A stretch of 64,000 bases of DNA from Nemertoderma westbladi. Lineage: Eukaryota; Animalia; Xenacoelomorpha. This document shows positions 1 through 64,000 of this stretch, in pieces. The stretch covers positions 1 to 64,000 of the forward strand of contig JAUCBJ010007533.1 of assembly GCA_032718475.1 (NCBI GenBank), read 5' to 3'. Under the pieces are notes generated by a model. It had not been told where the DNA came from, searched no databases, and was given only the letters and a program-made list of their open reading frames with translations. Each line of letters opens with the position of its first letter. Positions within the stretch are counted from its first letter, which is position 1. The position numbers and the translations under genes are program-made.

Positions 1-116
1 CTGATGATACAGCTAGCAATGTATGGGGTTGCTTATTGACTATAGTGTGCATTCTGGTTTGTTATTTAAGTATTATTTTCAAATTGTTATTATAATTCCA
101 CTGTCCTGGTTTGCAG

Positions 117-299
117 GTCAGACAGACGGTTACAAAGGAGACAGATCGTCGACATTGACACCCGGAAACCGAATGTCTGGCGTCCCGGACGCAGCTGCAT
201 CCCCCAAAAGAGACACCCCCCAGCGGGCCTTTCTGGATGTCCGAAGCGCCTCCATGCAAAATCAGAGTAAAATTAACCCGGATATTTTATCGGTTATAG
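117..299 (+). CDS. DOCK9: DOCK9/10/11-like exon
   Basis: ttgcAG acceptor, GTgagt donor, phase 1-1; low-complexity linker sequence. Confidence 0.7.
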
Positions 300-3200
300 G
301 TGAGTTGATAACGTTTCGTCATATTAAATCACCCGAGCTGTCTCACTAAATCGCCCGGGGTATCTCACAAAATGGCCCGGGCTATCTCTCTAAATCGCCC
401 GGGCTATCTCACTAAATGGCCCGGGGTATCTCACTAAATCGCCCTGGGTTTTTTACTAAATGGCCCGGGCTATCTCTCTAAATCGCCCGGGCTATCTCAC
501 TAAATTGCCCGGGTATCTCACTAAATCGCCCGGGGTATCTCACAAAATGGCCGGGCTATCTCTCTAAATCGCCCGGGCTATCTCACTAAATGGCCCGGGG
601 TATCTCACTAAATCGCCCTGGGTTTCTCACTAAATGGCCCGGGCTATCTCTCTAAATCGCCCGGGCTATCTCACTAAATGGCTCGGGTATCTCACTAAAT
701 CGCCCGGGCTATCTCACTAAATGGCCCGGGGTATCTCTCTAAATCGCCTGGGCTATCACACTAAATCGCCCGGGCTATATCATGTTACTTACTAACGTAA
801 CTCGGACACCAAGTTCTAACTAAGTTACATGTGTCTGTCTGGGCGAGGAAAAAATCTTAAAGGAATATTCAATTCGAACTTCATTGTGCAATTTAAACAA
901 TTAATTAATTGTACAGAAAGATACAACACACGGTAAATATGGTAATTACGAATACATTAGACTGACTTCTCAGACATTGAATGTTGGGCGGTTCTACTGA
1001 ATTAACCAATGTCCTGGTCTATATCCGTACCCAACATTTTTTTAAATGAATTCCTGAAAAACAAGATTAGCACAATGATTAATCTTGGATTTCATAACAT
1101 TAGGATCAATTATAATAGCCATTATTATTTGTTTTGTCTGTTTCGCTTCAGCTGGGGGACAAACTAACCAACTGATGCGGTCTAACACGGGTAGCACCTC
1201 CACTCTAATGAGTCTCTCAACCGCTAACGACTCGTTGGAACGGCCCAAACGAAAGGATTCAGAAGCGACACTCACCTCCAGCAGTTAGTGGTGTTTATTA
1301 AATATTAAATATGTTTATTTTGGTTAGATTTGCACCCCCCACACCTAAACTGAGCCCTCCACTAAACTGAGCCCTCCACTAAACTGAGCCCTCTACTAAA
1401 CTGAGCCCTCCACTAAACTGAGCCCTCCACTAAACTGAGCCCTCCACTAAACTGAGCCCTCCACTAAACTGAGCCCTCCACTAAGCTAAGCCCTCCACTA
1501 AACTGAGCCCTCCACTAAACTGAGCCCTCCACTAAACTGAGCCCTCCACTAAACTGAGCCCTCCACTAAACTGAGCCCTCCACTAAACTGAGCCCTCCAC
1601 TAAACTGAGCCCTCCACTAAACTGAGCCCTCCACTAAACTGAGCCCTCCACTAAACTGAGCCCTCCACTAAACTGAGCCCTCCACTAAACTGAGCCCTCC
1701 ACTAAACTGAGCCCTCCACTAAACTGAGCCCTCCACTAAACTGAGCCCTCCACTAAGCTAAGCCCTCCACTAAACTGAGCCCTCCACTAAACTGAGCCCT
1801 CCACTAAACTGAGCCCTCCACTAAACTGAGCCCTCCACTAAACTGAGCCCTCCACTAAACTGAGCCCTCCACTAAACTGAGCCCTACACTAAAGTGAGCC
1901 CTCCATTAAACTGCCCTACGTTCCATGGCGTAGTTGTTTGCTGGAAAAAACATTTAAATATCCCAAATTTCTTCTTCGCTCTGCAGTTTCACAAATTTCC
2001 CGGAATCTACATTCTTCGACTCTCCGTTTCGAGAAACTGGACAATAACGAGGCTAAAGACATCCTCATGTGTTTCTTGTACATCTGTAAACACGCGTCCC
2101 CGAACGTGATTCTGGGATTCTGGGATAATTGTACGGAATCAGAGCTCGGGGAATTCTTCAGATTGTTAGAGTAAGTCGCTTTATAACTGTTATTTCGGTA
2201 TTATTAAATTAGCCAGTTTTGAACTATTAGATCAGTGGGTTTTGAGCTCTTAGATTGGCATGAATCTAACTGTTAAAGATCAGTCGGTAGCGAGCTGTTA
2301 GATTTGCTTGAATCTATCTGTTAGATCAGTGAGGTTTGAGCTGTTAGATTAGCATGAATCTAAATGGTTAGATCAGTGGGTTTTGAGTTGTTAGATTAGC
2401 ATGAATCTAACTGGTTAGATCAGTGGGTTTCGAGCTGTTAGATTAGCATGAATCTAAATGGTTAGATCAGTGGGTTTTGAGTTGTTAGATTAGCTTGAAT
2501 CTAACTGGTTAGATCAGTGGGTTTCGAACTGTTAGATCAGTGTGTTTTGAGTTGTTAGATTAGCATGAATCTAACTGGTTAGATCAGTGGGTTTCGAGCT
2601 GTTAGATTAGCATGAATCTAACTTGTTAGATCTGTGAGTTTTGAGTTGTTAGATTAGCATGAATCTAACTGGTTAGATCAGTGGGTTTCGAGCTGTTAGA
2701 TTAGCATGAATCTAACTTGTTAGATCTGTGAGTTTTGAGTTGTTAGATTAGCATGAATCTAACTGGTTAGATCAGTGGGTTTCGAGCTGTTAGATTAGCA
2801 TGAATCTAACTTGTTAGATCTGTGAGTTTTGAGTTGTTAGATTAGCATGAATCTAACAGGTTAGATCAGTGGGTTTTGAGCTGTTAGATTAGCATGAATC
2901 TAACTGTTAGATCAGTGGGTTTCGAACTGTTAGATCAGTGAGTTTTGAGTTGTTAGATTAGCATGAATCTAACTGGTTAGATCAGTGGGTTTCGAGCTGT
3001 TAGATTATCATGAATCTAACTTGTTAGATCTGTGAGTTTTGAGTTGTTAGATTAGCATGAATCTAACTGGTTAGATCAGTGGGTTTCGAGCTGTTAGATT
3101 AGCATGAATCTAACTTGTTAGATCTGTGAGTTTTGAGTTGTTAGATTAGCATGAATCTAACTGGTTAGATCAGTGGGTTTCGAGCTGTTAGATTAGCATG

Positions 3201-6200
3201 AATCTAACTTGTTAGATCTGTGAGTTTTGAGTTGTTAGATTAGCATGAATCTAACTGGTTAGATCAGTGGGTTTCGAGCTGTTAGATTAGCATGAATCTA
3301 ACTTGTTAGATCTGTGAGTTTTGAGTTGTTAGATTAGCATGAATCTAACTGGTTAGATCAGTGGGTTTCGAGCTGTTAGATTAGCATGAATCTAACTTGT
3401 TAGATCTGTGAGTTTTGAGTTGTTAGATTAGCATGAATCTAACTGGTTAGATCAGTGGGTTTCGAGCTGTTAGATTAGCATGAATCTAACTTGTTAGATA
3501 TGTGAGTTTTGAGTTGTTAGATTAGCATGAATCTAACTGGTTAGATCAGTGGGTTTCGAGCTGTTAGATTAGCATGAATCTAACTTGTTAGATCTGTAAG
3601 TTTTGAGTTGTTAGATTAGCATGAATCTAACTGGTTAGATCAGTGGGTTTCGAGCTGTTAGATTAGCATGAATCTAACTTGTTAGATCTGTGAGTTTTGA
3701 GTTGTTAGATTAGCATGAATCTAACTGGTTAGATCAGTGGGTTTCGAGCTGTTAGATTAGCATGAATCTAACTTGTTAGATCTGTAAGTTTTGAGTTGTT
3801 AGATTAGCATGAATCTAACTGTTAGATCAGTGAGTTTTGAGCTGTTAGATTAGCTTGAATCTAACTGGTTAGATCAGTGGGTTTCGAACTGTTAGATTAT
3901 TGAGTTTTGAGCTGTTAGATTAGCATGAATCTAACTGGTTAGATCAGTGGGTTTTGAGCTGTTAGATTAGCATGAATCTAACTGGTTAGATCAGTGGGTT
4001 TTGAGGTGTTAGATTGGCATGAATCTAACTGTTAGATCAGTGAGTGTTGAGCTGTTAGATTAGCATGAATCTAACTGGTTAGATCACAGTGAGTTTTGAG
4101 CTGTTAGATTAGCATGAAGCTAACTGGTTAGATCAGTGGGTTTCGAGCTGTTAGATTAGCTTGAATCTAACTGGTTAGATCAGTGGGTTTCGAGCTGTTA
4201 GATCAGTGGGTTTTGAGCTGTTAGATTGGCAAGAATCTAACTGTTAGATGAGTCGGTTTCGAGCTGTTAGGTTAGCATGAAGCTAACTGTTTTAGCGTGT
4301 ATGTATTAGTTTCTTTACTATCATAAGATGTTAAGGATCCCTGCTTATTCTCATTGCTCTGATATCTCGAAAAATTGTTTTTTATTTTAAGTAATTATAT
4401 TTATCTTATTAATAATAATATAGGATAATGTTCATATAATATTCCATACAGAGAGGTACTAACGACTACAGGTTTGGTATCACTTTGTTAAAATTTCCAT
4501 TAGTTGAGGCTATAAAAATAGTTTTTACTTTATCTTATTTCATATCTGTATGGCTCAATTCTTAGCATTCGGTGGATAAAATTAATAACTTTTAATAAAT
4601 CGATAATTATTTACTTTATCTCAATGTTTAATAAATTATTCCCTTTATAATATATATTTCCTGTAGAATTTCGATAGAATTGTTCCAATACACGGGACGC
4701 AAGCAGATTCAGTCTGCTAGCACATCGGAGAAGATATCGACTCCTACCAACCTTATGGAAGAGCGGTCCCGGTCTATGCCTAGCAGGAAGGGTTCAGGGA
4801 CACTGGCTATGCGACTCAGCAGTATAAAGGATGCAGCCGGTGTGAATGCTTTACTGCATGGTGTGTGTCACTAATCACTGTATTGTTTACAGCTGTAATA
4901 TTTATTAATTTAATTATTTATTTAATTATTCAAGGGATTTCTCAAGTGACATTTGCCCACGAGAACGCCTTCCTTTGTAAGGCGAAACCTACCGATCAGC
5001 TGATTACTGATTCCATGCAACCGTCTAGGTCCAGTTGCTGCTTAGTTATTACAAAGTTTGGTCCTTACCGACCAAACGGTTTGGTTTTTTACTGAACCGG
5101 CTTGAATGGATCTAGGACACTCCCCCTCCCGGACACTCCCCCCCCCCCGGACACTTCCCCCCCCCCCCCGGACACTTCCCCCCCGGACACTCCCCCCCCC
5201 CCCAGTTAAAGTTTTAAAATTGATATGGGTGTATCAAAGCAATAAACCAAAGTTAAAGATGGTTACAGGACAAATGTATCCAGACAAGTTTTTTCAAAAT
5301 TATAAAAGAAACATTTTTATAGTCAAATTTTTGTTGTTATTCTTTTGATTTGGGGCTGCCGCCCCCAAACCCCCGCTTCTTTTCTTGGGGGCTGCCGCCC
5401 CCAAATCCCCGCTTCTTTTCTTGGGGGCTGCCGCCCCCAAACCCCCGCTTCTTTTCTTGGGGGCTGCCGCCCCCAAACCCCCGCTTCTTTTCTGGGGGCT
5501 CTCGCCACCAAACCTCGGCATTTCCCTGAGTGCCCGTGGTGAAAGACTTAAGACCACTTTAAAATAATTAATTCATGTTTGTATCATCAGATAATAAATC
5601 AACTAAGCCTAAAGTAGGAGCTGTATTGAATGTTAACCAAATTAATATATAAATTACTACAATATTATATAATTCAACAAAATCCTATTAAAAATATTGC
5701 AAGTAACCAGGAAATTTAATATGTAGTGTGTATAATATCTATATATATAGTATGTATAGTAATATGTATATCAATATGTAATGTAATGCTGAACACAGAA
5801 TACAAGTCGACGCATGTCGATTTTACCCTGGAGAGGTATAATTTTGATTGCAACAATAATATTCATCCCCATCTGCTACAATTTGAAGAAGACTATTACA
5901 TAATAATACCTATAATTAAAACAATTAATTATTATAATTCTATAGTTAATAAAAACAGTATATTATTCGGGGGATGGAATTTATAGGTCATCTAATTAAT
6001 TGTTTAAAGATTAGCAAACAATACGATGTAATTGCATTGATAAAACCCATAAATAAAACTTGGATACAAAATGTAAAATCGGGATGCAAAAGATCACTTT
6101 CTGAGCTACGAAAGGAAAATTGGATACAACTTATCTGGATACAAGCGGTCCGTTTACCTTACTAAATGAAAAATACGAATGTGCGAAGTTAAGAACAGTC

Positions 6201-9200
6201 GGGGGGAAGTGTCCGGGGGGGAGTGTCTGGGGGGGAAGTGTCCTACTTGAACGGGGGGGAACTGTCCGGGGGGAAAGTGTCCGGGGGGGGGAGTGTCTGG
6301 GGGGGAGTGTCTGGGGGGGAAGTGTCCTACTTGAACGGGGGGGAACTGTCCGGGGGGAAAGTGTCCGGGGGGGGAAGTGTCTGGGGGGGAAGTGTCTGGG
6401 GAGAAGTGTCCTACTTGAGCTGGGGGGGAACTGTCCGGGGGGAAGTGTCCTACTTGAGCTGGGGGGGAACTGTCCGGGGGGGAAGTGTCCGAACACCGGC
6501 TTGAATAATGAAATAATTAATTGATTAATATTCCCAAAAGTTATTATTTAAATTTAACATATTTGTATTAATTTGGTTCTGTTGTGTATCTTTTATCTGC
6601 TGTTTGCCTTTCTGTTTTTTAGCGTTTGTTGCTTTACTTCTGATTATTGATGTCTGAATTACTTGACTGTCAGTGTTTCCTATACAGTATCTCTCTCTGT
6701 CACTTTGTCTCTCTTTCAGACTGACTGTTTGTCTGTTAGCTTCTCTTTATCTGTCGGCTTTTTGTCTTTGTATATGTTTATCATTGTGAAGTAGGAATTG
6801 TTTTAATGTTTATGCTACTATTATGGTATAATAATCGTTTTTGTATGATAATTTCAAGGACTCCAGACAGCTGAGAACCCAGAGACACTGCACCGCATGC
6901 AGCTACAAGGGAATATGGCAACCGAAGTTGGGCTAATTGTTCTTGATCTTTTGGATAGATTTACTCTACTATATAAGGTTGGTCTGCAGTTGTTCAAATT
7001 ATTAATTTCCATAATTTTTGTCTGAAAATTCCAGTTTTAAGTATCCTATATATTTTTCAGATGTAATAAAGTTTACAATCCTATCCTATCGATGCTGCCA
7101 TAAAATGCTTTTCATAGAAATATGATTTGTGTGACGGGATCAGATAGAGGATCCCGGTTTATCCGGTGGTTAGATTTATTTACGCGTCCCGCCGTGTGAA
7201 AAGAGTGCGTTAGAGTTCCTGTTGTTAATCGTTCGGTATGTATATAATATAAAATGATATAAAGTATAAGCACAGTTATAGCGAATGCAGTTAGTAATTG
7301 CAGTATACAGACAACATGAATGAATAAACGGCTGAACGGTAATAAAAGTTGCCGTCCTACCCTAACTGAACTGGCTAGCTAATGAGTGAATGAATAACAC
7401 GGTTACTGGTAGTATATTGCACCGGTTGGCCGTATTACACTACTCAGCCGATGCCTTCCCCCCATTGGCTAATAACTCACTTCTCACCCTCCCATCTCCC
7501 TGGGAGTACTTCCCCCCCGCTGCTGTCTCTCTCTCCCTCCCGGAGGTGTAACCTCTGACCCCCGCTGTGTGTGTTCCCTTGGGGCCTATTGTCCCCGCTT
7601 ATTGGGGTGACACGAGGTTGATTGGTAACCAACCTCGTGCTCCCAATATTGCTTAAAACCAACTCTGTGGGCCTGGGTAGCGGAATTGAATACGCTAACA
7701 CTCCCCCCCATGCTATCTTCCCGGTGAGAAGATAGCATCCTCCTCTAGTGCGCTACAATTCCGCTGGATCTCGACGTAGCATCGAGTGTGGGGTGGAACT
7801 ATTTTCCCGGAGCCGGCTTTCCAGGCCGTTCCCTATGGGTATGATATTACTACCCCGTCTTGGTACAACTCTACCTATCTTACACCAAGACATCTGGCGT
7901 CCCGCGTTGGGCCGATCGTGCGCTTCTCCCACACAATTTTGTTTCCCCAACACTTTCACCACTAACTCCCCTCCACTTTCATCCTATCTCTTCCACACTC
8001 CCGGACCTCCTCGTCCCTCACTCTGCCTCTTACTTCTCCCCCCCCCCCCCACACTTGAATTGCACCCACACTCTCTCCGCGCTATCTCCACACCACCTCT
8101 CGCTATCTCTCATCCTGTCAAAAATCTCCTCTCCATTCTCCCCCCGATTCCCATTCTCGCTTTCGTCCCTTACACGATCATTGGGCCCCACACATGAGCG
8201 CTCATGTTGGTGGGAGCCGTCCAAGTCCCGTCCTGTCGCCCTAGTCAATTAATTCCCAGTCCCAGTGGCCATTGGAAAAAGGTTGTGCTCGACTACGGTA
8301 CGTACTTTATAATATATATATGTGAGTTACTTATATAATTATTATAAGGCTATTATTATCATATATTATATTATATGATCGTCCACATGACGCGCCTCAC
8401 TCTCTCGGCCTTTCTCCCCTGGCGACCTCTTCCAGTCGCCTCTCGCCAAATCTATCCGCTTCCAACTTCTCCCACGTGATATATGTATCCACCTCCCAGT
8501 CTGCTAGACGCCGGCTGTTGTATTACACCGACTCGCCCTCCAGCCCCAGGTGGTCTACAGACCTTCGAAGGCCACCCTTGAGGGCTCTTCTGTAGTTCGG
8601 AGGTGATCCTAATATCCTTAATTTTGTTTTAATTTTATTTTTTTTATCCCTATTTGCCCCTGTTCTGTGCTACTACTTCCACGGTCTCTACTCTCTTACT
8701 GCTAACTCTACTAACCCTTCTAGCTCTATTTTCTACTAACTCTTACTATATACTATATTTTATATCCCCCTACCACTAATTCTTGCTACTAACGGTACTC
8801 TACGTACCCTCTTACTAACTAGTTCTACAACTAACTACTACTCTTACTAGCCGGTACTACGTACCCTCTTACTAACTTCCAACTCTACTCTTACTAATCG
8901 GTACTACGTACCCTCTTACTAACTTCTCTAACTCTACTCTTACTAACCGGTACTACGTACCCTCTTACTAACTTCTCTAACTCCACTCTTACTAACCGGT
9001 ACTACGTACCCTCTTACTAACTTCTCTAACTCCACTCTTACTAACCGGTACTACGTACCCTCTTACTAACTTCTCTAATTCCACTCTCACTAACCGGTAC
9101 TACGTACCCTCTTACTAACTTCTCTAACTCCACTCTTACTAACCAGTACTACGTACCCTCTTACTAACTTCTCTAACTCCACTCTTACTAACCGGTACTA

Positions 9201-12200
9201 CATACCCTCTTACTGCTGACTCTTGCTAACTAACTACTTACACTTACTACGTACCTACTACGTACTATTACTTTCTCTTTATTTTTTTATATTTTTATTT
9301 TGTTTGTGGGAAGGGCGTCTCGCCCTCATTCCCACCCCCCTCAGTCCAAGACTTGGACGATTAAACTCTACTAAACCCCACTCTAACTCAACTAAGGTGC
9401 TCCCTCCAACAGGCAACACTTCCCTACAGCCCTCCTGTAGGTCTTCCTGTCTTTCGCAACTATCTTGCCACCTATCCGCACTTCTACCGACCGGACTCTT
9501 CCGTCCTCGTCGGAGTAAGTGCCCACAACTCTCGCCAACCGCCACTGGTTGTTGATGATGGTATCGTCGGTGACGATCACCAGATCACCCTCCTTTAACT
9601 CTCTGTTTGTGTTCCTCCACTTGCTTCTCCTGTGAAGCGTGGGTAGATATTCCTCAACCCACCTCCTCCAATACTCTGCGCTTATCGCCTTAGCGACTTT
9701 CCAACTCTGGCGGGAGTGTATGTCATCTGGGTCTACACCCCGCATATTGATGGTCGCTGGCCTTTCCATTAGAAAATGGCTGGGCGTCAGCACGTCTAAT
9801 GACTCAGGGTCATCATTTTCTGGATATAGCGGTCTGCTATTAATGATACCCTCACACTTCGCTAGTACCGTTCTTAGTACGTCCTCCGTAACCATGTGGG
9901 TGTTCATCAACTTCGTCATCAGACGCTTCGATCTACCCACGAGTCTCTCGACGGATCCTAGGGTATGCGGAGCATACGGCGTCCTCCTCTCCCACTTCAC
10001 TTGTCGTTTTCTCATGGCTGCCCTGACTTCCTCCCCTTCCAGGATATCCAAGGCCTCTGCCATCTCGTTCTCTGCCCCCACAAAGTTGGTCCCGTTGTCG
10101 GAGTATATTACTGCGATCGTCCCACCTTTGCGGTCTCTAAACCTTTCTAGGGCATTAATGAATGCCGATGCGGTTGCATCTTGGGCGAGTTCTATCCCTA
10201 CCGCCCGCGTGTTGTTACATACGAAGATGATACCGTAGCGTTTCTCCGTGTGCCGCATCACCTTAATCTTTATCGGCCCGAACATATCCACACCGCAATG
10301 CGTAAATGGCGGGTCGTGCTGTCTCACCCTACTGGCCGGTAGTGGCGCCATCTCCTGTATAGCTCACTCCTTCTTAGCTCGTCGGCAGGTCTGGCACTGC
10401 CCCACTACCGCCTTTACCTTCTTCCTCAGTTGCTTGACCCAAAAGGTCCTTCGTATCTCCGTGAGGGTCCAGTTAGTGCCCCCGTGCAATATCGACTTGT
10501 GGGAGTCCCAGATAATCTGGTGGACTATTGGCGATCCAGTCGGGATGATGATGGGCTTTGGCGGTATTACAATGCTGTTGTTGTTCAATACCCTAGAGTT
10601 CATTACTAGGATCCCGTCATCATTAAGTTGTGGTGACAGCGCGATCAGCTCGCTGTCCCGTCGGAGATGCTGTTGTTTACCGATGCGTCCCACCTCGTCG
10701 CCGTAGTTCTTCCTCTGCTCGTAGCGGATGACTGCTTTGGCCGCTCCCTCCAGATCTATGGTTGTTCTAATCTTTACGTCTTTGCCAACTCCCTTGAGGA
10801 AATCCCCGAAGGCTCTCCAGTACGCCACTAATTTCTTGGTCTTGTACCAACTAGAGCTGTAGCTGAGGAGTTTATCCGTCGGGTTATCGCACAGTTCTCC
10901 CTGTTTTGGTTGCACGTCCCCTATCTCCCTCACCATCTGGCTATAGATCTCTTCTCCCCCTGAATCTCCCTCTTCCTCCTTTAACGCTACTTCTCCTGAG
11001 CCCGGGTCCACCTTTCTCATCGGCGGCCAGGCCCCCTTATCGCTCAGAAACTGTGGCCCGTGTTGCCACAATACTTCCTTTTTAAAGAAAGTGTGGCGTG
11101 CCACGCCCCTCGATAACAAGTCCGCTGGGTTCTCGTCCATTGGGCAGTAGTGCCACCTTTCTAATTCTGTGGTCGTCCTTATTTCGTCCACCCTATTTGC
11201 GACGAATATAGGGTATCTCGTCCTCTCGTTATGTAGCCAGCCAAGCACTACCATGGAATCCGTCCAATAGTGTGTCTCCACTATGTTGGGAATAACTTCC
11301 ATTAAGTAGGCTGTGGCCCTAACTCCTAACCTCGCAGCTGTCAATTCGAGTTTCGGAACCAATGCTGAATCTGGTGGCGTCGACTTCGCCTTGCTAAAGG
11401 CGAGTCTGGGCTTGTGAGCCCCCTCTCGTTGTACTAAATAGAGTGCCGCTCCGTATGCCTCTAATGACGCATCGGAGAACATGTGCAGATCCAGATTCGT
11501 CATGTCCCCATCTGGGAAATACACTCGTAGCATGCTGTATGTTCCCATCTGCTCCAAACTCTCTGTCCATTTACACCACTGCTTTCTGATCTCTTCTGGT
11601 ACCTCTGCGTCCCACTCGTCCTTCAGTTTGTATACTCTCTTGAGTATCTGTTTCCCCGTGACTAACAATGGGGATGCTAGGCCTAGGGGATCGTATATCC
11701 TCGCTATGTACGACACATAATCTGCGCCCTCCTGGCTTAATTGGTACTTCAGCTCGTCCGCCTCTCTGTTCCACACGATCCCCAGTGCCTTCTGTTGGGA
11801 CTCTATTCGTTTGTTCGCCATGTCCTGTCCCTTGGCTGTCATGGGATTATCCATGGTCGATCCTGGTCTCTCATCCTTTATCGCCTCGATAAATTCCTCT
11901 GAACTGGACTGGAATTTGGTTAGGTTAAAGCCGGATCCTTTAAGGATGTCGCGAACCTCGCGCCCTGTGTCCAGTAGTTCCTTAACCGTGTTTCCAGACT
12001 CCATCCCGTCGTCTACATAGAAGCCGCGTCGAATCATATCGACGGCCCTAGCGCTGTATTTATCTTTCTTTCCCTCTACTGTGTCTCTTACGGCCATAGT
12101 CGTCGTGAATGAAGACGACTTGGCTCCCATATTCTGTACTATCATCTTGTACATCGGTATTGTCGACGGTTCTTCGTCGCCGTCGTACCATAGGAAGCGT

Positions 12201-15200
12201 TGACTATCGCTATCCTCTTCCGTTACACGGACTTGGTTGAACATGCCTTCTATGTCGCAGGTGAAGGCGTGTTTCCCATTCCTGAATCTGAGTAGGACCT
12301 CGATCCCTGAGTTGTAGATATTGGGACCCTCCAGCAGATAATCGTTTAGGCATTTGCCGTTGGTTTTAGCCGATGCGTCAACTACCATCCGCAGTTTACC
12401 TTTCTTCGGGTCTAGAGCCACGTGGAGTGGCAGGTAATAGGTCCTGTCCGTGTTTGGTTCGTCAACCGGTAGTTCCACGGCCCATCCCTTCTCGACGTAC
12501 TTTCTGATTGTCTTGTGGATATACTCATTCTTCTCGGGGCTCTGTTTTAGTGTCTGCTTCAACTTACGAAGCCTCGTGAGTACCATCCCTCTATTGTCGG
12601 GCAGCGGTAGCTTCGGTAGCTTCCATACCATCCCTATGGTATACCGCCCCTCGTCGCATCTCATCGACTCCTTTACGCTCTGTAGAGCCTGCTTGTCTTC
12701 TACCGAGGTTCCGACCCCGGTTTCCTTTAATCCCTCAAAATCCTGCCTGAGCAGTCTCTTGAGCTGCTCCTCCGCTCTCTCGTCTCCCATTTCTCGCATA
12801 GTTCCCGCGAACATGCAACCTGATGTCTCCGACATCCTAAATGGTATTTTACTTTTAATTGGGCCGCTCAGCGTCCACCCGAATGGTGTTAAAATCGCCA
12901 CCGGGTCACACTGCCTGTCTTCGCCGAAGATCGTTTGCATTCTCTCGTGGGCCATTGGGCAGTCCATTCCTACTATAATGGATACCTTCCTAACGTCCAC
13001 CTCTGGGATTGATAAATCGATACTGTCCAGGAATTTATATTGCTCGATCTCGATGTTGGTTGGTCGCCTGGCGTTGATGTTTATCGACTCTATCACCTGG
13101 ATGGGGTCGATGCTCGCCCCATAGTCGCATCCCGGTGCTATTGCTGCTATCGCACACCATCCGGTCCTCATCTCCAGGATCTCATCTTTGCTGGAAATGG
13201 TTGTTACCGCCATTCTACTTGGCCTCGTTCTCAATCCTATCTCCTCGGCCACCCAATTCTCGACTAATGTGAAGGCAGCTCCACTGTTGACCAGCATCAG
13301 TGTGGTCACTGATCGATTGCCTTCCCCGATCACTCGCACTGGTACTACCTCAAGTAGTACCGTTCCTCTTTTCTTCGCCCCTACGGTGCTCGTTGCCATT
13401 GTCTGACCTTTAATTTGACCGAATTTAATTGGCGTTTCTTCGCATTGGCCGGCTCTATGTCCACCCATCACACACCGAGAACAGATCTCATTTCGTCTCG
13501 CGTATTCTACCTGATCTTCCCTGGGTAGCGCTTGCCAGTACCTGCAGTTCATGGTCTGATGAAGTGCATTTGTATGTAATTGGCATTTGCTCTCTGGGTT
13601 GTAGCCGTCCTTATACAGTGCGCTGCGTATCGCACTTGCGTTCGTACCAAAGTCCCTACTATTCTTATTGTTTGGGTTCGGCCTACTGGGCGTGCTGGGG
13701 TTATGTTTATTTGTGTTGTTATTTTTCCCCTGTCCGCTCCATGATGTGGTCTTACCCCCGGCTACATGTGGACTAGCAGTCCCCTGCGTCGCCGCGTATG
13801 GCAGCGATTGTCTGAGCTTTGGCAATGCGTTCGCCGCGTTGTGTTCTGGTTTCGGCCTACTGTACTCGGTCTTTGGTCCCTTTCCCAGGCTATCCTCGCT
13901 ATAGACTGGGTCCGTTATAAGTTCAGCCTCATAGTTTAAGAAGCTTGACATCTCTTCTAAACCCGGTTCCGCACCCTTCTTATCTCGAGTGGAGAAAGCG
14001 ATTTTCCTCCACTTATTGCGCAGCCAAATCGGTAGTGCCTGCGCTATCGTAGTGATGTTGTTGGACGCGTTGAGTTTGTATGGCGCGTCCAGCGCCTTCT
14101 CGACTTTGTTAGCGAATGTCTTTATGCTAACGGGGTTATCCTGTAGGCCACCCGATGTTATACCTCTCAGGGTCTGCCGGATGATCTTGGCCGGGTGCCT
14201 GTATTCCCTGTCTAACGCCCGCCATGCCGTCGTGAAGCCCCCTTCGATGCCCTGGTACTGCCTCACGATGTCGTATGCTGGGCCCCCTGTATATACTTGC
14301 AGATACTTTAGGCACTCCGCCTGCGTCAAATTCTTTGTTAATATCTCATTACTATACATACGCCGAAACTGTAGATACTCCTCCGGCCTACTTCCATCGA
14401 ATTTGAATGGTTCCACGGGTGGTAACTGGTCTTTAATGCATCGATTAACGTGGCCATCCCCATAGCTTGCGCTTCCAATGGGTTCGATGGGTGCTGTATA
14501 GGTTCTCCCGTTGGGTGCGGTCCGTTCGTCCTGTCTACCTCTTTCCTCTGACTTGGATATATCATAGGGGGTAGCGGCCCCCTCCATATTTCTGTGTCGC
14601 ACGATCTATTCTCGTCCAAGGGGTTCGATGTTCTTACTCCTATTGGGGTATATTGTTGATATTGTGATGGGGGAATGTCACCCTGTCCCCCCCCCCCACC
14701 CCCCCCCCCCCCCCCCCCACCGGTATGTTTGGTACTGGGTCTGGGGTTGATGTTAATATATTGGGGCCCATACACCTATCCGCAATAATTCTCCCCTCCC
14801 CTGGGTATATGTTATGTCCTTGCATGCTGTAGTCATACTGCTGTGCTGGTACCGGTATAGGCCTATCCACTTCTGGCCTACCCGCCGGTATATACTCCAC
14901 GACTTCCGGGTTTAATCCCGTTGTTCGCACTACCCTATCGCCTACATTATCTCTCCCAGCATGGCCTATGGTATGTGCAGTAAGGCCTACAGTATGTCCT
15001 GCAGTCTGTATGTGTTGTTCGGGATCAAAGTTTATCCTTCTCGAATAATCCTCCTCGCGGCTACCGTATTCTCGATCGGTAGGTATATCCCGTCGGGAAG
15101 TTTCTCTTCGACCCCCTCTACTGCTCTCGTCCTCGTGCCGGTAGATAGATAAGTAGCGCCTGGAGCGCTGTATATTTTCCATGTTCCTAATTAAATACAT

Positions 15201-18200
15201 CATAATAAATTTCGTAATATCTACATTATACACAATATCAATCAATGCAAACAATATACCAGTAATTGAATAGTTAGTTTTAACTTTTATGAAACTGAAA
15301 ATAATTACCATTAGGCTCAAATTGAAAATATTTACCATTTGGCTCAAATTGAAAAATATTTACCATCTGGCTCAAATTGAAAATATTTACTATTTACTAT
15401 TAGGCTCAAAACCATTTTATTTAAGTTCTTCCAGTACGTTTAAAACGTACTCACAAATCGCACTGCCACTGCAGCTTACAAGGCTTTTATAGTCGCTAAA
15501 GTCTAGAGTGTTAAATTTAGTACGTAGATCAGCAGTGAGGGGGCAGGTTAACAGAACGTGTAATTCATCTTGGACAGATGAGCTATCACAGGGGCAAGTT
15601 CTATCCGAACGAGGAGTTCTCGTCCAACGGCCGGTTTCAACGCGGAGTCTGTGACTCATCAGACGGATGCGGGTAAAGGCAACCCGTTGGTAATCTGGTA
15701 TATAAGGTTTCGTAGCGGTGTAAATCGGGTGGATAGACAACTCAGGGTTTAGAGTAGCTCGGTACGTAAAAAATTTTGTGGCAGATTCTGGTCTGTTCAA
15801 AACCCTTAACTTCAAACTATCCAGTGAAGGAGAGTGCGTTGAAGCTTTGAGCAAGAGATTGTAACCAGGACTTTTAGCAGATTTACACAGTTCAAATGCT
15901 TGTCGGACTGGGGTATCCGGGTGGCTTCTTTGGACTTTAGCATAAAAATGTTTTCTAGCTTCGAGTATGCGTTCTAGAATAGGGAGCATACCTAATTCAA
16001 TCATACAAATATCGTTTGGGGTTTGTTCTCGGACATGTGCTAGCGACTTAACCATACGCATATAAAACCTCTCTACCATTTTAAAATCGTTGGTGAGCCA
16101 ACTTTCGGATGCATATAATAGACCAGATAGAATAGCTGATTCTAGTACCCGTTTCTTAAATATGAATGGCATAGATGAGTGAACCGCACAAAAAATATTA
16201 AACTTGTTTGCCGTTTCTTCAAACTTGTGTTCTAGAATTTTAAAGGTGGACGATATTTTTCCATCCTCTATAAAATATGAACCTAAATAGTTGTAGTTTG
16301 TACAATGCTTAAATACAGTATTGTGTGAGATAATAGGCATACGGTCAGTCTTACTTCCGTTCACTACGAAAAAATTTGTTTTTTTCGTGTTAATTTGCAT
16401 CCCAGAGAGATTACAAAACTCACACAACTTGTCACATTTTTTAAGTAAATTATCTCGTGAGGTAGCAAGCAATATAGTATCATCCATTAACAACATAATA
16501 TGAATGGCTCCAATAAAACCATCTGTCGTAATTGCACTTTTTACCATTCTCACTAACCGCTCAAGATACAAACAGAATAAGATACTACTTGTAGGGGCAC
16601 CTTGACGGACACCAAGAGTCGTTACAATTACTGCGGACTTCAAAATTGCACGAGTACATTTATATACTGCTTGGATAGCCAGTAACATTGTTCTACCACA
16701 GCCCAATGACTTTAAATAGCTTAGTAGGGACTGTCTAGGTACACGGTCGTAGGCTTTGCTGAAATCCACGAACAGCACAAATAACTTTACTTTTTTGAAA
16801 ATTGCAAGGTCTATTAGTAGACGTAACGTCATGATTTGCTCTAAGCACCCACGACCTGGCAACCCACCCGCTTGGCATTTATCCAAACAGCACCATTTTT
16901 TAAGGCGATTATTAAGCAATAAATCGTACATTTTGGCCAATGAGTCCATTATAGAGATGCCTCTATAATTCCCGCAACACATTCTGGATCCAGATTTTTT
17001 AAACAATTTGAACATTGCAACCAAATTTGTTCCACAAAATCACAATGAACTGACGATATATAACTAACAAGATCATATTTAACAAGCGCCAACACACCTC
17101 CACGATCGGCGTTTGCCGAAAGATTCTGAATAATCTTAAACCCGGGAACTGAAATTATGCGACTAGTCTTTACTTCCTGCACAAATACTATATCAAAATT
17201 ATGCAGAAATTTAAATGTTTTGGGATCGAGAAGCTTATCTTTGACACCACATAGATTCCAAGAGCAGATAGAAAGAGTATTAGTTCTAGGCAACAAACAC
17301 TTCCAGGCGGCGCACCCCTATTGGGGTGAGTTAAACTGGTCGATAACCACGTCATTGCGAAGTACCACGCGTCGTTTGTAATCGTACCGTATCGTTACTC
17401 CCTGGTTCTCAGGGCGTTCTCGTTGCTCGCGAACAACTTTGCGTAGTCTACCTTCCTCGCGTCTGACAGCCGGGTGGACATCTTTGTTGATGTATACCTT
17501 TTTGAAATTATCAACTCCGTTCAGCCGTTTTGCCTCTTTTAAAGCAGTAAACTTCAACGATTTATTCGAAAACCTGATTAGAATCGGGCGCGACCTTGGT
17601 TGGCCGTTCCCATTACTCCATCCAGCTCCAGATTGCTTTCCTATCCGTTGCAGGTTCTCAGACCGGATGTCCATCGCGCAGTCCGAGCACCCAATCGCGT
17701 TAAACATTTCTCGAACTTGCTCTAAATCAGATGGGCCTGCAGCTGGTGTGTTCCCATCTACAGGTATGGCAGATGAAGCCGGACAGTCAGGAATACCAGA
17801 AACTATAATGTTATTTTGACGTTCTGTCGTGTCCATTCGGTCTATAAACGCTTGTTGATTATTGATAATAATACAAGCTGACTTGAGATCGCTCTGCAGA
17901 ATTGCAATGGATGATTTCAGATTTGTTATCTCCTTCACTTCATCACGCAAGGACTTTATTTCCTCCAGGATTTGGCTAAATCTGGAGTCATTAACGCCCG
18001 CGCTAGTAGCAGTTGATTTCTCATTGTCTCTATACAGTGATAAGGCTGATTTTAACTGGGTGTTATTTAGGTTGTTTACTTGGCCCTGGGAGAGACCCCG
18101 AACATCATCGATGTTTGCGATTGATATCGATTTGCGCTGGCTACTACTCATTGTTCATACAGTCTGTTAATCGGTACTAATAACTTACATTCGGTACATC

Positions 18201-21200
18201 CTGTACCCCTCTCTCTGCGTGTAATATGCCTCGTCAGGTCGCGTTCCTCCGGGGCGACGGCAATCTCCCGAAGTTCGACCCCACTGACTCTCCGTCTCCA
18301 CCTCTACTACCGACGGCTCACTATCCGTCCTCGCTCTCCTGTCGTTCGCGGCGACACTTCTTCTACTCTCTTCCTTTCTTCTCTCTGTAGTGCAGTATTC
18401 CCGCTCGTGAGATCTCTCATCGACCTCCCGGTTAAACTCCACTGTTCTTCTTCCCTCTTCTGATTGGGCTCGACGCCTCGTCGCTCGCCCTCTCGCGACG
18501 TCAACCTGTCTCTCTCTGCTCGATCGCACGCCGCCGTGGATACTCGTAATCCCCCTACTACTCTCCGTCGCCGGGTGCTGCGGTTCACCTAATTCGCCCC
18601 GCGCATTATCCGCCGACGCTTGTGGGACACTCTTTGCCCCCCCCCCCCCCCCACTCGCCGTCCTACCCTAACTGAACTGGCTAGCTAATGAGTGAATGAA
18701 TAACACGGTTACTGGTAATATATTGCACCGGTTGGCCGCATTACACTACTCAGCCGATGCCTTCCCCCCATTGGCTAATAACTCACTTGTCACCCTCCCA
18801 TCTCCCTGGGAGTACCTCCCCCCCGCTGCTGTCTCTTTCTCCCTCCCGGAGGTGTAACCTCTGACCCCCGCTGTGTGTGTTCCCTTGTGGCCTATTGTCC
18901 CCGCTTATTGGTGTGACACGAGGTTGATTGGTAACCAACCTCGTGCTCCCATTATTGCTTAAAACCAACTCTGTGTGGGCCTGGTTAGCGGAATTGAATA
19001 CGCTAACAATTTGGATACGTTTCACCAGTCAGGAACATTAATTCGTTGTATTTATTTCTGGTATTTAGGCATACTGGCACTATCAGACACACCACATTAT
19101 ATGGAACTTCTATATGGGTACTACCGTAGAAAATGGCAATTTTGTTGGATAAAATTACGCATCTGCATGAATTAATAATAAACAGTTTTTTTCTTTATGA
19201 GTCCTTGCTATTTGCTTCCATGTTGTTACTATTTATTAGTTATTAAATTATATTTTTTAGAGCAAATTGGACGATAATTTTGGAAACAATCGTTTGATGG
19301 ATAAAGTTTTCGACATCTATATGAGTTTCTTGAACGGAATGCAAAGTGAAGTTTTATTGAAGCATGTGTATGCGACATTGAGGCAGTTTGTTAATAAGGT
19401 TAGTAACAATAAGGTACAAGGATTCAAACAATTTTTACACAATGATCGTTTATGTGACAGCCACATTGAGGCTGTTTGGGCATTACGATATAATCTGTGA
19501 TGTGATATCATTAAATTTTTTAAAGAATTATGCAATAAGTTAGTAAACAAATATTAAGGAACTGTATTCTAGAACAGACAAATACTAAGGAACTGTATTC
19601 TAGAACAGACAAATACTAAGGAACTGTATTCTAGAACAGACAAATACTAAGAAACTGTATTCTAGAACAGACAAATACTAAGGAACTGTATTCTAGAACA
19701 GACATGCCGTTACGTTAGATAATATGATATTTTCCATATTTCTCCAGTTCCCAGCTGTGCTGTTTAAAGGATCTACGGCTCTATGCGGTCTGCTGTGCTT
19801 CCACGTACTCCGTTGCTGTAACAGCAACCTACTCACATGTCGTGTGGATTCTGCTGGCTTCATTTATATATTAATGAGAAGCAACTTCGAAAATACAAGG
19901 AAGCGAAACTTCACCAGAGTCAGCTTGCAGGTTCGTTTTATTCTGTCTCTGTCTACTCAATCACAAAGCCGATTCTATTAGCTACCTAATAACTAATCAC
20001 ATTGTCATTAAGAAATTGTACAGTTATAGTTATCTCTCATACTATATGTCTGCCATTTTTAGTCTAAGAAAAACTGATCATTATTTATTCTAATCGCATC
20101 TAAAACTATTTTAGTTTATGAAATAGAATGAGAAAGGGATTTTAAATACCACGTTCATTCCTTGAGAGTTTCTATATAAAATTTATGTAGTCCTGTTTAA
20201 ATTACTTAATATTGTATTCGTTTATTGTTTTGGTTAGAAAAAATGTACATAAACACATTTTACTAAATATACCGGTACACGTTGTTTGACCTATAGACGT
20301 ATGTTACTTACTGTAAGACATAAATACACTGTAACTCTTCTAATAACCATTTCTGTTACAGAGTAAAGTGGCGGTTTCTCGGTTATTGGCGGGACACGGT
20401 AATCTCAACACCAACCGATTCCAGGATTCTCTCTCCATGATCAACCAATTCGCGGTCTCCGACAAAGCGGTTAATAGAACCAACTTCCCGGGAGACATTG
20501 CCGAAGTTACTAAAGGGATCAGGGCGGTGTTGGAGGCAACAGAGAAGATGGAGGTACGAATTGTTATGGAACCTTTATGTTTATAATAAAAGCTTGGGGG
20601 GGAGGTGATGCTACCCTCTCCAGGTTAAAATTATATGTAAATAATAGGTGTTTACGAGCAAATATTATGATACTATAACCTCGTTTATTGCTTTGGTTAT
20701 AATAACAAGACTCTGTTACCTACTCTTTTCCATTAATTGATATTTTGATTAACATTCGGGCAGCGAATCAGAAGGTATTTATTGAAAATAGAAAGTAATA
20801 TCTAAGAGATTAAATATTTTAATCTGATGCACTTTATTATAGCCCTGATGGATATTATTTACTCCATCCTATTTATATTTATTTCTTTTACTTCCAACAG
20901 GGACATAAGAACGACCCAGAAATGCTGCTTGATTTGATGCACAGTCTGAGCGAATCTTACGTGACGACGCCAGAACTCCAACTCACGTGGCTAGACGCCA
21001 TGTGTGAAGCACACGATAAGAATAAAGATTACTCAGAGGTATAATAAACATTTTACTCGAGAGATAAATCAATTCAATAGGAAAGTCAACAATCAATATA
21101 AGTGTACCGTTGGTTCCCCCACAAGCTTAACACTAGAACGAAGCCGCCTCCGATTTGCTCCGATTTGAATATTCATTATTTGAAATATTTTTCATTAATT

Positions 21201-24200
21201 TTCATCAACCAAATATTTTTAAACCTACATCATCACTTCCATATTAATCATTATTTCCGAATCTCTATCGCTTATTAACCTTTACTTTAGGCCACGATGT
21301 GCTACATTCAGCAAGCAGCTTTGATTGTAAACATTTTGAGGAGACAAGGGAAGTATGAGGCGAGCTCGAAGGAGCTGTTCGCAGGGATCTCACCAAACAT
21401 CGATTCGGATGATGGAGGTTGGACCAAAGTTGATGTGCAGAATGAGAGTGCTTTATCTGAGGTGAGAATTCGAAGCATTAAACAGACAATCCAAGGATCA
21501 TCTGCCTTTTAAGCTTAACGTTGTCGCTAAAATGTGTTTATAATTATCTTCAAGGTCGTAATAGTTTCAGTTAGACCAACTTTACTCTACTTTTTTTTAT
21601 GTCACGTAGACTGAATCTATTGATTCAGTATGTGACATAAAAAGTAGAGTAAAGTTTGTATCTAAATGTTTCCCAAAACGAAAACTTTTATTTTTAATAT
21701 TTTTATTGTTTTCTAGGATATGCTTATTGAGGTTCTACAAAAGGCGGCCGACTGTCTGGACAGTAGTCAACGATATGAGTTGCTTGGTAACCTTTATAAA
21801 ATACTAATACCAGGTTCGTTTTATCCAAAATGTATTATCCTGAATTCTGTTCTACAAATGCTACAAAATTTGATAGGATGATAGAACGGGGGGTGTACCT
21901 GATATCCGGCCGGGCCGGAATTCCGACCGGATTTTGAGAAAAAAATGGATTTCGATTTTTTGGCCGCATTTCCATTTCAACGAATTGTTGACAAAATTAT
22001 TAAAAATTATTAAATAAAAAATAAATATATTAAATTAAAAAAAGTACATCAAAATAAATGTTCTTTTAAATTCAAACAAATTTAAACATAAGTAAATACA
22101 TTGGAATACAGTACAATTTTTTTCATAGTTTTTATACCGCATTTATTTGCGAAATTAGACAGATTATATTAGAAAGAGATAGTTATCATTAAGAAACTGG
22201 AAATATTTTGGAAACTAGTTTTATAAAATATAAAACTTCTTCCCAAACATGTTAATATGATGCGCCAACGAAAAGGATGTGTTAAAAAGAACACGTAACT
22301 AAATTGTTGTAGTAAGTTATACAGAGTGTATCACCTGTTCTAGAAAGTATGGTACGTAGGCCGAAGGCTGACGTTGCTAAACAAACTTATTTGTACTGTA
22401 CTATGGAAAATCGGCACTTTTTTATGAAAAAAGTACAACTTCGTTTTTTCAGTGTACGCAAAGTCGCAATCTTTGTGTAGAAATAGAGTCCACAACAACT
22501 AGATTTTACTATTTTGATAGGATAGCTGTTATGTCTGTATGTTTCTAATTCACATTATATTTCTCACACGTGATATATGTGAAATTTGTTTTATTGTATA
22601 TAATATTGTATCATACTCAGTTCTGAGCTTTATGATACATTGAGCTCGGGTTTTGGTATCTGTTCCTCACCGACTTCGGTTTGTATAAGTCCACTACTAT
22701 CTACATCGGTTTCCATAACTACATCGCGGATTGGCTGAGACGATCTGTTTCTCACGAGATTCTTCGGCGCGGAAACGTGACCCCCCACAAATCGACATCT
22801 CAATGTATTTCTCACCGCGTCTTTGATATTGGGGTCGTAGATAAAGAAAAGTAGATTGATAATTAATGATGCAGCTGTTATGGACAGACTGCTCAAATAG
22901 GTTGCCATGGAATAATCCTTGTTAGTAGTCACTGCTTTTACGACCATAATAATATGGAATATAGTCAGTAGGATGAGATATACCAGACTAATGTAGCTGT
23001 TTATTTTAAAAGCTCTGCTGACTTCTTGTAACTCAGATTCATTAGAAATACAGCTTGAACTTCTCTGTGCCATATTTTCATCGCTTTCAAACAATTCTTG
23101 GCGTATTTCCGCGGCTATTATGTCATACTTTTGCAGCCCCAACTCCCACACCACTATAGTTGCTATACAGAGCGACATGCAGAAAGCCAGCGAGGCGAAA
23201 ATCACCACCAAGTTGGTTCTCATTGGGGTGTCCAACTCGCTGTACTGGTACATGATCGCAAACAACCCGTAGCTAGTCCCCGCCGTCCAGACGATACTCA
23301 GGTACAGGCGGATTTTGAAAGAGGATGTGAGATCACGATAGCGTTGTTTCGGAGAAGTCGTCCATATGTATCCCTCGATGGACAGAGCGAGGTTGATGCA
23401 TAAAATAGTGGAGACCCCTGAAGTCATCGTTAAAACATAGACGAATTCCAACCAGAATAGGATTAGTTGACTATCGTCTGTTTCATTTAAGAATATTGAT
23501 ATTGCTTTGCATGTGCTTCCTGAGCCTATTCCAGTATTAGCGATGCAGATTTGTATCTTTAAATATTCTGTGAGGGACTTTCGAGTTGTCTGTGGGTTTC
23601 TTTGGTAGGCGTAGTGGTAAGCTACCCATAGCAGCATCGATAATATCGCGATGGTAACTCCGAAGATAAGATTGCAGATACCAAGGAATAGCGTGTCTGC
23701 TCCGTACGGAGGTTTATCGAATATATAATTGGTCGCGTTGCTTTCCGGATGCGTCATATCTTTTTTTATGACTGACTCTGTAAGGCTGCATTTACACTAC
23801 AACGTCAAAAGACAAAAAACAATTTAAAATACAAATTTATCTTATTTATAATTTAATAATAATTTAGTATTATTTCAGGTTTCTAGAATATTTATATATT
23901 TGATATGTCATCATGTGTTTCATTGTGCCCTAGATTTTTTAATTTGACTATTACAGTTGTGTGAATGCGGCATTACAAGTTAAAAATATATGCGTTCTGG
24001 AACATTTCCTAGTTTCGTTGTTACTACACCTCTTACATACATGCACAATCAACGAATTGTTCATGTAATAACATTTTATTCCAAAATTGTAACATTACTC
24101 AACGCCGTTGGTATTAAAAGCGAGTTATTATTTAGCACTTTACAACTTTTGAGGATATTACAGCATTATATTGGCCTGTACATTTAGTATTGTATTGGTG

Positions 24201-27200
24201 TTATTCAGTTAAGTAATGTCCCTTTAGCGGACATTACAACACGCCGTCATTGGTTACCACGTAAACAATAGGTGGTATTTGCCTGACAGCATGATAGGCC
24301 TACTGCATTAGCTAACGGTAGGCGGGGTATAGCTATTAATAACCAGTAGCTATAAACTAGTAACATGGCTCGCCAAACGCCACCATAAATATTAGCTAAC
24401 CTATTTATAACATAACACTAACATACTATAACATAAACATAACAATTTTTACATTTATTTGGCACTAATACGACATGGGTAGGCCTACCTACATTTTCAA
24501 ATTTTTTTGAAACATGTTTGTTTTATGTGAAACGGTATGCATTGTACATTTATTAATCATATATGTTAATAAATATTTTTCCAAAAAATGTTCTAGAAAA
24601 AAATGTGTTCTAGAACAAAAATATTTATAAAAATTTATAACTAACGCGTGTTCTATAACATTTATAAAAATAGGTAGAAAAAAACGTGCTAGTATAGAAA
24701 ATAAAAATGTGTTCTAGAACAAAAATATTTATCAAATTTGATAATTAACACATGTTCTATAACATTTAAATAAAAATAATAAACTAGCTAGTTTAAAAAA
24801 TGAAAAATGTATTCTAGAACAAAAAAAATGTGTTCTAGAACAAATATATTTATCAAGATTGAAAGCTTACGCGTAATTTGGAAATGTAGGTACCCAGGGC
24901 GAGTGTGAATAAAACTCACGATTAATCGCCATCGTACGATCAATTCCCTTTTGTACTATTTTCACGATTAATCGTTGCAACGATTATTGGTATGTTTGAT
25001 GTGAATAAAATCGCACGTTTTGTCAAGATTGATCGTAGAAATTTTACGATTATTCGTGAAAAATATTAAGCGTATTGCTATTGTGAATAAAACGTATGTT
25101 CACTACGATTAATAGTAAATAATTTAAGATCAATCGTAGGTTGAAGTTACGCCGTGTACGTGACAACAACACTACACGTTCGTGAGGCCTTCGCGCAGCA
25201 CGACGATCATTTATGGGACACAAATTCAAATTAAGCGATTGTATCACAAAATCAGTATTTGAGAAAATTAATCAAACCGCCAATCAATCAAACAAAGGAA
25301 GACAGTAGGCCTACGTGTGTCTCCCCTTTTAATTTTGTACCCTCGGTCGTTCACTACTACTGAGAACGAAAGCAATAAATCATAAATAGACTTTAGACTC
25401 TACAGTAATAGGGGAAAAGGAATGCAGGCTAGCTGGCTAGGAATATAAATAATCGATGTTTGTCCTACAGAAGTTTCATACCAAACCCATCAGTCGGATT
25501 GTCTGGCTGTCCGTCATACATTGTGACGGTCAGATTCATAGACAGAGACTCCACGATTACTCTAAAATTAAATTATATATCTCTAGTAAAGCCGTTTTCA
25601 GATTTGAAATACTCATTAAATTCTACTCTATAAATGAAATAAAATAACAAATATATGAAACTTTGACCCTAGGGTGGCTACCCCCTTAATTAAAAATTAA
25701 AATAATTTTTCATTACATTGAAAAAATATGTAAGTTCTTTTAGCTCTTGATTTTCGGGTATATTCGAGCAAAAAAGTAAAATAATACAACATGTTACATT
25801 ATTACTTAAATAAACATTACTGTATGTGCTAATGATTAATAAATTATTGTAGAATTTACCATATAAAAGCTTAACTTATTTAAAAAAGAAAAAAATGGCC
25901 ACGTTTATTAAAACATATTAATATTAGCCATTTACTTTGATTTAGTTAAGGTACGTGAGTTGCCGTAAATATACGAACAATTTCTAATACGTACGATCAA
26001 TATTTACGACAACGATCGTTCGTAAATCGTCATAAAATACGATTAATCGTAAAAATAGTACGATTAATCGTAAATGCCTTTATTCACAGTGCAGTAAAAA
26101 TATTTTGTTTTTACGAACAACATCGTTCGTAAATATATTTACGATTAATCTTAACATGCTACGAATAATCGTAATGTTATATTCACATTCGCCCATGTCG
26201 TATAAGTGTCATTTATTTATACAGCAACTAATATAATTTGTGCAGTTTCTATCACTTATAATATATGTACACGTAGTCATTTCGTAATGTTAAAATTTTG
26301 GAATAAAACTACATACATACTTGTTGCAAAGTACTTTACAGTGTTCTGATCCTCGTGGCTTTATTTTCACTCACTCACTAACGTTCGTTCGTGTAACAAA
26401 GCCACTCGGATCATCACACTGTAAAGTGCTACTTTACACACAAGTATGTAAATAGTTAAATAATTAACTACTTGTTTTCTTAGTTTACGAAACTCAACGT
26501 AATTTCCAACTATTATCCCAAGTCTACCACCATCTCCATGTGGCCTACAGGAAGATAGTGGACGTCATGGTCACTGGTAAACGTTTCCTAGCAACGTACT
26601 ACAGGGTCGCCTTCTTTGGGCAGGTTGGTATATGTTTGGCGGGAAATTTTGTTTTATACCCATTTTTGACGAGTTGTATCGTGACCAGCGACCTTGAAAA
26701 CCAGTATAGCTTCAGAATTACCAAGCCAAAGGCAACATTTAACAGTTTTTGAAATTTATTTCTACGTATACTTTTCATCCTGGGGCAACAGAATAGCACC
26801 AAAAATGTTGGTTGCAATGCCAGATAATATTTTTTATGTTCCATCGTGATCAGCGACCTAGAAAACGCATTTTCCTTCAATAATTTTCAGCCAAGATCTA
26901 AACAAACTCTGAAATACCCCCCTCCCCTTCCAGAGCATGACCTAACTTCGCAGGACCTGTAGCAATTATGTAACTCCTAAATGTAGCAATTATGTAACTC
27001 CTAAATGTAGCAATTATGTAACTCCTAAATGTAGCAATTATGTAACTCATAAATGTAGCAATTATGTAACTCCTAAATGTAGCAATTATGTAACTCCTGA
27101 ATGTAGCAATTATGTAACTCCTAAATGTAGCAATTATGTAACTCCTAAATGTAGCAATTATGTAACTCATAAATGTAGCAATTATGTAACTCCTAAATGT

Positions 27201-29697
27201 AGCAATTATGTAACTCCTAAATGTAGCAATTATGTAACTCCTAAATGTAGCAATTATGTAACTCCTAAATGTAGCAATTATGTAACTCCTGAATGTAGCA
27301 ATTATGTAACTCCTAAATGTAGCAATTATGTAACTCCTAAATGTAGCAATTATGTAACTCATAAATGTAGCAATTATGTAACTCCTAAATGTAGCAATTA
27401 TGTAACTCCTAAATGTAGCAATTATGTAACGCCTAAATGTAGCAATTATGTAACTCCTAAATGTAGCAATTATGTATCTATTTAATCTATTTTCTAGCCG
27501 TTTGTTAAAGATGGTTTAAACGGCAATCAATATATTTACAAAGAACCCCAAGTTACAGGTCTGGCAGTCGTTACTCATCGACTGGAAGCTTTGTACATCG
27601 ATAAATTCGGTACCGGTAAAGTTCGGATGATCTCTGATAGTAAGAAGGTTGGTTGGAAGCTCGATGCTGAAAGTAAATAGGTTATGGAGAGCTAGATACT
27701 GAAAGTAAGTAGGATATGGAGAGCTAGATACTGAAATTAAGTAGGTTAGTAGGTAGGTGGATACTGAAAGAAGTAGGATATGGAGAGCTAAATAATGAAA
27801 GTAAATAGGATATGGGGAGCTGATGTAGATGCTGAAAGTTATTAGAAATTAGATTATGGTGAAATATAAACCATTGCTTTAATTTAAATTAATGTATATT
27901 TAGGTGGACGAGTCGAAGTTGGAACCAGGTTTGGGGTACGTTCAGGTTACCCACGTGTCGCCGTACTTCACCGAGAAAGAACTTTTAGAACGACCAACGG
28001 ATTTTGAGCGGGAACACAATATTCGGAGGTTTTTCTATGAGACACCGTTTACTACCAGTGGGAAAGCTCATGGGCCACTGGAGGAGCAGTGCAAGAGAAA
28101 AACGGTGCTGATTGGTTAGTTTATTTTGTCTTCTGACTATAGTTGATTTAATATTTTGATTGGGTAGTTTATTTTTTTATATTGAACTTTGAACTTAATA
28201 GCATTTGATTGGTTATCGTCTGAAGGTGAGATATTTCATTGGTTAGTTTATGATTGGCTCTAAGATAAAGGTTGTTCAATCATTGATTGTTATCTTGTAT
28301 GTACTAACTACACTAGTTAGTATAATAATGATCAATTAAATTAATATAGTATAAATTTAAACTTCGCACTTTATATTCTTACTATGTAAGAAATAAAGTG
28401 TATCATTTATTTGCTTATAGAGTTTATGTTGTTCATCTAAAGATCTATTTAAATTACATTCTTACTATTTTATTCGTTATTGTTAAATAACCTTAGAGAT
28501 TGGAAGGGTCAAAGATATGATAGTCTGTTTGTGTGAGTGTCTGTCCTGTACATACTGTACACTACATAATTTTTACTTTTCTCCCTTAGAATTACTTTAT
28601 ATTATGATTTTATATATTATTTTCCAGCCTCCCACGCCTTCCCTTTTGTTAAGAAGCGCATCCAAGTGATTTACACAAAGAGTTTCGATTTACAACCGAT
28701 AGACTGCGCTCTCGACCAAATGAAGTCAAAAGTCGACGAGCTTGTTGACGTTGTTTCCATGGAGACACCGGATATGAAGAAACTCCAACTAAAACTGCAA
28801 GGTTGCGTGAGTGCCCGGGTGAACGCGGGCCCTGTAGCCTTCGCCGAAGCTTTCCTAAACGAGAACGTTGTTAGTAATTACCCGAAAAACAAAGTGGAGG
28901 AACTCAGAAACGTGTTTCGGTAAGTTGGCCTCCTTGTAGATAATTAGTTGGGCCACATTAACGAAAATAACAGCTGATTACCCAAAAATAATACTGTAAC
29001 CTGTTCTTTTGAGTGTCGTTTATTGTTTTGGTTAGAATAACGTGCCAATATAACCTGCTCCTTTCCTTATATAACTTACCTTATATAAACTATTAGTACA
29101 TGTTTGTAGAGGATATTTCTTCTGACACCTGTTTATTCTCCCCATATAGTCTGTTTGTTGGAGCGTGCTCCAAGGCACTGATACTTAACTCCAACCTAAT
29201 AAAGGCGGATCAGGCGGAATACCACAGGGAAATGACGGCTGACTTTATCGAAATGGCTGTTAAACTGAGCGAAATAATACACGAACAGGTAAATAATGAT
29301 AGTTCGGAAATGCGAGGGGGGATTTAATGTTATTATGGCATTCATTAGTGACAAAAATGAGAGGTTTGGGACTAATAATTGTTTTTGTTTATAAATCATA
29401 AGGAATGCATTACACTAGTACTTCATTAGGATTCAACTATACAGGTTATTTACCCCGTTATTTGGGTCTGTGTTCAGTCCGCAATGTGATGCTGGGTTCA
29501 TTTTCCAATTCAGAGTGTTCCGGTTGAGCGATGCTGGGTTTCAGTTCCCGTTATATCATTGTGTTATTTCTGTATTATTGTTGCAGTTATTAACAGGCGA
29601 AAGTGATATGGACTCGGATAGCAACCGCCCGGGGGCCAGAGGTTCATGGCATGTATTCTCACAGATATCAACTTCGGTTGACAATACAAACGTATAA
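117..29697 (+). CDS. DOCK9: DOCK-D/zizimin family Cdc42 GEF (DOCK9/10/11-like), 3' part of gene, 17 exons, 5' end outside window
   Basis: GT-AG exons join with consistent phases: 117-299, 1152-1283, 1987-2170, 4667-4860, 6859-6977, 19261-19398, 19748-19930, 20362-20553, 20901-21038, 21291-21461, 21717-21813, 26484-26623, 27498-27647, 27904-28114, 28628-28919, 29150-29288, 29587-29697(TAA). DOCK-type motifs [65 protein letters not shown] (DHR2). Invertebrate co-orthologue of DOCK9/10/11. Confidence 0.93.
341..778. repeat. Intronic minisatellite, ~21-22 bp unit (ATCTCACTAAATCGCCCGGGCT)
   Basis: About 20 slightly variable tandem copies. Confidence 0.9.
1152..1283 (+). CDS. DOCK9: DOCK9/10/11-like exon
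   Basis: ttcAG / GTtagt, phase-consistent, Ser/Thr-rich linker. Confidence 0.7.
1345..1915. repeat. Intronic minisatellite, 17 bp unit (CCACTAAACTGAGCCCT)
   Basis: About 33 near-perfect tandem copies. Confidence 0.95.
1987..2170 (+). CDS. DOCK9: DOCK9/10/11-like exon
   Basis: ctgcAG / GTaagt; RFEKLDNNEAKDILMCFLYICK..FFRLLE. Confidence 0.9.
2213..4290. repeat. Intronic minisatellite, 47 bp unit with 94 bp dimeric higher order
   Basis: Unit GTTAGATTAGCATGAATCTAACTGGTTAGATCAGTGGGTTTCGAGCT alternating with a variant; each unit contains the inverted repeat GTTAGATT..AATCTAAC. Confidence 0.95.
4667..4860 (+). CDS. DOCK9: DOCK9/10/11-like exon
   Basis: tgtAG / GTgtgt; ISIELFQYTGRKQI..RSRSMP. Confidence 0.88.
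5108..6497. mobile_element. Non-autonomous DNA transposon, Mutator-like (9-bp TSD)
   Basis: Imperfect termini GGATCTAGGACAC / GTGTCCGAACACC, inverted subterminal GGACACTTCCCCC arrays, flanking 9-bp duplication GGCTTGAAT (5099-5107, 6498-6506); internal 36-bp tandem repeat at 5348-5500. Confidence 0.7.
6859..6977 (+). CDS. DOCK9: DOCK9/10/11-like exon
   Basis: caAG / GTtggt; [30 protein letters not shown] (not in ORF track). Confidence 0.9.
7130..7700 (-). repeat. 3' LTR of element 1
   Basis: 571 bp, TGT..ACA, adjacent PPT; 7351-7700 matches 18657-19008. Confidence 0.95.
8385..8615 (-). pseudogene. Deleted remnant of the accessory exonuclease gene in element 1
   Basis: 8460-8612 aligns by eye with 48550-48710 of element 2 (cggctgttgta.tacaccgactcgccct.cagcccc.ggtggtctac). 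Confidence 0.75.
8785..9262. repeat. 49-bp tandem repeat inside element 1, core GGTACTACGTACC
   Basis: About 9 copies between the integrase end and the accessory-gene remnant. Confidence 0.9.
9392..10351 (-). pseudogene. BEL/Pao integrase core (DDE), separated from upstream pol by an in-frame TGA at 10364
   Basis: GVDMFGP, YSDNGTNFVGA, GSVERLV, INSRPL, LTPSHFL, W.RW..EYL, W.LARV; same frame as 10364..14602. Confidence 0.93.
10364..14602 (-). pseudogene. BEL/Pao gag-pol (gag core, aspartic protease, RT, RNase H, IN zinc finger)
   Basis: FDG..EY..F gag motif, Cys/His knuckles, protease LVNSGA (catalytic D to N), RT FYVDD, RNase H FSDAS..AYGA / PKLEL / WTDS / NPADLLSRG, IN HHCC; small deletions relative to element 2. 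Confidence 0.95.
15417..17296 (-). pseudogene. LINE ORF2: N-terminal APE fragment joined by an internal deletion (near 17010) to RT and C-terminal CCHC domain
   Basis: SWNLCG..DIVFVQE..RGGV (APE); NYRGISI, FVDFSKAYD, GVRQG, LLMDD, YLG (RT); SHRLRVETGRW..C.C...DELH.L..C. Confidence 0.9.
17318..18151 (-). CDS. LINE ORF1 (coiled coil + RRM-like), 277 aa
   Basis: Heptad region, ERQNNIIVSGIP, RPILIRF, VYINKD motifs typical of LINE ORF1p; directly upstream of the APE domain. Confidence 0.85.
   Translation of the reverse strand: MSSSQRKSISIANIDDVRGLSQGQVNNLNNTQLKSALSLYRDNEKSTATSAGVNDSRFSQILEEIKSLRDEVKEITNLKSSIAILQSDLKSACIIINNQQAFIDRMDTTERQNNIIVSGIPDCPASSAIPVDGNTPAAGPSDLEQVREMFNAIGCSDCAMDIRSENLQRIGKQSGAGWSNGNGQPRSRPILIRFSNKSLKFTALKEAKRLNGVDNFKKVYINKDVHPAVRREEGRLRKVVREQRERPENQGVTIRYDYKRRVVLRNDVVIDQFNSPQ
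18657..19008 (-). repeat. Truncated 5' LTR of element 1
   Basis: Matches 7351-7700; joined to gag at a GCCG microhomology. Confidence 0.93.
19261..19398 (+). CDS. DOCK9: DOCK9/10/11-like exon
   Basis: tttAG / GTtagt; GNNRLMDKVFDIYMSFL..QSEVLLKHVYATLR. Confidence 0.92.
19548..19703. repeat. 31-bp minisatellite, about 5 copies
   Basis: ACTGTATTCTAGAACAGACAAATACTAAGGA tandem. Confidence 0.9.
19748..19930 (+). CDS. DOCK9: DOCK9/10/11-like exon
   Basis: ccAG / GTtcgt; FPAVLFKG..CCNS..LMRSNFE. Confidence 0.92.
20362..20553 (+). CDS. DOCK9: DOCK9/10/11-like exon
   Basis: acAG / GTacga; AVSRLL..RFQDSLSMINQFA..IRAVLEAT. Confidence 0.92.
20901..21038 (+). CDS. DOCK9: DOCK9/10/11-like exon
   Basis: acAG / GTataa; [31 protein letters not shown] (not in ORF track). 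Confidence 0.93.
21291..21461 (+). CDS. DOCK9: DOCK9/10/11-like exon
   Basis: ttAG / GTgaga; ATMCYIQQAALI..ISPNID. Confidence 0.92.
21579..21656. repeat. Short imperfect palindrome (MITE-like hairpin)
   Basis: ACTTTACTCTACTTTT..ATGTCAC / GTGACAT..AAAAGTAGAGTAAAGT. Confidence 0.7.
21717..21813 (+). CDS. DOCK9: DOCK9/10/11-like exon
   Basis: ctAG / GTtcgt; LQKAADCLDSSQRYELLGNLYKILIP. Confidence 0.9.
22630..23757 (-). CDS. Intronless divergent 7TM / rhodopsin-like GPCR, 375 aa, nested antisense in a DOCK intron
   Basis: Seven hydrophobic segments, N-terminal NAT sequon, TM3 end LALSIEGY (DRY position), TM4 Trp, TM7 IINLLFF followed by helix-8-like PNIKDAVR. Confidence 0.75.
   Translation of the reverse strand: MTHPESNATNYIFDKPPYGADTLFLGICNLIFGVTIAILSMLLWVAYHYAYQRNPQTTRKSLTEYLKIQICIANTGIGSGSTCKAISIFLNETDDSQLILFWLEFVYVLTMTSGVSTILCINLALSIEGYIWTTSPKQRYRDLTSSFKIRLYLSIVWTAGTSYGLFAIMYQYSELDTPMRTNLVVIFASLAFCMSLCIATIVVWELGLQKYDIIAAEIRQELFESDENMAQRSSSCISNESELQEVSRAFKINSYISLVYLILLTIFHIIMVVKAVTTNKDYSMATYLSSLSITAASLIINLLFFIYDPNIKDAVRNTLRCRFVGGHVSAPKNLVRNRSSQPIRDVVMETDVDSSGLIQTEVGEEQIPKPELNVS
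24897..26194. mobile_element. Non-autonomous TIR element (possibly PIF/Harbinger-like)
   Basis: Inverted termini GGGCGAGTGTGAATA / TATTCACATTCGCCC, with many ACGATTAATCGT subterminal palindromes at both ends. Confidence 0.65.
26314..26450. mobile_element. Small palindromic MITE
   Basis: About 50-bp imperfect TIRs TACATACTTGT..CTTTACAGTG..GTGGCTTT / AAAGCCAC..CACTGTAAAG..ACAAGTATGTA. Confidence 0.7.
26484..26623 (+). CDS. DOCK9: DOCK9/10/11-like exon
   Basis: ttAG / GTtggt; [24 protein letters not shown]. Confidence 0.93.
26958..27476. repeat. 24-bp minisatellite (TGTAGCAATTATGTAACTCCTAAA), about 21 copies
   Basis: Near-perfect tandem array ending just before an acceptor site. Confidence 0.95.
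27498..27647 (+). CDS. DOCK9: DOCK9/10/11-like exon
   Basis: ctAG / GTtggt; YIYKEPQVTGL..RLEALYIDKFG..MISDS. Confidence 0.93.
27904..28114 (+). CDS. DOCK9: DOCK9/10/11-like exon (DHR2)
   Basis: ttAG / GTtagt; [32 protein letters not shown]. Confidence 0.95.
28628..28919 (+). CDS. DOCK9: DOCK9/10/11-like exon (DHR2 catalytic lobe)
   Basis: ccAG / GTaagt; [33 protein letters not shown]. Confidence 0.95.
29150..29288 (+). CDS. DOCK9: DOCK9/10/11-like exon
   Basis: atAG / GTaaat; ACSKALILNSNLIKADQAEYHREM..LSEIIHEQ. Confidence 0.93.
29587..29697 (+). CDS. DOCK9: DOCK9/10/11-like terminal exon
   Basis: tgcAG acceptor; SWHVFSQIS..NV then TAA. Confidence 0.8.
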   Translation, partial: LLTGESDMDSDSNRPGARGSWHVFSQISTSVDNTNV

Positions 29698-30059
29698 TGT
29701 TCAATGCTGCACACCCGTGGACATGTAACTTGTAGAAATCAAGTTTGTTGTTGGAATAGATTATGTTCAGTAAATAACTAACCTAAAACTCTCTTTAGAA
29801 CGAATTTAGCGGAACAAAGATTTGGTGTTTTTAAAACGTAACAAACTCGATAATTTCGGTTGTCTTTCATATGAGATTTTATAACATTCCAAATCATGGT
29901 GCTTTAATTGTGTCGACATTTAATTATAGTTATGTAATTGTTTAATTTAACTTTTGATACAGAAATTAAAATATATTTGTATTTGGTAGCCTAAATTAAT
30001 AGCTGTATTCATTATCTAGAACACATTTGATACGTTATTTAATTTTATTCGATGGATTT

Positions 30060-30271
30060 GGAACTTGTGACAACGCCCAAAACGGTGACAACACTAAAAA
30101 TAAAACAGTAAAATACTAAAATAACTCAAGACAGTGCCCTAAAAAACATTCGGACATGTTTCGCTGCCCATATTGCCGGAAAGACACAGAAAAACAGTCA
30201 CCATCCTGTGACAACACTCAAAACAACACCTTTGTTGTTGTTGTACCTTTTTGGATGTTGTCACAAATTCC
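30060..30271. mobile_element. MITE-like element
   Basis: TIRs GGAACTTGTGACAAC.CCCAAAA / TTTTGGATGTTGTCACAAATTCC. Confidence 0.65.
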
Positions 30272-32131
30272 CTCAGAATTCGATTTATTTGTAAAAATCG
30301 ATGTATATTTATAATACACAGTTTAATATATTTCATAGATATTATGTATAGTTAATTTCTGCTATTTTTTATATTTTACAGTGAAAACCATCGTGTCAGA
30401 TATAAGTGTAATTGTTGTTGTAATTGTATTGTAATACTTTTTAATTCTATGGTGTTGGTTGTTTGAGTGAGTTAACCGTAACATTATTACAATATCAAAA
30501 ATGGTTAGGTTAGGAAATTACAGACAATAAAATAATTGAACTCAGATTATTCGGGCTATCACTCTGTTAGTTCTACTTTAACTTTAACGTTTAAATGTGT
30601 TTTGTATTAATTGGATTTCTGGAATTCTGTAGATATTATCACGAATCTAATTTATAAGTAGTATAGATTGTTACATTAACTCATACAGATTAATTTAATT
30701 AATAGACTTCAATAATAACAATATATATATATTGCCATACGGGATTCCTTAAGTCTGCTGTATAGTGGTAAGATTTTTCCTATTCTTTAAGTGATATATA
30801 CTTTTTGTCTCGATTATACCTTAAAATCTAAATTGCTTAATGGATATTGAAACTTTACTTCCTGGAGCGAAATGTTATTTATTCTTATTTCATCATAGAA
30901 TGAAGCCGAAGTGAGAAGTGAAATTTAAGAATATAATTACAGTGCATAATGAAACTTATGTTACTTTTCGCACGAATATAAACGGTAGCCAAAAAATCCG
31001 GAGAAAAGGGAGTACATACTTTTTACCCTTTAAGGAAAATAGTAACCCTGATGATTGCATTGATTTTACATTTTTCCCGGCGAAAAAGTACAATGTAAAG
31101 TAAGAAGATGTATAAATATTTGTGGAGGAATTTCTGCAACACATATAAACTTATTACTTGTGTTCATAGATCGTCGAAATATATAGAAAAGTAATTTAAG
31201 CAAAATCCATGCACACACTCAAAAGTTCAGATAGGGGGGAAACTGGGCGCAATAAACATTTATCCCTCTCTAGGGGAAATTCGACGCAAATAACAGGTGA
31301 TTTACTCTCAAAAATAAAACTGTAACCTGTTTTATTGTGTTTAGTTTATTGCTTTGTTAAAATAACGTGACACTGTAACCTGCTCCTTTCCCTAAATTGA
31401 GAATTTAACATTGATTAATTCGCATATTAACATATTAATTATTATTAATATTATATTATTATTATTATTACATATTAATTCGCCAAGTATACAAGAAGGA
31501 CAAAAGAACCGCTATAAATCGGAAATAAATTAATTTTAGTGAACTATAAAAACTTTTGAAAATTTTAGCACGACATTTATGTTATTTAATCCATTTTATT
31601 AAGTTGATAAATTCATAATATATATACTGGTGGGGGGGGGGGGGGGGGGGGGGGGATTAATTAAATAAAAGGTAAGTATTTGTATTTTAAATTATATTAA
31701 CATAAAATTATTATTGCTGTGTTATTAATTAGTGTAAATTAGTTTATTTAATTAATTCCCCCCCCCCCCCCCCCCCCCCTCGGCACGCCCCTGGATAGAG
31801 AAAGAGGGGATTAATTCGGAGAAATAAGCGATTAATCAGATGGCACCAGCCAATAGTAGAATAGCTGCCCTCCTTATTGGTCAGGGCAGTAATCATAAGC
31901 CTCCTAATGGTCTATTTAATAAATACACCGTATTATTCTAGAACATTTTGTTTATGCCATACGTAGCTGGGCAACAATGCAATATCTTTATAATCATACT
32001 ATTGCGTAGCCTTTCGTACTTAAACAAAGTGTTCCAGAATATTGTTTATTTGTTAAATAGAATGAAATATCCCCGCCAAGGCACAAAACCATGCAACTTT
32101 TGAACTCTCATATCTCAGCTAAGTTCTCCCA

Positions 32132-32308
32132 AGGGTGCTTAGATCGTGGCTTTTCAAGTTAGCATTATTCAATTTTGTATAAAACAAGTGATGTGGTTGG
32201 AGAAACCTGCTAGGGGCTGCTACTAAGCAGCAACCAATCACGTTAATCCTGTTTCACACAATTCAATGAGAATGGAATATTGCTAACTTCAAAAAGTTCA
32301 CTGTTACC
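32132..32308 (+). mobile_element. About 175-bp MITE-like repeat, copy A
   Basis: Reverse complement of 33302-33467; internal inverted repeat AAGTTAGCA..TGCTAACTT. Confidence 0.65.
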
Positions 32309-33301
32309 ATTATTCTAAAGTAATCAGATATTACAGTAATTAAGCTGCTACAGTAGTGTTAGTCAGTTAGTAATCGAGTAAACCATATAATATTATATGG
32401 TACAATAGGCCTACCAGGCATAATATATGCAAGAAAAAAAAACCGTATGTATTATAAGTGGATTAGTTTAATTACAATGATGTAAACTGTAAATGACATA
32501 TTTATCGTTAAGTCTGGTTTAGTAATAAACATACTGTACTTATACAATATCTCATTGAAGTACTTGCTACGTAGTAATATTCAATGTGGGCAAAATACAG
32601 TACAGACAGTACAGTACAGAGTACAAATCCATTATTAAAGCTAGTTAATGTTATTTATTAATTGGGGGAAAGGAACAGGTTACATTGGAAGGTTAGTCTA
32701 ACCAAAACAATAAACGAGAGTTACGAACTCAGGTTACATTTTCTTATTTCGATATTTGCTGTTGTCGGCAGTGGTTGCCGGTTGTCGGCGTAGTGTTTAC
32801 ACCCGTGCAAACGCTACATCCTATCCATTCAATCGGTCCAAGGTCTGTCTGTAGCATTCCCGAAACGGACACGAGAGTAGCAAAAAGAAGTGCTGGCAGG
32901 CTGGACAACGTGGAAATGGTTTAGTTTCGATGTCGGTTCTCCTTTTATCAATTTTTTTTGTGTCTCGATAATGCAGAGGTTGCTGTGTATTTCTTATCGC
33001 ATAAATTACTGTACATTCCACTACTTTTTTAATCGTCTCATTACTGCTCCCATGTAACTACCATGAGAATGAATAAGGCCCGTTTAATGCTTAAAAGTAT
33101 TGAATTAACAAAACCTGCTATTAGGTATTGGCTATTAGATTATTGTTGCTTCAATTCTTAATAATTTGCTTTGCTTTACCTACTGTTTTCGGTATAACTT
33201 GTATAAATAATGAAACAGACAAGGCCAGCAAGGGTAGGGGTAGTGCCTAATAGAATAGTGAATACAGATACTGTACTGAGATATGGAATAATGTCAGAAT
33301 G

Positions 33302-33467
33302 TTAACCTGAACTTGTTCATGTTAGCAATATTCCATTCTCATTGACTATGTGTGTTAAACAGGATCAACGTGATTGGTTGATGCTTAGTAGCAGCTTTCT
33401 CCAACCACATCACTTGTTTTATACAAAGTGGAATAATGTTAACTTCAAAAGCCACGATCTAAGCACC
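33302..33467 (-). mobile_element. About 170-bp MITE-like repeat, copy B (inverted relative to A)
   Basis: Reverse complement of 32132-32308. Confidence 0.65.
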
Positions 33468-33767
33468 AGTTTTTCTCCCAAGGAGACTTCCCTGGGGCAC
33501 ACCTGTGGTCAGATGGTAATAGGCCTACTGTATGTAGTGGAGTAGGCCTAGGCCTGTAGGCAGTAGGCCAAAGTAATTTCTACATACATATTCGCAGTAG
33601 GCTATACTACCGGTATCGGTAGCGAGGCCTGCGTTGTTTTGTTTTGTCTTCCATCTCAATTCTGGTGTCAGCTGGCTGATGTACTGATGTAGAACTGTCA
33701 GACTGTGAACTTGAACTAGAACGAGTGAACTGCACGGTTACTGGTTACGGACCCAGTCCCAGTGGAA

Positions 33768-33948
33768 ATGGCTCAGTCGGATGTTGATCTAAAGTTTCCT
33801 GGTTCCGGTGCCGCTTTGCAATCCTCTCCCCCTGCGAAACGAATTAAGAGGGGTATTAATAATTTCGCGGATGCCGGAGTATCAGAAGAAGATCCACCAT
33901 TTAAATATCCCCGCCTCGCTGAAACCATTCCTGCAAAGTTTCATACAG
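33768..33948 (+). CDS. PCYT1: PCYT1 exon 1
   Basis: ATG at 33768, NLS-like PPAKRIKR, donor GTttgt, phase 1 matches exon 2. Confidence 0.8.
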
Positions 33949-36900
33949 GTTTGTGTTTAAGTTTAACTGCAGAACTGCTGAAATGTTTTAAACCATAATC
34001 ACCATGCTGTCATGTGTTTTATCATCGCTCTAACTGTCTAATTTCGAATTTCCTTAGGCCTATCTATAGACCTACCTGCTACCGGTACCGGTACCGGTAT
34101 TCGTTTCTAACATGCGTTCCAGTCCCTTCCAGATCACCATTTCGCAGTTTTCGTGATCGTGATCATCATGCAGTCCAGCAGTCATGTGTTTTACCGTACA
34201 CCGTAACCGTACAGACAGAAGTGATTTGGGTGTGGTTGTGGTACCGGTACCTAGTCTGCTAGTCTAGCTGTGTGTACAGATACAGACAGACAGACTGACA
34301 GATGTACAGGCAAGAGGCAAGGGTTATCAAGAATTGATTGCAATTTAATTGCATGCTATCAATCAATTAATTGCAATTGGAAATGATATCTGGATATCAA
34401 TCAATTAATTCAGTAATTGCAATTAAAGTCTTGAAGCAATCAATTAATTGTAATCGTGAATTTACAAAATCAATTACACCTATTCAATTAATTGCAATTA
34501 ATTGCCAATTACCGGTATGTAAAAAAGTTGAATATTTACATAATTTCTTTATTATGACTGTCGATTCAATATCAATAATATATCAATGGTTTATATTACA
34601 GTCCATTCTGAACAATCAATATACTGACCAGAAGATTAAAAATCACAATGGGAAATTACTAACTACCCGACTACCGGTAGTTACTACCTAACTTCTTTCT
34701 GTCAAGTATCTCGCTAGTATTATCACAGTTCCGGTACAGGGAACAAGATAACTGCAGAACTGAAATGAACGACTGATGCTGTGGTATGCAGTCAGTAGCA
34801 GTGAGTAGGCCTAATGCTGTAGGCCTAGCCTATATAAGACTGATACTGATAGTTTATTTTACATTGTGTTTGTGTACAGTTTCATGCATTGTACTGTTGT
34901 ATAGTAAGCAATGTAGCCTACAGTAAAACGGTAAGTTACTTACCGTTTTACTGATGCTGCAATTGATTGGCTGTAATTGTAATTGGAATATCTGTAATTG
35001 ATTGGGTTGGGCGATGGACGGAATTAATTGGATAATTGCTTCCAGAGCAATCAATTATCCAATTAATCGCATCCATCACAATCAATTATCCAATTATTTT
35101 GAAACCACCAATCAATTAATTGGGTCAATTAATTGCAATTAATTGTTTGCCCAATTAATTTTTGATAGCCCTTGTGTACAGGTGCAGGGCACCGTACTCG
35201 TACTGCCGTCGTACTGTCGTAGGCCTACGAGCTGTCTGTCTGTACCCAGGCTGCCATGTAGAGATGTACCCTACTGCTGTAGCCTACTGTTTATTTGGTG
35301 TTCTGCGTTCTAGTGTTCTAAAATCTGTAAGCCGAGTTCAGGAGTTCCGGAGTTGTTGTTTTGGTTCTATTTGCTTAATGTATCTATCTGTATTATCTAC
35401 TGCTATCAATGTCTGAATGTCCAACCCACAACATCCAGTAATTATTTTACCAATATCACGCACGCTCTATCATTGTTATTCCCAATAGAACCCGAGTGTG
35501 AGGACCTCCGCTCCCGTCTCCCGTACTCGCCCTGCAGTCTCGAAGCCGCCAAGGCCGGTCTTGTTAACCGGCCTATTAGGGTCTACGCCGATGGAGTTTT
35601 CGATATGTACCACGCAGGCCACGCCCGGGCCCTTCTTCAGGCGAAAACTTGCCTCCCTAACGTCTACCTTTTAGTAGGAGGTATGTTACCTTGCTGTTGG
35701 TCATTGGTCAGTAAGGATGGCACATTTTTGCAAATTCACACTTTTGCTTATAAATCCAGTTTACATCAACCGATTTTAATGGTTGATGGCTCGTTTGGAA
35801 GATTAGAGCGAGCTCTACAACATAGATAAAATCTGAGCTGCACACTAATATTGTATTTTCACTACAAGAAGTCAAGTCATAAAAATGTATACCTTGGTGT
35901 CTACCTTGGGCGTTGCAAAATATAGTCCCCATGAAATAAGCTGCCATACAAAAATATGACTTGAATATCTTGGCCAATATTATATACCAATCGATAGAGT
36001 GGACGTTGCTTCTTCATTTAATCACAAAGGGCACATAAACATGACCCATGGCTTAAAATAACGTCTAGCATAGCAAACTATATAGAATTTCACTTTTTTC
36101 TTTAAAAAAATGGTGTAAAAACAACATCTACAGACTGTCTACATGGTGTCGGAATGCCGCCAAATAAACATTTATTGTAATGAGTATTGATTCTGCTTCC
36201 CAAATTATATCTATTCGACCCTCCAACTTCCTGCAATTTGACCACACAATCTGTTTAAGGAGGGTAGGACACGATTTTGGATAAATATGTATACCCTTGG
36301 AACATAACTTTGACCCTGCCTGTCATTTTCTACAAACGAACGGGTTTATATCGGCACTTACAATTTTAATTACTTCTATAGAGCCCTTTGTGTTGGCCAA
36401 GATAAATTGTCGCTGCCCTTCCCGTTTCTATGATACTGCAGTATATTGGTATACCTTGGTATAAGACGGTATCCCTTGGAATTTGTATCCCTTGGAAGTG
36501 AAAGAGTTTGTTCGTTCCAAGGTAGACATTTTTATACCAAGGTAGACAGTTTTAGCTTATTATACATATTATAATGTTCAAGGTATACTCTATCAGTGTG
36601 ATAAACAATGGGACAGCAATACGCCAAGCTTCTACAATGTTTTCAAGGTATACAATGCAATTAATACACGGCAGGCGTTTAACAGCACCACTACGATATA
36701 CATAATGGGGCCAAGCTTCAACAACGACTCCAAGGTATACAATACAATTAATACACGCTAGGCGTTTAACAGCCCCACTATAGGGATTTCAATCTAGCAT
36801 TCTAGCACGGACCCTAGTTACTGTGATGTGCCACGTATTTAACTCAAGTATCTCCAGGCTTGAAATCAGAATACCGTTATAATTCATTTACCGGTACTTG

Positions 36901-39900
36901 GTAAAATAACTTAAGGGGCGTTCATAAAGGCACGCGTTCAGGAGTGGGGGCGGGGGGGGGGGGGGGGGGGTGGGGGGTATCTGAAGAGTTCCAATCATTC
37001 GCAAAAGATAATATAAGCAGTTGCAATTTCTCGATCATTTCGCTGGTCGATTTGAAGGGTGAACATGATAGTCTTCCAGAAACATTAACTTCCCCCAAAC
37101 TCATTCCAAAAACGAGACAAATTCACCAGATAGAATGGATCCCGTCCCAGAAGGAATACCTCGTGCTACTGTTCTCATTACCTGCAAGGTAAATTCTGTA
37201 ACAAGTACCATCTGAGGTATTTTAATCCGGACAAACTTCCTCAAAGAGCCACGAAAAACATGCTGTAGAAAATTGCTACAGTCCCGACATCTAAACCGCG
37301 AGAGGCATGCTTACATAGCATTTAAAAGGAACTAGCTTAGCAGACCCCCACCCCACCACCATGTAAACATAGAGGCGATGAAACACGCAAACTAGTCGAA
37401 CAGATTTTCTGGGGCATCAGTTAACTATTCTGATAAGTTAATGAACATATTGAATTATTGTTTATTTGTAATGATATGTCGTGTTTATAGCAGATGATGT
37501 CGTACACAACACATACAAAAAACAGACATATGTAAATTACTATCAATTATTTAGTTACAGTGCATCTGTCTCCCGAAACTTTAACTATTACATATAGGCT
37601 TACTCTGAATATTGAACTGAATATATTGACCCCAGATATAGCCTACCTTATTTACTTGTTTTAAAAATCACTAATATCGTAACCCTTGATACACAAATCT
37701 CATACCTTAAAGATTGAACCCATGTTTACCTTGTTACACCAAACGAAGAATACCTTGGTACACAAAACGTATACCTTGGTACACTACCTTGCTACACAAA
37801 ACGTAGGGTCAGGTGGGGTTAAATGAGTATATAGGGTGGAATGGGTATATAAACTAAAAACTTTAATTTCTGTAAAACTATAAACTTTCCCATAATTTGT
37901 GCTATGCTACTAAAAAGAGCTTATAATTTGTTTCCCTTGGTCATAGGTGTTGCATATTCACTACTTTCAGGAATTTTGCAATTTAAAAATTGTTGTCATT
38001 TATGACAAATATGCCTAAAATGTGACAAAAAAACACATTTTTAAAATGGCTAAGTGTACTTTTCTAATGATCAATGAAGGCAAAATGTGGTCTTGAAAGA
38101 CCAAATTTTTATTACATATATCCGTTTTTGCACAGTTCTGTGGCAGAAATGAGTTAAACATGAATTTGTGAAATCGGGTAAAATGGGTATATTTAAAAAT
38201 ATGTGGTGGGTGAAATGGGTATATTAATATTACTGGATAAAAATAACCTTCATATGGGACCTACACCTCTACCCACTGTAATTATGACTTTATTATAAGT
38301 CTTAAATATTCTTACAATGATACTGGTTTCCATGGGTGGTTGTTGGGTGTCTGTCATGAGTTTTCGGTTAGGCCCTATCATTAAATAGGCTACTGCTACT
38401 GGTACCACTGAAGACTGTAGGCTATGAGTATAATACGCGTGTATGTAATAATATGTGTTCTGCTTCTAATTATTCTGAAAGTAGGTAGGCTATGTATATA
38501 CCACTACCAGCGCCGTCGTTCTGTTAGATATGCAGTAGGCAGAGGAACCCTACCTTATTTATTTAGTTTCAGTTATGATACATACCTTACATCATGAATT
38601 AATAGGCTTATGTAGTAATACCAGTAGAATAAAGTCAATGTATCATTAATAAATACACACTATACACACTATAATAATCTGGTACCGGTAAACTGCTTAC
38701 TCTATGGTTTTGAACGTAATAACAACTGGTAACAACAATTGTGGTAACAACAACTATGCCGCCAAACAATATGAAAGAAGCATCAATTGATAATACATAA
38801 TGTAGTTTTTCTAGAACAATTCCATTATTTTTACAGTTTAAGCAATGTATGTAATTGTAAATTCTTTATACATAATCAGTGCAATAACATAAGGAGATTA
38901 TTCATTTATGAAGAGTGCCATACTTATCTTAAATAAGTAGAAGTGCAATAAATGGATAATATTTTTGGCATATCCAAATTTTGCAATGTTTTAATAATCT
39001 TTACTTAATGAAATCATCCCAGAGAACAACCAGAAGTTGTTTTCTGGGCCCAGGAGTTTTTTTAAAACTTTCCCAATATACCCATTTCAACCTATTGAAG
39101 GTTGGAATGGGGCCAATGCATTGAATTCACACAATATAAGTCATTTTACTCGATGTACCCATTCCACCCAACACATAGGGGTGGAATGGGTATACTGTCC
39201 AAGTTTTAAAAAAATTATTTCAACACACCACTTATAGAATGTGGCATGGCATGTTTAATACCTCCCTATTGAAATTTATGTTAATCAAATGATATCTTGA
39301 GCTACAAAGGGGTAAAAATAATACTTGTAATGTATTCAATAATTATGAATAAATTTTTTTTATACTCATTCCACCCCACCTGACCCTATACCTTGGTACA
39401 CTACCTTGCTACACAAAACGTATACCTTGAAAATTTAACCAATGTATACCTTGGTACACAAAATGTATACCTTGGTACACAAAATGTATACCTTGGTACA
39501 CAAAATGTATATCTTGGTACACAAATTGTATACCTTGGTACACAAAATGTATACCTTGAACCCATGTATACCTTGGATGTCTATGTCTACCTTGGATAGC
39601 ATTTAGCGTTACTTCGCCTATAAAACTTTTAGAATTGAGTATATTTATATATTTTGGCCAGATCTGGAAAGAGCTCAAAAAGACGATTCCAATGGTATAT
39701 AATATATTGGGGTTCGGCAAGAAATTAAAAAAAAAATATTTTGCAACGCTTTGAGCCACGTTTATTGACCAATGACCTGTTACATATAACCTACCGGTAT
39801 ATATATATATATTTATTGACTGATATGGTTATTCACAATTTATACAATATTAGGTAAATATAGCTAATACGTAATACCGAACTAATGAACAATCAAATAA

Positions 39901-42900
39901 TTAAATTATCACGGCAAGGAAATCAGTCCAATTTATGAGTTACCTTTACAGTAGTACAGTATCTAAACGTGGTTCATATAATTAATAATATTACATAATT
40001 AATATAAATAAATTTGATCTACTTAAATACGTATAATTAGCACAATATTAATTTTAACTTCATTCAACTAATTATCAGGGTAATACTATGTTTCTTATAA
40101 TAATAACACTTAAATACCAAAAATTAGAATTCATTAATTTTGTTGTTCTGGGTCTTCAATTGTAAATCAATTTTGTTAGTCATCTTAGGTACAGTATAAA
40201 ATGAGCACCGTAAAATCATAACATGATTTTTGTAACATCATAACATTGTAACATTATTTTATATTTAAACATTCCAGTACCGGTAGGCTATGGCTATATA
40301 TATATTGGTGGATTTAGATACAAAAATCTTAAGATTCGTATTTAGCTGATTTACCACTCGTTCTAGAATTCAGCTTATTTCTGCTAAATCATCTGGCTGG
40401 AATACGATATATATATTAATTCAGTGACCCCCCCCCCCTCCTTATTTTTTTTCCATAAATATTAATGAGATTGCATAAAATTTGAATCAGATACATCCGT
40501 ATATATTTTGTGTTTTGACCTCCCGCTCCTTACTGTACCTACTGGGTAAAATCAGTACTTTTATTTTTGCCTACAAATTTTTCGTTACAAGCTTTACAGG
40601 AACGGCTGTCCCCATGTCGCAGTTATTCTTAAACCTTATATTTATTTGTTTTGTTTTGTAAAGGTTTTGTAGTTTTGTGAAGGTAACCTTTCAGGGATTC
40701 GAATCCAAATAAATGTAAAAACATGAATTTGGATGAGAAATGGTTGAGTTATAGACATTCTAAGGTGGAATGTGTTAGCACTGCGCGATGCTATTTACTA
40801 GCCAGAGATTAAAATATGAAATATCTGTGACAATATAAAATATAATATCTAAAACATAGTTTTACCATTATATTCCTTGTTGGTAAGACTGTAAGATTGA
40901 AAGCAAATGTAATAATTCCGACTAACCCATTCAAGGCCGGTTTACTTTACAATAATTGGCAACTTTGTCAGCAACTTGTCGCGTTTAAACAGCGAACAAG
41001 TTAACTCGATCTAAATGAAGTTGATAGTTGCTGACCAGGTTGTTCGAAAAGTTGTGTAAATCAGCCTTAAAGATGGGGGGGGGGGGGGGGGGGGGGCTAA
41101 TAAATAAATATACTATATTCCTATTCCTATAAGTGTGTGATTTCTGGTGATTTCTCTATTTTAATATTGTTAATTCATCGCAGTAACGAGTGACAAACAG
41201 ACGCATCGACTTAAAGGGAACACTGTAATGACTGAATGGGAGCGGTACGAGACCTTGAGACACTGTCGGTATGTGGACGAAATAATAACCGACTGTCCGT
41301 GGAACATTACCTTGGACTTCATAGAAAAACATAGGGTGAGTTACAGTAGGGCCGTTATAATATTCTGGGCGGTGGTTTTAATATTCTTCGTTTCAGTAAA
41401 TCCCTCACCCATCCGCAACTCGTAATTCCGAAAGATTCGCCTATTTCAGATTGATTTCGTCGCCCATGACGACCTGCCGTATAACTCGGGGAGTTCTACC
41501 GATATCTACGCGCCAATCAAAGCCATGGGGAAATTCGTTGCTACCCAACGCACAGACGGAGTCTCGACTAGTGACGTCATCGCCCGTATCGTGAAGGACT
41601 ACGACCACTACCTGAGGAGGAATCTCGCCCGGGGTTACAGCAGGAAGGACCTTAATATCGGATACTTAAAGGTAGAAATAGGTTAACAGTCCGGTAAATA
41701 TTCTAGCTAATATTCATTGGTCCGGGATAAACAGGGGAGACAAAGTCAGAAGAGTTAATACGTCGCGCAACAGGAAGCCAATTAGTACCGGTTTTATGAG
41801 TTCGCGCTTCCGAATCACTCGTAATAAATAAGCGCGAACCTGTGGCTTAATAACTTGCCATTAGGGCAACGATTTAGAAAATTTCTTTGGCAAAATTCAC
41901 AAAATTTCGCAAACGTCTCGAGTATTATTAATTATCGCTTTATTTACCAATATATACTATAGGTGGACAATCTTAGAAGAAATCGCGACCTTTGTGCGAA
42001 ATTTCGCGTTTTCCGACTAAGAAATGTTTCAAAATCGTTGCCTTACTCCAACTTGGCCGGCATTCCGTAGTATAGCGAACTCTTGTTATCCAGTTTGTTG
42101 GAGAGGAGGGCATTGATCAACGGAGATGCTTCCTTTATATGATATCGGCTCGTCCGTCATAACGATCCGTCAAACGTCCCAACTAGGATTTGTGCTGATT
42201 TTACGCCGTGTTCATTGTGTCAACTACAATGCACACATCTCCAACCAGACACTATATAACATTGGAGGTGTTCCATTAGTCTCCCCTAGCTTGGTACATG
42301 AATTGAACCGCCTCCGCTTTGCAGGACATTGCTTTCGCCGTGAGGACCAGCCAGTGCATAATCTTTTGCTTTGGCGGCCTCATGGAGTGAATAAGCATGG
42401 TGGACAGCCCATGACTTTCTTGAGACGCATCTTAAAGGACAGTGGCCTTGAAGATGCGGATGATCTAGCAAATGTCATGGGTGATAGGGAGTTGTGGCGG
42501 TGCAATTTTGTCGATAAGCCGGCACAGCATTCTTAATATATGTAATTATAATGCAGCTACAATGCAGCATGCCGATAGTTAGTGTAGTAGTAGTAGTTAG
42601 TAGTGCTGATGTTTAGTGGATTCATGTAGTTGTTTGTTTTCTTGTTATTGTAATAACTAAAATAATTATTGAACATTTTAGGAGAAAAAGTTACGTATTT
42701 CCCACAATGTTGATAAAGTAAAGGAACAGATAGGCGAGAAAAAGGATAATCTGGTGTCTCTGTTGGATAAAACTGGGAAGGAATTGATTGGGAAGTGGGA
42801 GGAAAAGCGTCAGGAGTTTATAATGAAGTTTATCGAACTCTTTGGAAAAGACAGTACATTCGTAAGTATAAGTTGGTAGACAGTACATTCGTAAGTATAA

Positions 42901-45900
42901 GTTGGTAGACAGTACATTCGTAAGTATAAGTTGGTAGACAGTACATTCGTAAGTATAAGTTGGTAGACAGTACATTCGTAAGTATAAGTTGGTAGACAGT
43001 ACATTCGTAAGTATAAGTTGGTAGACAGTACATTCGTAAGTATAAATTGGTAGACAGTACATTCGTAAGTATAAGTTGGTAGACAGTACATTCGTAAGTA
43101 TAAGTTGGTAGACAGTACATTCGTAAGCATAAGTTGGTAGACAGTACATTCGTAAGTATAAGTTGGTAGACAGTACATTCGTAAGTATAAGTTGGTAGAC
43201 AGTACATTCGTAAGTATAAGTTGGTAGACAGTACATTCGTAAGTATAAGTTGGTAGACAGTACATTCGTAAGTATAAGTTGGTAGACAGTACATTCGTAA
43301 GTATAAGTTGGTAGACAGTACATTCGTAAGTATAAGTTGGTAGACAGTACATTCGTAAGTATAAGTTGGTAGACAGTACATTCGTAAGTATAAGTTGGTA
43401 GACAGTACATTCGTAAGTATAAGTTGGTAGACAGTACATTCGTAAGTATAAGTTGGTAGACAGTACATTCGTAAGTATAAGTTGGTAGACAGTACATTCG
43501 TAAGTATAAGTTGGTAGACAGTACATTCGTAAGTATAAGTTGGTAGACAGTACATTCGTAAGCATAAGTTGGTAGACAGTACATTCGTAAGTATAAGTTG
43601 GTAGACAGTACATTCGTAAGTATAAGTTGGTAGACAGTACATTCGTAAGTATAAGTTGGTAGACAGTACATTCGTAAGTATAAGTTGGTAGACAGTACAT
43701 TCGTAAGTATAAGTTGGTAGACAGTACATTCGTAAGTATAAGTTGGTAGACAGTACATTCGTAAGTATAAGTTGGTAGACAGTACATTCGTAAGTATAAG
43801 TTGGTAGACAGTACATTCGTAAGTATAAGTTGGTAGACAGTACATTCGTAAGTATAAATTGGTAGACAGTACATTCGTAAGTATAAGTTGGTAGACAGTA
43901 CATTCGTAAGATTTATAAAAGACAACATTTACTTTACAATAAGCAGTTTGGATTTCGGAGAGGATTTACTATATTAGATCAATTGACACGTGGCAGAGGA
44001 ATGGCGTCTTAAACTAAATCACAATAATTGTCTAAGTGTTGCATTTTTGACCTCAGTGAGGCATTCAACTCCCATCAATCAAAAAAAAAGCAAACAGTCG
44101 GCCGAAGCCGGAGGCGACCCAAAGGCTCCTCTTTCGATAGCTGCTATCCGAGAGGGTAGGGGTGGGCGCTACTCCTATCCCAAGATGTGCTCCCAGTTAT
44201 TTAACTGGTACTCATTTTATCGACCCCAGTGGATGAAAGGCTGAGTGGACCCTGGCGGGGCTGAACCTACAACCACTAGATTGCAGGCCCGGCGCTCAAC
44301 CAACTGAGCTACCATCCCTAACTCCCATCAATAGAAATATAATGTTACATAGGTTAGAAAATGTAGCATTTTATACCACCTCGCATGCACTCGTACAATA
44401 TTATCTTACAAGTCGGAAACAACTCGTAAAACTAGGAGACACACTATCGCCATGGTTGACAGAAACTACAGGTGTTCCTCAGGGTACAACGTTTGGGGCC
44501 ACTACTTTTTATACTTTACACTACCAAACATTATGTTACATGACACAATACGCCGACGACACGAGTTATATAAACTACCGTAATTGATCCACTGACAATA
44601 TGCAATGCACTAGAAACGCTATTACAGCAACTATTTATTGAACACCATTTAAAATTAAATCCCTCAAAAACATAATTCTTACTACTATCCCCATAACAGT
44701 AGGTACCAAAGATGGCTCTCTGCATCCTTCTGCCATTAAACTGGGCGTGGGATGCGGAGAGCCTATCTATATATCAGTCAAAATCTGTTAAATACCTGGG
44801 CGTACAAGTAGATAAACAATATGCAATGGAAAGAACAAAAATAGACAAAATACAAAGTAAATTGGCGCAAAGTATATCTTGTTTACGAAACATAAATGGG
44901 CAACCGACAAAGAAAACAAAATTACATATTTATAAAGCTCTTTCTCTACCTTTTTAAACAACTACTTCTATATCTAATTCTGTTATCTGTCTGTCTGTCG
45001 GTCTATCTGTCTGTCTGTTATCTAATTACTACTATCTCTACAAAACAAACACGGCTACAAGGAATTATTATATTGCTTAAAACTCAGAACTATGCATTGC
45101 GAACGATTTTCGGAAAACGCATCAGAGACAACACGGGAACCGAGCGAGACAAACGGCCAACCTGCCGCTACTCAGTGCGGCACTCTATCTTATACTGAAT
45201 TCAAGTCGAAAATCAAAAATTACACTACGTTACAAAATATAATAGGTATGGATCAACTTTAACTAACTGTGTAATATATTGTCCGTCAATTATTTGTGTG
45301 TGTCATTATTACAGCTTTATTTCATTGTATATATTTTATTCTACATTGTATCCTTGTACTACTGTATCCTCATAAATTATAAGTATTATTCATAAGTATT
45401 ATTATTATAAATAATTATTACAGTAGGCTAAAGTACATTAATTGGGTTGGCCTAGCTACTCTCTCCTTTGACGCCTATTCGTTCACTAACTATCAGTCCA
45501 GTAATTGGGTTGGCCTAGCTACTCTCTCCTTTGACGCCTATTCGTTCACTAACTATCAGTCCAGTAATTGGGTTGTCCTAGCTACTCTCTCCTTTGACGC
45601 CTATTCGTTCACTAACCATCAGTCCAGTAATTGGGTTGGCCTAGCTACTCTCTCCTTTGACGCCTATTCGTTCACTAACTATCAGTCCAGTAATTGGGTT
45701 GGCCTAGCTACTCTCTCCTTTGACGCCTATTCGTTCACTAACTATCAGTCCAGTAATTGGGTTGGCCTAGCTACTCTCTCCTTGACGCCTATTCGTTCAC
45801 TAACTATCAGTCCAGTAATTGGGTTGGCCTAGCTACTCTCTCCTTTGACGCCTATTCGTTCACTAACTATCAGTCCATGTGACGGGATCCAGGAGGGATC

Positions 45901-48900
45901 CCGATTTATCCGGTGTGGAATTTAGTCCACGCGTCCCCGCCGTGTATAAGAGTGAAATAAAGATAACTGAGTTCTGAAGTTCGGTGTATAATAAGAGGTT
46001 ATAAGATATAGATATATTGTGAATGTGTACAAGGCGGGATACGGTAACTAAAGTCCCGTGATCCCCTAACTAAACTAATTGGCTGTACCCTACGCTAGCA
46101 CTGCTGCACTGAGATAACTGAATCACTGATTAATAGGTTATTGGTTATATTGCACGGTGGCCTTACTGCTACTCAATCGATGCCATTCCCCCCTCTGATT
46201 GGTTAATACCCTTGTTGGCGCCCCGTGGAGTATTCCCGTTCACTCCACCTGTTCTCTCTGGGTTAGGGGTTTGGCCCCTGACCCTCTATTGTGTGCTTCC
46301 TTCCCACTTTCATTGGGATGGCGCGAGTTGGTTAATTGCCCAATCTCGTGGCTCCCAATATTGCTTATCGGCTAATAACTTTATGGGGTGTTGGCGGGAT
46401 TGAATAAGCTAACACTCCCCCCCATGCTATCTTCCCGGTAAGAAGATAGCATCAACCAAAAAAGTGCGCTACAATCCCGCTGGATCCCGATCTAGCATCG
46501 GGTGTGGGGTGGAATTCTTTTCTCTCGGGGTCGGCTTTCCAGGCCGCCCCCTATGGGTATGATAACGCTACCCTGTGTGCCTGGCGTCTCATGTCGGGCC
46601 GATCGCGCTCACCTCTTCACGCGATTTTTGTTTCCCCAACACTTTCGCCCTATCTAACCTCTACTCTCACCCTAACTCTCTCATACCCCCGGACCTCCTC
46701 GTCCCTTACTCAGCCTCTCATTCTCCCCCCCCCACACTAGAATTGCGCTCGCACTCTCTCCGCACTTCACACTCTTATTCCGATTCTCAAGTCCACTTTG
46801 ACTGCTCCATCTCTCCTGACGAACCTCCCCCCCCCCCTCTCGTGCCGCCGCACTCAAGAAGTGTGAAATTGTCAGTTGTCTCGTCCGTAGTGCCATAGTC
46901 AATTGTCCCCCAGTCCCAGTAGCTAATTGAGAAAGGTTGCATGACTATAGTACTTACTCCAAACGTATGTATTTTACTGCTAATCACTACGTACGTACAT
47001 ACAAATTGCACTTATATAGTTATTTGCATTAATTAAATTTATACTTAATAGTTCGTACGTTACATGCGGCGCCTTCCAGGCGCACCACGTCCCAGTCTCA
47101 GTCTCATTCCCTCGCCTCCGGGAACTTATCTGTACCTCCTCACGTCCTCCTCCCTGGCCCGTTTCTTGGTTATCACCGCTCCTCTGGCATCATCCGCTTT
47201 CTGCTTCCGGACCTTTGCCGCCACTTCCTTGCTGATCCCGGTCGTCGGCTCCTTGGGCGCTGGTGTTATTAAAGCCCGATACCGCTTCGCCGGTGGCCCC
47301 TCAGAATGGCCTGGTTGTTTCCCTCGTGTGGCGTCCCATAGGATCATCTTCATTGCCTTTGGTACGTGTTCCGCCAAGAAATCCCTAAACTCCCTCCGGT
47401 TCTCTGGTGTCCACCTGTCCAGGTACCGTTGCGTGTTCATAACTCCGGCGAACGATGCCGCCGTAGCTACCTCTTGATAGGTAAACGGTAACCTTCGCTT
47501 TATGATTTCCATGTGGGTCTCCTGGTTTATGAGGAAGAAACCCCACTTGAACTCTTGGGCCTTCATGCGCTGGCGCGTCATGGCCCCGACGTCGGCCCAC
47601 TCCTCGAACCTCGTGAACTTCTCCTCGTCGCTCATCCAGTCGCACTCGCGTCCGTAGTGCCCCCGAAAGTGGCACTTTGGACATCGGTTATGCAACCGTG
47701 GACACGCCCCCATCCTGTGACTTGGTTCTCTACAATAGAGACAAAAGGTTCCCCGTTGGAACCGGTATAGGCAGCTGCTTTCCTGATGGGTCTGTCTCCC
47801 ACAGTAGTCGCAGCCGAGTACCAATGTCTCGCGTCCCACCTCGTCCTTCGTCCCAAGCGATCTCCGCGGTCTATGGAGTCGCTGGTAGGCAAACTTCTCC
47901 ACGTTGCTCTCCCTGTTTACGTCGATCTCTCCGCCCCTCTCGGGCATCGTCTCCCCGAATACTATCCGTGGTGCCGTCCCCGGTTGCTCGCCCAACCTGA
48001 TGGTGCTCCCCGTGAAATCCATCGCCGGCCCCTCGTGCACCCAGGTCCGCTTGCCGGATCTGTTCCAGAAGGCCCTCGCCCCACTGGCCGTCACCACCCT
48101 TCCGCCAACCCAGTCCGTGTCCGAGTGGCCTATCCTTTCGATGGGCGGTATCTCTCCGAACTCGTCGTCGTTGTCCTCCTCTTCTGGTAGTGTCTCCAAT
48201 CCCGGTATCCCGGTGGATCCACTATGTCCCTTCCCGCCTTGGCTCTCGCCCGTAGCTCTCCATCCCTCTAGCTCCCTTAACTTCCTTGGCGGTTGGTCGC
48301 CCTCGGCGCCCGCTGGTATGGGCATCGCGTGCAACCCCGACGTCGACTTGTTTCGGCGATCCCACCGTCCATCCCAATTCTCGCCCTAGAGACTCCCCCG
48401 AACTCCCCGACGAAGTCCAATGAAGTTCGTCTAGGCCCGCCTGTTCCTCGAAGCCGTAACTCTGTGCCCTGGCCTCCTCTTCCCTCTCCTCTGCTTCTAT
48501 CCTCTCCCGTCTAGCGACTTCTTCCAGTCGCTTTGCTTCCCGTCTATCCATCTCTAGCTGCTCCCATCTCTGATACGGTGTATCCGTCTCCCCATCTACC
48601 AGATGTCGGCTGTTGTAGTACACCGACTCGCCCTTCAGCCCCGGGTGGTCTACCAGACCGTCAAAGGCCGTCTTAAAGGCTTTCCTGTAGCTTAGGGGTG
48701 ATCCCGATAACAGAAATGCCCCTGGTTCTCTTTCGATAACTACGGTCATGAATAAGTTAAGTAAACTTATCATCATCCAGTCCTCCTGCAGGATATATCG
48801 CTTCTGATATACCTTTATCGCTCCTCTGCGAAACTGATATACCTCCTGCTTTCCCGGTCTCGCTCCCCACTTCAGCGAGTTCGCTAGTTCTGCTCCGTAT

Positions 48901-51900
48901 TCTTCCCTAAACTTTCCCCAGTCCATCGGTTTGTGGCATACGAGCCCCAATAATTGGCCCATCGCCACCGCCCCGCTTTGGCCTGAGTTCTCGACCACCT
49001 CCAATCCATCCGGTGCCGTCATAGCCATAAAGACTTTCTGCATATCCAGGAGGTTGGTGGCGTCCGGACCGATGATCCTCTCCGCGTCCTCGCGAATCGC
49101 CGATCCCACTTTCGTCGTCGACTTCTCTCTTACTAAGACCTGTACCGCTTTCGGCAGTCGGTCTAATTTCGGCCCGTCCTTCTTCCCATACGTCCCTAGG
49201 TCGAATAAGAAGATGTCCCCATTTGGCGCTGCCAAATGCAAGAGTATGGTCCTGGCCGACCCTGCCGTTCCTCGTCTCGAACCCGCTTCGTCTTCCACGG
49301 TTCCCTCGTCATCTAGGATCATATATCCTCCTCTGTTGACGGACTCTATGAATCTTTTCCAGTCCTTCCTCGGCGATTCCCTCGGATACTTCGGAATCCC
49401 GAACTTCGCCTCGTCTCCTTTCACCACGTAGTGGAAGTGTTGGAAGATCGTGTTGTCCAGCGACGGCATCCCGTAGGTCCCGACCAACCGCTGTTCGTGC
49501 GCCTCCCGGAAGTGATCCTGCAGCGCTCGTGCCGCGTGACCCCTTTCCAACCTCTCGTAGTATCCTCTCGTCTTCTCCTCCGGGTGTCTTTCGGTGAAAT
49601 CCACCAATATTTCTTTTCCTCCTGACTCCGCCTTTCTCTTCCTGATCAGCTTACTCGCCATTCCGAACACTACACTCGCTCACCTGCAGGGTGGTGCCTT
49701 ACCAAGGCGCAATACAGATGAGTGATGTATTAAGATGTTTCGTACAGTTCGATAATGGCCTACTTTTCTACTTAACTGCGCCTTTCAAGCTTAATTTAAT
49801 CTAATTAATTTCGGAGCTAGTAAATCAGCCTAATTTACAATTTCCGTCCGTTACTTTTATTATGTTCTAGAACGACTTTCCTTGTGTTACCACTATTTTC
49901 CGATTTTAGCCCTATTCTATTTATTTATTTATTTTGCTTTGATTCTACTGTCCTACTACTTACTACTGCCTATGGATTTATTCTATTCTCTGATCCATAT
50001 TCTGGCCTACTCTGTGGGCCTATGCAGCACAGCAGTATGCGTCGTGTGGCCACACGATTTATCCAGCTGTACTCATATGCCCCCCTCTCGCTACTAACTC
50101 TACTTACTGCTAACTAATATCTATATCCTATTTTACCCCTTTTACCTCTTACTCTCTCTCTCTAACTAATGGTACTACGTACCCTCTAACTCTAACTCTA
50201 TCGGTACTACCTACCCTCTAACTCTAACTCTAACTAGGCATTACGTACCCTCTAACTCTCTAACTATCGGTACTACGTACCCTCTAACTCTAACTCTAAC
50301 TAGGTACCACGTACCTACTAACTCTAACTCTATCGGTACTACGTACCCTCTAACTCTAACTCTAACTAGGTACTACGTACCTACTAACTCTAACTCTAAC
50401 TAGGTACTACGTACCTACTAACTCTAACTAACTATTGGTACTACGTACCTACTAACTAACTAACTCTAGGTACTACGTACCTACTAACTAACTAACTCTA
50501 GGTACTACATACCTACTAACTCTCTAACTCTAGGTACTACGTACCTACTAACTAACTAACTCTAGGTACTACGTACCTACTAACTAACTAACTTTAGGTA
50601 CTACGTACCTACTGACTTACTAACTCTAGGTACTACGTACCTACTAACTAACTAACTTTTATTTTTATTTTTTATTTTATTTTATTTGTGTGGGAAGGGC
50701 GTCTCGCCCTCAATCCCACCCCCCTCAGTCCAAAACTTGGACGACTAAACTTCACTCTAACTCCGCTCTAAGGTGCTCATTCTAAGAGACAGGTAACACC
50801 TCTGCCCGCACCTTTTACGGATCTAACTCTTCCATCCCAGTCCAACCTGTTGGACAACTCAGCGACCCAAGGGGTGATTCCTCCAGCAGGCAACTCTCCC
50901 ACTGCCCCCCTATAGGTTCTCTAATTCTTCGCTCCGCTCTCCTTGTCAATTCGATAGGTGGTCTTTTCTCCTGTTTTGGCAAATGCTGTCTCCTATTTAT
51001 GTTTCTGATCTCGTGGTCGTCCCTTGGCGGCAAAGTGCCACCCTTCAACGTGTCACTCGGCGGTATAATGCCGCCCCTGTTCTTCTCCTTAATTTTAGAT
51101 GCCACCTCTGTTGGCCTCCCCCTTAATATGTGTGCTGGCATTAAAGGCTTCAACGACCCCCGTTCGTCCTTCGGTATACACGATGTCTGCCCATGTAATG
51201 CCCCCTCGCACTCTGTCAGTTCCGCGTGCGTACGCAGCACGCCTCCTACTCTCCCGCCTCCTTTGTCCACCATATGTTTATTCATGGGCTTCTCTGCCCC
51301 CGGTCTGATCGTCTCACATCTTCTCCCTTTCCATCTTGTATTCTTACTCGGCTTCCCCCTTGTCGGTATGCCTCTCAACCGGACCGGCGTCTCTTCCGGA
51401 CGCTCCTCTGGACACTCCACCGGACACTTCTCCGGTTTGTCCTCCCGACACTCCACCGTCCGCTCCTCTCCATCTCCATACCGATACTTGCTGGGACCCT
51501 TATTCCAACCCATCGCCTCTAGGTCTTCCGCATCCATACCATTCTCCTCCGCCCACTCTCTTGGTGTTGCTTCTACTTCTAGCTGTCTACCACTATTGCC
51601 CATCTCTGGCCTCTCCTCTATTTCGTCAGTTCCTGGCATCATGCATCCTGAGCTCTCGGACACATGGAATGGTATATTACTCTTAATTGGGCCTGTCAGT
51701 GTCCACCCGAATGGTGTTAATATTGCCACCGGGTCACTCTGCTTGTCTTCGCCGAAGACCGTTTGCATTCTCTCGTGGGCTGTTGGGCAGTCCATGCCTA
51801 CTATGATGGATACCTTCCTAACGTCCACGTCTGGGATTGAGAAGTCAATGTTGTCCAGGAATTTGTATTGCTCGACCTCGATGTTGGTTGGCCGCCTGGC

Positions 51901-54900
51901 ATTGATGTTAATTGACTCTATTACTTGGATGGGGTCGATGGTTGCCCCATAATCGCATCCTGGTGCCACTGCTGCAATTGCGCACCGTCCTGTCCTCATC
52001 TCTAGGATCTCGTCTTTGCTAGAGATGGTTGTCACCGCCATCCTGCTTGGCCTCGTTCTCAACCCTATTTCTTCGGCTACCCATTCCTCAACTAATGTGA
52101 AGGCAGCTCCACTATCAACCAGCATTAGTGTTGTTACTGATCGATTGCCTTCCCCGATCACTCGTACTGGTACTACTCCAAGTAGCACTGTTCCTCCCTT
52201 CTTCGCCCCTACCGTGCTCGTTGCCATCGTCTGGCCTCTCCTTTGGCCAAACTTGACCGGCTTCTCTTGGCATTCCCTGGCCTTGTGTCCACTCTTTACA
52301 CATCGCGAGCAGATTTTATTGCTCGACGCGTAATCTATCTGGTCTTGCCTCGGTAGCGCCTGCCAGTACCTGCAGTTCATGGTTTTATGAAGCGCATTTG
52401 CGTGTAACTGGCATTTGCTCTTTGGGTCATAGCCCTCTTTATACAATGCATTGCGTATCGCAGTTATATTCGTACCAAAGTCCCTACTATTCTTATTGAC
52501 TGGGTTTGACCTACTGGACGTACTGGGGTTATGTTTATTCATGTTGTTATTGTTCCCCTGTCCGTCCCTTGATGTTGTCTTATCTTCGCTTGTCTGTGGA
52601 CTTGCAGTCCCCTGCGTCGCTGCATATGGCAATGATTGCCTGAGTCTCGGTAACGCGTTCGATGTATTGTGCTCTGGTTTGGGCCTGTAGTGATCTGTCT
52701 TTGGTCCCTTTCCCAGGCTATCTTCACTATAGACTGGGTCCGTTATTAGTTCAGCCTCGTAATTTAAGAAGTTTGACATTTCTTCTAAACCTGGTTCCGC
52801 ACCCTTCTTGTCTCGGGTGGAGAAAGCGATCTTCCTCCATTTGTTGCGCAGCCAGCTCGGTAGTGCCTGCGCTATCGTGGTGATGTTATTGGACGCGTTG
52901 AGCTCGTATGGCGCGTCTAGCGTCTTCAGCACGATCAGCGCCTTCTCGACTTTGTTAGCAAACGTCTTAATGCTAACGGGATTATCCTGTAGGCCACCCG
53001 ATGTTATGCCTCTCAGCGTTTGCCTGATGATCTTGGCCGGGTGCCCGTATTCCCTATCCAGTGCCCGCCATGCTGTCGTGAAGCCGCCCTCTATTCCCTG
53101 ATATTGCCTCACGATGTCGTATGCTGGGCCTCCCGTGTACACTTGTAGATACTTTAGGCACTCCGCCTGCGTCAAGTTTTTTGTTAGTATTTCGTTACTA
53201 TACATTCGCCGAAACTGTAAGTATTCTTCCGGCCTGCTCCCATCGAATTTGAACGGTTCCACGGGTGGTAATTCGATCCTCGTTTTCAACGCATCGATCA
53301 ACGTGGCCATCCCCATTGCCTGCGCTTCTAATGGATTCGACGGGTGCTGTATAGTTTCCCCTGTCTGGTGCGGTTCGTCCGTTCTATTTCTTGATCTTCT
53401 CTGACTCGGATATGTCATCGGGGGTAGCGGCCCCCTCCATATGTCTGTATCACACGACCTGTTTTCATCTAGGGGTCTCGTTGTTCTTGTTCCTGTCGGG
53501 GTATATTGTTGATATTGTGATGGGGGAATGTCACCCTGTCCCCCCCCCCACCGGTATGTCTGGTACTGGGGTTGATGTTAATATGTTGGGGCCCATACAC
53601 CTATCCGCAATAATTCCCCCCTCCCCTGGGTATATGTTATGTCCCTGCATGCTGTAGTCATACTGCTGTGCTGGTACCGGTATAGGCCTATCAGCTTCTG
53701 GCCTACTCGCCGGTATGTATTCCGCGACTTCCGGGTTTAATCCCGTTGTCCGCGCTATCCTATCGCCTACATTGCCTCTCTCAGTATGGCCTACGGTATG
53801 TGCAGTAAGACCTACAGTATGCCCTACAGTCTGCATGTGTTGCTCGGGATCGAAGTTTATTCTTCTCGAATAATCCTCCCCGCGGCTACCGTATTCTCGA
53901 TCGGTAGGTATATTCCGTCGGAAAGTTTCTCTTCGACCCCCCTCTCCACTGTTTTCATCTTCGTACCGGTACATCGCGTACCCCTCTCTCGGCGTGTAAT
54001 GCGTCTCATCGGATCGCATCCCTCCGGGGCGACGGCAATCTCCCGGAGTCCGACCCCACTGACTCTCCGTTCTCATCTCGACTACCGACGGCTCGCTGTC
54101 CGTCCTCGCTCTTCTATCTTTTGCGGCGATACTTCTACTACTCTCTTCCTCTCTTCTCCTATCAGTGGAATATTCCCGCTCACGAGATCTCTCGTCGACC
54201 TCCCGGTTAAACCCCACTGTTCTTCTTTCCTCCTCTGATCGGGCTCGACGCTCCGTCTGCCCTCCCGCGACGTCAACCTGTCTTTCTCTGCTCGATCGCA
54301 CGTCGCTGGGGATACTCGCAATCCCCCTATTACTTTCCGTCGCCGGTTGTTGCGGTTTACCTTGTTCGGCCCTCGCATTGTCCGCTGACGGCTGTGGGAC
54401 ACTCTCTGCCCCCCCCTCTCGCCGCTAACTTTCTGTTGTGGGGTGCTCGTAGCCCCCCCCCACTCGCTACATCTAACTTCGCTACCTCTCTCCCCACTAT
54501 TATATACCTCTCTAGTCGACACATCGACCCTACTGCGGTCGGGCCCATTCACCCCCGCCTCTCCCTCTGCTATTGCGTGGCCTTCCAGGCCCTCTGCTCC
54601 CTGCCTACCAACTACGTGGCCTACCAGGCCCTCTGCTTCCTGTCTACTAACTACGTGGCCTACCAGGCCCTCTGCTCCCTGTCTACTAACTACGCGGCCT
54701 ACCAGGCCCTCTGCTCCCTGGTTACGTAGGCCCGACGTGTTTACATTAATAGCACCCATATTAGAAACGGAATTAATTTGCTCGCCTGAAACAAAACCAT
54801 TTGCATTACTCTGCGCGACCACGTTGACTGAATTATTCTGTAAATTCGGGCTAAGATCATTATTTAAATTATTCGAATTATTCTGTGTAATTGCGTTATT

Positions 54901-57900
54901 TAAGTTATTTTGTAGGTCCGAATTCGGATTATTATTTTGATTATTTGAATTATTTTGCGTAACTACATCAACATTAGGATTATTTTCTACATTAGTACTT
55001 GGGACTGTTCTGATTTAAATTTAAGTTACTACCACCAGGCAAAGTATTTCCTGCAATAAAGGTTTGATTAGCGTTATCCCATACGGTACTATTAATATCA
55101 ACAACGTCTACTGTACCATCATTATTATTACCCCCCCCCCCGCCCGTACGGTCACACCAGTTTTGGGTCTGTCGTGCGGTCCCTGTCAGTGGGGTATTAA
55201 TAAACGTGTCTACGGCCCCTGGCTCCTCAAAAATACTCGAGCCGGCCCCGCTTTCAGACGGCAACGCTCGGACCAGTTCCAGCTCGTGCGCCCGTCTAAT
55301 CTTATTTTTCGCCGATTCACCTTGGCGCTTCTCTAAATCCCTTAGCTCTTGCTCAGCCTTTGCCCCTCTCTTCTCACTCTCCTGACTGTCCCGTCTGGCC
55401 GACTCTACCACACTCCTAGCGATCTCCCTTCGCCTCGCCTCACGCTCCTTACGTTCCTTTTCCTTTCTCGCCTCATATTCCTTGCGTTCCGCCTCACGCT
55501 CTTTGCGTTCCTTTTCCTTTCTCGCCTCATATTCCTTGCGTTCCGCCTCACGCTCTTTGCGTTCCTTTTCCTCCCTAGCCTCACGCTCTCTACACTCCTT
55601 TTCCTCTATTTCGTCACTCTCCCTAAGGCTCCTCAAAGCCCTTTCGAGCCTCTCTCCGTTCTCTTTAATCAATGCCGCTTCCCTCGCTAACCGCGCTCTC
55701 CCCTCCTCTAACCGTTCCTCCATTTCCTTCTGACCTTGCTCTGCCACGTCGAGACGGTATGCGGCACCTACCTCTCTCACCACTCTTTCTTTCGCGGAGG
55801 ATGTAACAGACTTATCGGTTACGACGGACTTCCCCCGCCTTCCCGACCTACTAACTTTCTCCCCCTTCCCGGAGCTTTCTCCGACCGACGAGGCCGAATC
55901 CTCGGGGTTAACCTCGGATTCGCCCCCTTCGAGTCCCCTCCAACCCACTGGTTTTACTCCCCGGGCATCGACCAAGTATGGCCCTATGTACACTGGCGCT
56001 ACACTAGGTTCCATACTCCCACACTCCCATAGTTCAAACAGTTCGCCGGCTATCCTTTCTGCTCTCTCCCCGGCCAGTTCTCTCTGCCCAAAACGTATTA
56101 GGTAATTTAAGTGTTTATCCGACTCACCTAGTCGCTTTCTCAGTCTCACCTCGTCTACCTTCGCCCCTTCCTTCTTGGCGTCGTTTATCAGCTTCCGGGT
56201 CGCGTTGTAGGCCCGTCGAAGTCGCTCAGAAACCCCGACGTCCTCGTCGCCGACCTCTCCTCCGTCCCTCCGGGTCCGACGTCGTACCGGCGGCTCCACC
56301 GTCGCCGTTCCGGTGGGCCGTCCGTCGCCCTCGGCCTGTAGCTGGCCGGCGACATCGGTACCGATCTCTCCTCCGTCTCTTCGTGTCCGGCGTCGCACCG
56401 TCGGCCCCACCGTCGCCGTTTCGGTGGGCCGCCCGTCGCCCTCGGCCTGTAGCTGGCCGGCGACATCGGCGCGCCGTTCTCCCTCTCGTGTCGACTCATC
56501 TCCTTCTCCCTCCGTCTCGCTCTCTCTCTCTCTTGGCTCGACTTCGGGTTCCAGGCCCCCCTCGTCCTGTGCTTCCGGTTCGCCCGTTATCGATGGCTCC
56601 GGCGTCGTGGGCCTGTATCGTTTGGTCGCGGCCTCGCGGATCGTTAGGTCTTCGTCCGGGGTCCGCGGTGGCGTCTCGCCCGACTCACTCATCTCGTCTG
56701 GTGGCTGATGGTTCGGCTAGCTAGGGTGGAGTTCTTTGTGTTTAACTGGGGCGGCAGCTCGTCTTTAGTTACTGAGTTTAGCTGGGGAAGCAACACCGAT
56801 TTAGTTACTGTGACGGGATCCAGGAGGGATCCCGATTTATCCGGTGTGGTATTTAGTCCACGCGTCCCCGCCGTGTATAAGAGTGAAATAAAGATAACTG
56901 AGTTCTGAAGTTCGGTGTATAATAAGAGGTTATAAGATATAGATATATTGTGAATGTGTACAAGGCGGGATACGGTAACTAAAGTCCCGTGATCCCCTAA
57001 CTAAACTAATTGGCTGTACCCTACGCTAGCACTGCTGCACTGAGATAACTGAATCACTGATTAATAGGTTATTGGTTATATTGCACGGTGGCCTTACTGC
57101 TACTCAATCGATGCCATTCCCCCCTCTGATTGGTTAATACCCTTGTTGGCGCCCCGTGGAGTATTCCCGTTCACTCCACCTGTTCTCTCTGGGTTAGGGG
57201 TTTGGCCCCTGACCCTCTATTGTGTGCTTCCTTCCCACTCTTCATTGGGATTGGCACGAGTTGGTTAATTGCCCAATCTCGTGGCTCCCAATATTGCTTA
57301 TCGGCTAATAACTTTATGGGGTGTTGGCGGGATTGAATAAGCTAACAGTCCAGTAATTGGGTTGGCCTAGCTACTCTCTCCTTTGACGCCTATTCGTTCA
57401 CTAACTATCAGTCCAGTAATTGGGTTGGCCTACCTACTCTCTCCTTTGACGCCTATTCGTTCACTAACTATCAATAATATTTAATGGAAGTGTGAACATT
57501 AAAGTTTTATCAATTTATGCTACCGGTACTTGTATTTTTCGTGCCAAATTGGCACATATCCAAAAATGCCACAATGAATCGGATATGATATGATATGAGT
57601 GTCATATTCATGATCATCATCCCGGAATGCCCCTAGTGCCATAATATTAGTTTGATTTGTGGTGATTTTTCATTATCATATTTGCACTACTTGTTTTTTT
57701 CGTGCCCCGGGCCACATTCAAAATTACTAGAAATTTTATTGTATGTTTTGTCTGAGTTCTATAATCGTGATCAGCATCTAAAAAAAACCTTTATATACCG
57801 CAAATAAATTAATTTTATCGAGCTATTAAAACTTTTGAAGACGTTTTCGCGCGAAAATTACTGGAGATGAGTGCCAGAAGGAGACAACACGAAAACTAAC

Positions 57901-58649
57901 ATAGCTATGTTTTTGGCGTTTGCGCTGGTGGATAGCCCATTAAATTTTGTAAATAACAGAACACATTTGTAAATAAGCTACAGCTTTAGGGGTAATACGA
58001 TATGTTGGACAATACCTATTATAATATTGTTATTGTTTTTACATAATGTGTGATAATAATTTTACAAACTAATTGCAACTATCTAACTAGTTAGTAAACT
58101 GGTAATTCCGGTAAAATTCCGGCCGGAATTGACCCCATTCCGGCAATTCCGACCGGAACCGGAATCTGGCAAAAACCGCCGGAATTCCGGCAGGAACGGA
58201 ATTCCAGGACATCCCTAATTATTATTATAAATGTTCGAATATGTACAGACAGTGTTCGGTAATCATAGATTAATATAGCAGTACCGTCCTCGCATTCTAT
58301 GGTGGTAATATTAAGCCATAAACATGGTAATACTCATGAGTTTTGGTTTCCAATTGAACTTGGTGGGTATTGTTGTAATGGATTTGTCTGACTTGGTGAA
58401 AACTCTCGCAAGTGTATTCCTTCATGTTGATCTTATTTACTTATTATATTGTTGTTTATTTAGTTAGTTATATTATATTGTTGTTTATTCCCTTAGCAAC
58501 AGTTTATTGGCGACAGCTCCGGCGCTATTATCCGGGCTGTCTCGCCACCGCCCCACTCCGGACTGACCGAGGACCAGTTTGTGTCGTTGTCCGACGATGA
58601 CTCGTATTATGACGCGGACGACAGCAGTCAAGGCCCTTCCCGCTACTGA
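33768..58649 (+). CDS. PCYT1: Choline-phosphate cytidylyltransferase (CCT), 6 exons, 359 aa
   Basis: Exons 33768-33948, 35489-35680, 41184-41335, 41450-41671, 42682-42861, 58497-58649 sum to 1080 nt in frame. Motifs [15 protein letters not shown] (HxGH), [33 protein letters not shown], amphipathic M domain KWEEK..FI..F, Ser/acidic tail. Confidence 0.95.
34311..35174. mobile_element. Non-autonomous TIR element with 8-bp TSD (P- or hAT-like)
   Basis: CAAGGGTTATCAA (34318-34330) / TTGATAGCCCTTG, flanking TGTACAGG (34303-34310, 35175-35182), subterminal CAATTAATTG palindromes. Confidence 0.7.
35489..35680 (+). CDS. PCYT1: PCYT1 exon 2
   Basis: atAG / GTatgt; [26 protein letters not shown]. Confidence 0.95.
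35699..39777. mobile_element. 4.1-kb non-autonomous TIR element with 4-bp TSD TGTT
   Basis: TIRs GGTCATTGGTCAGTAA / TTATTGACCAATGACC; TGTT at 35695-35698 and 39778-39781; internal TATACCTTGG repeats; no transposase ORF seen. Confidence 0.75.
37806..39386. mobile_element. Nested TIR element with TA TSD (Tc1/mariner/pogo-like, non-autonomous)
   Basis: TIRs GGGTCAGGTGGGGT..AATGAGTATA / TATACTCATT..ACCCCACCTGACCC; splits a host acgTAtaccttgg repeat with TA duplication. Confidence 0.8.
40933..41068. mobile_element. Small MITE-like element
   Basis: AAGGCCGGTTTAC / GTAAATCAGCCTT termini; internal GTCAGCAAC / GTTGCTGAC. Confidence 0.5.
41184..41335 (+). CDS. PCYT1: PCYT1 exon 3
   Basis: gcAG / GTgagt; [23 protein letters not shown]. 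Confidence 0.95.
41450..41671 (+). CDS. PCYT1: PCYT1 exon 4
   Basis: tcAG / GTagaa; [32 protein letters not shown] (not in ORF track). Confidence 0.95.
41862..42045. mobile_element. MITE-like element
   Basis: GGCAACGATTT.GAAA / TTTCAAAATCGTTGCC inverted termini. Confidence 0.6.
42180..42603 (+). mobile_element. 3' fragment of an RTE-like LINE
   Basis: [23 protein letters not shown]-terminal ORF2 motif, followed by a (TAG)n tail. Confidence 0.75.
42682..42861 (+). CDS. PCYT1: PCYT1 exon 5 (membrane-binding M domain)
   Basis: ttAG / GTaagt; [33 protein letters not shown]. Confidence 0.93.
42849..43910 (+). repeat. 29-bp tandem array spanning the PCYT1 exon 5 splice donor, about 36.6 copies
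   Basis: Unit AGACAGTACATTC|GTAAGTATAAGTTGGT = last 13 nt of exon + first 16 nt of intron. Confidence 0.97.
43920..45420 (+). mobile_element. Degenerate LINE RT fragment (CR1/L2-like)
   Basis: Broken frames with QFGFR, GVPQG, QYADDT, VKYLGV motifs; (ATT)n-rich 3' end. Confidence 0.75.
44080..44319 (-). mobile_element. tRNA-derived SINE inserted in the LINE fragment
   Basis: Minus strand begins GGGATGGTAGCTCAGTTGG (A box), degenerate B box GGTTCAGCCC, central CACTCAGCCTTTCATCC..GGTCGATAAAATGAGTACCAG (resembles Meta/Sauria-type SINE core, from memory); 13-bp TSD AACTCCCATCAAT (44067-44079, 44320-44332). Confidence 0.85.
45438..45877. repeat. 63-bp minisatellite, 7 copies (continues at 57348-57472)
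   Basis: GTAATTGGGTTGGCCTAGCTACTCTCTCCTTTGACGCCTATTCGTTCACTAACTATCAGTCCA, split by LTR element 2. Confidence 0.95.
45878..46414 (-). repeat. 3' LTR of element 2
   Basis: 537 bp, adjacent [12 protein letters not shown]. Confidence 0.96.
47126..48385 (-). CDS. Accessory ORF part 2: three tandem CCHC zinc knuckles, basic tail
   Basis: [42 protein letters not shown] (about 47642-47812); frame open from 48385 and overlapping part 1 in the +1 frame. Confidence 0.8.
   Translation of the reverse strand, partial: GENWDGRWDRRNKSTSGLHAMPIPAGAEGDQPPRKLRELEGWRATGESQGGKGHSGSTGIPGLETLPEEEDNDDEFGEIPPIERIGHSDTDWVGGRVVTASGARAFWNRSGKRTWVHEGPAMDFTGSTIRLGEQPGTAPRIVFGETMPERGGEIDVNRESNVEKFAYQRLHRPRRSLGTKDEVGRETLVLGCDYCGRQTHQESSCLYRFQRGTFCLYCREPSHRMGACPRLHNRCPKCHFRGHYGRECDWMSDEEKFTRFEEWADVGAMTRQRMKAQEFKWGFFLINQETHMEIIKRRLPFTYQEVATAASFAGVMNTQRYLDRWTPENRREFRDFLAEHVPKAMKMILWDATRGKQPGHSEGPPAKRYRALITPAPKEPTTGISKEVAAKVRKQKADDARGAVITKKRAREEDVRRYR
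48222..49670 (-). CDS. Accessory ORF part 1: DEDDy 3'-5' exonuclease (WRN/Mut-7/EXD-like) + coiled coil
   Basis: ExoI ILDDEG; LLHLA..DIFLFDL; [20 protein letters not shown] (ExoII); NLLDMQ; [11 protein letters not shown]; ExoIII-like QKRYILQED. First ATG at 49661. Confidence 0.75.
   Translation of the reverse strand: MFGMASKLIRKRKAESGGKEILVDFTERHPEEKTRGYYERLERGHAARALQDHFREAHEQRLVGTYGMPSLDNTIFQHFHYVVKGDEAKFGIPKYPRESPRKDWKRFIESVNRGGYMILDDEGTVEDEAGSRRGTAGSARTILLHLAAPNGDIFLFDLGTYGKKDGPKLDRLPKAVQVLVREKSTTKVGSAIREDAERIIGPDATNLLDMQKVFMAMTAPDGLEVVENSGQSGAVAMGQLLGLVCHKPMDWGKFREEYGAELANSLKWGARPGKQEVYQFRRGAIKVYQKRYILQEDWMMISLLNLFMTVVIEREPGAFLLSGSPLSYRKAFKTAFDGLVDHPGLKGESVYYNSRHLVDGETDTPYQRWEQLEMDRREAKRLEEVARRERIEAEEREEEARAQSYGFEEQAGLDELHWTSSGSSGESLGRELGWTVGSPKQVDVGVARDAHTSGRRGRPTAKEVKGARGMESYGREPRREGT
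50150..50660. repeat. Tandem array inside element 2, ~29-35 bp units, core GGTACTACGTACC
   Basis: About 15 copies, same core and same relative position as 8785-9262. Confidence 0.9.
50815..53418 (-). CDS. BEL/Pao gag core + aspartic protease + degenerate integrase relic (no RT/RNase H)
   Basis: [15 protein letters not shown] and CSRC..GH..C knuckles, intact LVDSGA; C-terminal part aligns weakly with element 1 integrase. Confidence 0.9.
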   Translation of the reverse strand: MTYPSQRRSRNRTDEPHQTGETIQHPSNPLEAQAMGMATLIDALKTRIELPPVEPFKFDGSRPEEYLQFRRMYSNEILTKNLTQAECLKYLQVYTGGPAYDIVRQYQGIEGGFTTAWRALDREYGHPAKIIRQTLRGITSGGLQDNPVSIKTFANKVEKALIVLKTLDAPYELNASNNITTIAQALPSWLRNKWRKIAFSTRDKKGAEPGLEEMSNFLNYEAELITDPVYSEDSLGKGPKTDHYRPKPEHNTSNALPRLRQSLPYAATQGTASPQTSEDKTTSRDGQGNNNNMNKHNPSTSSRSNPVNKNSRDFGTNITAIRNALYKEGYDPKSKCQLHANALHKTMNCRYWQALPRQDQIDYASSNKICSRCVKSGHKARECQEKPVKFGQRRGQTMATSTVGAKKGGTVLLGVVPVRVIGEGNRSVTTLMLVDSGAAFTLVEEWVAEEIGLRTRPSRMAVTTISSKDEILEMRTGRCAIAAVAPGCDYGATIDPIQVIESININARRPTNIEVEQYKFLDNIDFSIPDVDVRKVSIIVGMDCPTAHERMQTVFGEDKQSDPVAILTPFGWTLTGPIKSNIPFHVSESSGCMMPGTDEIEERPEMGNSGRQLEVEATPREWAEENGMDAEDLEAMGWNKGPSKYRYGDGEERTVECREDKPEKCPVECPEERPEETPVRLRGIPTRGKPSKNTRWKGRRCETIRPGAEKPMNKHMVDKGGGRVGGVLRTHAELTECEGALHGQTSCIPKDERGSLKPLMPAHILRGRPTEVASKIKEKNRGGIIPPSDTLKGGTLPPRDDHEIRNINRRQHLPKQEKRPPIELTRRAERRIREPIGGQWESCLLEESPLGSLSCPTGWTGMEELDP
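53419..56692 (-). CDS. Long N-terminal gag extension of element 2 (coiled coil, Asn-rich and repeat regions), broken by three single-base frameshifts
   Basis: ORFs 54992-56692, 54082-54822 and 53531-54301 chain into 50815-53418 if indels at homopolymers near 55001, 54410 and 53545 are corrected; homologous pieces in element 1 at 14450-15143 and 18192-18656. Confidence 0.75.
56809..57347 (-). repeat. 5' LTR of element 2
   Basis: 539 bp, nearly identical to 45878-46414. Confidence 0.96.
57045..57135 (-). promoter_or_regulatory. Putative LTR core promoter (CCAAT, TATA, Inr)
   Basis: Minus strand AACCAATCAG, TATAA at 57080-57076, TCAGTT with A at 57050, 30 nt downstream of TATA; similar arrangement in element 1 LTR. 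Confidence 0.5.
57348..57472. repeat. Remainder of the 63-bp minisatellite (2 copies)
   Basis: Same unit as 45438-45877. Confidence 0.93.
58497..58649 (+). CDS. PCYT1: PCYT1 exon 6 (phosphorylation tail, stop)
   Basis: cttAG acceptor (alternative in-frame cAG 6 nt later); [17 protein letters not shown]. Confidence 0.8.
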   Translation, partial: QQFIGDSSGAIIRAVSPPPHSGLTEDQFVSLSDDDSYYDADDSSQGPSRY

Positions 58650-59239
58650 GAGCGGTGTCTCTCTGTCTGCGGTCTGGGGGCCCTTTCTACTACAGAGTCT
58701 CCCTCTATAAACTCCTACCTACGTCCCACACCTGAGCTATAGGGTTTAGAGTTTAGATCTACTACAATCACTGTAACATATTTATTACCTTAATTTTTAA
58801 CGTTTTTAATGAATGGGAGTTTATATTTAGTCTGGTTGTCTCGCTAGTGAATAATTATTTTATGATTAATTTAATTTTATCCGAAACTCGATACATTTAT
58901 ATACCCCGTTTGTATTTAACGTAGCTGCTTCCATAAAGTAATAAAATATATTAAAAAAAAATGTATAAAAAGCGCCGTTAATATTAATAGTTATAAATAT
59001 AATATAATATATCAAAATAATATAATAAATAAATAATATAATATATCAAAATTTATTAATTATGATCAATTTCAGTTTCAGTATACAATACAATACACTT
59101 TATTTAATTCATCACATGTAAAAGTCTAAATGTGTGTAATAGTGCTTAATATCTTATAAACTAAAAAATTGTTTAAAAACTTAAAAAGGGAAAATGAGTT
59201 TATATTTTTGGTTATAAAATTTGTATCCATACTTGGGTA

Positions 59240-62200
59240 GTGCACGTCGCACTAGATACTGGTGCAGTGCACTTCACACTGGCACAGTGCACTTCATACT
59301 GGTGCAGTGCACTTCTTACTGGTGAAGTGCACTTCATACTGGTGAAGTGCACTTCATACTGGTGCAGTGCACTTCATACTGGTGCAGTGCACTTCATACT
59401 GGTGAAGTGCACTTCATACTGGTGCAGTGCACTTCATACTGGTGCAGTGCACTTCATACTGGTGCAGTGCACTTCATACTGGTACAGTGCACTTCGTACT
59501 GGTACAGTGCACTTAATACTGGTGCAGTGCACTTCATACTGGTGCAGTGCACTTCGTACTGGTGCAGTGCACTTCGTACTGGTACAGTGCACTTCATACT
59601 GGTGCAGTGCACTTCGTACTGGTGCAGTGCACTTCATACTGGTGCAGTGCACTTCATACTGGTGCAGTGCACTTCATACTGGTGCAGTGCACTTCATACT
59701 GGTGCAGTGCACTTCGTACTGGTGCAGTGCACTTCATACTGGTGCAGTGCACTTCGTACTGGTAAAGTGCACTTCATACTGTGCAGTGCACTTCATACTG
59801 GTGCAGTGCACTTCATACTGGTGCAGTGCACTTCGTACTGGTGCAGTGCACTTCATACTGGTGCAGTGCACTTCGTACTGGTACAGTGCACTTCGTACTG
59901 GTGCAGTGCACTTCATACTGTGCAGTGCACTTCATACTGGTGCAGTGCATTTCATACTGGTGCAGTGCACTTCGTACTGGTGCAGTGTACTTCATACTGG
60001 TGCAGTGCACTTCTTACTGGTGCAGTGCACTTCATACTGGTGCAGTGCACTTCATACTGATGCAGTGCACTTCGTACTGGTGCTGTGCACTTCATACTGG
60101 TGCAGTGCACTTCTTACTGGTGCAGTGCACTTCGTACTGGTGCAGTGCATTTCGTACTGGTGTAGTGCACTTCATACTGGAGCAGTTCACTTCATACTGG
60201 TGCAGTGCACTTCATACTGGTGCAGTGCACTTCATACTGGTGCAATGCACTTCATAGTGGTGCAGTGCACTTCATACTGGTGCAGTGCACTTCATACTGG
60301 TGCAGTGCACTTCATACTGGTGCAGTGCACTTCGTAATGGTGCAGTGCACTTCGTACTGGTACAGTGCACTTCATACTGGAGGAGTGCACTTCATACTCG
60401 TGCAGTGCACTTCATACTGGTGCAGTGCACTTCATACTGGTGCAGTGCACTTCATACTGGTGCAGTGCACTTCGTACTGGTGCAGTGCACTTCATACTGG
60501 TGCAGTGCACTTCATACTGGTGCAGTGCACTTCATACTGGTGCAGTGCACTTCATACTGGTGCAGTGCACTTCATACTGGTGCAGTGCACTTCATACTGG
60601 TGCAGTGCACTTCATACTGGTGCAGTGCACTTCATACTGGTGCAGTGCACTTCATCCTGGTGCAGTGCACTTCATACTGGTGCAGTGCACTTCATACTGG
60701 TGCAGTGCACTTCGTACTGGTACAGTGCACTTCATACTGGTGCAGTGCACTTCATACTGGTGCAGGGCACTTCGTACTGGTGCAGTGCACTTCATACTGG
60801 TGCAGTGCACTTCATACTGGTGCAGTGCACTTCATACTGGTGCAGTGCACTTCGTACTGGTGCAGTGCACTTCATACTGGTGCAGTGCACTTCATACTGG
60901 TGCAGTGCACTTCATACTGGTGCAGTGCACTTCATACTGGTGCAGTGCACTTCATACTGGTGCAGTGCACTTCTTACTGGTGCAGTGCATTTCATACAGG
61001 TGCAGTGCACTTCATACTGGTGCAGTACACTTCATACTGGTGCAGTGCACTTCGTACTGGTGCAGTGCACTTCATACTGGTGCAGTGCACTTCATACTGG
61101 TGCAGTGCACTTCTTACTGGTGCAGTGCACTTCATACTGGTGCAGTGCACTCCTTACTCGTGCAGTGCACTTCATACTGGTGCAGTGCACTTCATACTGG
61201 TGCAGTGCACTTCATACTGGTGCAGTGCACTTCATACTGGTGCAGTGCACTTCATACTGGTGCAGTGCACTTCATACTGGTGCAGTGCACTTCATACTGG
61301 TGCAGTGCACTTCTTACTGGTGCAGTGCACTTCATACTGGTGCAGTGCACTTCGTACTGGTGCAGTGCACTTCGTACTGGTGCAGTGCACTTCATACTGG
61401 TGCAGTGCACTTCATACTGGTGCAGTGCACTTCTTACTGGTGCAGTGCACTTCTTACTGGTGCAGTGCACTTCATACTGGTGCAGTGCACTTCATACTGG
61501 TGCAGTGTACTTCATACTGGTGCAGTGCACTTCATACTGGTGCAGTGCACTTCTTACTGGTGCAGTGCACTTCATACTGGTGCAGTGCACTTCATACTGG
61601 TACAGTGCACTTCGTACTGGTGCAGTGCACTTCATACTGGTGCAGTGCACTTCATACTGGTGCAGTGCACTTCTTACTGGTGCAGTGCACTTCGTACTGG
61701 TGCAGTGCACTTCATACTGGTGCAGTGCACTTCATACTGGTACAGTGCACTTCGTACTGGTGCAGTGCACTTCATACTGGTGCAGTGCACTTCATACTGG
61801 TGCAGTGCACTTCATACTGGTGCAGTGCACTTCATACTGGTGCAGTGCACTTCTTACTGGTGCAGTGCACTTCTTACTGGTGCAGTGCACTTCTTACTGG
61901 TGCAGTGCACTTCATACTGGTGCAGTGTACTTCATACTGGTGCAGTGCACTTCATACTGGTGCAGTGCACTTCATACTGGTGCAGTGCACTTCTTACTGG
62001 TGCAGTGCACTTCGTACTGGTGCAGTGCACTTCATACTGGTGCAGTGCACTTCATACTGGTACAGTGCACTTCGTACTGGTGCAGTGCACTTCATACTGG
62101 TGCAGTGCACTTCATACTGGTGCAGTGCACTTCATACTGGTGCAGTGCACTTCATACTGGTACAGTGCACTTCGTACTGGTGCAGTGCACTTCATACTGG

Positions 62201-64000
62201 TGCAGTGCACTTCATACTGGTGCAGTGCACTTCATACTGGTACAGTGCACTTCATACTGGTGCAGTGCACTTCATACTGGTACAGTGCACTTCGTACTGG
62301 TGCAGTGCACTTCATACTGGTGCAGTGCACTTCATACTGGTGCAGTGCACTTCATACTGGTGCAGTGCACTTCATACTGGTGCAGTGCACTTCATACTGG
62401 TACACTGCACTTCATACTGGTGCAGTGTACTTCATACTGGTGCAGTGCACTTCGTACTGGTGCAGTGCACTTCATACTGGTGCAGTGCACTTCATACTGG
62501 TACAGTGAACTTCGTATTGGTGCAGTGCACTTCGTACTGGTGCAGTGCACTTCATACTGGTGCAGTGCACTTCATACTGGTGCAGTGCACTTCATACTGG
62601 TACAGTGCACTTCGTACTGGTGCAGTGCACTTCATACTGGTGCAGTGCACTTCATACTGGTGCAGTGCACTTCATACTGGTACAGTGCACTTCATACTGG
62701 TGCAGTTCACTTCATACTGGTACAGTGCACTTCGTACTGGTGCAGTGCACTTCATACTGGTGCAGTGCACTTCATACTGGTGCAGTGCACTTCATACTGG
62801 TGCAGTGCACTTCATACTGGTGCAGTGCACTTCATACTGGTACATTGCACTTCATACTGGTGCAGTGTACTTCATACTGGTGCAGTGCACTTCGTACTGG
62901 TGCAGTGCACTTCATACTGGTGCAGTGCACTTCATACTGGTACAGTGAACTTCGTATTGGTGCAGTGCACTTCGTACTGGTGCAGTGCACTTCATACTGG
63001 TGCAGTGCACTTCATACTGGTGCAGTGCACTTCATACTGGTGCAATGCACTTCATACTGGTGCAGTGAACTTCGTATTGGTGCAGTGCACTTCATACTGG
63101 TGCAGTGCACTTCATACTGGTGCAGTGCACTTCGTACTGGTAAAGTGCACTTCATACTGTGCACTGCACTTCATACTGGTGCAGTGCACTTCATACTGGT
63201 GCAGTGCACTTCGTACTGGTGCAGTGCACTTCATACTGGTGCAGTGCACTTCGTACTGGTACAGTGCACTTCGTACTGGTGCAGTGCACTTCATACGGTG
63301 CAGTGCACTTCATACTGGTGCAGTGCATTTCATACTGGTGCAGTGCACTTCGTACTGGTGCAGTGTACTTCATACTGGTGCAGTGCACTTCTTACTGGTG
63401 CAGTGCACTTCATACTGGTGCAGTGCACTTCATACTGATGCAGTGCACTTCGTACTGGTGCTGTGCACTTCATACTGGTGCAGTGCACTTCTTACTGGTG
63501 CAGTGCACTTCGTACTGGTGCAGTGCATTTCGTACTGGTGCAGTGCACTTCATACTGGAGCAGTTCACTTCATACTGGTGCAGTGCACTTCATACTGGTG
63601 CAGTGCACTTCATACTGGTGCAATGCACTTCATAGTGGTGCAGTGCACTTCATACTGGTGCAGTGCACTCCATACTGGTGCAGTGCACTTCATACTGGTG
63701 CAGTGCACTTCGTAATGGTGCAGTGCACTTCGTACTGGTACAGTGCACTTCATACTGGAGGAGTGCACTTCATACTCGTGCAGTGCACTTCATACTGGTG
63801 CAGTGCACTTCATACTGGTGCAGTGCACTTCGTACTGGTGCAGTGCACTTCATACTGGTGCAGTGCACTTCGTACTGGTGCAGTGCACTTCATACTGGTG
63901 CAGTGCACTTCATACTGGTGCAGTGCACTTCATACTGGTGCAGTGCACTTCATACTGGTGCAGTGCACTTCATACTGGTGCAGTGCACTTCATACTGGTG
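59240..64000. repeat. 20-bp satellite (TGCAGTGCACTTCATACTGG)n running off the window end
   Basis: More than 230 tandem copies containing the palindrome AGTGCACT; variant blocks duplicated. Confidence 0.98.

Follow-up and report, generated by a model that had tools for sequence, protein, structure and literature searches.

The third gene of a BEL/Pao retrotransposon from Nemertoderma westbladi, here called ORF3, is kept under purifying selection across related copies from three sequencing studies. Its product is predicted to start with a WRN/EXD2-type exonuclease, which is likely joined to three CCHC knuckles. We tentatively propose, at slightly less than an even chance, that this selected protein trims RNA and so shields element RNA from small-RNA surveillance, an anti-silencing role picked by analogy.

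Results

Two BEL/Pao elements in the window

The window analysed here is the whole stretch of 64,000 nucleotides, positions 1-64,000 of contig JAUCBJ010007533.1 (assembly GCA_032718475.1). It contains two copies of one LTR retrotransposon family; element A sits in a 63-bp tandem array, with the 5-bp target-site duplication GTCCA on both of its sides.

45878-57347, minus strand: element A, BEL/Pao LTR element, delimited by its LTR pair and 5-bp target duplication
56809..57347, minus strand: 5' LTR, by LTR comparison
53531..56716, minus strand: 5' part of gag, spread over three further frames in the ORF list
50815..53577, minus strand: Gag-protease ORF with DUF1759 and two Cys-His boxes, reading into the integrase relic
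50771..51628, minus strand: decayed C-terminal relic of integrase replacing RT-RNase H-IN, by similarity to the integrase of element B
46415..46423, minus strand: polypurine tract adjoining the 3' LTR, read from the sequence
45878..46414, minus strand: 3' LTR (TG...CA), identical to the 5' LTR in 535 of 539 columns
7130-19008: element B, the second copy, an LTR element with pol and an ORF3 relic
9392..14605, minus strand: gag-PR-RT-RNase H-IN of element B, interrupted by one stop (Pfam domains, YVDD)
8409..8609, minus strand: ORF3 relic of element B between integrase and 3' LTR (60% identity over 68 aa, E 2e-15)

The family is BEL/Pao, in agreement with the initial annotation, and is defined as such by the domains of element B: DUF1759 gag, Peptidase_A17 and DUF5641 are all present in the order PR-RT-RH-IN, with Pfam matches to PF05380 (E 1.5e-37), PF03564, PF18701 (E 1.5e-24) and PF00665. 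In element A, DUF1759 and the protease are matched, and the two copies are 84% identical over 2.4 kb. The TG...CA LTRs and the polypurine tract are as expected, and 5-bp duplications flank both elements. The triple Cys-His box of Gag is a BEL/Pao trait, Tas being among the members without it according to PMC554778; both elements have only two boxes, the first of which is a C-x2-H variant.

Element A is not autonomous, since RT and RNase H are missing and YVDD is absent from the ORF at 50771..51628. The pol relic described earlier does exist, as a decayed integrase end (36% identity to the element B integrase over 63 aa, E 9e-7), and comprises neither RT nor RNase H. The frame also splits in gag, as would fit a decayed or error-bearing copy; gag-PR gives a dN/dS of 0.10 between the two elements over 533 codons.

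Element A has no TGG-type primer-binding site behind its 5' LTR. The 9 bases that directly follow this LTR are exactly complementary to LTR positions 56983-56975, a match spotted post hoc and reproduced in 58 of 20,000 shuffles, or in 222 of 20,000 with offsets of 0-4. The primer site of element B is deleted. Searches returned no Rfam match and no tRNA gene.

Organization of ORF3

Between the pol relic and the polypurine tract of element A lie the two overlapping sense ORFs previously noticed, which share about 160 nt in different frames of the minus strand.

48222..49661, minus strand: first frame of ORF3 (ORF 48222-49679, ATG at 49661)
48720..49400, minus strand: predicted WRN/EXD2-type DEDDy exonuclease domain with D117 (49313), E119 (49307), D192 (49088), Y289 (48797) and E293 (48785)
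48335..48357, minus strand: frame-break interval in element A (codon-phase switch; length variant in runs X1, X3 and X6)
47126..48385, minus strand: second frame of ORF3, with an acidic/Gly linker, three CCHC knuckles, a region of about 100 residues of no assigned identity and a basic tail
47812-47771, minus strand: knuckle 1, exact C-x2-C-x4-H-x4-C
47743-47702, minus strand: knuckle 2, same exact motif
47683-47642, minus strand: knuckle 3, same exact motif

The initial annotation fused the frames at about 48385. Among the copies, however, the third-position signal keeps to the first frame as far as 48357 and to the second from 48335 on, and a length variant occurs within this interval in contigs of X1, X3 and X6, which represent three studies. 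These studies contribute 12, 5 and 1 variant contigs, the last being the sole X6 contig there, and further contigs are clipped at exactly the break. Variant contigs account for 3,939 of 11,400 in depth in X1 and 6,956 of 15,106 in X3, sums not taken as copy number; run X5 (8 contigs, RNA origin only guessed) was left out. This evidence comes from short contigs across the break, none of which covers the whole gene, and indicates indirectly that ORF3 is likely one continuous gene in other copies. Unbroken copies would then encode a single protein of roughly 840 residues.

Frame-changing length variants at 49672 and 49675, just upstream of the ATG, are among the 40 listed of 499 variant places, while the 40 listed of 65 include none in 48760-49340. 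A CAG/G acceptor-like site is found 22 nt before the ATG.

All three knuckles reported earlier are exact, and even one occurs in only 7 of 50,000 shuffles of the second-frame ORF. A simple hydropathy window scan detects no signal peptide or membrane segment in either frame: the peak over 19 residues is 1.3 in the first (at the ExoIII helix) and 0.57 in the second, and the N-terminus is basic. With such low hydropathy and an enzyme-like character, we reject an env reading of ORF3, as was done at first inspection.

A predicted exonuclease domain

All motifs of a WRN/Mut-7-type DEDDy exonuclease appear in the order originally described, at numbers lower by three when counted from the ATG: LDDEG 116-120 (D117, E119), LHLA 141, IFLFDL 150, KVGSAIRED 184-192, LDMQ 205 and YILQED 289-294. 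The D-x-E of ExoI and the Asp of ExoII are intact (D117, E119, D192). ExoIII keeps its Tyr, but reads Y-x3-E instead of the canonical Y-x3-D: Glu293 aligns to an Asp conserved in at least 90% of 54 WRN-like exonucleases, with an Asp following at 294. On this point the original motif assignment is corrected. The Glu would lower the standing of the domain as a canonical DEDDy member rather than the prospect that it works like one; with it, the predicted nuclease may or may not be catalytically active. Eight residues are invariant in a MAFFT alignment of 55 rows (D117, E119, G186, D192, K271, Q286, Y289 and W295).

Independently of the alignment, ESM Atlas returns a score of 0.95 with 185-188 shared features and PF01612 in 30 of 30 matches; an earlier query with a longer piece gave 0.85-0.86, and the two count as one source. 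Against 77 bacterial WRN-like exonucleases hhalign scores 36.6, compared with 14.3 +/- 2.7 (maximum 26.2) for 150 shuffles, at a probability of only 66% (3% for global hhalign). The score from a simple HMM built on the WRN-like sequences is only 6.5 bits, above all 1000 shuffles and tied with one of 91 other ORFs of the window. With 30 sequences each, the WRN-like profile reaches 35.0 (probability 63%; shuffle maximum 23.3) and the RNase D profile 24.0 (6%; shuffle maximum 28.4), so that the WRN/EXD2/Mut-7 subgroup appears to fit better than RNase D in this comparison of bacterial profiles, with Rrp6 itself outside it.

The AlphaFold model has a pLDDT of 72.5, and about 91 in the ExoI beta strand. 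Its input was an alignment of known exonucleases, so the fold matches it gives are partly circular; the single-sequence model has a pLDDT of 31.5. On the alignment-biased model, the best Foldseek matches are RNase D, EXD2 and RICE1 (E 3e-5 to 6e-4), agreeing with ESM Atlas on the DnaQ-like fold foreseen in the initial annotation. NrnC aligns to the same model over 153 residues (Z 11.0, rmsd 4.0), EXD1 and Egalitarian over 165-167 (Z 10.1 and 9.7, rmsd 4.0 and 4.5); these ranks are ties that leave the subgroups unseparated. Taken together, the data support the prediction that the first part of ORF3 encodes a DEDDy exonuclease domain of the WRN/EXD2 type, though a very divergent one.

Searches of Pfam, NCBIfam, PHROGs and PDB sequences and a phage tblastn give nothing significant for either frame; large protein searches yield no significant relative of ORF3, and viral and metagenome contigs no related loci. 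The one match of a full phmmer search, a 2805-aa tandem-repeat protein, was rejected as spurious with only 19 residues matched. In the literature, covering few subscription papers and no Repbase reports or supplements, we found no BEL/Pao exonuclease ORF or knuckle fusion. DEDDy ORF3 cargo as such is already published for rotifer elements, the BEL/Pao host and the putative knuckle fusion being without a report that we could find; this novelty may be affected by earlier annotations of nematode Cer elements.

Selection on ORF3

In the nuclease core, silent changes make up 32 of the 40 listed, against 31% expected (P 2e-10), corresponding to a dN/dS of about 0.11, below 1 as a functional gene was expected to show; none of the 40 hits a catalytic codon. 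The knuckle frame has 14 silent changes of 24 listed, against 24% expected (P 4e-4). ORF3 is present in two diverged sublineages, and the relic in element B has a pS of 0.45 versus 0.44 for gag-PR.

Discussion

In the mechanism that we tentatively favour, the ORF3 protein would be expressed from a subgenomic, perhaps spliced, RNA. Its knuckles and basic tail would bind single-stranded RNA, and the nuclease would chew antisense RNAs or precursors of guide RNAs from their 3' ends, by which the element RNA would be shielded from host small-RNA surveillance. A role at the RNA stage or in host conflict is suggested because ORF3 is kept together with gag-PR in a copy lacking RT and RNase H, and because Mut-7/Nibbler and EXD1 are among its nearest cellular groups; Nibbler acts in small-RNA pathways. 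It is also suggested because DEDDy ORFs recur in retroelements of unlike replication modes, both LTR and Penelope-like (PMC5408684, section 3.4); the Discussion of that paper names mut-7 and EXD1 for their roles in small-RNA pathways. A bolder version is possible but rather doubtful: that a BEL/Pao lineage independently recruited a WRN/Nibbler-type nuclease and joined it to nucleocapsid-like knuckles as a suppressor of piRNA/siRNA silencing, that its value is such that pol-less derivatives keep it along with gag-protease, and that DEDDy capture is a convergent counter-defence across LTR superfamilies.

ORF3 could also help replication inside the particle, by trimming primer RNA or cDNA 3' ends or by removing mismatches that RT cannot proofread; we regard this as unlikely. 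The absent TGG-type primer site and the 9-base LTR complement hint at unusual priming that perhaps needs trimming, but the complementarity is post hoc and the primer site of element B is deleted. NC-like knuckles suit a particle protein, and Gag here has two Cys-His boxes versus the usual three, but Sinbad and other BEL/Pao elements replicate without a third gene (PMC554778 for both the usual three and Sinbad). Processing of the 3' ends of element RNAs has been suggested for DEDDy ORFs (PMC5408684); ORF3, however, is not part of pol and has been kept in a copy that lacks RT.

Quite improbable, in our estimate, is a weak or dead nuclease that takes over from env as an RNA-binding adaptor of the EXD1, Maelstrom or Egalitarian type, routing or packaging element RNA, for example towards the germ line. 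EXD1 and Egalitarian, the latter with a role in RNA transport, are among the tied structural matches, but these ranks are ties on an alignment-biased model. The replaced ExoIII Asp is consistent with such an adaptor, as are the three knuckles and basic tail and the inactive DEDD derivatives with retained RNA binding noted in PMC5408684. Of the four acidic positions, three are nonetheless intact, as is the Tyr, and the fourth is still acidic; the listed variants spare these codons.

Two separate products, a nuclease and a knuckle protein, or a programmed frameshift in place of one broken gene, are very improbable: the frames do overlap by about 160 nt, and some of the break-spanning depth in X1 and X3 is without the length variant, but the variant recurs in three studies, contigs are clipped and the codon phase switches at that point, and gag is split over several frames as well. 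A recent neutral host fragment or a chance resemblance to exonucleases is largely refuted and has next to no probability left, for although no significant homologue or Pfam match was found in the databases searched, the purifying selection on the core, the full set of motifs in order and a silent divergence from the element B relic equal to that of gag-PR lead us to reject neutral capture.

The exonuclease domain, unbroken and compact, can be assayed. To our knowledge, few animal retrotransposon proteins counter small-RNA silencing; ORF3 would be among them if the proposal of RNA trimming against surveillance is true. Rodriguez et al. (2017) left the benefit of exonuclease ORF3s open, with near-neutral variation and few copies (PMC5408684). 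Such cargo is now seen in another LTR superfamily, with a WRN-like source, purifying selection, a many-copy family and an added putative RNA-binding module. The new superfamily, the selection and the added module make repeated capture for a function likelier than accident.

Comparison with known systems

The Juno and Vesta LTR families of bdelloid rotifers are Ty3/Gypsy-like. DEDDy ORF3s are carried by these and by Athena/Terminon elements (Rodriguez, Kenefick and Arkhipova 2017, PMC5408684), as the initial annotation noted; the nematode cargo it also mentioned is unconfirmed there, the word "nematode" being absent from that paper. Compared by description, both have a DEDDy 3'-5' exonuclease gene after pol in the env position, without TM or env features, with one acidic position occupied by Glu and no assigned function. 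The rotifer LTR families have GPY/F-type integrases, whereas the host here is BEL/Pao; their acidic motif is DEED, here D-E-D-E; and their ORF3 variation is mostly neutral, in contrast to the purifying selection on ours. Three CCHC knuckles follow the nuclease here, while the term "CCHC" is absent from PMC5408684 and "knuckle" is used there for gag and pol.

With the cellular PF01612 exonucleases (WRN-exo, EXD2, Mut-7/Nibbler, EXD1, plant WRN-like) ORF3 shares DxE, an LQL-like strand, KVG-x5-D, a DLQ-like motif and Q-x2-Y-x5-W, their spacing and the predicted RNase H-like fold. It differs from bacterial WRN-like members in being only 16-24% identical, in a 26-residue insertion before ExoIII and in the ExoIII Glu, and from cellular exonucleases in being element-borne and continuing into CCHC knuckles.

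Within BEL/Pao, PMC554778 and PMC13524379 describe env-like third genes in Tas, Cer7 and Roo and a mosquito Chuviridae-like glycoprotein. Like ORF3, these are additional sense ORFs located between integrase and 3' LTR in elements of this superfamily; they encode membrane fusogens, whereas ORF3 is enzyme-like, with no signal or TM segment.

Element A and its third gene

The gene under study, ORF3, belongs to an LTR element (element A) flanked by a 5-bp duplication (GTCCA) and inserted in a 63-bp tandem array. Its LTRs are nearly identical; given this and the duplication, the insertion is recent.

Features of element A and of element B, a second element of the same family in the window
57347 to 45878, minus strand: element A, LTR element harbouring ORF3
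56809-57347, minus strand: 5' LTR of A (535 of 539 columns identical to the 3' LTR)
First after the 5' LTR, minus strand: 5' gag region of A, three frames
50815-53577, minus strand: gag-protease ORF of A (DUF1759, E 5e-11; aspartyl protease, E 2.5e-5)
Downstream of gag-protease, minus strand: decayed integrase end of A (63 aa at 36%)
Then, minus strand: AT-rich spacer with tandem array, the two ORFs of ORF3 (48222-49661 and 47126-48385), polypurine tract
45878-46414, minus strand: 3' LTR of A (same 535 of 539 columns)
7130-19008: element B, with a LINE inserted in it and flanked by a 5-bp duplication (ATTTG)
Within B: gag-PR-RT-RH-IN (Peptidase_A17, E 1.5e-37; DUF5641, E 1.5e-24; YVDD)

Element A lacks reverse transcriptase and RNase H, and its gag-protease continues in frame into the heavily decayed integrase end (50771-53577). 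The flanks of this pol gap are 83-85% identical to element B and the LTRs of A 99% identical to each other, which suggests a long-standing non-autonomous sublineage with recent movement. Gag holds only two Cys-His boxes in A (52270-52410) as in B, the first being C-x2-H, whereas Pao elements typically carry three, according to an excerpt of PMC554778.

The gene order of element B, with its Peptidase_A17, DUF5641 and YVDD, assigns the family to BEL/Pao. This copy is damaged: its protease Asp is changed to Asn, a stop precedes the integrase core, the 5' LTR is truncated, ORF3 is mostly deleted and the LINE (ORFs 15417-17039 and 17318-18154) sits in gag. A 200-bp relic of ORF3 persists at the same position as in A (60% over 68 aa, E 2e-15). 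At silent sites A and B have diverged equally in the relic (pS 0.45, 66 codons) and in gag-PR (pS 0.44, 533 codons; dN/dS 0.10), which argues that ORF3 was already present in their common ancestor and travelled with the element. Tandem arrays lie between integrase end and ORF3 in both (50150-50657 in A, 8787-9278 in B); built on a common TACTACGTACC-like core with differing periods, they may be regulatory spacers.

Elsewhere, the window is rich in repeats, with long tandem or minisatellite arrays at 59100-64000, 42700-43960 and 2216-4292. Inverted repeats of ~180 bp (85% alike) enclosing ~1 kb at 32134-33467 probably mark a non-autonomous DNA transposon. A host gene, cytidylyltransferase-like, has an exon at 35314-35829 (PF01467, E 1.4e-4); a 388-aa minus-strand ORF at 22630-23796, with several hydrophobic segments, looks GPCR-like by eye and has no significant Pfam match.

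ORF3 encodes a probable WRN-like exonuclease domain

The first part of ORF3 very probably adopts a WRN/EXD2-type DEDDy exonuclease fold (48720-49400, minus strand), with predicted nuclease activity. We reached this assignment by weighing ESM Atlas, hhalign, MAFFT, profile and AlphaFold results together with the weak score of a plain HMM of WRN-like proteins. The initial annotation had looked to Pfam for confirmation: ORF3 has no significant match there, nor in NCBIfam, PHROGs or PDB sequences, and word-indexed protein searches gave none. The single phmmer match among 1.84 billion representatives was a spurious repeat and was rejected.

In the ESM Atlas, the 227-residue domain scores 0.95 against WRN-like 3'-5' exonuclease clusters; all 30 matches fall in PF01612 (185-188 shared features), a family present in 34-42% of members of the matched clusters. 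As a comparison set we extracted 77 bacterial WRN/EXD2-like exonucleases, picked by their ExoIII motif; four of four examined were PF01612, and the single one compared with PDB was closest to WRN. Against this set hhalign scored 36.6 over 63 columns (probability 66%), in a segment different from the selecting motif; 150 shuffles averaged 14.3 +/- 2.7 and reached at most 26.2, and reversing the protein gave 12.8. With profiles of 30 sequences each, WRN-like proteins scored 35.0 versus 24.0 for RNase D, the latter within shuffle range.

MAFFT with 54 of the set aligned all three Exo motifs, eight positions being invariant, including D117, E119, D192 and Y289 (counted from the ATG at 49661). The proposed ExoI and ExoII residues and the tyrosine thus stand; the acidic residue of ExoIII is corrected to Glu, as Glu293 falls under the ExoIII Asp. 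AlphaFold gave no usable model from the single sequence (pLDDT 31.5). On the WRN-like alignment it reached pLDDT 72.5, and structure matches were DnaQ-like throughout (best Z 11.0, rmsd 4.0, 153 aligned), results that are partly circular since the alignment consists of known exonucleases; the matches leave exonuclease subgroups tied.

Zinc knuckles and continuity of the gene

ORF3 also holds three exact C-x2-C-x4-H-x4-C motifs, spaced by 9 and 6 residues; composition shuffles contain at least one in 7 of 50,000 cases. Pfam knuckle families match them at E 0.18 or worse, and the homology search gave no source. The identification of a DEDDy exonuclease with triple knuckle holds, with two corrections.

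At 48372 and 48357 the third-position signal is that of frame 1; at 48335 and 48329 it is that of frame 2. Between 48357 and 48335, contigs from related copies carry a length variant (12, 5 and 1 contigs in sequencing runs X1, X3 and X6), and additional contigs are clipped there. Codon-phase switch and length variant together place the break of copy A at 48335-48357, not near 48385 as first proposed; the proposed fusion itself remains likely, as in other copies the gene probably runs unbroken for some 840 codons, read from short contigs of which none in the three runs spans ORF3. The break in A may be a genuine mutation or may stem from an assembly error.

Frame-changing variants occur directly upstream of 49661, so the ATG there fits as the start. 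At 49683-49692 (minus strand), 22 nt 5' of it, CAG/GTGAG matches acceptor and donor consensus alike and may serve a subgenomic ORF3 RNA.

ORF3 is under purifying selection

Short contigs of related copies came from three studies of one organism (6196 in X1, which may share the window's sample, 3490 in X3 and 65 in X6). Among the best-supported 40 of 499 variant places, 36 lie inside ORFs, 27 of them at third positions (P 4e-7). In the nuclease core, 32 of 40 listed changes (from 65 places) are silent, where the same mutation spectrum predicts 31% (P 2e-10; dN/dS ~0.11); these 40 include no length variant and leave the catalytic codons untouched. Of the 24 changes listed for the knuckle frame, 14 are silent versus 24% expected (P 4e-4; dN/dS ~0.23). 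Both dN/dS values are rough because the best-supported subset favours deep variants. By this codon-level comparison ORF3 is under purifying selection, the outcome the initial annotation had looked for across copies; neutral capture is most improbable.

A possible role in counter-defence

The product would be soluble and would combine a 3'-5' nuclease domain with an acidic linker, three knuckles predicted to bind RNA and a basic tail; most likely it works on RNA 3' ends. Our favoured, still tentative proposal is counter-defence: a third, selection-preserved gene whose WRN/EXD2-type exonuclease, likely fused to three CCHC knuckles and likely RNA-trimming, would shield element RNA from small-RNA surveillance. 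We favour it because similar cargo recurs in retroelements of differing replication modes, because ORF3 persists next to gag-PR in copy A, where pol has long decayed, and because related cellular enzymes act in small-RNA pathways. All three grounds are indirect, and persistence without pol is read from copy A.

A helper trimming primer or cDNA is a less probable reading, to which the leader of element A lends some weight. No TGG-type primer-binding site follows the 5' LTR (56763-56808), and the first nine leader bases are complementary to an LTR segment at 56975-56984 (58 of 20,000 shuffles, post hoc), with a second copy ~36 nt downstream. This is a post hoc hint of self-priming, reminiscent of the Tf1 type. 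Slightly more doubtful is a catalytically weak RNA adaptor; two separate products, nuclease and knuckle region, are improbable.

Comparison with known systems

Our literature search, of incomplete coverage, found no BEL/Pao exonuclease ORF: excerpts of PMC554778, PMC13524379 and PMC2774666 do not mention an exonuclease, and the one mention in that of PMC11662393 is unrelated. DEDDy ORF3s with a DEED motif are described by Rodriguez et al. 2017 (PMC5408684) from the rotifer LTR elements Juno and Vesta and from Athena elements, with mostly neutral variation and activity not demonstrated; passages of two reviews restate these findings (PMC6431247, PMC5718144). Exonuclease cargo in the env position is thus already known. 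What sets the present case apart is its BEL/Pao host, its WRN-like and knuckle-bearing nature, and purifying selection on the N. westbladi ORF3, in contrast to the near-neutral variation of its Juno and Vesta counterparts.
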